This document shows positions 1-38,435 of a DNA stretch of 38,435 nucleotides, piece after piece (the first letter of the stretch is position 1; each line of letters opens with the position of its first letter). The stretch comes from Fibrobacteria bacterium (lineage in GTDB: Bacteria; Fibrobacterota; Fibrobacteria; UBA11236): NCBI GenBank assembly GCA_041746255.1, contig JBGTHM010000089.1:1-38435 (forward strand). Reading direction: 5' to 3'. The notes beneath the pieces are model-generated. The model did no database searches, was not told the origin of the DNA, and worked only from the letters and a program-made list of their open reading frames with translations. Made by a program: the position numbers and the translations under genes.

Positions 1-560
1 TCCATTCCCCAGGCGCGCTCCAACAGGGTGAAGCGGGCGATGGTTTTATGGTGTCCTTCGATGAGGACCTTGAGAACCATGAATTCCCGGGGAGTAAGGC
101 TGACGCTGCGCCCTTCCACTTCGACGATATGGCGGTCGAAATGGATTTCCAATTCCTGAAAAGTGAATTTGTCTTTGGTTCCTTTGGAGCGCTTCACCAG
201 GGCTTTGGCCCGCGCAGCCAGTTCTTTGGATGAAAAAGGTTTGCAGAGATAGTCGTCCCCGCCCACCTTGAATCCCATCAGTTTATCGGTTTCTTCGGTT
301 TTGGCGGTTAAGAAAAGCACGGGAACGTTTTCCAGGCGCTCCTGCCGTTTGATCTGGCGGCACAGGTTTATGCCGGAAGTGTCCGGAAGCATGATGTCCA
401 GAATCGCCAGGTCCACGGTTTCGTCGTTGAGTATGGACAAAGCCTCGGCCCCGGTTCTCGCCGCATGGACGGTAAAACCTTCCGCTTCCAGCGTATAGAT
501 AATGAGTTCCAGGATATCGTTGTCGTCTTCGGTGACCAGTACGTTGGCTAGACTCATCAT
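1..560 (-). CDS. OmpR/PhoB-family two-component response regulator (3' end runs off the window)
   Basis: Not in the ORF track; translated by hand: MMSLANVLVTEDDNDILELIIYTLEAEGF...DLAILDIMLPDTSG...VPVLFLTAK...GGDDYLCKPFSSKEL...SLTPREFMVLKVL. Receiver motifs plus the start of a winged helix. GAGGA RBS upstream; start at 560 or 557. Confidence 0.93.
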   Translation of the reverse strand, partial: MMSLANVLVTEDDNDILELIIYTLEAEGFTVHAARTGAEALSILNDETVDLAILDIMLPDTSGINLCRQIKRQERLENVPVLFLTAKTEETDKLMGFKVGGDDYLCKPFSSKELAARAKALVKRSKGTKDKFTFQELEIHFDRHIVEVEGRSVSLTPREFMVLKVLIEGHHKTIARFTLLERAWGM

Positions 561-676
561 TCCTCTTATCCGCCGGGGGCTCGGAGCGAATTCCGAAACC
601 GCAATCGGTACGGAAATAGTATCCCACGGATGCCTGTAAATCTATAGAACCATTTCTACCAGCCCAAGGGATAGGG

Positions 677-694
677 TGTTACAGATGTGTTTCA
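677..694 (-). promoter_or_regulatory. Candidate OmpR/PhoB-type tandem binding site
   Basis: TGTTACA (677-683) and TGTTTCA (688-694) form a direct repeat with 11-bp period, upstream of the response regulator. Confidence 0.4.
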
Positions 695-862
695 AGGCGC
701 GTTGGGCGGTTTTTTAGAGGGCATTGGATAGCGTATTTCGAGTTCTTTGCAAAGGGGAGGGTGGGAATAATCAGGTTATAAAATGGAAACAGTTCAGACA
801 ATAGGGGCCAATTCGCCTGTTTAATGGGATGGCGCGCGAAAAGATGGCCCTATATTACCGTC

Positions 863-2446
863 ATGAAGAAACCCACGACAATTTCACGAGCTTCCCATTC
901 CGCCCCATTTTGGGGAATTTGTTGCGCCTGGTTTATGGCTTTGCAATTGCCGGCGGCCGGTTATTGCAAGAAGGTCGATTTTAACGGATCTCCCTCGGGA
1001 GCCTATTCCCGGCAGAATATGATTACCGATTTCGGAGGCAATACCGAGCTCTTTGACAACGGCTTGACCGAAGGCAGGGTGCAGGTGGTGGGTGGCGGCG
1101 TATCGGGCCAAGCCATCAGGGTAAAATACCCCAAAGGTCAAATCGGCGGAGACAAAAGCGGCGCGCAGTTCGTCGTAAACCTGCCCAACTCCGAAGAAAT
1201 GTATCTCGAATACCAGGTTAAATTCGACGCTGGTTTCGATTGGTCGGTGGGAGGAAAGCTTCCCGGATTGGCAGGCGGAACGCACCCAACCGGAGGGGTG
1301 AAAGCCACCGGCTTCAACGGATGGTCCGCCCGATATATGTGGCGGGAAGGCGGTTCCTTTAAGCTTTACCTCTATGCCGTCGGCGCCACCGGCCAATATT
1401 TCGATTTGGGCGCTTCGCTCCAGAAAAACAAATGGCACACCATTCGCCAACACGTGAAGATGAATTCCATCGGAAGCAGCAATGGGACCATCAGAACCTG
1501 GTTGGACGGCAAGCTGATCAAAACCATCGGCGGCCTCGAGTTCACCAAGACAAAGGCGCTTTTATGCGACAAATTCTTTTTCTCCACTTTCTTCGGCGGC
1601 GGCACCGGCAATTGGGCCCCGAACGCGGATGTGCATACTTCGTTCGACAATATCCTCATCACGCAAACCGGTGAGTCCGAATGTAAACAGGTTGTCGACG
1701 GCAAGGGTGTTTTGTTCGAGGATTTCGAGGACGGCGATTGGGTCAGTAATTTCGGCACGCCCTGGGAAACCTTTACGGACGCTTCCAGCGGAGGGAAGTC
1801 CACGGTCAGCCTTTCCTTCGCTGCGGGCGAAAAAAGTTCCAAATCCGCCCATGTCAAGTTCACCTTGAATCGTGGTTCAATGGACAACCCTCCCTTCGTG
1901 GCCTTGACCACTTGGTTCAATCCCGACACCTCCAAAGGGTGGGACATGTCCACGCTCGAAGGAGTGAGCTTTTCGTATAAAGGGGGGGCGTATGAGGTTT
2001 TATGCCGACTGGAATCGCATGAAGTTCGGGACACCGAAAAAAAAGCTTACCACCGGATTTTGTTCAACCCCAGTATCGCTTCGAGCTGGACGCCTGTTTC
2101 TGCGCCGATTGAAACTTTTTACCAGCCGCCTTGGCTTGGCGTCATTCCTACGCCGATGGCTCAAATCAAAAACAAGCTGACCAAAATGACCTTTCAGATC
2201 AAGGGAAACAGCGCGATTCCCGGCAATGTTTCCGGAGAGTTCTGGGTGGACGATATTCGTCTATTGGGTTTGAAGAAGGTGCCTGAAAAGACAGTAAGTC
2301 TGGTGAAACCGAAAGCCGGCAACTCCGGCATGATTTTTGGGAGCGCACAGGGTCAGTCCATGCAAATACATTATGGAAAAGCCAAGCCGGGAAATTCACT
2401 GATCCTATTTGACCTGAACGGCCGTCTGCTGAATGTGCTGAAATAG
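863..2446 (+). CDS. Secreted polysaccharide lyase, PL14-like, with CIA30/CBM11-like module and short C-terminal tail
   Basis: GGKLPGLAGG, SARYMWR and FFFSTFFGG motifs; then FEDFEDGDWVSNFGTPWETFTD...GGKS module; tail LFDLNGRLL. ATG 863 gives a signal-peptide-like N-terminus (ORF track starts at 824). Confidence 0.75.
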   Translation: MKKPTTISRASHSAPFWGICCAWFMALQLPAAGYCKKVDFNGSPSGAYSRQNMITDFGGNTELFDNGLTEGRVQVVGGGVSGQAIRVKYPKGQIGGDKSGAQFVVNLPNSEEMYLEYQVKFDAGFDWSVGGKLPGLAGGTHPTGGVKATGFNGWSARYMWREGGSFKLYLYAVGATGQYFDLGASLQKNKWHTIRQHVKMNSIGSSNGTIRTWLDGKLIKTIGGLEFTKTKALLCDKFFFSTFFGGGTGNWAPNADVHTSFDNILITQTGESECKQVVDGKGVLFEDFEDGDWVSNFGTPWETFTDASSGGKSTVSLSFAAGEKSSKSAHVKFTLNRGSMDNPPFVALTTWFNPDTSKGWDMSTLEGVSFSYKGGAYEVLCRLESHEVRDTEKKAYHRILFNPSIASSWTPVSAPIETFYQPPWLGVIPTPMAQIKNKLTKMTFQIKGNSAIPGNVSGEFWVDDIRLLGLKKVPEKTVSLVKPKAGNSGMIFGSAQGQSMQIHYGKAKPGNSLILFDLNGRLLNVLK

Positions 2447-2453
2447 CGGCGAA

Positions 2454-5066
2454 TCATTTTGGTGAGACCATAAAGCGTAGTGTTGATTCCGCGACGCCGC
2501 CGCGCACATGCCGCAAGAAATAAAGGCCCGATCCCGTTTGAAGGCCCTGCAAACGCACCCGCGTTTGATTGGAAGCGATTTCGCGGCTGAATACCAGCCG
2601 CCCGAAGATATCCCTGATCTCCACCGACCAACCGTCGTTCGGCAGTCCTTCGGGAGAAAAGGAATAAGCCAGTTCGCTCCCGTTGAGGCTCAATCCCGAA
2701 ACCATGCTGGGCCCGGCGGACGAGAAGGAGCGAATCCCGGCTCCGCCGATATTGAGGTTTTCGATATGGATGTTGTTCAGATACGGGCGTATGTTGCCGA
2801 TGCCGTAAAAGGTGAAGCGCAGGGAAGCGACCTGGCCGAGATTAAGAGGCTTGGGTGAGGTCCTCCAAGCGGGCTGCTCAAAACTGCTGAAGGGGAGGCG
2901 GACGCGGTTCCAGTTGGTATTGCCGATGATGACCTGCGCCCGGTAGTAGGCTTTATCGGTAATGCCGGGTTGCTCCAGTTCCACGTAAAAAGTGTCGCCT
3001 TGCGCCGCTTTCACGTCGAAAATAACCGATGACGCGCTTCCGAGGCTGACGGCGCTGCCCGCGGCGTTGAAGGTGGTCCGTATTCCCGCATGCGGATGGG
3101 TTGCTCCGGAGGCGCCGATAAGCCGCGCGGATAAAGCGTTGGAGCCGTTCTCGCCGTCCTTGGTAATTGCGGTGGGGGCCAAAGTGAGGGGATTGGTATA
3201 GGAAGAGCCCCCCGCGTCCTTGTCGTTGAAAGTGGACCAGGTACCACCAAGGGCATTGGTGATGACGCCGCCGTTGAAATTATCGACGAGAACATCCTGG
3301 GCCTTGAAGGGCTGCTTCTTCATGTCGGTGATGAAAGCCTGGGCCGTGGTCCGAGACAAGTGATAGGCGGCTACCTGAGGGATGTCCAGCTTCAAGTTCA
3401 CATTCTCGCCTCCCATAAAGTCGCCTTGGTCGGATTCGCCCGCCCATTGGGCCTGCACCGAGGTCCCCGTGCCGCTGAAGGTTTTTACGGCCTTGCTGGT
3501 GGCGCCCGTGAGCACGACTTTCCAAGCCGCTGATTTTTCCAAGGAGGCGCTGATGGCGAGTTTACCGGTTTCGAGGTTGACGTTGCCGGGCGCGGCGGTC
3601 AGTGGCTGTGTCACCCGGATAAGCCCGGGAGGAGGGTTATGGTAATCGCGTAGGAAGGCGACGGCGCCCACCATGGCGGCATTGTAATCCAGTGCCACCT
3701 CGGTGTTCTTATAATTGCTCGCATTATTGCCGTTAAAGCTCCAGGAGGAATTTTCGGGCTTGCTCGCGTCGAAATTGCCGGTGGGGGTTGGGCCCGAAAC
3801 CACTCCGCCTCTGAGGCGCTTGCCGCTTTGTTTTCCCAGGGTCTGATCGTTGCGGTGATGGGGTTCCGTGGGAGCCTTGGGGCCGAAACCGACTATGTAG
3901 GACTGATTGAATGGGGACATGCCCGCCACCCAATGGGTTTGGGATTGCGCGAATGTGCGATAGCTCTCATTACCGGTAACCATGAAGGCCAAAGCCGCGG
4001 AGAAGGCTACGGCGCTGGCATTGCGGGCATTGCCCCAATCGGCGTTGATGAAAGCGCCCTTGATAAGCGGCGAAGCGTTGGCGGCGGTAACCACGCGGGT
4101 CATGGCCAGGTTGACGTCGGAGAGCCAAGTAGAGGTGGCTTCCACGCCTTGCCGTTTCAACTCGAACGCGGAAAGGTCGCCCACATGGCCATATCCCAAA
4201 GCGAAGAAATGGCTGCCCGCCTGCTGTTGAAAACTGATCGCATGGTTGAGGTAGGATTGCTGTCCGGTGGCGCGGTAGAGTTCGACCCCGGCGGCCGCCA
4301 TTTTGTCCGCGAAATATTTGGTGGAATAGAATTCGCCATTGTTCTGTTGCGCGGAAAGCTTCCGGTTTGCCAACCCAAAGGTAAATGCTTGTTGGGCCTT
4401 GGTGAGGCAAAGAGCGGCATAGGTCGCGTTATGCTTTTTATACAAAGTGGACATGAGCGCCAAGGAGGCGGCATACAGGCCGGCTACATCGGCGCCGGTG
4501 TTGACGGTAGCGCCACGCGGGCTGGTGCGCTGCGAGTTGGCGTAACCGCTTTCCGAAAGCTGCTGGTGGTCCTGTTTCCCATTGCCGACGTCGGTTACCA
4601 CGACTCTGTCGCTGATGACCGCCTTGATCAAATAATCCGTGGCTACCTTGACTTCGCCGAGAATATCCGGAATGCCGTCGGGCTTTCCCGAATAGTTCCA
4701 GCTGTCTAAATCATCATAGGCACTGGGAAATACGTCATATCCTTTTAAAAGCGTGTAAACGCTGAACCCCAGCGGCAATCCGAATTTGACGAAATCGCCG
4801 GCGTCGTACCAACCGCCGCTTAAGTCCTGGCCGTTGTGATTGTCCTGGGAGTGGGGGAAAGGCGAGTTGGAGTAGAAGGGGTTCTTGTTATCCGCGCCTT
4901 TTTCGCCAGCACGTTGATACCCGTAAAACCGGATAAGGAGGTTGTGCAAAGTCTTATAGTCGGCGCTTTGGGCATGAGCCGGAGTGGGCATGGCCTGTAC
5001 GAAGAGCATTGAGGCCAGGGCGCCGACGGCTAATCGACGGGACAAGTTCAAGCGGGTGCGATCCAT
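2454..5066 (-). CDS. GH9 endoglucanase with CIA30/CBM11-like module and C-terminal sorting-type domain
   Basis: DLSGGWYDAGDFVKFGLP, PHHR and NTEVALDYNAA GH9 motifs; signal peptide ending AHA-Q; tail IRDIFGRLVF...SGLYFLR; GAGGA RBS. Confidence 0.93.
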   Translation of the reverse strand: MDRTRLNLSRRLAVGALASMLFVQAMPTPAHAQSADYKTLHNLLIRFYGYQRAGEKGADNKNPFYSNSPFPHSQDNHNGQDLSGGWYDAGDFVKFGLPLGFSVYTLLKGYDVFPSAYDDLDSWNYSGKPDGIPDILGEVKVATDYLIKAVISDRVVVTDVGNGKQDHQQLSESGYANSQRTSPRGATVNTGADVAGLYAASLALMSTLYKKHNATYAALCLTKAQQAFTFGLANRKLSAQQNNGEFYSTKYFADKMAAAGVELYRATGQQSYLNHAISFQQQAGSHFFALGYGHVGDLSAFELKRQGVEATSTWLSDVNLAMTRVVTAANASPLIKGAFINADWGNARNASAVAFSAALAFMVTGNESYRTFAQSQTHWVAGMSPFNQSYIVGFGPKAPTEPHHRNDQTLGKQSGKRLRGGVVSGPTPTGNFDASKPENSSWSFNGNNASNYKNTEVALDYNAAMVGAVAFLRDYHNPPPGLIRVTQPLTAAPGNVNLETGKLAISASLEKSAAWKVVLTGATSKAVKTFSGTGTSVQAQWAGESDQGDFMGGENVNLKLDIPQVAAYHLSRTTAQAFITDMKKQPFKAQDVLVDNFNGGVITNALGGTWSTFNDKDAGGSSYTNPLTLAPTAITKDGENGSNALSARLIGASGATHPHAGIRTTFNAAGSAVSLGSASSVIFDVKAAQGDTFYVELEQPGITDKAYYRAQVIIGNTNWNRVRLPFSSFEQPAWRTSPKPLNLGQVASLRFTFYGIGNIRPYLNNIHIENLNIGGAGIRSFSSAGPSMVSGLSLNGSELAYSFSPEGLPNDGWSVEIRDIFGRLVFSREIASNQTRVRLQGLQTGSGLYFLRHVRGGVAESTLRFMVSPK

Positions 5067-5164
5067 TATTTTCGTTCCTCCTCACTATATAGTGGGCATT
5101 GATCCGCGGATGGTTCAATGGGATTCGCGCCGATATCCCTATCAAGACTCAAATGCTTCAAACA

Positions 5165-5196
5165 CAAAAAAACCTCCACCCTGGGGGGCGGAGGTT
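5165..5196 (-). terminator. Rho-independent terminator
   Basis: On the minus strand, AACCTCCGCCC/GGGTGGAGGTT stem followed by a T run, downstream of 5242..6999. Confidence 0.8.
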
Positions 5197-5241
5197 GAAT
5201 CTGTAAAAATAAGGGCTAATCCCCGTTAATGCGCCTTTCGG

Positions 5242-6999
5242 CTATTTCATGTAGGTAACGGAGGTTTTCTGGGTAAAAGGAACTCCTTGAGCGCTACGGG
5301 TGGTCAAGTTCAGGAAGTAAACGCCATTGGGCAAATTGGAAACCTGCAACTCCAGGTTCCGCTTGAGGCCTTGTCCTGCACTCACAGGCACCCGGGACAA
5401 TACTTTACCACGCATATCGGTCAGTACCAGCATTCCGACGTGGTCGTTGCTCGGTAGGCTGAAAGCCACGCGCATTCCGTTCTGCAGTTTCTCGGCTCCA
5501 AAGCCGCCCTGTGACCGGGAAGCACGCGGCATGATGCTGGCGACCATGACCATGGTGGGGTCAATGGCCGTCAAGCCTATTATTTTCACATTGTCCACGG
5601 CGAGAGATCCGCTAGTCGCAGCGTCGCCCTGGAAAGCCCATTGAAATTTTTCCAGCGCGTTGATCCGAAGCGTTTTGTCGGCGATGAGTTTAACCTCATC
5701 CCAATCGGGCAGAACCAGGTTGGTCCAAGGAACGGTGGCGCTCTTCCATTCGCCGCCGGTGCCGGGTAAAAGAACATGGTGCACAATGCCTGCGCCGAAA
5801 TTAAGGTTGTGCTTCACTTCGAAGCGGATGAAATCCAAGCTGGCGGAGGTTTGATAATCAAAGGAAGCGCCCGTCGAACCGGTAGCGTTCAGGAACTGGG
5901 TTCCCAATTCATCTGAAACCATGGTGCCGACGCCAACGAAAGGCTTGACGGTGTTGGCGCCTTCGACAAATGAAGGGCCGAGGGTGAATTCGATGAATGC
6001 GCCGTCGGTGCTGTTATAGCCTTTGTTACCCTCAATGGCCAATACGGGTGTGGTGGGAGCGGCCGGGTCGACAGTGACACCGCCGAAAATTTCGCTATAC
6101 TCGGTTTGGGAGGTTACGGCCCTATCACCGGCGTCATTATAGGCGAACCAGAAGAAGCCGGCAGCGTTTTGGTTTACGGGGGCGGCATCCATATTCGAGA
6201 GCACCGCGCCTTCTCCGGCGCCGGGAGCGCCTACGCAGGTCATGCAAGCAGTGGGGGGGGTCCATTGATAGCCGTGGACGACGATGTTGTCCAGCCAGAG
6301 TTTGCCGTCGGTGAGACCGGTGTTATTTTCTACACTTATTTTCCACTGAACCTTTTCTACTTGCGTGATGTCAAAAGGATCTCCACCGGGATTCTCAAGT
6401 AGATACCAATTTGGTTGCTTCAACACCGCACTAATTCCTTCGGTACTCAAGGGAATGGAATGGGTTTCCCAGGTGGTGCCGATGGGGAGCTCTATCGTAT
6501 GATACGCGAAATGTCCGGCAACAGTTATAGGATTGGTAGCCACTTCAACAACAACGGTCATAGTTGCGCTGGCCTTGGCATCGAAGGTAATATGGGTGGC
6601 GCCGGTCATGTCTAGAACTTTTCCTTCCGTGATGACTCCGGTACCAATACCGACGAAATTTGGATAGTCACAACCGACACCGGTGGGACAATATTTAGGC
6701 TTGATGGATCCCATGGTGAAATCAAGTAGGGCGGCTTGGCCACCACCATTTCCCACATCTAAGGATTTTGCCGGATCGAATAAAAGTTCTGCACCTGAAA
6801 CAGTAGCACTATTGACAACTGAATTGCCCTTGTCACCTGAATCGTTATAAAAATACCAATAATCAAGAAATTTATTCTGATTAGTGCCGCCTTCGAAGTC
6901 ATCCAGCACGGAAGCGACCTGGGCTGAACCGAATCCCGGCAGCAGCGCAGCCATTGCTATTCCGGCGAAGGCGGTTTTTATTGTCTTGAAATTCTGCAT
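5242..6999 (-). CDS. Secreted non-catalytic protein with two tandem CIA30/CBM11-like modules and a C-terminal sorting-type domain
   Basis: Signal peptide; two similar repeats (LDDFEGGTNQNKFLDYWYFYND...EKVQW...LWLDNI and LSNMDAAPVNQNAAGFFWFAYND...EKFQW...LAVDNV); tail LTDMRGKVL...LPNGVYFLNL; AGGGGAG RBS. Confidence 0.78.
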   Translation of the reverse strand: MQNFKTIKTAFAGIAMAALLPGFGSAQVASVLDDFEGGTNQNKFLDYWYFYNDSGDKGNSVVNSATVSGAELLFDPAKSLDVGNGGGQAALLDFTMGSIKPKYCPTGVGCDYPNFVGIGTGVITEGKVLDMTGATHITFDAKASATMTVVVEVATNPITVAGHFAYHTIELPIGTTWETHSIPLSTEGISAVLKQPNWYLLENPGGDPFDITQVEKVQWKISVENNTGLTDGKLWLDNIVVHGYQWTPPTACMTCVGAPGAGEGAVLSNMDAAPVNQNAAGFFWFAYNDAGDRAVTSQTEYSEIFGGVTVDPAAPTTPVLAIEGNKGYNSTDGAFIEFTLGPSFVEGANTVKPFVGVGTMVSDELGTQFLNATGSTGASFDYQTSASLDFIRFEVKHNLNFGAGIVHHVLLPGTGGEWKSATVPWTNLVLPDWDEVKLIADKTLRINALEKFQWAFQGDAATSGSLAVDNVKIIGLTAIDPTMVMVASIMPRASRSQGGFGAEKLQNGMRVAFSLPSNDHVGMLVLTDMRGKVLSRVPVSAGQGLKRNLELQVSNLPNGVYFLNLTTRSAQGVPFTQKTSVTYMK

Positions 7000-7172
7000 G
7001 AATGCTCCCCTTTGATGCGGATTTCGGGCATTTCCCCGAAGGTTATACTGGTTACCTCTCTTAGTGGGTTATCCTGGAGATTGGGTTCAAAAAAGTTCCG
7101 TGTCGGTTAACTGGAGGCGATTTGAACCGGGTTTGGCCTTTTACCTACCAAAGTGGCATGAGAAATCAAAGT

Positions 7173-8606
7173 ATGCCTTCCTATATCAAAGTCCTACTCC
7201 TCTTGGGGTTTTTCATGTCCCTACCGGCTTTCGCGAATTGGAACCTACCCTACCCCCGACCGGCTAAGTACGATTATTCGGATTTTTACCACCCTTCCGT
7301 TAAATCGGATTTAGTCTCCAACCCCAATTTTTTTAAAGCCGCCATGACCAAAGGTTGGGCGTTTTACAAACAGAATTTCATCATGCAAAATGGCTTGGTC
7401 AACCACCGCCGTGGGGACATTGGCGCCAATGAAGCGGTTTCGGAAGGCCAGGGTTACGGCATGCTGTTAGCATTGCTCAATAATGATCAGGCTACCTTCA
7501 ACCGAATTTTCGAGGCCGCAAACCAGCATATGTGGAACAGTGGGAGAAAGTCTTATTTCATCTGGGACTGGCCATCCAACAAAACGGGAGCTGCCACCGA
7601 TGCCGACCTTGATATCGGTTTAGCTCTGGTTTTCGCGGACGCGCTTCGCGAAGGGGGGCATTGGCAGAATTTCAACAAAGGGGGAGTCACATACAAAAGC
7701 CGGGCGATGGAAATCATCAAATCCCTGCGACAAAACATGACCGCCGAGAATTACCTACTCCCGGGAGATAGTTGGGGGCAGTCGGGCCTGAGAAATTTGA
7801 ACCCAAGTTATTTCGGTACCGGTGCGCTCAGGGTTTTCAATGATTATCAAAATGAGGTCGATTTCAGGCCGGTAATCGCAACTTGCTATCAAATCCTCAA
7901 AAAAATGCCGCAATATTCCAAGGGTCAAGCCCCTGACTGGATCACCAAAGACGGCGGCAAAGGGGATAGAGGTTCTCTGGATATGGGTGCCGATGCCATC
8001 CGAACCCCATTCCGAATCGCCCAAGACGCCCTATGGTATAACTCGCCCGACGCAATACAATATTGCAAGAATACGAAGGGTACTCTGACCGCTTTTAACA
8101 ATGAAAACGCGAATTTTTTGCTGGCTCAAATGGGGTATTATAACGCCAATGGGCGAATGCAAAACGGCACCGCATATTTCGAAAATGCGGCGATGTGGGG
8201 TAGTGGAATCCTTGGTTCCAAGGACAAAAGTTATACGCAACCTGCATTCAGAGGCACCATTTTCCTCCGGATCATCGGCGACGGTAATAATTTTGGCAGC
8301 ACCTCTCTACAAGACCATAAGTACTATTATAAGCAATCCTTAGGGTTGTTGGGATTCGCATTAATGACTGGGCAGTTTCCAAATGTGTTGGATGATATGC
8401 GCAACCCGGTTTCAGTTAAGCGTTCACCTTTACAAGACCTTACTATTCTTGGAAAACAAAATCCAAGAGGGCCAGGCGTTACTCTCAGAGTATTGAATCA
8501 GGATTATTCAATACTGGGTCGTCGAATCGGATCTGGCCTCGGAATTTATTCAAGTCGAGAAGATTTACACATCATCCAAATACTTCCGGGTGAAATTCAG
8601 GACTGA
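7173..8606 (+). CDS. GH8 glycoside hydrolase (endoglucanase/xylanase/chitosanase family)
   Basis: VSEGQGYGML, ATDADLDIGLALVFA, NPSY and DAIRTPFR motifs. ATG 7173 gives signal peptide MPSYIKVLLLLGFFMSLPAFA (alternative start 7158). Confidence 0.92.
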   Translation: MPSYIKVLLLLGFFMSLPAFANWNLPYPRPAKYDYSDFYHPSVKSDLVSNPNFFKAAMTKGWAFYKQNFIMQNGLVNHRRGDIGANEAVSEGQGYGMLLALLNNDQATFNRIFEAANQHMWNSGRKSYFIWDWPSNKTGAATDADLDIGLALVFADALREGGHWQNFNKGGVTYKSRAMEIIKSLRQNMTAENYLLPGDSWGQSGLRNLNPSYFGTGALRVFNDYQNEVDFRPVIATCYQILKKMPQYSKGQAPDWITKDGGKGDRGSLDMGADAIRTPFRIAQDALWYNSPDAIQYCKNTKGTLTAFNNENANFLLAQMGYYNANGRMQNGTAYFENAAMWGSGILGSKDKSYTQPAFRGTIFLRIIGDGNNFGSTSLQDHKYYYKQSLGLLGFALMTGQFPNVLDDMRNPVSVKRSPLQDLTILGKQNPRGPGVTLRVLNQDYSILGRRIGSGLGIYSSREDLHIIQILPGEIQD

Positions 8607-8642
8607 CTTTTCAACTCGGTTGGAAGCTCTGTAATCAAATTC

Positions 8643-11162
8643 CTAATATCGGTAGATGATTTTTTCGCCCGTACCCACATCCCTTCCTACCGCAAATTCA
8701 GCACTGCCATCAATTGCGAAAAATAATTCTTCAAATTTTCCACCACCCTCTACGATTTCTTTTGTAGGGGTGGTTTCGAATCCATCATTGGTAAAGAAAC
8801 AATCGCCGGAAGCGTTTAGTATCCACCCAGAAGTACCACTATACATCCGGATTTCCTTCGGTTGCATGGATTCGGCATTGGGAAGGCGCTTGATTTGGGG
8901 CAAAGTCGAGGCGCCATCAACTCGGTATAGATTACTTAAATTGGGGTCAAGTAGATATGCTGTATTGCCTTCCCCATTGTCTAATTCCAATTTTGATATT
9001 CCACTAGGAATCGCTACCCAGTTATCAATAAGTGCGTTAAGCGTCGTTCTAGAGTAACGAAATTGCACACTGGACTGGCCGATAATCGGGTTGCTTAAGG
9101 CAAAAATACCAGTGACATCCGGTAGAATTTTTAAGTTGATCCAGCGGATGCACTCTGTGCTACTTTGCCACACTTGAGTTTTGTTAAACCATAGTGCTGA
9201 CCCGCAACCTCCTTGATTTGCACCACTCACGGCAGAATAAATTTCGTTTTCCGCTCGCACTTGCCAAAGCCTCGCATTCGCATGAAATGTTGTATCAAGG
9301 CGGTTGGTTGGAATATCGAACAAGCCGCCTTGTCCATTAAAATTCGCTAAAAATTTAGAACCTCGGATTTCAATTTCCGTCCTTGATGATAGGTCGGAAC
9401 CCAAGGACAAGGTTGTTCTAACCCATGATGGATTGCTGGAAAGCAAGTTAATTTGTTCTAAGTAACCTGGGCCAACCCTTTGGATTCTGTATAAAATGTT
9501 TTTAGTTGTCGCCACGATATTGTTTTGCCTGTTATGTAAGGTATCTCCGAAATGTATTGAGTTAATTTTCGTTACCTGTCTCCATATACGCGGCGAAATA
9601 GACAGGGTCCAGGAAGTATCGCTGAATAATTGGCCTGAAGCCACCTGAGCTTGAATTTGAATTTCACTAAAGGGCTTAAATTGGTTTCTATCAGCCAGCC
9701 ATTGGATTTTGCCGTCCGTTATTGTCATCCCCTTCGGCGCTATTTTTAACGAAATTGAAACCGGATCTCCATCGGGATCATTAGCTTGAATCAATGATGT
9801 GTAGATTGTACCAAGCTCAACCTCACTATCTTTTGGCACCACCGTAAACACCGGCGGCCTATCCACCTTACCCACGGTAATGCTAATCGTCTTCTCATCC
9901 GTCAGCCCCGCAGCATCCTTCGCAGCGAAGGTTATGCTATAACTCCCCGCCTGCCCGAAATCCGGGGTCCAGGAAAACACCCCGTCCAGAAACGAAGCCC
10001 CCTGGGGAATATTCGTCGCCGTCAGCGACGGCGTTTCCCCGTCCGGGTCCGAGGCCGTAACGGTGAATTCCAGTTTCTGGCCTTCGTCCACTTGCTTGTT
10101 TGTCAAAGGCCCCAACACCGGAGGGTCATTGACCGGCTTCACCGTGATTCGTACCGTGGCGGGATCGCTGTCCAGTTCGCCGTCATTGGCTTTAAGGACC
10201 AAGCTGTCCTTCCCGAAGAAATTCGCTTCGGGCTTATAGTTGACCAAAGGCCCATCGCCTGTCAAAGTTCCGTTTTTCGGCGGTGATACCAAAATCCATG
10301 TCAGTGAGTCGCCGTCGGGGTCGCTACCTGTCAGGGTGATTTCCAGGCTCTCGTCTTCCAGCATTTCCAATGTCTGTGAATTTGCGATGGGCTTTCGGTT
10401 GCTCCCGTCTATAATAAGCGTTACTGTAGCTTCGGCTTTTCCGCCCTTGCCGTCGCTTACGCTATAGGTGAGGCTGTCGCGGCCTTTGAAGTTGGGGTTT
10501 GGCGTATAAGTCAGCTCCGGCGCGGTTCCGGTGAGTTGGCCGTGATGGGGGCCGCTTTCGATTTTCCAGGTTAGCGCATCGCCATCGGGGTCTTCCGCTT
10601 CCAATGTTATGCTCAGGGCTTTATCGCGTTCGCCGGAGAGGGATTGCGGGAGCGCTATGGGGGCAGTGTTGGTTTTTACGTTATCCGGTCCTGGACCTGG
10701 GGTTTTCGTAGTGTCCACTCCAGGGTTCTGGGTTTGGGTGGTGTCGGGTCCTGGTACTATTGGTGTTTCCGTGACGACCTCTTTTCCTGGGGTGGCCGCT
10801 ATTTGCGGGCCGGAAACGGAGTAGGTTTTCAGGAAGTGGTTTTCTTTATCATTGCTTCGAAACGCTTTAATCTCGACTTCGAAAGTGTCTTTGTATCCCG
10901 CGGGGAGATCGAAAAGCGCTGCCGGAGAGGTTTCATTCAATTTGTTGTCGAAAAGTAGGGTAGTGGCCCCGCTTTCGGGGTTGGAAAGTATGATGACTAG
11001 GCTGTCGTATCCATCCTGTTTTAAGGATTCGACGATGGGCCGGAAATCCAATCCGCCATCTTTTTCCGTTTCCTGCACTCGGCAGTTCAAAGTCATCAAA
11101 GCCGAGAGTAACAGAGCGAAGCAGCCGACCACCCCTTTCAAATTCAATTTTCGTCGGGTCAT
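8643..11162 (-). CDS. Lipoprotein with tandem Ig/cadherin-like repeats and a low-GC C-terminal domain
   Basis: Lipobox-like MTLNC; Pro/Thr linker; four repeats carrying DPDG(D/E) and N/D-x-x-P linkers; GGGAGG RBS. Confidence 0.8.
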   Translation of the reverse strand: MTRRKLNLKGVVGCFALLLSALMTLNCRVQETEKDGGLDFRPIVESLKQDGYDSLVIILSNPESGATTLLFDNKLNETSPAALFDLPAGYKDTFEVEIKAFRSNDKENHFLKTYSVSGPQIAATPGKEVVTETPIVPGPDTTQTQNPGVDTTKTPGPGPDNVKTNTAPIALPQSLSGERDKALSITLEAEDPDGDALTWKIESGPHHGQLTGTAPELTYTPNPNFKGRDSLTYSVSDGKGGKAEATVTLIIDGSNRKPIANSQTLEMLEDESLEITLTGSDPDGDSLTWILVSPPKNGTLTGDGPLVNYKPEANFFGKDSLVLKANDGELDSDPATVRITVKPVNDPPVLGPLTNKQVDEGQKLEFTVTASDPDGETPSLTATNIPQGASFLDGVFSWTPDFGQAGSYSITFAAKDAAGLTDEKTISITVGKVDRPPVFTVVPKDSEVELGTIYTSLIQANDPDGDPVSISLKIAPKGMTITDGKIQWLADRNQFKPFSEIQIQAQVASGQLFSDTSWTLSISPRIWRQVTKINSIHFGDTLHNRQNNIVATTKNILYRIQRVGPGYLEQINLLSSNPSWVRTTLSLGSDLSSRTEIEIRGSKFLANFNGQGGLFDIPTNRLDTTFHANARLWQVRAENEIYSAVSGANQGGCGSALWFNKTQVWQSSTECIRWINLKILPDVTGIFALSNPIIGQSSVQFRYSRTTLNALIDNWVAIPSGISKLELDNGEGNTAYLLDPNLSNLYRVDGASTLPQIKRLPNAESMQPKEIRMYSGTSGWILNASGDCFFTNDGFETTPTKEIVEGGGKFEELFFAIDGSAEFAVGRDVGTGEKIIYRY

Positions 11163-11188
11163 GGTTTGTCCTCCCTCATTCGAATCCC

Positions 11189-11803
11189 TTACTCAAATAC
11201 GCGTGGCGGAGCTTGCTTGACTTCCGGCTCTTGGGAAAGAATCACGTAAGTGGCGACGGCGCCGGCCACGCCTACGCCCCCTAGCGTCCAAAGCGCCCAC
11301 TTTTTGCGGTTGTTCGGCTGCTTCTCGGTCGGAGGCGCCTTCGGCTCAGACGGGTTGGCATGGCCCGCTCTCTCTTTCGCCAGCAATTGTTGTTTCTCGT
11401 AGCGTTCTTTGACCGTAGCGAAAATGCCCTCGATTTTATCGGAGATATACATGTCATGCAGGTGGGCCGATGGCTGAACCCTGAGAAGCTGGTACATGTA
11501 GCTTTCGCCCTTATTTTGCGTTTCGGGCCGGGAGGCGTAAATCACTGCCAGGTACTTGTAAAGAAATAGACTGTCTTCTTTTGCGTATGCGCGTTGGCTG
11601 CTGCGGAAGCTCTCCAAGGGTTGGAGGGCCCGCTCGAAATCTCCTTCGAAATAGAACCGGCTGATGGCTTCCTTGTCTAGCGAGCCATCCGCTTTCAGAC
11701 CTTCAAGAGCCAGGCAGGGCAGAGTGGCTAACAGCAGAATCGCGAATAGGGCTGGGTGAGGGGAAAAGGCGTGGCGGGGCGCATGTTTAGTTTTTTTAGC
11801 CAT
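11189..11803 (-). CDS. Exported helical (TPR-like) protein with C-terminal hydrophobic segment
   Basis: Signal-like LFAILLLATLPCLA; helical YFEGDFERA...LYKYLAVIY; WALWTLGGVGVAGAVATYVIL segment; 26 bp upstream of the lipoprotein gene. Confidence 0.65.
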   Translation of the reverse strand: MAKKTKHAPRHAFSPHPALFAILLLATLPCLALEGLKADGSLDKEAISRFYFEGDFERALQPLESFRSSQRAYAKEDSLFLYKYLAVIYASRPETQNKGESYMYQLLRVQPSAHLHDMYISDKIEGIFATVKERYEKQQLLAKERAGHANPSEPKAPPTEKQPNNRKKWALWTLGGVGVAGAVATYVILSQEPEVKQAPPRVFE

Positions 11804-12037
11804 GTGGGGGCTCAAGGGTTCGGGCAACGGGCCAGCGAGCGAGACTTTAGTTACGGGTATTTATTTAGGAATCCATACCGCGGGATCACAGGGTTTCCGG
11901 GGGATAAAAGGGAGAGAGCGCCGCCAAACCCCTATTTTGAACCTCTCGGGCTGCAACAGTCACTAATCTGGAACCCATAGAATATCCAGGTTTCGGAACC
12001 TCCGAGGGCCTTGGGGTAAAAACAGGTGGAACAGCTT

Positions 12038-15000
12038 ATGCCAACAGTCAATAACCTACGCGCAGCCCTTGCCCTGATACTCGGCGCGACCGCATTCGTT
12101 TCGGCCGCGACGTTCACCGTTTCCAAAGATGGCCGGGGCGCCTATTCCACTATTAATGCCGCCCTGCAAGTCGCCGGGCCGGGTGATATCATTGAAATTC
12201 TCGACGCGGCGGTGTACGCCGAACAGGTAACCATAGACAGCACTAAAAACGGGCTCACTCTGCGTTCCAGCAATCCTCTGGCGCTGCGCAAGCCCACCAT
12301 CCGGTTTCAGGATAATCAAAACCAGGGTCCGCGCACTTGCCAGGAAGCGCTCGTTCCCGCGAATATCACCTTCGACCAGAACGGCGCCTTACGTCTCCTC
12401 CGGGTGCGCAACGTAACCATAGACGGCATCGGCGTGGATGGGGTAGCCCCCAGTCCCTTCGGCCATGCGGGCGTTTGGGGAAATGGCGTCGATTGTAACG
12501 GACAAAAGCATCCCTTGTTCCATGGCAATGGAGGCATTGCCATTTACGTTTCCGGTAACATCACCGTTCGCAACAGCGACATTTCCAACGCCTATTTCGG
12601 GATCTCCGTCAAAGACCGCAACGAAGGCGGCATCTTCGCCAATGTCAATCCGGCCGATTTGGAAAAATCCAACGTGGTTCCGCTTTCCGGATTCGGAAAA
12701 ACCGGAAACCATGTCTTCGAAAAGAATCGCATCCACCATAACTCCTGGGCTTTCTTTTTCGAATCCTCGTGGGATTTGGGGTCCATCGCGCGCTACAATC
12801 TCATTTACGAAAACCACCACCCCTCCCCCCAGGCAGCGGCCGCGGTAAAGGCCCTGCCCGACGGATCCCACCAACCCGGCGGCGCTTTCCTGTTCAAAGA
12901 CGTGATGTTGAGCCCCATGGCGATTTACAACAATACCTTCTGGCATAACTTCGTCCTTTTCGCAGGTGGATACCGGCCGGGGGCGCAACACCTTATCTTC
13001 AATAACATCTACGCCAAGCCCAAGGAATATCTCTCCCAAAGCGCCTCCTTTTCCAATCCGTTCCATATCCTCGATCCGTATTTCGTCAATCGCATGCACC
13101 ATTCCATTTATGCCGCGCAAATTGAAGCGCCGCAAATGCAAACCCAATCCGTCCGGGCCCAGGAATATGATCAAACCCTGCAGCAGCAGGTGGTCAAGGA
13201 TTCCCTGGTGCCCATATACCGCTCGGTGCGCATCATGAACAATATGGGCAACGTGGCCCAAGGGAACATGACCGTCGACATAACCTTGCCAATGTCGAGC
13301 GGTCCGTTGGTCAAGCCCACGACCGTCAATTCGGTCAACCTGCCGGGCGGCCTTATCGGAAGCGGCACGCAAGCCTTTCCCGCCTCGGCCAACGTGCGTT
13401 GGTATGAGATCCAGTTCAAGTCGACCGACCCGGAAAGCCCGGATTTCCTGACTCCCGACTGGGACAACGAAGTGGTCAAGCAATACGTGAAGAACGGCGG
13501 ATGGCCCGCGGCGGGCATTTACAATTCCGATGGAAAGGTCGCCGATATCGGGGCCATACCCTCGGTGGCACGGCATACGGACGACTATCGCGTCAGTCCC
13601 TTGTCCCCCGTGATAATCAATGGAACGGTGGCAACGCTTACCTTCGACCTCTCGGGATTGCAGGGACAGATGACCGCTCCCAAAATCAAATACATCCGGT
13701 TGGTAAGAGGCATACCCGTTGATCTCGATGGTTTCGGAGGAAAACCGACGATGGTGGTGCCGACACCCGAGGTCGTCAACCCCTCGGCCACGACTTTACA
13801 GCTGGGTGGCAATACCCTGACCGTATCCGGATTCGCGCCGATCACCGAGAATTACGCTTTCTTTGAAATCATCGTGGAGGGAACAGGGTCCAATGGACAA
13901 CCCGTCACCACCAATGTAGGCTTTCTACCCTATCGTAAGCTCGATTACCGATTCTTGGTGGAAGTCTATGACGTCAACGGTACCACGAAGCTGGACGAAG
14001 TGACGGCGGGTCAACCCGTCCGTCTACGCATCACTCCGCAAAACAATGACGGATCGCTTTTCAACAACCCCATCAACCCCGTGGAAGTGAATCTGAACTC
14101 GGGCCACCAACTCTTGGTTCCCACCCAGCCGCCGGTTCCGCTGAACCTGACCGAAGTACTCGGCATCGTCAACCAAGCCGTCACATTCACGAAAGTTCCC
14201 TCCGGAGGCGTTGAATACGTCACCGTATCGGGCTTATGGCGGAACAACAATCAAAGCCAGGCCTTTTTCGGAGCTTCCGAAGGCATCCGTGTCTTACCCG
14301 GTCCACCGGAAAAAGTCGTCTTCCAAACGCCACCTTCCAAAGTGGTGAATCCCGCCGTCTTGCCGACGGTTATCGATCCGGGAACGCTTTTCGACGTGGA
14401 GCTGCAAGTCTTGGACGCATACGGTAATGTGACCAATCAGCCGGGAGAAGTTTCCCTAGTCAGCGATAAACCCAACGTAGGCGATGTCGAAGGGCCCGCA
14501 TCCGCTACCAGCGACAACCTCGGCGCGGTACGCTTTCAAGCCAAGGTGACCAACGGTAATCTTGATGAAATTTTCACGCTTGCCGCCACGCTCAAAGACA
14601 AAAATACGGATACGGGCGAATTGAAAGTCGGGCAGGCCCGAGATAAATTGTGGTTTTTATATTCCGACGTGGCGGCCTACAATCCCGCGGTCGAATTGCG
14701 CGGAATAGCCGGCGAACGTAGTCCGATAACCGTTCGTCTCAGCCACAACGGGACCGCCGTCATCGCCAAAAGCGTCGTCTTTCAAATCTCTTCGAAATCG
14801 GGGCAATTGCGCTTCTATGGCAGCGCGGATGCCGCCAACCCTGCGACGGAATTCACCTTGGGAGCGAATGGGGAAGTGCAAATCTGGGTGACCTCCACCG
14901 TCGATGTTACGGACGACACTCTTTTCGCGCAGCCTACGACGGATAACACGGTATTGGGAGGATCGCGCGGCAAAGTCTTCTTCGAACGCAAGCTGCTTTC

Positions 15001-16213
15001 GGTCAAAAGCGCGACATACTATGCCGACAACGGATTAGGAGCCGTGGACCGGGTGGAGATTTATTTCCAGGAAGCGTTACGGTCTACACCCGATAAATTC
15101 GAGTTCGCATGGCCAGCCGCGGATTCGGAAAAGCGAATCGCTGAAGGCGCAGCCATCAAGGTGAATCCCGCCGACCCTACCCATTACACCATCACCTTGA
15201 GCGACCCCTTTACCGCCGGGATAACCAGTGGTTCCGCTACCGCCCAGTTGGGCCGGGTATTCACCGCGACATCGGGAGAATTACCCGGAGATACGCTCGG
15301 ATTTACGATAGCGGATGCCGTGGGCCCGCTTATCACCTCCGCTCAGGTTCTCGAGAAATTCGAGCCCGGGGACGACACGCTTTTTGTAAAATTCAGCGAG
15401 CCGATAAACCTGGCTGCGTTGGCGGGAAATTCCCTGACCCTTATCAAGAACGGTACCCAGCTGCAATTAAACGTCCTGGATGCGCAAGGTACGCCCGATA
15501 GCGCCCGCATAGCGGTTACCGATTTAGGAGCGAATGCTCCGACGCTGGGAGACAGCCTGAAATTTACCGCCAACGGTCCGGCTGCCGATGCCATTGGGAA
15601 TAAAGCTCATCCCGACAATCGCCCCGTGGCGCTCGAGCTCAAGCACAAGCCGCGCCCGGCCGTGTTGAATTTGACTTGGGACCATACCCATCTCAAAACG
15701 GAAGGGCAACAGCAACGTCCGGGGTTTATGGTACTCACGCCCAATCCCGGCAATACCTGGGAATCCGTGCTCGGCAGCGTTAACGGCCTAGCCCGGCCCT
15801 GCAACGAAGTCGGTTGCGGTGCGACGCTCGAAGCCGACCCGCAAGGCCGCCTCAATTGGCCCGCCTTAACTATCGAAACCGATCGAGCCGTCAAGTTCCA
15901 GCTTTTCATATTCGACAACCTGGGTAATTACGTCAACGATTTTTCGGGTGAAATCACCGACGCCCAATTAGGATTGGATGAAAACGGGCGTCCCACCGGC
16001 AGTTCCATGGGAGGCCTGTTTCGAAAAACGGATCCGACTGGGAATTACTCCATCAAAATCGCCTGGAATCCCATCGCCCGGAGCGGACAGAAGGCAGGTA
16101 CAGGCGCCTATGTGGCGCGTATCATCCTGACCTCCCGCACCCAAAACGAGGCCGGCCAGGCTACCAATACCGAAACCAAAAAGGCGATTCGCTTCGGTTT
16201 GTATCGCCCTTGA
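12038..16213 (+). CDS. Large secreted multidomain protein: right-handed beta-helix (pectin-lyase-like fold), Ig-like domains and FlgD-like C-terminal tail
   Basis: Signal peptide ending VSA-A; YSTINAAL...GPGDIIEI...YAEQVTI start; Asn-rich repeats (EKNRIHHN, RYNLIYEN, YNNTFWHN, FNNIY); tail IFDNLGNYV...WNP...GTGAYVARI. Confidence 0.7.
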   Translation: MPTVNNLRAALALILGATAFVSAATFTVSKDGRGAYSTINAALQVAGPGDIIEILDAAVYAEQVTIDSTKNGLTLRSSNPLALRKPTIRFQDNQNQGPRTCQEALVPANITFDQNGALRLLRVRNVTIDGIGVDGVAPSPFGHAGVWGNGVDCNGQKHPLFHGNGGIAIYVSGNITVRNSDISNAYFGISVKDRNEGGIFANVNPADLEKSNVVPLSGFGKTGNHVFEKNRIHHNSWAFFFESSWDLGSIARYNLIYENHHPSPQAAAAVKALPDGSHQPGGAFLFKDVMLSPMAIYNNTFWHNFVLFAGGYRPGAQHLIFNNIYAKPKEYLSQSASFSNPFHILDPYFVNRMHHSIYAAQIEAPQMQTQSVRAQEYDQTLQQQVVKDSLVPIYRSVRIMNNMGNVAQGNMTVDITLPMSSGPLVKPTTVNSVNLPGGLIGSGTQAFPASANVRWYEIQFKSTDPESPDFLTPDWDNEVVKQYVKNGGWPAAGIYNSDGKVADIGAIPSVARHTDDYRVSPLSPVIINGTVATLTFDLSGLQGQMTAPKIKYIRLVRGIPVDLDGFGGKPTMVVPTPEVVNPSATTLQLGGNTLTVSGFAPITENYAFFEIIVEGTGSNGQPVTTNVGFLPYRKLDYRFLVEVYDVNGTTKLDEVTAGQPVRLRITPQNNDGSLFNNPINPVEVNLNSGHQLLVPTQPPVPLNLTEVLGIVNQAVTFTKVPSGGVEYVTVSGLWRNNNQSQAFFGASEGIRVLPGPPEKVVFQTPPSKVVNPAVLPTVIDPGTLFDVELQVLDAYGNVTNQPGEVSLVSDKPNVGDVEGPASATSDNLGAVRFQAKVTNGNLDEIFTLAATLKDKNTDTGELKVGQARDKLWFLYSDVAAYNPAVELRGIAGERSPITVRLSHNGTAVIAKSVVFQISSKSGQLRFYGSADAANPATEFTLGANGEVQIWVTSTVDVTDDTLFAQPTTDNTVLGGSRGKVFFERKLLSVKSATYYADNGLGAVDRVEIYFQEALRSTPDKFEFAWPAADSEKRIAEGAAIKVNPADPTHYTITLSDPFTAGITSGSATAQLGRVFTATSGELPGDTLGFTIADAVGPLITSAQVLEKFEPGDDTLFVKFSEPINLAALAGNSLTLIKNGTQLQLNVLDAQGTPDSARIAVTDLGANAPTLGDSLKFTANGPAADAIGNKAHPDNRPVALELKHKPRPAVLNLTWDHTHLKTEGQQQRPGFMVLTPNPGNTWESVLGSVNGLARPCNEVGCGATLEADPQGRLNWPALTIETDRAVKFQLFIFDNLGNYVNDFSGEITDAQLGLDENGRPTGSSMGGLFRKTDPTGNYSIKIAWNPIARSGQKAGTGAYVARIILTSRTQNEAGQATNTETKKAIRFGLYRP

Positions 16214-16249
16214 AAATTATCCCCTTATCCACTTCGAAGGACTTATTGC

Positions 16250-18658
16250 ATGCAGTACGGATACTTTGACGACGCCAACAAGGAATACGTCGTCACCAAT
16301 CCTAAAACACCCATTAAATGGATCAATTATATCGGATCTCTCGAGTTCGGGGGATTCGTCGATCATACCGGCGGCTTGCTCCTGTGTAAGGGCGATCCCG
16401 CGCTCAACCGGATAGTCAAATACCTTCCCCAACTCCCCGCCTCCGAATTCAAGGGCCATACCTTATACCTGCGTACCCCTGAGGGTAAGGGCTTCAAGGT
16501 GTTCTCCCCGTTTTTCGTACCTACTTTGGAAATGCCCGAAGCATTTTCCTGCCGGGTCGGCCTGGGTTATACCCGGTTCGTATCCGAAATAAGGGGCTTC
16601 AAGGTGGAAGTCACTTTGTTCGTTCCCCCGGGCGAATATGTCATGGTCGAAGACGTGCGCGTCACCAACATTTCCTCCGCGCCCATCGAGCTCGACCTCA
16701 TCCCTGTCGTCGAGTACACGCATCCCGATGCCTTGAAGCAATTCACCAATGCCGACTGGGTGCCGCAAACCATGCAAAGCCATCTTGAAGTTGACGCCAA
16801 AGGCAATAAGCTATTGACCCAGGCGCCGTTCATGCACGCCACTACCCAGGTTAATGTTCTCGCTTCCAGTTGGCCGGTGGATTCTTTCGAATCCGATCGT
16901 CGTCACTTTCTAGGCGATAACGAATACGGCACCTGGGCGTCTCCCCTAAGCTTACAGGCCCCGGAATTGGGCAATCACCAGGCGCTGCGAGGCGACAACA
17001 TCGGCGCGCTGTTGCTCAAACTCGGAAGTATCGAACCCGGAGAGACGCGACGCCTGACCGTCATGCTCGCCCAGGCCAAAAGCGCCACGGAAGCCGCTCC
17101 CTTGCTGGAACGATACCGAAATTTCGGAAACGTGGACCAGGGACTCTTACGCATGGCGACCTTATGGGAGGAATATCTTTCCCATCAGCAGGTGAAGACT
17201 CCCGACGCGAACCTGAACAGCATGATCAACGTGCACAATCCCCGGCAATGCTATATCACCAAGAACTGGTCGCGCGACTTGTCGCTGTACCAACTGGGCT
17301 TCGGAGGCCGGGGCATCGGATTCCGCGACAGCTCGCAGGATGTAATGGGCGTGCTCCAGAACATACCCGAAGAGGGACGGGAGCTGATGGAAAAACTATT
17401 ACAAGTGCAGCGTCGCGATGGATCGGCCATGCATCAGTTCTACGCCTCGACCATGGAAGCCAGCGCCGGAGACGCGCGCGAACGTGAAGACAGGCCGCAA
17501 TACTATGGCGACGATCACCTTTGGGCGGTATTGGCCGTATGCGCTTATCTTGCGGAGACGGGTAACATGGCTTTCCTGAGAAAAGAACTGCCGTATTACG
17601 AGAAGGGCGCGAAGGGCGTACCTTTGGAGCAGGGTAGCGTGATGGACCACCTCCGAAGGGCTTTGAGTTTTACTCACGAAAATACCGGAAGACACGGCCT
17701 TCCGCTTTTGGGATTCGCCGATTGGAACGACACCGTCAATCTCGCGACCGGCGCCGAATCGTTGTTCGTGGCCAATTTATACGGCAAGGCCCTCTTGGAA
17801 ATGACGGATTTATGCGACTATCTGGGCGAAAAGGAACAGGCGAACCAGTATCGTTCGTGGTATGTCGAGATGAAAGACAGCGTCAATCGCCACGCCTGGG
17901 ACGGGGAATGGTATGTCCGGTATTTCGACTGGGACGGAGCCGCCATCGGTTCCAAAACCAATCGCGAGGGACAGGTTTGGGCCAACGGCCAGTCGTGGCC
18001 GGTCATCTCCGGATTCGCCACCCCGGAACGGGCGCAATCGGCTCTTGAGACTGTCAAGCAGCGTCTGAATACGCCCAATGGAATCAAGTTGAGTGCGCCG
18101 GGATATAACGCTTACGATCCGGCCAAGGGAGGCGTGACCACGTATCCACCTGGAGCCAAGGAGAACGGCGGTATTTTCTTGCACGCCAATCCTTGGGTGA
18201 TCATCGCCGAAACCCTGGTCGGCAACGGCGATCGCGCCTTCGAATATTACAACCAAATCAACCCAGCCGCCAAAAACGACAGCATCGACAAATTCGAGTG
18301 CGAGCCCTATGTCTATCCTCAGAACATCCTGGGAGACGAACATCCCCAGTTCGGACTGGCGCGCAATAGTTGGCTTTCCGGGACGGCGTCGTGGTGCTAT
18401 CAAGCCGCCACCAAATATATCTTAGGCGTGTTGCCGACCTATGCGGGACTGCGTATCAATCCCTGTATTCCCAAAGCGTGGAAGACGTTCACCGTAACCC
18501 GTCAGTTTCGCGGCGCCGAATATCAAATCCAGGTATCCAATCCCGACGGAGTATCCAAGGGCGTTAAAAGGGTGAGTGTGGATGGAAAAATCGTGGAAGG
18601 CAACCTTATCCCGGTTTTCGAAGGCGGGGTCCATAAGGTCGAGGTTGTGCTGGGTTAG
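16250..18658 (+). CDS. GH94 glycoside phosphorylase (cellobiose/cellodextrin phosphorylase family)
   Basis: MQYGYFDDANKEYVVT N-terminus, GIGFRDSSQD, catalytic DWND, KENGGIFLHANPW, SWLSGTASW; 802 aa; no signal peptide. Confidence 0.95.
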   Translation: MQYGYFDDANKEYVVTNPKTPIKWINYIGSLEFGGFVDHTGGLLLCKGDPALNRIVKYLPQLPASEFKGHTLYLRTPEGKGFKVFSPFFVPTLEMPEAFSCRVGLGYTRFVSEIRGFKVEVTLFVPPGEYVMVEDVRVTNISSAPIELDLIPVVEYTHPDALKQFTNADWVPQTMQSHLEVDAKGNKLLTQAPFMHATTQVNVLASSWPVDSFESDRRHFLGDNEYGTWASPLSLQAPELGNHQALRGDNIGALLLKLGSIEPGETRRLTVMLAQAKSATEAAPLLERYRNFGNVDQGLLRMATLWEEYLSHQQVKTPDANLNSMINVHNPRQCYITKNWSRDLSLYQLGFGGRGIGFRDSSQDVMGVLQNIPEEGRELMEKLLQVQRRDGSAMHQFYASTMEASAGDAREREDRPQYYGDDHLWAVLAVCAYLAETGNMAFLRKELPYYEKGAKGVPLEQGSVMDHLRRALSFTHENTGRHGLPLLGFADWNDTVNLATGAESLFVANLYGKALLEMTDLCDYLGEKEQANQYRSWYVEMKDSVNRHAWDGEWYVRYFDWDGAAIGSKTNREGQVWANGQSWPVISGFATPERAQSALETVKQRLNTPNGIKLSAPGYNAYDPAKGGVTTYPPGAKENGGIFLHANPWVIIAETLVGNGDRAFEYYNQINPAAKNDSIDKFECEPYVYPQNILGDEHPQFGLARNSWLSGTASWCYQAATKYILGVLPTYAGLRINPCIPKAWKTFTVTRQFRGAEYQIQVSNPDGVSKGVKRVSVDGKIVEGNLIPVFEGGVHKVEVVLG

Positions 18659-18675
18659 GCCGTAGCGGTCGTTCC

Positions 18676-19773
18676 TCAAGCCCGGAAGTAAGGCATGTCA
18701 TCCCGGGTCAGGGGTTCCGGCCGCTCGCAGGAGCCGGCCGTCTCTATAAAATTCCGGGTATGCGCCGACTCAACCAACGCTTCCAGGATATCCACTACAT
18801 GCAGCGCCAGCTCCAGACCCGATCGGTGTTTTCGGCCCAGCCGTAGGGCAGCCGCCATATCGGCCAATCCCAGTCCCCGTAAATTTCCGGTGAAACCCGG
18901 CACCAGCGGTATTTCGGAAAATGTGTTTTGTTGCGGACCGCGCAGCATCACCGGGCCATCGAAGAAATTCGGGTCGGGCAATATCAGGGTCCCTTTCGTC
19001 CCATGGATTTCCATGCAGGGATGAGATGTGCCGCCGGACACGTCGAAACTCATCGTCAAGGCGCCAATCGCTCCGGAATAAAATTCCAGTAAGCCGACAT
19101 GATGAGTGGGAACCTCCACGGGAAAACTTTTCCCGACCAAAGTGCCGGTGGTAATCTCGCGTCGGTCGAAGGCTTTGCTCGCCATGGCGGCCACGCGTTT
19201 AACCGGTCCCAGCAAGTGAATGAGGGCGGTGAGATAATACGGGCCCATGTCCCATAACGGTCCCGCACCCTCGCGATACAAATAGGCGGGATTCGGATGC
19301 CAGCCCTCGGGACCGGAACTTAACATATGGGCGGTAAAGGACGTCGGTCTGCCGATGCCGCCTTCATCCAAGAGCTTTCGCGCGGTTTGATATCCGGCTC
19401 CCAGAAAGGTATCGGGGGCGCAGCCCACTCCCAGCCCAGTTGCCGCCTGGAGGATTTTCGCCGTTTGCTCACGGGTGGTTCCCAGGGGTTTTTCCGAATA
19501 AACCCATTTGCCGGCAGTAAGCGCCTTGAGCGTCACCTCGGCATGCGCTGCGGGATTCGTGAGATTAAGCACGATTTCCACTTCGGGCCGCGCCAGTAGT
19601 TCATCCACCGTGTAGGCTGCGGGATATCCATAGGTATCACGATGCGCTTCCGCCGACTCGGGCCGGAGAGCGGCGCAACCTACCGGTTCGAGGTGGCTAA
19701 ACCGCCGCAGGTTTTCGCTGTAAATGCCGCTAATCTTACCGCAGCCGATCAGGCCGACGCCCACGGGCTTCAT
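18676..19773 (-). CDS. Gfo/Idh/MocA-family oxidoreductase
   Basis: VGLIGCGKIS Rossmann motif, YSEKP, GCAPDTFLG, DMGPYY. ATG 19773 overlaps the upstream stop (ATGA). Confidence 0.93.
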   Translation of the reverse strand: MKPVGVGLIGCGKISGIYSENLRRFSHLEPVGCAALRPESAEAHRDTYGYPAAYTVDELLARPEVEIVLNLTNPAAHAEVTLKALTAGKWVYSEKPLGTTREQTAKILQAATGLGVGCAPDTFLGAGYQTARKLLDEGGIGRPTSFTAHMLSSGPEGWHPNPAYLYREGAGPLWDMGPYYLTALIHLLGPVKRVAAMASKAFDRREITTGTLVGKSFPVEVPTHHVGLLEFYSGAIGALTMSFDVSGGTSHPCMEIHGTKGTLILPDPNFFDGPVMLRGPQQNTFSEIPLVPGFTGNLRGLGLADMAAALRLGRKHRSGLELALHVVDILEALVESAHTRNFIETAGSCERPEPLTRDDMPYFRA

Positions 19774-22700
19774 TTTTCGCGCAACTCGCCCGCCCGGATT
19801 TTTTCCAGCAGCATAGGCAAGGCCCAAATCATGCCGGGACGGAAGTAGCGGCCCGCGGTATAGTGCAGCTTGCCTTCCAAAAGGGTAAATCCCTCCGGTG
19901 CGGCAAAGGGTATGCGCGCCTCCGTATAAAGATTGCGGTAGGTATTTTCCAGCAGGTCTTCCGCGGGTTGTTTCAGTCCTGCGGCCAGGAGCGCTGCGGC
20001 CAGGCTGTGTTGCAGTCCTATCCAGGCGTCGCGTGCCTGAAACGGCTCAAGGGTTTCGCCCTGCGGGCCCGACAAATTGGCGGCTCCCGCATCGGGGCTG
20101 TGTGTCTTCCAATTCATCTTTACGATACGTTGCAAGGCGCGGCGTCTGCGGTCCAACGGAGTTATGGGTTCCAGATCGAGCAATTGCAAATAAGTATCGG
20201 CCAGAAATTGATCGCAAAAACTATCGTCCGAATCCAGGAGCAATTTGGCTGAATAGCTTTCCGTAAAGGCCGCCGGATGTAGAACATACAAGCCGATTTT
20301 TTTCTGGGCGCGCGCTTCGCGGCGGGTAGGCTGCCGATTTTCGGGGAAGCAGGTCAGTGCTTGGGGAAGGTGAACTCCAGCCCACTCTTTAGCGGATATC
20401 CACAGAGAAGATTTTTCCTCCAGGACGGCATCCGCATTCAGAAACGCGTTGAGGCCGAGGGAAAGTTCTTCCTGACCCACCGAAACCCCCGCTTTTATCA
20501 AACTTGCCCGCAGCGCTTCGGCTTCGTTCGGTTCGATGTCGGAATAGGTAACCGGAGTCACGTAAAAATGATAATAGCCTTCACTTTCATCCCAAAGCGC
20601 GGCCGACAATTCCGCCTCCGCCCCCGAGGCCATCTCCGCATATTCGCGTCGCTGCGAATCCTGTCCCAACAATCGGGCGATTTCCGCAGCGGCTTTAAGC
20701 CCGGCCACCCAAAGCGAACCGCTATAGATGGAAATTCCGTGGGAGGAGAGGTTATCGAAAGTATCGTCCGTTCCCTGGGTTAAGGGAAAGGCCTGGCCGG
20801 GCTCACGCATCCCGGCTAAATAACCGATGCTTTGCCGCACGGCTTCCCAACAATCACGTAACACGCTGTCATCGCCGCTGACTTTATGGCTGCGCAAGAC
20901 CAGCAGCACGAATTTAGGCGCCAAATCCTTCCAGGTCTTTACATTATGCCAATCATAGGCATCCGGCTTGGCGTCGAAAGGGCTGCCGAGGTCGTGGGGA
21001 ACGGCTCCGCGCGCGGCGCGAGGGCCTTCCAGCTTGGCTTCGGGAAGGTCGGCGTGGGGAAGACCCACGTATTCCCAATGTCTTCTTTGCGTCGGGTCGG
21101 CTTGAAGTACGGCTTTCGCGAACTCGCGCATCACTCCGGCGTCGGCCGAAGGCAACATTCGCAGCATGGAAAAAGATCCGTAAAAGTAAACGTCGAGCGA
21201 ATTGAAAAAGGGATAATCCGCGCATTCGCGCACCCAAAACCGCTGCTGCGTATCCCAGACGGTGGCCTCGGGCAAAAAAGAAAGGGTATTGCATAATTGC
21301 GTAACAAAACGTGCAACTTGCGCGCCTGGGCCGACTTTGACTGAATCGCCTTTTTCGAAAAGGGCTTCGCTTTGCGCTGCAGTTCTCTCGTGGAAACGGC
21401 GTAGCATATCCAAAGCCGAGTCGGCGGTTGAAAGCGCCTCCACGGCCATCTCCGTGGCGCGATCCGGCGTATCGGGAAAAAATATTTCGTAACGCTTACG
21501 CGAAGAAACGCCCGGCAGTTCGATGCGGGGAAAATCCAGGGACAGGGCGAAGGTAATTTCCCGGGTTGCGCCCGGAGGGATGATGGTGGTGGCGCAAATG
21601 GCTCCGCTTAAAAGTTCACGTCCGCTATACACGCCTTTATCGAATTCCGGTCCCAGGCGGCCCGTGTCCAGCGCCTCCTTGACCACGTTTTCCTCATGGC
21701 TGCCGTAATAGGCGGGCTTGACGGAAATCTCCCAGGCCGAATCGTCGTCACAGCCGGCCAATAGGCTGAGGACGCCTTGCAAATCGCCGCTTTCCCGGCC
21801 GGAAGTTTGCCGCATGGCAACTCCCTGCACGGATATCCCTTCCGTTGACTTAAAGCTAGTCCGAGAGTTGACTTGGTGCGAGGCGGTTTTCTGCAACAGG
21901 AATTCGGCGTCCTGCACGCCGGGCCTTTTTTTCAAGACGTTATACCCGCAAAGGTTTTCCTGGGTTTGCAAAAGCGTGGCTTCGATGGATTCGGTTCCGG
22001 GATTTTCCAAGGTGAAGCGGCACAAAACCACGGGAAGCGCCAACAAACGCTCATCGCCGGGAACCGCCAGGCTGAACTGCAAGCGTGTAAGCCGTAAAGT
22101 CTGTCCCGGCGCAGAGTATGTGGTACGGGCCAAGGGGTATAATGCTTGGTACTCCATGCTCTGCGAGGGATAGCCTGACACGCCCGCATCTTCCGCATCA
22201 TCCGCAATTTTCGACGCTCCCTTTGCCGAGGAAGAACCGATTAACGAGGCGCGGATATGATGGGGCAGCCGCAAAGCAGCGGAAAAAAAATCCAGCAAGA
22301 GATAGGCATTGGCGAGACGAATATTCCCTTTTCCGGATGCCTCCAAGTCAGCGCAGGCTTCCAGGGTGCGACGGGACAGCGCAATGTGCCAGCGTTCCAA
22401 CCGCTCGCGGTTATCGGCGTATAAACGGGGATGGTTTCGCATCTCCTCCAGGCGGCGTATCGCATCCTCCTGTCCGATTCCGGCTTCCAGCCAGGGGGAA
22501 GCGTCGTCCTCGAGTCCGCGCCGCAAAGTAAAATGGTGGTTTCTGCGCATCAGGGCGGCAAAATCGGCGAGAGTCGGTTCGGGCTCTCCCGGAAAGGGGC
22601 GCTCGCAAAAAAAGAAGTTTTGCAGCTTGATAGCGTCCGGTACGGCTCCGGTAACGTGGAGCCCCGGAGCGAAATGCAAAGCGGGGGTGCCGCCTGCCGG

Positions 22701-22874
22701 GGTAACCGTAAAGCTACTGCCGATACCCCCCACGGCCATGCCGGTATTTTCCGGCAGGGTGGAAATGGGGATGTACCAGGGCTGAATGAACTCGCGGGCG
22801 TTGCTGGGACGCATCAAGTCGTCCACTTGGCCCGCGAGGGTCGATTTATCCAGGGAAAAGGGGGATTCGTTCAT
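19770..22874 (-). CDS. GH116-family beta-glucosidase with large insertions
   Basis: GMAVGGIGS N-terminal motif, RECADYPFFNSLDVYFYGS (nucleophile region), PHDLGSP, WKDLAPKF, DDTFD (acid/base region), PEGF and YFRPGMIW. Confidence 0.88.
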   Translation of the reverse strand: MNESPFSLDKSTLAGQVDDLMRPSNAREFIQPWYIPISTLPENTGMAVGGIGSSFTVTPAGGTPALHFAPGLHVTGAVPDAIKLQNFFFCERPFPGEPEPTLADFAALMRRNHHFTLRRGLEDDASPWLEAGIGQEDAIRRLEEMRNHPRLYADNRERLERWHIALSRRTLEACADLEASGKGNIRLANAYLLLDFFSAALRLPHHIRASLIGSSSAKGASKIADDAEDAGVSGYPSQSMEYQALYPLARTTYSAPGQTLRLTRLQFSLAVPGDERLLALPVVLCRFTLENPGTESIEATLLQTQENLCGYNVLKKRPGVQDAEFLLQKTASHQVNSRTSFKSTEGISVQGVAMRQTSGRESGDLQGVLSLLAGCDDDSAWEISVKPAYYGSHEENVVKEALDTGRLGPEFDKGVYSGRELLSGAICATTIIPPGATREITFALSLDFPRIELPGVSSRKRYEIFFPDTPDRATEMAVEALSTADSALDMLRRFHERTAAQSEALFEKGDSVKVGPGAQVARFVTQLCNTLSFLPEATVWDTQQRFWVRECADYPFFNSLDVYFYGSFSMLRMLPSADAGVMREFAKAVLQADPTQRRHWEYVGLPHADLPEAKLEGPRAARGAVPHDLGSPFDAKPDAYDWHNVKTWKDLAPKFVLLVLRSHKVSGDDSVLRDCWEAVRQSIGYLAGMREPGQAFPLTQGTDDTFDNLSSHGISIYSGSLWVAGLKAAAEIARLLGQDSQRREYAEMASGAEAELSAALWDESEGYYHFYVTPVTYSDIEPNEAEALRASLIKAGVSVGQEELSLGLNAFLNADAVLEEKSSLWISAKEWAGVHLPQALTCFPENRQPTRREARAQKKIGLYVLHPAAFTESYSAKLLLDSDDSFCDQFLADTYLQLLDLEPITPLDRRRRALQRIVKMNWKTHSPDAGAANLSGPQGETLEPFQARDAWIGLQHSLAAALLAAGLKQPAEDLLENTYRNLYTEARIPFAAPEGFTLLEGKLHYTAGRYFRPGMIWALPMLLEKIRAGELREK

Positions 22875-22889
22875 GGCACCTTTAGTGGC

Positions 22890-22932
22890 AAAAAAGGCGA
22901 TTCCCGTTTACGGGAATTAGAATTCCGCCTTT
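22890..22932 (-). terminator. Probable intrinsic terminator overlapping the helicase stop codon
   Basis: ATTCCCG-TAAA-CGGGAAT hairpin extended by AAGGCG/CGCCTT and followed by TTTTTT on the minus strand. Confidence 0.6.
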
Positions 22933-24491
22933 CGGGCTTTGATGGGAACTCCTTTGATACGCACGCCTTTCATTTTGGCGAGTATTTCGTCCATAGAATC
23001 CACCGGAACCTCGGCTAAAGAATGTTTCGAGCCCACTTCGATGGCGCCGAAAATCTTGCCCGGCAAGCCGGTTTCCCCGGCCAAGGCGCCTAACACGTCT
23101 TTAGGGCGCGCCCCATGGGTTCTACCGATGTTGAGGAAAATCTTGACGGTGGGAAAGCCGCCCAGATAGTCGGTTCCCTCATCCTTGCCCGTGCGTTCCG
23201 GAACTTTGGGCAGCGACATTTGCAACAAAGCGCTCGCCACGTCGACGGCGGTGAACTCATCTTCCATAAGGCGTTCCACCATAACGGAAACCTTTTTCGA
23301 GGTTCCCGAGCGCATGGTTTCGCGGACCTTCTCCAGCAAGAGCGCATATTGGGCCGATTCCACGTCGTCGAGCGAAGGAATGGGTTTGCGCTCCACCTTG
23401 GCCTTCATGAACTTTTGAATCTCACGAAGCTTATAGGCCTCTTTTCCCGTGATGAAGCTGATGGCCAGGCCTTCCTGACCGGCGCGTCCCGTACGGCCGA
23501 TGCGGTGCACGTAATCTTCTTCATCCTTGGGAAGGTCGTAATTGAAAACCGCTTCCACGTTTTTCACGTCGATGCCGCGGGAAGCCACGTCGGTGGCCAC
23601 GAGAATTTCGATTTGGCCGGTGCGGAAACGCCCCATCACGCGATCGCGCTGGGTTTGCTTGACGTCGCCGTGCAAACCGTCGGAAGAGTAGCCGCGCGCT
23701 TGCAATTGCCCCACCAATTCATCGACGCGCAGGCGGGTGTTGCAAAAAACGATTCCCAGCTTCACGTTATGCACGTCGAGGCAACGGCACAGGGCCTCAA
23801 GCTTCATGTGGTTTCTGACTTCGATATAATGCTGCACCGTCTGGGGTACGGTCAAGGCTTCCTGCGTAATGCGTATCGTTTTGGGATCGTTCTGATACTT
23901 CTTGATGAGATGACGGATGCCGGGAGGGATGGTCGCCGAAAAGAGCACGGTTTGCTTTTCTTCCGGCATGGCTTTGAGAATGGTTTCCAAGTCTTCCTGA
24001 AACCCCATGTCGAGCATTTCGTCGGCCTCGTCCAAAACCACCAATTTGACGCCGTCGAGTTTCAAGGAACCGCGGTTCAAATGATCGATGAGCCGGCCCG
24101 GCGTGCCGATGACGATTTGCGCGCCCCTGCGCATGCCTTGTAATTGGCGCTCATAGGGTTGGCCGCCGTATACCGGAAGCGGGTGAACTCCCTTTTTATG
24201 CTTGGCCAGTTTATTCACCTCTTCGGCGACTTGTATGCAAAGCTCCCGAGTAGGGCAGAGAATCAGCGCTTGGGTAAAAGCTTTGCCGGCTTCCACCAAT
24301 TCGACTGCGGGTACGGCGAAGGCGATGGTTTTTCCGGTGCCGGTACGGGATTGCCCCGTAACGTCATGGCCCTCGAGAATGAGGGGAATGGCTTCGCTTT
24401 GAATGGGCGTGGCTTCTTCGAAGCCCATTTCGGAGATGGCTTTTTGCACCTCTTTGGAAAGAGGCAGATCGGTAAAAGGAATTTTGGACAT
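22917..24491 (-). CDS. deaD: DEAD-box RNA helicase (DeaD/CshA type) with DbpA-like RNA-binding C-terminus
   Basis: Q motif GFEEATPIQ, TGTGKT, PTREL, TPGR, DEAD, SAT, HRIGRTGRAG; C-terminal FLNIGR...LGALAGETG...FGAIEV. Confidence 0.92.
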   Translation of the reverse strand: MSKIPFTDLPLSKEVQKAISEMGFEEATPIQSEAIPLILEGHDVTGQSRTGTGKTIAFAVPAVELVEAGKAFTQALILCPTRELCIQVAEEVNKLAKHKKGVHPLPVYGGQPYERQLQGMRRGAQIVIGTPGRLIDHLNRGSLKLDGVKLVVLDEADEMLDMGFQEDLETILKAMPEEKQTVLFSATIPPGIRHLIKKYQNDPKTIRITQEALTVPQTVQHYIEVRNHMKLEALCRCLDVHNVKLGIVFCNTRLRVDELVGQLQARGYSSDGLHGDVKQTQRDRVMGRFRTGQIEILVATDVASRGIDVKNVEAVFNYDLPKDEEDYVHRIGRTGRAGQEGLAISFITGKEAYKLREIQKFMKAKVERKPIPSLDDVESAQYALLLEKVRETMRSGTSKKVSVMVERLMEDEFTAVDVASALLQMSLPKVPERTGKDEGTDYLGGFPTVKIFLNIGRTHGARPKDVLGALAGETGLPGKIFGAIEVGSKHSLAEVPVDSMDEILAKMKGVRIKGVPIKARKAEF

Positions 24492-24633
24492 GGAGAACCT
24501 TTAGCAGGGGGGACTTGGCGGTATGCTTGATTATTTAATGGGCCAAACTTACCAATGAAAGGGCCCTTTTGCCAGCCCCTGGCAATCCGCTCCCATCCCG
24601 CCCCCTAATTTTCCGATGAATTCACCCGGATAA

Positions 24634-24724
24634 TTGCGAAAACTCTGCGAATTAGTATAATACTCATCGATTTAACCCCCGAATGGCCCTAAATCTTGCA
24701 AATCAGCTTCCCGACGGCTACCTT
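24634..24724 (+). promoter_or_regulatory. Two candidate sigma70-type promoters upstream of pnp
   Basis: TTGCGA(24634)-N16-TATAAT(24656) and TTGCAA(24696)-N17-TACCTT(24719). Confidence 0.5.
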
Positions 24725-24934
24725 TCACTGTTTTTAAGGTTGTCAAGGGCCGAACCAGGCAGTATCCCATTCAGGCAGTTTCCAATTCAAGCAAAGCATA
24801 ACTCACCCTGCAGACTTACACCTCCATGACACTCATCGAGCGATTCCGCTCATTGTCATTCCAACACCCATTTTTTCACTGATCGAAACAAACCCCGCGC
24901 GGCGAGTGCCGTGCACCAAAGGAGCCGAAAGCGC

Positions 24935-27019
24935 ATGTCCAAACAAACCGTAGAAATCACCCTTGCCGATGGCAAAGTCATTTCCCTAGAATCCGGCCGT
25001 ATGGCCAAACAAGCCGGCGGAGCCGTCATCGTCCGTCTGGGCGACACCATGGTGCTTTGCACCGTTTGCGCCGGACCCGAATCCAAAGGCGACTTCTTCC
25101 CCATGACGGTAGAATATCGGGAAAAATATTATGCCGCCGGCAAACTTCCCGGTGGATATATCAAACGCGAAGCCCGCCCCAGCGATAAAGAAACCCTCAC
25201 TTGCCGCATCATCGACCGTCCCTTGCGCCCCATGTTTCCCGAGGGCTACAAACGCGAAGTGCAAATCGTGTGCACCGTCATTTCCTCCGACGAAAAATAT
25301 GACGCCGATACCTTGGCGCTCATCGGTTCGTCCGCCGCAATCGGCCTGTCCTCCCTGCCCTTCGAAGAACAAATCGCAGCGGTTCGGGTTGTCGGCAGCA
25401 TCGACGGTACCTTCATCATCAATCCCACCTTCGAGGAAATCGAAGAAGCCGATATCGAATTGATAGTCGCAGGCACGGAAAGTTCCATCAATATGGTGGA
25501 AGGTTCGGCCTTTGAAGTTTCCGAAGAATTGATGCTCAAAGCCGTGTTAGCGGGTCACGAAGCCATCAAATCCATCGTGAAGGGACAGCGCGAACTCATC
25601 TCCCGCTTTCCGGTTGAAAAGGAAGTTTTCGCTTTGCCTCCCCGCGACGAAGCATTGTTCGCCCGGGTCGAAGCCGTAGCCAAGCCGTTGCTTATTGAAG
25701 CCTTGCACAAGCCCATGCTCAAAGCCGAGCACTATGCCACTATGGGCAAAATCAAAAAGGAAACGGTCGCGGCGCTATCCGAGGAATTTCCCGATCGCGA
25801 AGCGGATATCAAATCCGCGGTCGAAGATATTCAGTGGCGCGAAATGCGCGAAATGGTCCTTTCGGAAAAAGTCCGCATCGACGGCCGGGGCCCCGCGGAT
25901 ATCCGTCAAATCGATATCGATACCCAGGTTCTGCCCCGCGCCCATGGTTCCGCGATTTTCCAACGCGGCGAAACCCAAGCCCTGGTGGTTTGCACGCTTG
26001 GCACCAAAATCGACGAACAGCGCATCGATTCGCTGCAAGGCGAAAGCTTCAAGAATTACATGCTTCACTACAACTTCCCCGGATTTTCGGTGGGAGAAGC
26101 CAAGCGCATGATGTCGGTCAGCCGCCGCGAAATCGGCCATGGCTACCTGGCCGAGCGCGCCTTGGCTCCGGTATTGCCCACCGGCTCGTCCTTTCCTTAT
26201 ACCATCCGTCTCGTTTCCGACATCATGGAATCACATGGTTCCTCCTCCATGGCCTCGGTTTGCGGCGGTTCGCTGGCCTTGATGGACGCGGGAGTGAGAA
26301 CCAAGGCTCCCGTTGCCGGTATAGCCATGGGCATGGTTTCCGACGGAACCCGCTTCGAAACCCTTTCCGACATCAACGGCACCGAGGATCATCTCGGCGA
26401 TATGGACTTCAAGGTTTGCGGCACCGCCGAAGGCCTCACTTCCTTCCAAATGGACATCAAGCTGCGGGGCTTGACCACCGAGTTGATGGAACGGGCTTTG
26501 GCCCAAGCCAAGCAAGGCCGTCTGCATATTCTCAGCAAGATGAACGAGGTTATGTCCGGTCCCCGGGAGCTTTCCAAGCTCGCCCCCGCGATACTTCAGA
26601 AGAAAATCCCCGCCGACCGCATCAAAGACATCATCGGCCCGGGCGGAAAAGTCATCCGCGGCATCCAGTCCAATACCGGAGCCAACCTCAATATTGACGA
26701 CGAAGGCAATCTCACCATCTCGGCGGCGCATCGCGGCAACGCGCTTATGGCGCTTAAAATGGTGGACGAACTTTTCGCCGAAGCCGAAGTGGGAACCATC
26801 TACCAGGGCAAGGTCAAGGGCATTACCACCTTCGGCGCCTTCGTGGAAATCCTGCCGGGCAAGGAAGGCCTCGTGCATATTTCCGAACTGGCCTTTACCC
26901 GCGTGGAAAAGGTCGAGGACGTGCTTTCCATGGGAGACGAAATCGAAGTGAAATGCATCGGCGTCGATCCCCAGGGCAAGATCAAGCTGAGCCGCAAGGC
27001 GATGCTGGTCGAGGCCTAA
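24935..27019 (+). CDS. pnp: Polyribonucleotide nucleotidyltransferase (PNPase)
   Basis: [47 protein letters not shown] (IIGPGGK) and S1 ([19 protein letters not shown]) domains; AAGGAG RBS before ATG 24935. Confidence 0.98.
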
Positions 27020-27059
27020 GCCTAACCTTTAGAGTAAGTCGTTCATTCCGAGACATACG

Positions 27060-27081
27060 AGGCCGGCTACGAAGCCGGCCT
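27060..27081. terminator. Hairpin between convergent pnp and bioA
   Basis: AGGCCGGCT-ACGA-AGCCGGCCT perfect 9-bp stem, followed by TATTGTTT on the plus strand. Confidence 0.65.
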
Positions 27082-28442
27082 TATTGTTTATACCCAAGTG
27101 TTTCTTCCAAAGCCAATCCCGTGATGGCTATCAATTCCGCCAGTGTTTTATCGTCGATATTCAGCGGCGGCAACCAATAGAGGGTATCGCCCAAGGGACG
27201 CAACAAGGCTCCGTGCCTGACCGCGGCCTGATAAACCTGGTAACCCGTACGTTTCCCCGCTTCGCCCGGCTCCAAGCGTAAGTCCGCCGCAGCCATGCCG
27301 CCCAAGGCGCGGATACGCGTCAGCCTTCCGGTGCGCGCGGCCAAAGCTTCCCAGCCTTCGCGCATTTTGCTTTCCAGCTTGCGTGCCTTCGCACAAATAT
27401 CTTCCTCCGCATAAATCTTTTGCGCTTCCAAAGCCACGGCCGCGGCCAAGGCGTTTCCCGCATAGGTGTTCGAGTGCAAAAAGGAGCGGCCTTCCTTGTA
27501 ATCGCCGTAGAACAAATCGTAAACCGCGTCGCTGGTGAGCATGGCCGATAGGGGCAGCCAGCCCGCCGTTAGTCCTTTGGAAAGGCAGACGAAATCGGCT
27601 TCGATTCCGGCATGTTCCATGGCCAGCATTTTTCCGGTACGCCCGAACCCGGTGAGGATCTCGTCGGCGATCAGGTAAACGTCATGCTCGCGGGTCCATT
27701 TCCGCAAACGTCGCAGCAAATCGGGGCTGTAAAGACGCATTCCCCCCGCACCCTGCAAAACCGGCTCCACCACCACGGCACATAGTGTTTCACTTTGGGA
27801 ATCCAATTGGGCTTCCAGGGAAGGCCAGTAAGTGGCGCAGTCGTCCCACCGCGCGGCTGCGGGGCCTTCACCGGTAGATTCCCCCGCGGCCCCGGGTCCT
27901 TCTCCGTAGGGCAGTCCCCGCAACATTTTCACTTCGGGCAACCAGGCGGCATAGGCTTCTTTGTAGATGCCCAGGTCGCTCAGGGCCAAGGCTCCGGTGC
28001 TTTCTCCGTGATATCCGTTTTCCAAAGCCATGAATTGCGTCCGCCGCCGATTTCCTCGCAGGCTATGCGCGTGCAGGCTCATCTTGAGGGCGATTTCCAC
28101 GGCCATTGATCCGTCGCCGGCGTAGAATACCCGGGTCAGCGAGGGAGACAGGGAAGTCAGTCTTTCCGAAAGTTCCACCAGGGTGTCCTGCGCCGTGTTG
28201 GCGAGGATGACATGTTCGTAGCGCCCCGCCTGTTTTTCCAAGGCGGCCCGCAGGCGGGGATGGCCATGGCCCAGGGTTTTGCACCACCAGCTGGAGATGG
28301 CGTCGATGACCGTGCTTCCGTCGCGCAAATAGAGGCGGCTGCCTTCGGCGCGTTCGATTTCGAGCGGGGGAAAGGAGGCGTAGTCCTTCATCTGGGAACA
28401 GGGGTGCCAGATATGCTGTAAATCCCTTTCGATAAGATTCAT
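27081..28442 (-). CDS. bioA: Adenosylmethionine-8-amino-7-oxononanoate aminotransferase
   Basis: IWHPCSQM, DAISSWW, GSMAVEIALKM, YHGE, EPVLQGAGGM, IADEILTGFGRTG, LSKGLTAGWLP, LRPLG. True start is MNLIERD at 28442. Confidence 0.96.
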   Translation of the reverse strand: MNLIERDLQHIWHPCSQMKDYASFPPLEIERAEGSRLYLRDGSTVIDAISSWWCKTLGHGHPRLRAALEKQAGRYEHVILANTAQDTLVELSERLTSLSPSLTRVFYAGDGSMAVEIALKMSLHAHSLRGNRRRTQFMALENGYHGESTGALALSDLGIYKEAYAAWLPEVKMLRGLPYGEGPGAAGESTGEGPAAARWDDCATYWPSLEAQLDSQSETLCAVVVEPVLQGAGGMRLYSPDLLRRLRKWTREHDVYLIADEILTGFGRTGKMLAMEHAGIEADFVCLSKGLTAGWLPLSAMLTSDAVYDLFYGDYKEGRSFLHSNTYAGNALAAAVALEAQKIYAEEDICAKARKLESKMREGWEALAARTGRLTRIRALGGMAAADLRLEPGEAGKRTGYQVYQAAVRHGALLRPLGDTLYWLPPLNIDDKTLAELIAITGLALEETLGYKQ

Positions 28443-28449
28443 GTCTGAC

Positions 28450-30660
28450 CTAGGGGGTATGCGAGCCGTTACGTACGGTCTGCGGCTGCGAAGCTGGGAC
28501 CAGGTGCAGCGCCTGCAACAAGGCTTCGGCTTTGGCCATGGCTTCGGCGTATTCTTCCGCGGCATCCGATTCCATCACGACGGCGCCGCCGCATCCGATG
28601 GAGACTTCGCCCTGGGCCAGCACCAGGGTACGGATGACCATGCTGAGGTCCATGGCACCGTCATAGCCCAGATAGCCGAGGGCGCCGGAATAGACGCCAC
28701 GCGGGGCGCCTTCCAGGCCGTTGATGATTTCCATGGTGCGTAATTTGGGGGCGCCCGTCATGGAGCCGCCGGGAAAACAGGTCCGGACGGCATCCAAAGC
28801 GGCGAACTCGGGGCGCAGTTTTCCATGCACTTCGGAAACCAATTGCAATACCGAGGGATGCACCTCCACTTGCATCATGGCGGGTGCGGTTACGCTTCCG
28901 GGTTCGCAGATTTTACCGAAGTCGTTACGCACCAAATCGACTATCATCAGGTTCTCGGAGAAGTCCTTGCCGTGCGAAAGCAATTCGGCGGTAAGCCGCG
29001 CGTCATCACGGCCATCGGGTTCGCGTCGGCGCGTGCCCTTGATGGGACGGGAAACCAGCTCTCCGTGCGTGTCGAGTTTCAGGAAGCATTCCGGGGAGGA
29101 CGAAAGCACTTCAACTCCGGGAAACCGGTAATAGGCCGCGTAGGGCGCGGGATTCACCCGGCGTAGAACGCGGTAGAGGTCGGTGGCTGACCCGGACCAC
29201 GGAAGTTTCAAGGTTTGGGTAAGGCAGACTTCGTAAGTTTCGCCTTCACGTATGGCGGCTTGGATGGTTTTGATGGCTTCCTGATACTTTTCGCGGCCCA
29301 GGCTTTCTTGCGGGGCCTGCCGGGGAGAATCGGAGTCGGAGTGCCCGGCAGCTACCGGGCTTGCTTCTGCATCAAGCACGGTTTCGAGGCTGCATTCGTT
29401 TAAGGCAAGGCTGCTCCAGGTTTCCCGCACTTGAGTGAACCAAGCGTCTTCATCGCCTTCCGGCCCGGTTTCGCCGGTAGCAGGCGCTTTGGCGGCGGGA
29501 ATGGAAATCGCATAAACCCGTTGACCGGCATGATCAAAAGCTAAGAGTCGATCCGGTTCCATGAAATGCCCATCGGGCGGGCCGAGCGGGTTTCCGGTTT
29601 TTAATCCGTCACGATAACGCGGTGGGGAAGTGAATTCCCGTAATTCATAGCCGAGATAACCGACCAAGCCGCCGGAGAAGGGGAGTCGCGACAAAGGCGG
29701 CGTCCGGGAAACCCGGCGGCGGGCCAGATAGTCTTTTAAAAAGGAGAAGGGGTCGCCTTCGTGTTGACTTCCATGCGTGTGAACACTGGCGCCCCGTATT
29801 TCAAACGTGCGGGCGCCTCTGCCCATGAAGGAAAAGCGCGGGATGGCCGAGGCTGGTTCCTGCGCTTCGCGCTTGTGATTACCCAGCGGATCGCGGCTGT
29901 CGAGCCAGAAAGAAGTGGGGGACCCCTCGAAGAAATTCAGGAAAACCGACTCGGGGTCGCGCCAGGGCAATTCCAGGCATTGGGGTTCGTTATCCTTGGC
30001 CGCGGACATGGGCACGGTGGGTAACTTGCGCGTATCGCCGGTTCTGAGTGGTGAGGGATATGTTTTGCCGGCAGGCTTTCCGCTGAGCAGCAGGAAATTT
30101 TCCATGAGCAGGTGGCCGTTGGGTGTTCCAATGGATTCGGGATGGAATTGTAAACCGAAGTGGGGCCGCCCCGGTGCAGCCAACCCCATGATGACGCCGT
30201 CTTCCTCGGACCAAGCGGTAACTTCGTCGCCATGCGGTTCCGGCGCGGTTACGGCCAGGGAATGGTAGCGCACCGCCGGAAAGGATTCGGGGAGTCCCTG
30301 GAATAATCCCGTTCCCCGGTGGCGTATGGCGGAAATTTTACCATGCCGGACTTGGGGCGCATGCCCTACCGCGAATCCCAATTCCAGGGCCAGCCCCTGA
30401 TGGCCGAGGCAGATACCTAGTATCGGACACTCGGGAAAAGCGGAGAAGATTTGGGAGCAAATGCCGAAGTCGTTGGTTTGGGCGGGGTGTCCGGGGCCGG
30501 GTGAAATCACGATATTATCGAAGGAAAGGGAACGAATCCCGGCCAAATCCATTTCATCGTTGCGAATCACCAAAGGCTTTACCCCGTTCAGCCGCCACAG
30601 AAGCTGGAACAGGTTATAGCTGTAGGAGTCGTAATTTTCTAGGAGCAGCGTCTGGATCAT
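28450..30660 (-). CDS. pabB: Fused aminodeoxychorismate synthase (PabA glutamine amidotransferase + PabB)
   Basis: NYDSYSYN, ISPGPG, GICLGHQ, QFHPES; then SSSPECFL, PIKGT (PabB-type rather than TrpE PIAGT), ENLMIVDLVRND, FPGGSMTGAPK. Confidence 0.92.
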   Translation of the reverse strand: MIQTLLLENYDSYSYNLFQLLWRLNGVKPLVIRNDEMDLAGIRSLSFDNIVISPGPGHPAQTNDFGICSQIFSAFPECPILGICLGHQGLALELGFAVGHAPQVRHGKISAIRHRGTGLFQGLPESFPAVRYHSLAVTAPEPHGDEVTAWSEEDGVIMGLAAPGRPHFGLQFHPESIGTPNGHLLMENFLLLSGKPAGKTYPSPLRTGDTRKLPTVPMSAAKDNEPQCLELPWRDPESVFLNFFEGSPTSFWLDSRDPLGNHKREAQEPASAIPRFSFMGRGARTFEIRGASVHTHGSQHEGDPFSFLKDYLARRRVSRTPPLSRLPFSGGLVGYLGYELREFTSPPRYRDGLKTGNPLGPPDGHFMEPDRLLAFDHAGQRVYAISIPAAKAPATGETGPEGDEDAWFTQVRETWSSLALNECSLETVLDAEASPVAAGHSDSDSPRQAPQESLGREKYQEAIKTIQAAIREGETYEVCLTQTLKLPWSGSATDLYRVLRRVNPAPYAAYYRFPGVEVLSSSPECFLKLDTHGELVSRPIKGTRRREPDGRDDARLTAELLSHGKDFSENLMIVDLVRNDFGKICEPGSVTAPAMMQVEVHPSVLQLVSEVHGKLRPEFAALDAVRTCFPGGSMTGAPKLRTMEIINGLEGAPRGVYSGALGYLGYDGAMDLSMVIRTLVLAQGEVSIGCGGAVVMESDAAEEYAEAMAKAEALLQALHLVPASQPQTVRNGSHTP

Positions 30661-30713
30661 AATGGGGATGGGCGTTCAAGCCGAAATAAAGAATAACAAC
30701 AATGTCGGCCCTC

Positions 30714-30739
30714 CGAACTTAGCATAAATGTTAAGTTCG
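30714..30739. promoter_or_regulatory. Operator-like inverted repeat in the divergent pabAB / Hcp-fusion intergenic region
   Basis: CGAACTTAGCAT-AA-ATGTTAAGTTCG: 12-bp arms with one mismatch and no T tract. Confidence 0.45.
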
Positions 30740-30882
30740 AGCGGAAAATTTCCGGTATTTCCCCCTTTTCGGGAATTCAGGGGGGCACCCCACTCCATGC
30801 ATGTGACCGCCATCACCCGGGCTCCCCGAACCCGCAACCCTGAAAGTATCTTTTTTCCTCAAACCAATATTGCGAATAAACC

Positions 30883-33800
30883 GTGCCGCTCAAAACCTAC
30901 ATCCGCCTGGCCGGAACCAACGGATTCCTTCCCGGGCCAATCGACCTTCCCGGTCGTGAGAACGCCTACCTGCTGCTGGAAGGCGCGCACGCCGTGCGCA
31001 TGTTGAGCCGCCGTAGCAACGGTTTTACCGGCACCCGCCACTTCCGCTTCCACGAACCCTTCTTCGCCTCTTTTCCTTTGGACAAAGCCTACCCCTCCTT
31101 GATGGAATGCCTGTGCCATGGCGGCACGTTGCCCGTGGTGGAAATTTCGCTGTGGGATTTGGTGGAGGGTAGCGTCGAGGAAGAGCCGAAGGAAAAGCGG
31201 GTGTTTCTCTTTACGCTTGAGAATGTGCGGCTGACGCAGGTACGGACGCGGATGCGCGAGGCGCGTTTGGACCGGATTCGCGGCGGCAAGTTGATGCAGG
31301 CGCGGGTAGGCATGGTCTATGACAAGGTGACCTGGCTGCATGACGAAGGGTATATCCTTTTCTGGGACAGTCTGAAGGATACGGGCAAGGAAGAGGCCAA
31401 GCCGGAGGAGGATTGGGACGAAGCGGAACCCGCGGCGGCGCCTGAGAAAAAGGCCGTGGAGGTGTTGTTGCAAAACCCTCTGTGGGACGTGGCGGAAGTG
31501 GGCTTCAACGAGGAGGCGACGCTGTCGGTTGACTGCGAACTGCCGGAGGAACACAAAAGCCGCAAGCGGGTGGAGTTCGTGCTTTTCGCCAAGACACCGA
31601 AGGGGCCCGAACAAATTGCCAAAGCCGACGGGTTTACCGAGAACGGACGCGCGACATGTAAGATGCCGGTGTATAAGCCGCGCTACCGTGGGGAAGACGG
31701 CGAGGCGCTTAAAGAGGTGGAATATTTTTTCACGGCCAAGCATACCCTGTCGGAGCCGGTGGATTCGGGAGCCAAGCCCGAGGGCGTGAAGTCGGTGGAT
31801 AAGATGGCGGATCCGCTGATTGATACGCATGTGGTGGCGGGCGTGACCTTCGGTTTCGATTCCAGCTTTTTGCATCCGGACCAGATTCCGAAATTAAAAG
31901 AGTTGTGCGAGAAAATCGCGGCCTGGAGGAAGAATTATCCGGACGGTAAGATGGCGTTGTTCGGGCATACGGATGCGGTGGGCAAGGAAACGTATAACAA
32001 AGGGCTGTCGGAGCGGCGGGCGCGTTCGGTGTATGCGTTTTTAATGGGCGATCCGAGCGTGTGGGAGGAATTGCATAAGGAGGAGAGTTGGAGTTTTGCC
32101 TGCACGCAGGCTTTGGTGAAACAGGCGGGTTACGACCCCGGGGCAATTGATGGGGCGGATGGGCCTAAGACGCAAGGGGCGGTGAAGGATTTTCAGGAGG
32201 CGCAGGGTCTCAAGGCCGATGGGATTGCCGGGCCGCAGACGCGGGAGGCGCTGTTCATCGAATTCATGCGGGCGGTTCCGAAAGCGCAGAAATTGGCCCT
32301 GACGCCCAAACACTTCGACAAGGTGGACGGGCAACCGCATATGGGTTGCAGCGAGTTCAATCGGGTGGAGGTGACGGAGGATAAGAGCGAGGCGAACCGG
32401 CGGGTGACGGTGGTGCTGGTGAAGTCGAGCCAGACGTTTCCGGTGGAGTATCCCTGTAAGCGCGGGAATATCGGGCCGTGCCAGGGCCAGGTGAAGAAGG
32501 CGGGAGAGCGGCGGACGAAGGGGTTTGGGTGCGCGTTTTATGATGGGTTGGTGGTTGAGAAAAAGGGCAACAATGTAAAACCCCCTATAAATCGGAAAGT
32601 GAAATTTGTTGGAATTACCGATGAGCAGGTCAAGCAGTATGTTAATCTCCCCTCAGGTAAAATAGGTAATGGAATTGAACGGTTTTTAGAAGTTGAAATT
32701 GAAGGCGCTGCCGATGGGCAGCCTGTTTTTTGGACCGTTTCAGGAAATGAAAATAATAGCAAAAGGACTGATCCTAAAACGGGAATTCGAGCATCCGAAC
32801 CCGAAGCGCTAAAACCTTTCAAAATCGAGCCACCGTTAAATGCTCCCAGAGTCGAAATGAGCACAAAGGTTAAGAATAAAAAATCTTCCATCATCCTTAG
32901 TTGTGGGGTCGCAGGAGGAGATAGCTTTATCGTAGAAGCGGGGGTATCCAAAGAGAAAATGGATGTAAAAGTTACTGTAGTTAATTGGAGAAAGCTGGAA
33001 TACGAAATTATTCAACCCCTTTCCAAGGGCGAACATCGCCTTACCGATTACACCGTTTTCAATGCAGATAAAACTCCCGGACTGTCTGTAAAATCGAAGG
33101 ATTATTTAAAAAAGGTTTTGGGGAATTGTTTTGTTGAATTTGACCAAGCACACGCCGACGTCTTTGGAAAAAAGGATATTCCACTTAATGGAGAGCACAA
33201 CATTTTTGATGGGAAGTATCTCAGAAAAAACCCTGGGAAGAAAATTGTGGTTCTTTCATTTGATCAAACTGAAGAAATTCTACGCAATAAAGGAAAACAT
33301 CAAAAAAACCATCGTACTGCCTCCATGGTTTGGTGCGATTATTTGGCCGATTTTATTGAGTGGGACGAATTATTTTCAGGCATAGTTGAACCAGCTGATC
33401 TACTTACCGAGCGGGTAATATTTGAAAGAGCGATTGATAATGCCTTAGGCTATCCACACGGAAGCTACTCAATATCCCAAATTCAATGGGGCGCAACTAA
33501 ATGGCAAGATGTTTCCTCAGGCATCCCAATATGGAAAGAAATTTCATCACCATCGGATCCTGGCTGGGAATTTAAAAAGGGCGGTATTCTATCAAATGAA
33601 GCAGAAATAAAAGACCATATTCAATTTAAAGATTTTCGGACAGTTGCGATTCGATTTCCGGATTCAAAACCGAATTATCCTGGTAAGATAATTGAAAAGA
33701 ATATTGGAGGCCAATTCACCGATAAAGGTGCGATAATCGGACTGACAATAAGGATCCGTGGGATAGCGTGCGAAATGGATACGAATGGTGCAGCATTAAA

Positions 33801-34215
33801 TGGTGATATTTGGATGAATACATTTGCAGGAGAAGCTCATGATGTAGGCATGGCTGCAGTTATTGCCCATGAGCTTGCACATAACATGGGCCAAGCCTAT
33901 GCTGATAAATCGATTGACTCCGTTTTTGGCCGACCTACGGCTAAACAGATTCCGGGAGTCCCCTTCCCAAAGGGAGTACCTGAAGGTGATATGTACGGTG
34001 GAAAAGGCCATCAGGGAACACATTGTGCCAATGGAGTAAAAAACAAAAGTGCCAAATCCTTCCATACCACAGTGGCAGCCTTAGAGCGAACGTGCATAAT
34101 GTTTGGCGCTTCAGGAATGGATGATCCAAGTGAGTATTCATTTTGTACAGATTGTACGTCGTACATTAAGGCAGAAAATATTAGTGATATTCGAAAATCT
34201 TGGAGTTCCTTATGA
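30883..34215 (+). CDS. Hcp/TssD-like + OmpA-like + peptidoglycan-binding + HEXXH metallopeptidase-like fusion; putative polymorphic toxin
   Basis: aa 1-165 follow the Hcp pattern (HEPF...LDKAYPSLMECLCHGGTLPVVEISLW...FTLENVRL...VGMVYDKVTWLH...WDS). OmpA motifs FGFDSSFL, GHTDAVGKETYNKGLSERRARSV, ANRRV. PG-binding GYDPGAIDGADGPKTQGAVKDFQEAQGLKADGIAGPQT. HELAHNMG at 33868 with HC, CIM and FCxxC downstream. Confidence 0.8.
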   Translation: MPLKTYIRLAGTNGFLPGPIDLPGRENAYLLLEGAHAVRMLSRRSNGFTGTRHFRFHEPFFASFPLDKAYPSLMECLCHGGTLPVVEISLWDLVEGSVEEEPKEKRVFLFTLENVRLTQVRTRMREARLDRIRGGKLMQARVGMVYDKVTWLHDEGYILFWDSLKDTGKEEAKPEEDWDEAEPAAAPEKKAVEVLLQNPLWDVAEVGFNEEATLSVDCELPEEHKSRKRVEFVLFAKTPKGPEQIAKADGFTENGRATCKMPVYKPRYRGEDGEALKEVEYFFTAKHTLSEPVDSGAKPEGVKSVDKMADPLIDTHVVAGVTFGFDSSFLHPDQIPKLKELCEKIAAWRKNYPDGKMALFGHTDAVGKETYNKGLSERRARSVYAFLMGDPSVWEELHKEESWSFACTQALVKQAGYDPGAIDGADGPKTQGAVKDFQEAQGLKADGIAGPQTREALFIEFMRAVPKAQKLALTPKHFDKVDGQPHMGCSEFNRVEVTEDKSEANRRVTVVLVKSSQTFPVEYPCKRGNIGPCQGQVKKAGERRTKGFGCAFYDGLVVEKKGNNVKPPINRKVKFVGITDEQVKQYVNLPSGKIGNGIERFLEVEIEGAADGQPVFWTVSGNENNSKRTDPKTGIRASEPEALKPFKIEPPLNAPRVEMSTKVKNKKSSIILSCGVAGGDSFIVEAGVSKEKMDVKVTVVNWRKLEYEIIQPLSKGEHRLTDYTVFNADKTPGLSVKSKDYLKKVLGNCFVEFDQAHADVFGKKDIPLNGEHNIFDGKYLRKNPGKKIVVLSFDQTEEILRNKGKHQKNHRTASMVWCDYLADFIEWDELFSGIVEPADLLTERVIFERAIDNALGYPHGSYSISQIQWGATKWQDVSSGIPIWKEISSPSDPGWEFKKGGILSNEAEIKDHIQFKDFRTVAIRFPDSKPNYPGKIIEKNIGGQFTDKGAIIGLTIRIRGIACEMDTNGAALNGDIWMNTFAGEAHDVGMAAVIAHELAHNMGQAYADKSIDSVFGRPTAKQIPGVPFPKGVPEGDMYGGKGHQGTHCANGVKNKSAKSFHTTVAALERTCIMFGASGMDDPSEYSFCTDCTSYIKAENISDIRKSWSSL

Positions 34216-35249
34216 GCATTCGATCGATATATGGTTTTGTAGTAGCTTTAATTTTTTTTTCTTGGGGATTTAATATGAGCATTGATAAAGGCCCACTGGG
34301 ATTTTCAGGCCAGGATTATTGGAACGCTAAGAATATTTCTTTAGGAGATATTTCAGGCCCTTGGCTTTGGGATGAGATTTCAAAAATTGTTATCGACGTT
34401 CCGAGCAAAGTCGACTTAGGCGAACACTCTAGCATACCGTTAATTTGCTTAAGAACAGGATCAAAAGAAAAGTTTAGACTCTTTTCACTTAAACTCACTT
34501 CGCAATTAGTTTTGGTACATTTGGAATCAGGGACTATTATAATTGACAAGCTTACAAAGTCACCGGATAGACTAAACACCCATAAAACTTCTCCTGGCTT
34601 TATAAGTGATAGAGCTCAAGTAAATCTATTAGAAAAAATTGATCCAAGCTTGGCGATTGGAAAATTTGTCGCCAAGATAATTTGTGGACCAGAAGCCTCG
34701 AATCAACGCTTTTTTGAAATTATTCCAGAAAAAAGAAACGAAGGAATGACTGGATCCCTTTCTGCGTTAGAAACATTCCGCCAAGTAGGAGCACCCCCAA
34801 CGAATTATCACTATTTTGATTCACTAGAGATACAACAATTGCCGCTCGACACTGATGTTAAAAGAGTTTCCAAATGGATTATTTCCAAGGCCGCAACAGG
34901 AAGTTCATCGAAATTTCAGGTCCGGCTTTCCTTCAAGGTTCAAGGTCTTCCCAAATTTGTTTTTCCCCAAAAGAAAGTAATTCTTGATTCAAAGAAGCGA
35001 AAGATTTATGGATACATTCCGATTAGTTTCATTGGATTTGATGAGGATAGGCAGTTGGTTGTCCAGCAGTCGCTTGATATGCCGATTTTTATTAAACCTG
35101 AGGGCGAGTCCGATTCGCCTTGGTTATCGGGACACGTAATAATGGATGTATCCGCAATGCTACCGGCTGCTGGAAAAATGTCCGCACTTTCACTTTGGGT
35201 GTTTAGTATGGACCAGAGTGGAATGCTTGAATTTGAAATATTGAAGTAA
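34212..35249 (+). CDS. Exported hypothetical protein; putative cognate immunity protein
   Basis: ATG 34212 overlaps the upstream TGA (ATGA); hydrophobic N-terminus IYGFVVALIFFSWG; low GC like the adjacent tip; has a downstream paralog. Confidence 0.7.
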   Translation: MSIRSIYGFVVALIFFSWGFNMSIDKGPLGFSGQDYWNAKNISLGDISGPWLWDEISKIVIDVPSKVDLGEHSSIPLICLRTGSKEKFRLFSLKLTSQLVLVHLESGTIIIDKLTKSPDRLNTHKTSPGFISDRAQVNLLEKIDPSLAIGKFVAKIICGPEASNQRFFEIIPEKRNEGMTGSLSALETFRQVGAPPTNYHYFDSLEIQQLPLDTDVKRVSKWIISKAATGSSSKFQVRLSFKVQGLPKFVFPQKKVILDSKKRKIYGYIPISFIGFDEDRQLVVQQSLDMPIFIKPEGESDSPWLSGHVIMDVSAMLPAAGKMSALSLWVFSMDQSGMLEFEILK

Positions 35250-35252
35250 ATC

Positions 35253-35456
35253 ATGATCTGTACCTCGTTTGACAAAGTCGCATTGGGACGCAAAGCCGTA
35301 AGTGGTCCATGGGGCGGAGATGGCGGCACCGTTCCCCACAACCTGATTGTCATTGATTACAACAATACCATCCACACAATGTGCGTCTTTCATGAACTGG
35401 GCCATATCATGAATCCGCGCAAAGGTTCTTTCTGATATTCGGAATCTTGGCCATGA
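35253..35456 (+). pseudogene. Orphan remnant of an alternative HEXXH toxin tip (internally deleted and frameshifted)
   Basis: CVFHELGHIMN (HELGH at 35391-35405) is joined out of frame to AKVLSDIR..SWP*, which matches the toxin end AENISDIRKSWSSL*. DNA TGATATTCGGAATCTTGG (35433) versus TGATATTCGAAAATCTTGG (34185). Confidence 0.72.
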
Positions 35457-35465
35457 GGAAACCTT

Positions 35466-36188
35466 ATGAGGAATTTTTGTATTCATGGGTTGATTGTATT
35501 TTTTGTTGGAGATACGATAACTATGGCAAATGAAATCTGACCCTTGAATCTTTCCGGAGACCAATATTGGAATATGCCGCTTAGTCATACGGGTGACATC
35601 GGAATGGATAGGTTGGGAGAGATCGATGGTATGCTATTGGACGCCCCTCCCCGGATTTTCCTGGACCGACATTCCACAATTCCATTGATCGCACTTAGAA
35701 CTTCCCCGAAGTTCAAAGCGCAGAATTCATCGTTGGCAAAAACTGCACAGTTAACGATTGTTCATTTGGAAACCGGGATTACTCAAGTGGTAAAATTCCA
35801 AAAGAGCCCCGACATTGAAGATCCCAATCCACCCTCTCCCGGCTGGATAAATGAATGGGTGGAGGAGGAACTGAAATCTTTTGTCAACCTTGGCCCGGAA
35901 ATCGGAAAATACCTTTTAAGGCTTCTTGATGGACCTGAAGCATCGAATTCCAGGGTGATTCAGATTTTTCCCGAACCGAATTCAGAAAATAGCCAAGAGA
36001 CGAAGGAAAAATTGCATCACTTAAGAATAGGCTCCAGTGGAATGCTCATGGATTTCATTGAAAGACGAATTTTTTATGAAGCCTTTGTCGCTATTGTTGC
36101 AGCAATCGTGGGGTTTGCCTTTGGGTGGCTTTATATTATTGTACGGATTTTAAAAAGAAGGTCTTCTGTTGTTGTAAGGCAGGCATAA
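35466..36188 (+). pseudogene. Disrupted and truncated paralog of the putative immunity gene
   Basis: MRNFCIHGLIVFFVGDTITMANEI*PLNLSGDQYWN has an in-frame TGA at 35538 where the paralog reads GPLGFSGQDYWN. Shared HSxIPLIxLRT, QLxxVHLExG, KSPD, SPG, IGK, GPEASN. Homology ends near 36030. Confidence 0.8.
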
Positions 36189-36221
36189 AAAGGTTCTCCT
36201 AGTTATGGGACTAGGAGAACC
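36187..36221 (-). terminator. Rho-independent terminator
   Basis: GGTTCTCCTAGT/ACTAGGAGAACC perfect 12-bp stem with a T run on the minus strand, just after 36232..36438. Confidence 0.85.
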
Positions 36222-36231
36222 CAAAAGGGAT

Positions 36232-36438
36232 TTAGGATGTATGACATGTTGGGGAGCATGTAGCACATCCATCGGCTGTCCTATACGTTAGCTTGGCCTT
36301 TTCCACCGCACTTCGGCAATTGGAATGCCAGCCTAAATCCTTTTTACTTTGGATTCGACTTAACCAAGCACATCCTTCTTCATGGACTTCGTGATCTCCA
36401 TTTGGCTGCGCGGTATTGTTTACATAATAATTTGGCAT
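36232..36438 (-). CDS. Small Cys/His-rich protein, probably metal-binding
   Basis: YYVN...NGDHEVH...C...C...DGCATCSPTCHT; GGAGG RBS; has its own terminator. Confidence 0.8.
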   Translation of the reverse strand: MPNYYVNNTAQPNGDHEVHEEGCAWLSRIQSKKDLGWHSNCRSAVEKAKLTYRTADGCATCSPTCHTS

Positions 36439-36740
36439 AATGCCCTCCGATATTTTTATTGGATGTAGCGAATAGAAGAATCTCTATAGCTTTAACCAAT
36501 GTAACGCCTGATACGGACAAATTTTGTCCCTGTGAAGAATTCCTTCAAAATTTTTTAATCCCCAACATTTCCGCAGAAATACTCGTAACTCGTTGATATT
36601 AAATAAAATGCGGCGAATTTGAGCCCTATATCGATATATCGCGATATGTTTAAGTGCTCATTTGAGCAGTAGGGTAACATGGAAATTGCTAATTTTAAAA
36701 GGGTGAGCAATGTCGCTCTACCAATCGAAAGGTTCTAATT

Positions 36741-36977
36741 ATGAGTGGAAGAAAAGTGATTCACGTTGTTCCTAATAAGAAGGAGGGTGGATGGGATGTA
36801 AAACAACAAGGGAAATCCGAACCCATAAGCCACCATCGGTTAAAGGAACGTGCTGTAGACAGAGGAAAGAGTGAGGCAAAGGATGCCCCAAAGGGGCAAA
36901 TTAAAATCCATAAGCAGGGTGGTCAGATCCAAACTGAACACACTTACGGGGGAGAGCCCAACGGTATTCCTGGTTAG
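36741..36977 (+). CDS. DUF2188-like small basic protein (copy 1)
   Basis: HVVP...GGWDVK...IHKQGGQIQTEHTYG pattern. Confidence 0.85.
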   Translation: MSGRKVIHVVPNKKEGGWDVKQQGKSEPISHHRLKERAVDRGKSEAKDAPKGQIKIHKQGGQIQTEHTYGGEPNGIPG

Positions 36978-36982
36978 GATTG

Positions 36983-37020
36983 AGTAGGTCCAGAACTTCC
37001 ATTTTCTGGACCTACTTTTT
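36983..37020 (+). terminator. Rho-independent terminator
   Basis: AGTAGGTCCAGAA/TTCTGGACCTACT 13-bp stem followed by TTTT. Confidence 0.85.
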
Positions 37021-37057
37021 ACTAAAATTTTCATTTCATAAATAATTAGGAGATGGT

Positions 37058-37345
37058 GTGTCAAAAAGAAGAGTCGTTCATGTAGTGCCAAATAAAAAGG
37101 GAGGCTGGGATGTAAAGAAACAAGGCGAACCTAATCCTGTTAGCCACCATAGGCTCAAAGAAAGAGCCGTGGAATCTGGGAGAAAAGTTGCAAAAGATTC
37201 ATATAGTGGACAATTAAAAATCCACAAGCAGGATGGCAGAATTCAAGCTGAACATACCTACGGCGGAGAAATCGCAAAGAGAAGCACTGTACGAAAGAAG
37301 AAAATATGGGGTGGAACGGATAATACAGGACCAGAATTAAAATGA
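37058..37345 (+). CDS. DUF2188-like small basic protein (copy 2, C-terminally extended)
   Basis: 51 of 72 aligned residues identical to copy 1 by hand count; AGGAG RBS before GTG. Confidence 0.85.
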   Translation: MSKRRVVHVVPNKKGGWDVKKQGEPNPVSHHRLKERAVESGRKVAKDSYSGQLKIHKQDGRIQAEHTYGGEIAKRSTVRKKKIWGGTDNTGPELK

Positions 37346-37740
37346 AATTAAGCAGTTTCCTAAATAAGTTTTATACACATTCTAACCATGCTAGTAACGC
37401 GGCAAGGCAACTTTCTTTTGCAGGAATAGCAATAGCATGGATTTTTCGCCAAAGTAATGGTGAAAAGAATGTGCTTGCGATCTCACTAATTTGGGCGATG
37501 ACGCTATTTGCTTTTTCTTTACTGCTTGATTTGCTTCAATATTTTGTTAGTTCAATTATTTGGGGGTGTTTTCATAGGAAATATGAGGATCAAGGTAAAC
37601 CTCCTGATTTTGAAATCAAAGCGCCTTCCAAATTGAACAAATTCGGGTATGGTTGCTACTATACCAAGATTATATCAGTTCTAGCTGGTTATGTTTTTGT
37701 CATTACATTTTTGCTTTCTACACTTGTAAAGCAAAATTAG
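37342..37740 (+). CDS. Hypothetical membrane protein (about 3 hydrophobic segments)
   Basis: RQLSFAGIAIAWIF, LIWAMTLFAFSLLLDLLQYF, IISVLAGYVFVITFLL; ATGA overlap with the upstream gene. Confidence 0.75.
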   Translation: MKLSSFLNKFYTHSNHASNAARQLSFAGIAIAWIFRQSNGEKNVLAISLIWAMTLFAFSLLLDLLQYFVSSIIWGCFHRKYEDQGKPPDFEIKAPSKLNKFGYGCYYTKIISVLAGYVFVITFLLSTLVKQN

Positions 37741-37759
37741 CTATGAAGGAGAGTCTCAC

Positions 37760-38200
37760 ATGGAAGAATGGAAACAAGCAGCAGAAAGAGTTGAATTTGA
37801 GCATATTTATCGGGAAATTCAGTTAATTAAAAGAAATTTTTCAAACATACTACAATCATGTATGGATTTAGAGATAGCAAACAATTCTCCTGAATTCATT
37901 GCATTCAAAAAGGAGTCAGATAGGTACTCATATCGTTTTATGGATAATGAATATTTCATGTATTTGAATATTACCATACAAAAGGATGAAGATTGGAGAC
38001 GCGTAAAACCAATAGGTATTGTGGAAATATGGACCAAAATGGGGATTGAAAATAAGCCAAGAAAGGTATTCCAATTTACTATTCCACCCGATGGATTAGT
38101 CCCAGAAATAGGCTCGGGGGACTTTCGAAGGAATAAATATTATGAAGAAATCTTAGGGTATATTTTAGGCAATACTTTAATTGACATGGTTGATTCATAA
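37760..38200 (+). CDS. Hypothetical protein
   Basis: 146-aa ORF in AT-rich DNA with AAGGAG RBS; no recognised motif. Confidence 0.7.
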   Translation: MEEWKQAAERVEFEHIYREIQLIKRNFSNILQSCMDLEIANNSPEFIAFKKESDRYSYRFMDNEYFMYLNITIQKDEDWRRVKPIGIVEIWTKMGIENKPRKVFQFTIPPDGLVPEIGSGDFRRNKYYEEILGYILGNTLIDMVDS

Positions 38201-38254
38201 ATTGGGATTGGGCCTTGTTCTTATAAATAATTTTACATGAACAAGGAGACTATT

Positions 38255-38297
38255 ATGGATAATGAAAATGAACGTGAACCAATGACTCATTCGGAAT
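38255..38297 (+). pseudogene. 5' stub of a gene interrupted by an insertion sequence
   Basis: AAGGAG RBS then ATG GAT AAT GAA (MDNENEREPMTHSE); the frame runs into the repeat block and stops at 38365. Confidence 0.5.
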
Positions 38298-38435
38298 TGC
38301 AAAATCCGGTTCATGGTGACCGGCTAATCCGATTCAAAGTGACCGGCCGATCCGGTTCAAGATGACCGGTTCGGACGATTGACCCGAGGGTGAAAATCCG
38401 GTTCAAAGTGACCGGTTTTCGTCCTTCTCAATCCA
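38298..38435. mobile_element. Terminus of an IS21-family-like insertion sequence
   Basis: Begins 5'-TG followed by four 20-bp direct repeats ATCCG(G/A)TTCAnnnTGACCGG at 38304, 38327, 38350 and 38396 (spacing 23, 23, 46), with a GC jump. No transposase in the window. Confidence 0.72.

Follow-up and report, generated by a model that had tools for sequence, protein, structure and literature searches.

Organization of the locus

The window, i.e. the whole stretch of 38,435 nucleotides of DNA that was analysed, derives from a cellulose-degrading Fibrobacterota bacterium and carries, towards its end, a putative effector gene, a putative immunity gene (immA1) and two downstream remnants (Table 1). 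The ORF of 1,110 amino acids described in a first-pass annotation was recovered and encodes, in order, an Hcp domain, an acidic linker, an Ig-like domain, an OmpA-like domain with an inserted PG_binding_1 domain and a module of 550 aa. Paralog comparison showed that the effector start is kept in four paralogs of the genome. The extension of roughly 950 aa on the tube-protein domain, as estimated previously, consists of a stalk of ~400 aa and a tip of 550 aa. The other 14 large ORFs of the window are glycoside hydrolase and housekeeping genes and include no further T6SS gene, as had been observed.

The GC profile drops from ~0.60 to ~0.40 near position 32500 (residue 560) and remains low to the window end; hence the low-GC part of the protein comprises the last 550 aa and not the tip alone. 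Of the low-GC HEXXH tip proposed earlier, the motif (HELAH, aa 996-1000, nt 33868-33882) and the low GC content were both found, but the low-GC variable region reaches well beyond the tip.

Table 1. Features of the effector locus, in positions of the window
Feature	Positions	Strand	Basis
Effector gene, 1,110 aa, GTG start, without signal peptide	30883..34215	+	ORF reading of the sequence
Full-length, divergent Hcp (TssD) domain, aa 1-163	30883..31371	+	Pfam, PDB sequence match, model fold
Acidic Pro/Lys-rich linker, aa 164-189	31372..31449	+	Read from sequence
Family-specific trunk domain, aa 190-310	31450..31812	+	Conservation in relatives
OmpA-like peptidoglycan-binding domain with inserted PG_binding_1, aa 311-560	31813..32562	+	PF00691, PF01471
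Ig-like domain, first part of the low-GC variable module, aa 561-704	32563..32994	+	AF2 model, VIA matches
Predicted adamalysin/ADAM-like zinc peptidase fold with large inserts, aa 705-1110	32995..34212	+	VIA, profile search
Putative immunity gene immA1, 345 aa, ATGA-coupled, N-terminal export-type hydrophobic segment	34212..35249	+	Sequence, synteny
60-aa HELGH remnant of a compact type-B peptidase tip, cut at both ends	35253..35435	+	tblastn
Decayed immunity paralog immA2	35466..36188	+	Paralogy to immA1, in-frame TGA, family alignment

Hcp domain and constant trunk

The Pfam model PF05638 (T6SS_HCP) matched aa 7-153 at 26.0 bits (cut-off: 23.5) over model positions 2-129 of 129, and TIGR03344 matched the domain with an E value of 6.7e-9, which falls below the cut-off of that model. 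In a sequence search of the PDB the N-terminus matched the solved Hcp proteins 4hkh (E 4.6e-8) and 5mxn (E 6.7e-6), and the top Foldseek matches of its AF2 model (pLDDT 75) were all Hcp (TM 0.65-0.72; 6a2v: E 4.7e-11, TM 0.70). By Pfam, PDB sequence and modelled fold alike, the N-terminus that had been called Hcp-like is therefore Hcp. The fused domain shares 24-27% identity with the canonical Hcps of the family and is collinear with them over the full length, with 22 invariant columns common to both. At such a divergence, and with the modest pLDDT of its model, it may have lost the capacity to stack into a tube.

In G019, the second genome of this genus, three copies of Hcp with ~80% identity reach contig ends, and two of the three continue in frame into the trunk. 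Judged from the sequences, the fusion of Hcp to the stalk is real, as it occurs in the four paralogs of the genome and in these G019 copies. It is confined to one genus; elsewhere Hcp is replaced by a short disordered leader, which measures 48-119 aa (median 68.5) in the 50 relatives whose N-terminus is complete. The linker, which we infer to be disordered, occupies the stretch after the Hcp alignments stop and before those of the trunk begin.

The first trunk domain (aa 190-310) has no Pfam match, is kept in 50 of the 55 relatives P0004-P0058 and is probably an Ig-like beta-sandwich. The OmpA-like and PG-binding motifs reported previously both scored above the cut-off, with PF00691 at aa 322-388 (36.4 bits, cut-off: 27.2) and PF01471 at aa 411-457 (55.6 bits, cut-off: 23), and the junction motif FGCAFYDGLVVE closes the OmpA-like domain.

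The four paralogs have the same architecture to aa 560 and unrelated C-termini after it. Their DNA is 83-91% identical up to 32558-32563 and unrelated beyond, the upstream limit of homology lying ~170 nt before the start in C123 and C80 and ~10 nt before it in C125. GC content falls at this junction in all four, and each C-terminus is trailed by different small genes. Among the 88 database relatives listed, the alignment ends at query residues 556-563 in 30 (27 of the 55 relatives P0004-P0058). Rather than keeping one C-terminus, the paralogs and the database relatives thus share the trunk and diverge at one junction; a constant N-terminal region, a sharp junction and unrelated tips, the hallmark of polymorphic toxins, are all present at the sequence level.

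Predicted peptidase tip, putative immunity gene and downstream remnants

The variable module was modelled by AF2 with a pLDDT of 94.6. Its Ig-like domain, which is also found in type-B toxins, had VIA matches to the PorA N-domain (6kjk, Z 9.0), complement MG domains and invasin/intimin. For the domain that follows, the best match in the wide VIA search was atrolysin (1dth; Z 11.5, 177 aa, rmsd 3.9), with ADAM22 (Z 11.2), ADAM8 (10.8), archaemetzincin (10.0), ulilysin (9.7) and also fragilysin among the further matches; metzincins took all of the top 16 places and accounted for 16 of the best 20. A profile search against the PDB likewise matched the domain to ADAM8 (E 0.0025). No Pfam peptidase family scored above threshold for the tip, and a Foldseek search of the PDB with the whole variable module matched no peptidase. 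The models favour the zincin fold suggested for the tip, in the form of a metzincin catalytic fold, and the C-terminal extension carries a putative toxin, a predicted adamalysin-like zinc peptidase in its last ~400 aa.

The likeness to adamalysin/ADAM (M12B) and other metzincins (1dth, 4dd8, 2cki, 2x7m) lies in the catalytic fold (Z 9.7-11.5 over 168-182 aligned residues) and in the HExxHxxG helix. In the canonical metzincin motif, HExxHxxGxxH/D, the third zinc ligand is His or Asp. Here, the extended motif reads HELAHNMGQAY, with Tyr at the third-ligand position as in the family consensus; since the canonical ligand is absent from both, the tip is called metzincin-like and not a member of the metzincin clan. 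It further differs from metzincins in having more than 200 residues of inserts and a separate conserved cluster, an invariant H-x-G-x-H-C plus three further Cys. Across 51 aligned sequences H996, E997, H1000, G1045, H1047, C1048 and C1091 are invariant (HExxH in 51/51), and the invariant H1043/H1047 cluster may supply the third zinc ligand. A Cys-Ile-Met-Phe-Gly stretch is also conserved, with C1071 nearly invariant, and is a candidate Met-turn, placed where we take adamalysins to have theirs. The peptidase module has 285 relatives at E ≤ 0.001, and the tip module is also C-terminal in proteins that have at least three further N-terminal architectures, all of them lacking an obvious signal peptide.

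The ATG of immA1 at 34212 overlaps the effector stop TGA (34213-34215) as ATGA. The coupled exported gene noted at first sight was thereby confirmed, with a hydrophobic export-type N-terminus and, in homologs, a lipobox-like motif. This motif reads Trp-Ser/Gly-Cys in three of six aligned homologs (L028 and L026 at 6653-7687 and 3607-4779); the L025 homolog has Asn-Ser-Cys at the same place, and immA1 itself has Phe where several homologs have the lipobox Cys. No Pfam or NCBIfam family was found for immA1 and no relative in a word-based protein search. Among the 296 phylum genomes, immA matches occur in 10 others, and in eight of these 10 immA directly follows a match to the type-A tip on the same strand, so that tip and downstream gene do travel together; the expected adjacency is missing in G006 and G057. 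An adjacent immA is lacking in five of the 13 other tip-matching genomes (G006, G270, G280, G281, G284). On this synteny, a putative cognate immunity gene lies immediately downstream of the effector and co-varies with the tip.

Prediction of the toxin-immA1 complex, run with alignments built for this analysis and with agreement between runs in at least 1% of contacts and partner pLDDT of at least 60, gave a median score of 0.45 (runs: 0.76, 0.45, 0.00), the best control scoring 0.00. In calibration, 116 of 157 solved complexes and 2 of 215 mismatched pairs attained this mark; with scores of 0.60 or less, only 18 of the 157 and both of the mismatched pairs did so. The prediction hints at physical binding of immA1 to the tip.

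Further downstream, the second HEXXH fragment and the paralog of the immunity gene were both found as described. The HELGH ORF of 60 aa has no significant match to the main toxin; in tblastn it matches part of the interior of 15 other family toxins at 59-71% identity (E 1e-15 to 2e-20), including P0010, P0011, P0012, P0014, P0017, P0018, P0021, P0023, P0024 and P0045, at ~aa 740-800 in toxins of ~880 aa. Of the 12 other genomes with a match, 11 have it within frames of 472-1003 aa; in G109 the frame is 138 aa long. The ORF of immA2 (35544..36188) shares 38% identity with immA1 over 162 aa (E 1e-31). Its signal segment (ATG at 35466) is severed by an in-frame TGA at 35538-35540, and the family match runs over 35487-36002 with this one TGA inside. 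Of the family, only the N-terminal ~165 aa, or half, remain, followed by a hydrophobic tail of unrelated sequence. The gene is closer to immunity genes of type-A toxins elsewhere than to the partners of type-B tips, the type of the fragment. What had been taken as an orphan cassette does contain a tip fragment and an immunity paralog, but as a decayed remnant that, judging by its reading frames, is probably non-functional.

Resident envelope proteins typically carry OmpA-like and PG_binding_1 domains, and the OmpA region of long-form TssL was faintly matched in NCBIfam (E 0.014). The effector could accordingly be an envelope enzyme of the producer itself, i.e. a peptidoglycan-anchored peptidase that remodels the wall, for example for T6SS passage, with the downstream gene as its regulator or inhibitor. 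We regard this as very improbable, given that none of the four paralogs, nor the relatives, has a signal peptide, that unrelated C-termini with different small genes after each are found on the four paralogs, that the tips are of low GC and exchangeable, that remnants and arrays occur, and that the module has a patchy distribution (14 of 296 genomes).

T6SS association, delivery and known systems

The genome search suggested earlier recovered TssC, VgrG and Hcp fusions (the four paralogs), but not PAAR (PF05488). TssF, TssG, a canonical Hcp and a putative TssE, the last named only from its length and from being flanked by hcp and tssF, are encoded on C26; TssK, TssL, TssM and TssC on C62; and VgrG on C97. 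The trunk domain occurs in 24 of the 296 phylum genomes and the type-A tip in 14, all of them TssC-positive, as are 115 of the 296, and the relatives are non-independent, the trunk representing 8 genera.

None of the effector loci examined adjoins T6SS genes, which would fit an Hcp fold that serves as a ring-forming scaffold outside any T6SS, the protein reaching its site by another route. This has very little probability in our estimate: the effector is without a signal peptide, the genome encodes a T6SS, the trunk family is found in TssC-positive genomes only (24/24) and a Tae4-family T6SS amidase gene adjoins one of the paralogs.

We propose, with a probability of about three in four, that the protein is a specialised ("evolved") Hcp effector of the T6SS encoded in the same genome, built as a polymorphic toxin with an exported immunity partner. 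The initial reading of a polymorphic Hcp toxin locus is thus supported, on sequence and model evidence. The Hcp domain would couple the protein to the T6SS tube, and the constant trunk would be a stalk that probably holds the delivered protein on the target peptidoglycan. The exchangeable low-GC module (Ig-like domain and HELAH peptidase) would be the toxin; since the immunity protein is exported, the peptidase is expected to act in the periplasm of neighbouring bacteria. The immunity protein would shield kin by binding the peptidase, for which synteny is conserved and binding is faintly suggested. Recombination at the trunk/tip junction would bring new tips, and the 60-aa type-B remnant and broken immA2 may be leftovers of earlier or extra cassettes. 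In these terms, the locus would be an unusually large version of a known type of bacterial weapon, with ~950 residues of wall-binding stalk and swappable putative metalloprotease on a tube protein.

The size of the extension, ~105 kDa, is a counterpoint to Hcp delivery, being far above the reported Hcp-borne cargo. The largest reported Hcp1 cargo is Tse3 (44.4 kDa), and enlarging Tse1 by 30 kDa prevented both sheath assembly and secretion (PMC8262886). The fused Hcp might instead be a built-in adaptor or chaperone of a T6SS effector, e.g. as a tube cap or docked under VgrG, or the protein might transit partly unfolded, by a route unlike that of Hcp-ET. Besides cargo size, its far divergence from the canonical Hcp that the genome retains for the tube, and the disordered leader that replaces it outside the genus, would fit docking rather than a structural role. 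Even so, the domain is collinear with canonical Hcp, keeps the 22 invariant columns and, in its model, superposes on tube Hcp, and we consider this route unlikely.

As a specialised Hcp effector, the protein resembles Hcp-ET1 to ET5 of Enterobacteriaceae (Ma et al. 2017, as cited in PMC11148199 and PMC8262886) and the Hcp1-fused toxins, a short, unstalked polymorphic class (Zhang et al. 2012, PMC3482391), in that, as outlined in those texts, an N-terminal Hcp is joined to a C-terminal toxin, the immunity gene lies downstream and tips vary. It differs from the Hcp1-fused toxins, as there described, in the ~400 aa of conserved stalk and 550-aa tip (~950 aa after Hcp). The lineage is Fibrobacterota, and the same stalk family occurs elsewhere without Hcp. 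The kind of weapon is already known; what is new is the putative toxin/immunity family, together with an unusually large cargo.

The VgrG2b C-terminal metallopeptidase of the Pseudomonas aeruginosa H2-T6SS, with its immunity protein PA0261 (Wood et al. 2019, PMC6899460), is likewise an HEXXH zinc peptidase on a secreted T6SS core component, where it follows a small beta-sandwich domain. Its site of action is the periplasm, and its exported immunity protein is encoded directly downstream; the present locus has the same arrangement, and its action is presumed to be periplasmic. Measured against that description, the carrier here is Hcp, the peptidase is adamalysin-like, ~400 aa long and with a Cys-rich C-terminal part, and the immunity family is unrelated to PA0261 and ~345 aa long. 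VgrG2b was not among the PDB profile matches or the 50 VIA matches listed, but the two may still be related.

With Rhs/CDI loci, as portrayed in the cited sections of PMC3482391, the locus shares a constant N-terminal region, a sharp junction and unrelated tips that are individually paired with an immunity gene, as well as displaced tip fragments and extra immunity genes downstream. By the same description it differs in that Rhs/YD and FHA repeats are missing, as are PAAR, VENN and a PxxxxDPxGL-type junction; the junction is FGCAFYDGLVVE, and the orphan part is a decayed remnant. At G047:C43, tip fragments and immunity genes form an array that is easier to recognise.

Domain architecture and the polymorphic junction

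The effector is encoded by a single ORF, and its upstream neighbour is a divergently oriented gene of the aminodeoxychorismate/anthranilate-synthase type (coordinates are listed in the table). The remaining genes of the window encode GH9, GH8, GH94, GH116 and PL14 enzymes, a PNPase and a DeaD helicase, which is consistent with the cellulose degrader proposed in the first-pass annotation; no T6SS gene besides the effector was found among them, as had been read from the sequence. Two database relatives are stated to come from Fibrobacteres/Fibrobacterota bacteria.

The N-terminus, earlier described as Hcp-like, was identified as Hcp by Pfam, by PDB sequence matches and by structure comparison. 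The whole Pfam model T6SS_HCP was matched at aa 7-153 (26.0 bits; cut-off 23.5), NCBIfam returned the TssD subfamily (E 6.7e-9, below cut-off) together with many OmpA/Pal-type models, and the first 170 aa matched EAEC Hcp1 (4hkh, E 4.6e-8, residues 5-163) and V. cholerae Hcp (5mxn, E 6.7e-6). The fused domain is collinear with the canonical Hcps of the bacterial family, with 24-27% identity and 22 invariant columns in common. When its AlphaFold2 (AF2) model (pLDDT 75, pTM 0.70; 16-sequence alignment) was searched with Foldseek, Hcp structures occupied ranks 1-30 (best 6a2v, E 4.7e-11, TM 0.70; 4hkh, TM 0.72/0.81), and the lower rows included the Hcp1-fusion constructs 4ksr and 7o42 and the AFP baseplate 6rao. 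An acidic, Pro/Lys-rich linker follows, leading to a family-specific domain (aa ~190-310) for which no Pfam match was found. The OmpA and peptidoglycan-binding motifs noted previously are both Pfam domains, OmpA at aa 322-388 and PG_binding_1 at aa 411-457, the latter inserted into the OmpA-like domain.

The genome that carries the window (G000; 130 contigs, 4.59 Mb) encodes a single canonical Hcp of 162 aa besides four Hcp fusions, located on contigs C89 (the window), C123, C80 and C125. When aligned, the four fusions are near-identical as far as the motif FGCAFYDGLVVE (aa ~560), after which the sequences are unrelated, with tails of ~550, ~340, ~90 and ~75 aa. At the DNA level the paralogs are 83-91% identical from ~170 nt (C123, C80) or ~10 nt (C125) upstream of the start codon to a common end point, at which the GC content drops in all four. 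Among the 88 proteins listed, the alignment ends at effector residues 556-563 in 30 (27 of the 55 relatives P0004-P0058), and the others have further sub-modules in common. Polymorphic toxins, the class to which the locus had been assigned, are defined by just this pattern of a shared region that runs to one junction and continues into unrelated tails; the homologs do not keep one invariant C-terminus. The effector belongs to a known kind, the specialised Hcp and polymorphic T6SS effectors, and opens no new category.

The metzincin-like tip, its putative immunity gene and decayed cassettes

A search of a 1.84-billion-protein library with the tip (aa 561-1110) yielded 285 relatives at E ≤ 0.001, and in all full-coverage relatives the module is C-terminal. 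Residues H996, E997, H1000, G1045, H1047, C1048 and C1091 are invariant in a 51-sequence alignment, and H1043, C1071 and C1088 are nearly so. Sequence comparison gave little on the fold: Pfam had no match on the 550-aa tip and only sub-threshold matches on the last 204 aa (Reprolysin, E 0.097; eCIS_core, 0.18; M48, 0.22), phmmer against PDB sequences returned only a chance-level guanine deaminase (E 1.5), and the family profile matched ADAM8 (E 0.0025) and snake-venom adamalysins weakly at the HExxH helix. Minority labels of protein-atlas clusters (M43, M10, Reprolysin, Astacin) were taken as a lead only.

The AF2 model of the tip is of high quality (pLDDT 94.6, pTM 0.91). Searched whole against the PDB with Foldseek, it gave no peptidase, all matches being to Ig-like folds in the first domain with TM <0.2. 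The peptidase fold emerged through VIA alone, an exhaustive structure search independent of Foldseek, in which metzincins ranked top: atrolysin C (1dth, Z 11.5 over 177 aa, rmsd 3.9), ADAM22 (11.2), ADAM8 (10.8), archaemetzincin (10.0) and ulilysin (9.7), with further matches to ADAM10, TACE, ADAMTS5, mirolysin and fragilysin. The same search matched the first ~145 tip residues to Ig-like/MG domains. The zincin tip anticipated in the first-pass annotation is thereby upheld at the level of predicted fold. The extended metzincin motif is not present, the sequence being HELAHNMGQAY with Tyr at the position of the third zinc ligand both here and in the family consensus, and the domain is for this reason called metzincin-like.

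Proteins of at least three other N-terminal architectures carry this tip too, and no evident signal peptide was seen in any of them. Related modules stand behind two further N-termini. Relatives P0059-P0075 begin with a LysM-like segment (MGF.KR...DGDTL) ahead of the OmpA/PG_binding core, and in P0090-P0140, dozens of proteins of 700-800 aa, a signal-less domain (M..DVFE.S.L...Y.VWP) precedes the type-A tip, that is, the peptidase tip of the present effector. Both N-termini may be further delivery domains.

The gene immediately downstream, immA1, overlaps the effector stop codon and encodes a protein with a hydrophobic N-terminal segment and Phe at the lipobox Cys position. It belongs to no Pfam or NCBIfam family, and a word-based protein search returned no relative besides itself. 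A six-frame search of the 296 genomes of the phylum set recovered homologs in 10 other genomes and the type-A peptidase in 13 others. In eight (G001, G003, G004, G007, G037, G046, G047 and G058) the immA homolog follows the peptidase homolog directly in the 3' direction and in the same orientation, at a gap of 2-270 nt or overlapping it. ORF maps of six loci confirmed the toxin-immA pairs, including that of G007, whose toxin has a quite different N-terminus. The two families lie 3 kb apart in reverse order in G006, immA occurs in G057 without a type-A tip, and four genomes (G270, G280, G281 and G284) carry distant tips (30-33% identity) with no immA family.

Three of six aligned immA homologs have a lipobox-like Trp-Ser/Gly-Cys, and the homolog at locus L025 has Asn-Ser-Cys. 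Export of the immunity protein would place the action of the toxin in the periplasm, an arrangement for which PMC6899460 gives experimental demonstration in the pair VgrG2b/PA0261. When the tip was modelled in complex with mature immA1, the median score was 0.45 (runs of 0.76, 0.45 and 0.00; best control 0.00), with at least 1% contact agreement between runs and a partner pLDDT of at least 60, which lends weak support to binding. In calibration 116 of the 157 solved complexes reached the mark, as did 2 of 215 mismatched pairs; only 18 of the 157 solved complexes, but both mismatched pairs, did so with scores of 0.60 or less. The locus would define a new family of metzincin-like, putatively antibacterial toxins and a new family of exported immunity proteins.

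An orphan toxin/immunity cassette had been proposed downstream of this pair. The second HEXXH fragment and the immA1 paralog (immA2) on which the proposal rested are real, but both are decayed and probably no intact pair remains. The 60-aa HELGH ORF does not resemble the main toxin to a significant degree. Its matches, at 59-71% identity (E 1e-15 to 2e-20), fall on an internal segment of 15 family members, at ~aa 740-800 in those of ~880 aa; these members bear a shorter tip, type B, whose relationship to type A is distant (22% identity, E 1e-4). Both ends are missing from the fragment in the window; the fragment type was found in 12 other genomes, within frames of 472-1003 aa in 11 and in a frame of 138 aa in G109. 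Its neighbour immA2 is 38% identical to immA1 over 162 aa (E 1e-31) and retains no more of the family than its N-terminal ~165 aa, before an unrelated hydrophobic tail; a frameshift was ruled out as the lesion, an in-frame TGA following the signal segment instead.

That fragment and immA2 form a cognate pair is doubtful, because an immA gene lies within 2 kb of the fragment type in just 2 of the 12 genomes (G057 and G058) and because immA2 is closest to the immA genes of type-A toxins (46-49% identity to those of G001 and G003, to which immA1 is 31-32% identical). In the mapped G057 locus a further gene stands between the type-B toxin and the immA-family gene. The fragment and immA2 are most readily explained as what remains, in decayed form, of displaced or additional cassettes. 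A fuller array was seen on contig C43 of G047, in the order toxin, immunity, tip fragment, immunity, transposase-like gene, immunity, immunity.

Probable link to the T6SS and possible modes of delivery

A T6SS is present in the genome. One end of contig C26 carries TssF, TssG, Hcp and a putative TssE, the last assigned solely from its length and from where it lies, between the hcp and tssF genes; TssK, TssL, TssM and TssC are encoded on C62 and VgrG on C97. The genome search outlined in the first-pass annotation thus recovered TssC, VgrG and three more Hcp fusions; PAAR (PF05488) was not found in this genome, nor were T6SS genes found beside the homologous loci of other genomes. Across the phylum TssC occurs in 115 of 296 genomes and 44 of 70 genera and is missing from the two largest sampled genera (0/101 and 0/19 genomes), so that the T6SS is common in less-studied Fibrobacterota lineages and missing from the best-sampled genera. 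The trunk-specific domain was detected in 24 of the 296 genomes, spread over 8 genera, and the type-A tip in 14, all TssC-positive. Within the bacterial family the trunk was matched in 20/20 genomes of five genera and in 0/12 of a sixth, where TssC occurs in 2/12. As related genomes are not independent, this co-occurrence is supportive of a T6SS link and not decisive. The tallies of Hcp, trunk, TssC and fragment type include one unpublished genome (G008), on which alone no claim hangs. The locus suggests that non-Fibrobacter lineages of the phylum are heavily armed with predicted T6SS effectors.

Relatives of the fused Hcp at ~80% identity were found only in G019, the second genome of the same genus, where all three copies reach contig ends and two run on into the trunk without a change of frame. 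Hcp is fused to every one of the four trunk copies in G000 and to both resolvable copies in G019. Throughout the remaining 30 genomes of the family Hcp matches are confined to frames of 93-240 aa, and a word-based search of 5.8 billion proteins, a weak one, found longer proteins with this Hcp only among the paralogs of G000 itself. Elsewhere the trunk is preceded by a low-complexity leader of 48-119 aa (median 68.5; 50 of 55 relatives with a complete N-terminus), and 45 of the 50 leaders have a DPF-like motif, defined by a loose pattern, in their first 16 residues. Leader and Hcp domain may do the same job of coupling the effector to the tube. We tentatively propose, at a probability of about 0.3, a previously undescribed Fibrobacterota T6SS delivery module in which a disordered leader is followed by an Ig-like and OmpA/PG-binding stalk with exchangeable tips, the leader having been replaced in one genus by a covalent Hcp. 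If so, the leader would normally dock this effector family to Hcp, the replacement would offer a testable handle on the loading of the whole family, and multi-domain effectors of >100 kDa could travel with the Hcp tube, perhaps threaded through its lumen one domain after another, well above the accepted limit of ~45 kDa.

Independently of this proposal, the sequence data establish which domains are present, the polymorphic junction, a toxin-immunity gene order conserved between genomes and a T6SS in the genome. The likely mechanism is that the effector is exported with the T6SS tube and retained on peptidoglycan through its OmpA-like/PG_binding_1 stalk, that the tip cleaves a periplasmic or wall-linked target, and that exported immA1 neutralises the tip. 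That an injected protease should carry a peptidoglycan-binding stalk hints at action directed to the cell wall or to proteins anchored in it. The statements on cargo in PMC8262886 place Hcp cargo at up to 44.4 kDa (Tse3), with sheath assembly blocked when 30 kDa was added to Tse1, and the Hcp1-fused polymorphic toxins, as characterised in PMC3482391, are a short, unstalked class. In contrast to these small toxins, the present effector joins a complete Hcp to ~950 residues and exists in four copies per genome. Set against the cargo limits, an extension of ~105 kDa would require that the protein be incorporated sparsely, with its domains strung out in the lumen, that it take a terminal position, or that it act as an adaptor. 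Either the rule on size does not hold, or Hcp is able to act as a docking adaptor. Keyword searches of the literature returned no description of this architecture, this toxin family or Fibrobacterota T6SS effectors.

Neighbourhoods of the Hcp fusions

The rest of the low-GC island of the window, up to the contig end, holds a tandem pair of DUF2188 genes and several small ORFs without known function. The C125 paralog ends ~75 aa past the junction and a 423-aa ORF without a Pfam family begins 2 nt later; this ORF may be a toxin that has become separated from its carrier, or else an immunity gene. On C80, where the fusion has only ~90 aa past the junction, a stand-alone ORF of the Tae4 family of T6SS amidase effectors lies 670 nt from the paralog and convergent to it, with a WG-repeat lipoprotein-like gene between the two. 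The region directly 5' of the C123 paralog resembles a defence island, encoding an MmeI-type restriction-modification enzyme, a DEAD/ResIII helicase and a T5orf172/MUG113 protein.

Coordinates of the features discussed, in the window (C89) and on other contigs of the same genome
Feature	Contig or locus	Position	Strand	Remark
Effector ORF	C89	30883..34215	+	1,110 aa
Low-GC region	C89	~32500 to 38435 (contig end)		GC ~0.40; ~0.60 before it
End of paralog DNA homology	C89	32558-32563		
immA1	C89	34212..35249	+	ATG 34212; 345 aa; overlaps effector stop TGA
HELGH ORF (type-B fragment)	C89	35253..35435		60 aa
immA2	C89	35466..36188	+	ATG 35466; in-frame TGA 35538-35540
DUF2188 gene	C89	36741-36977		E 1e-17
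DUF2188 gene	C89	37058-37345		E 4e-19
C125 fusion paralog	L009	8101-10008		
423-aa ORF	L009	10010-11281		
Tae4-family amidase ORF	L008 (C80)	6739-7191	+	150 aa; PF14113, E 8e-20
WG-repeat lipoprotein-like gene	L008 (C80)	7153-7833	-	
Defence-island-like genes	L007 (C123)	953-7191		
Palindromic repeat	C89	30714-30754		~40 nt
Palindromic repeat, paralog contigs	C123, C80, C125	C123:9272 and 14213; C80:9984 and 6482; C125:81951		
Palindromic repeat, 7 other sites	G000	C73:3731, C56:5974, C96:5970, C41:2005, C116:6861 and 7427, C102:77792		

A repeat composed of a near-perfect ~24-nt palindrome (GAACTTAGCAT..ATGCTAAGTTC) followed by AGCGGAAAA sits 130-170 nt 5' of all four Hcp-fusion genes, and none was found near the T6SS core clusters of the genome. 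Further copies close off the distal side of the low-GC cassette, in direct orientation in C123 and inverted in C80; the repeat could be an operator, a mobile-cassette boundary or a dispersed repeat.
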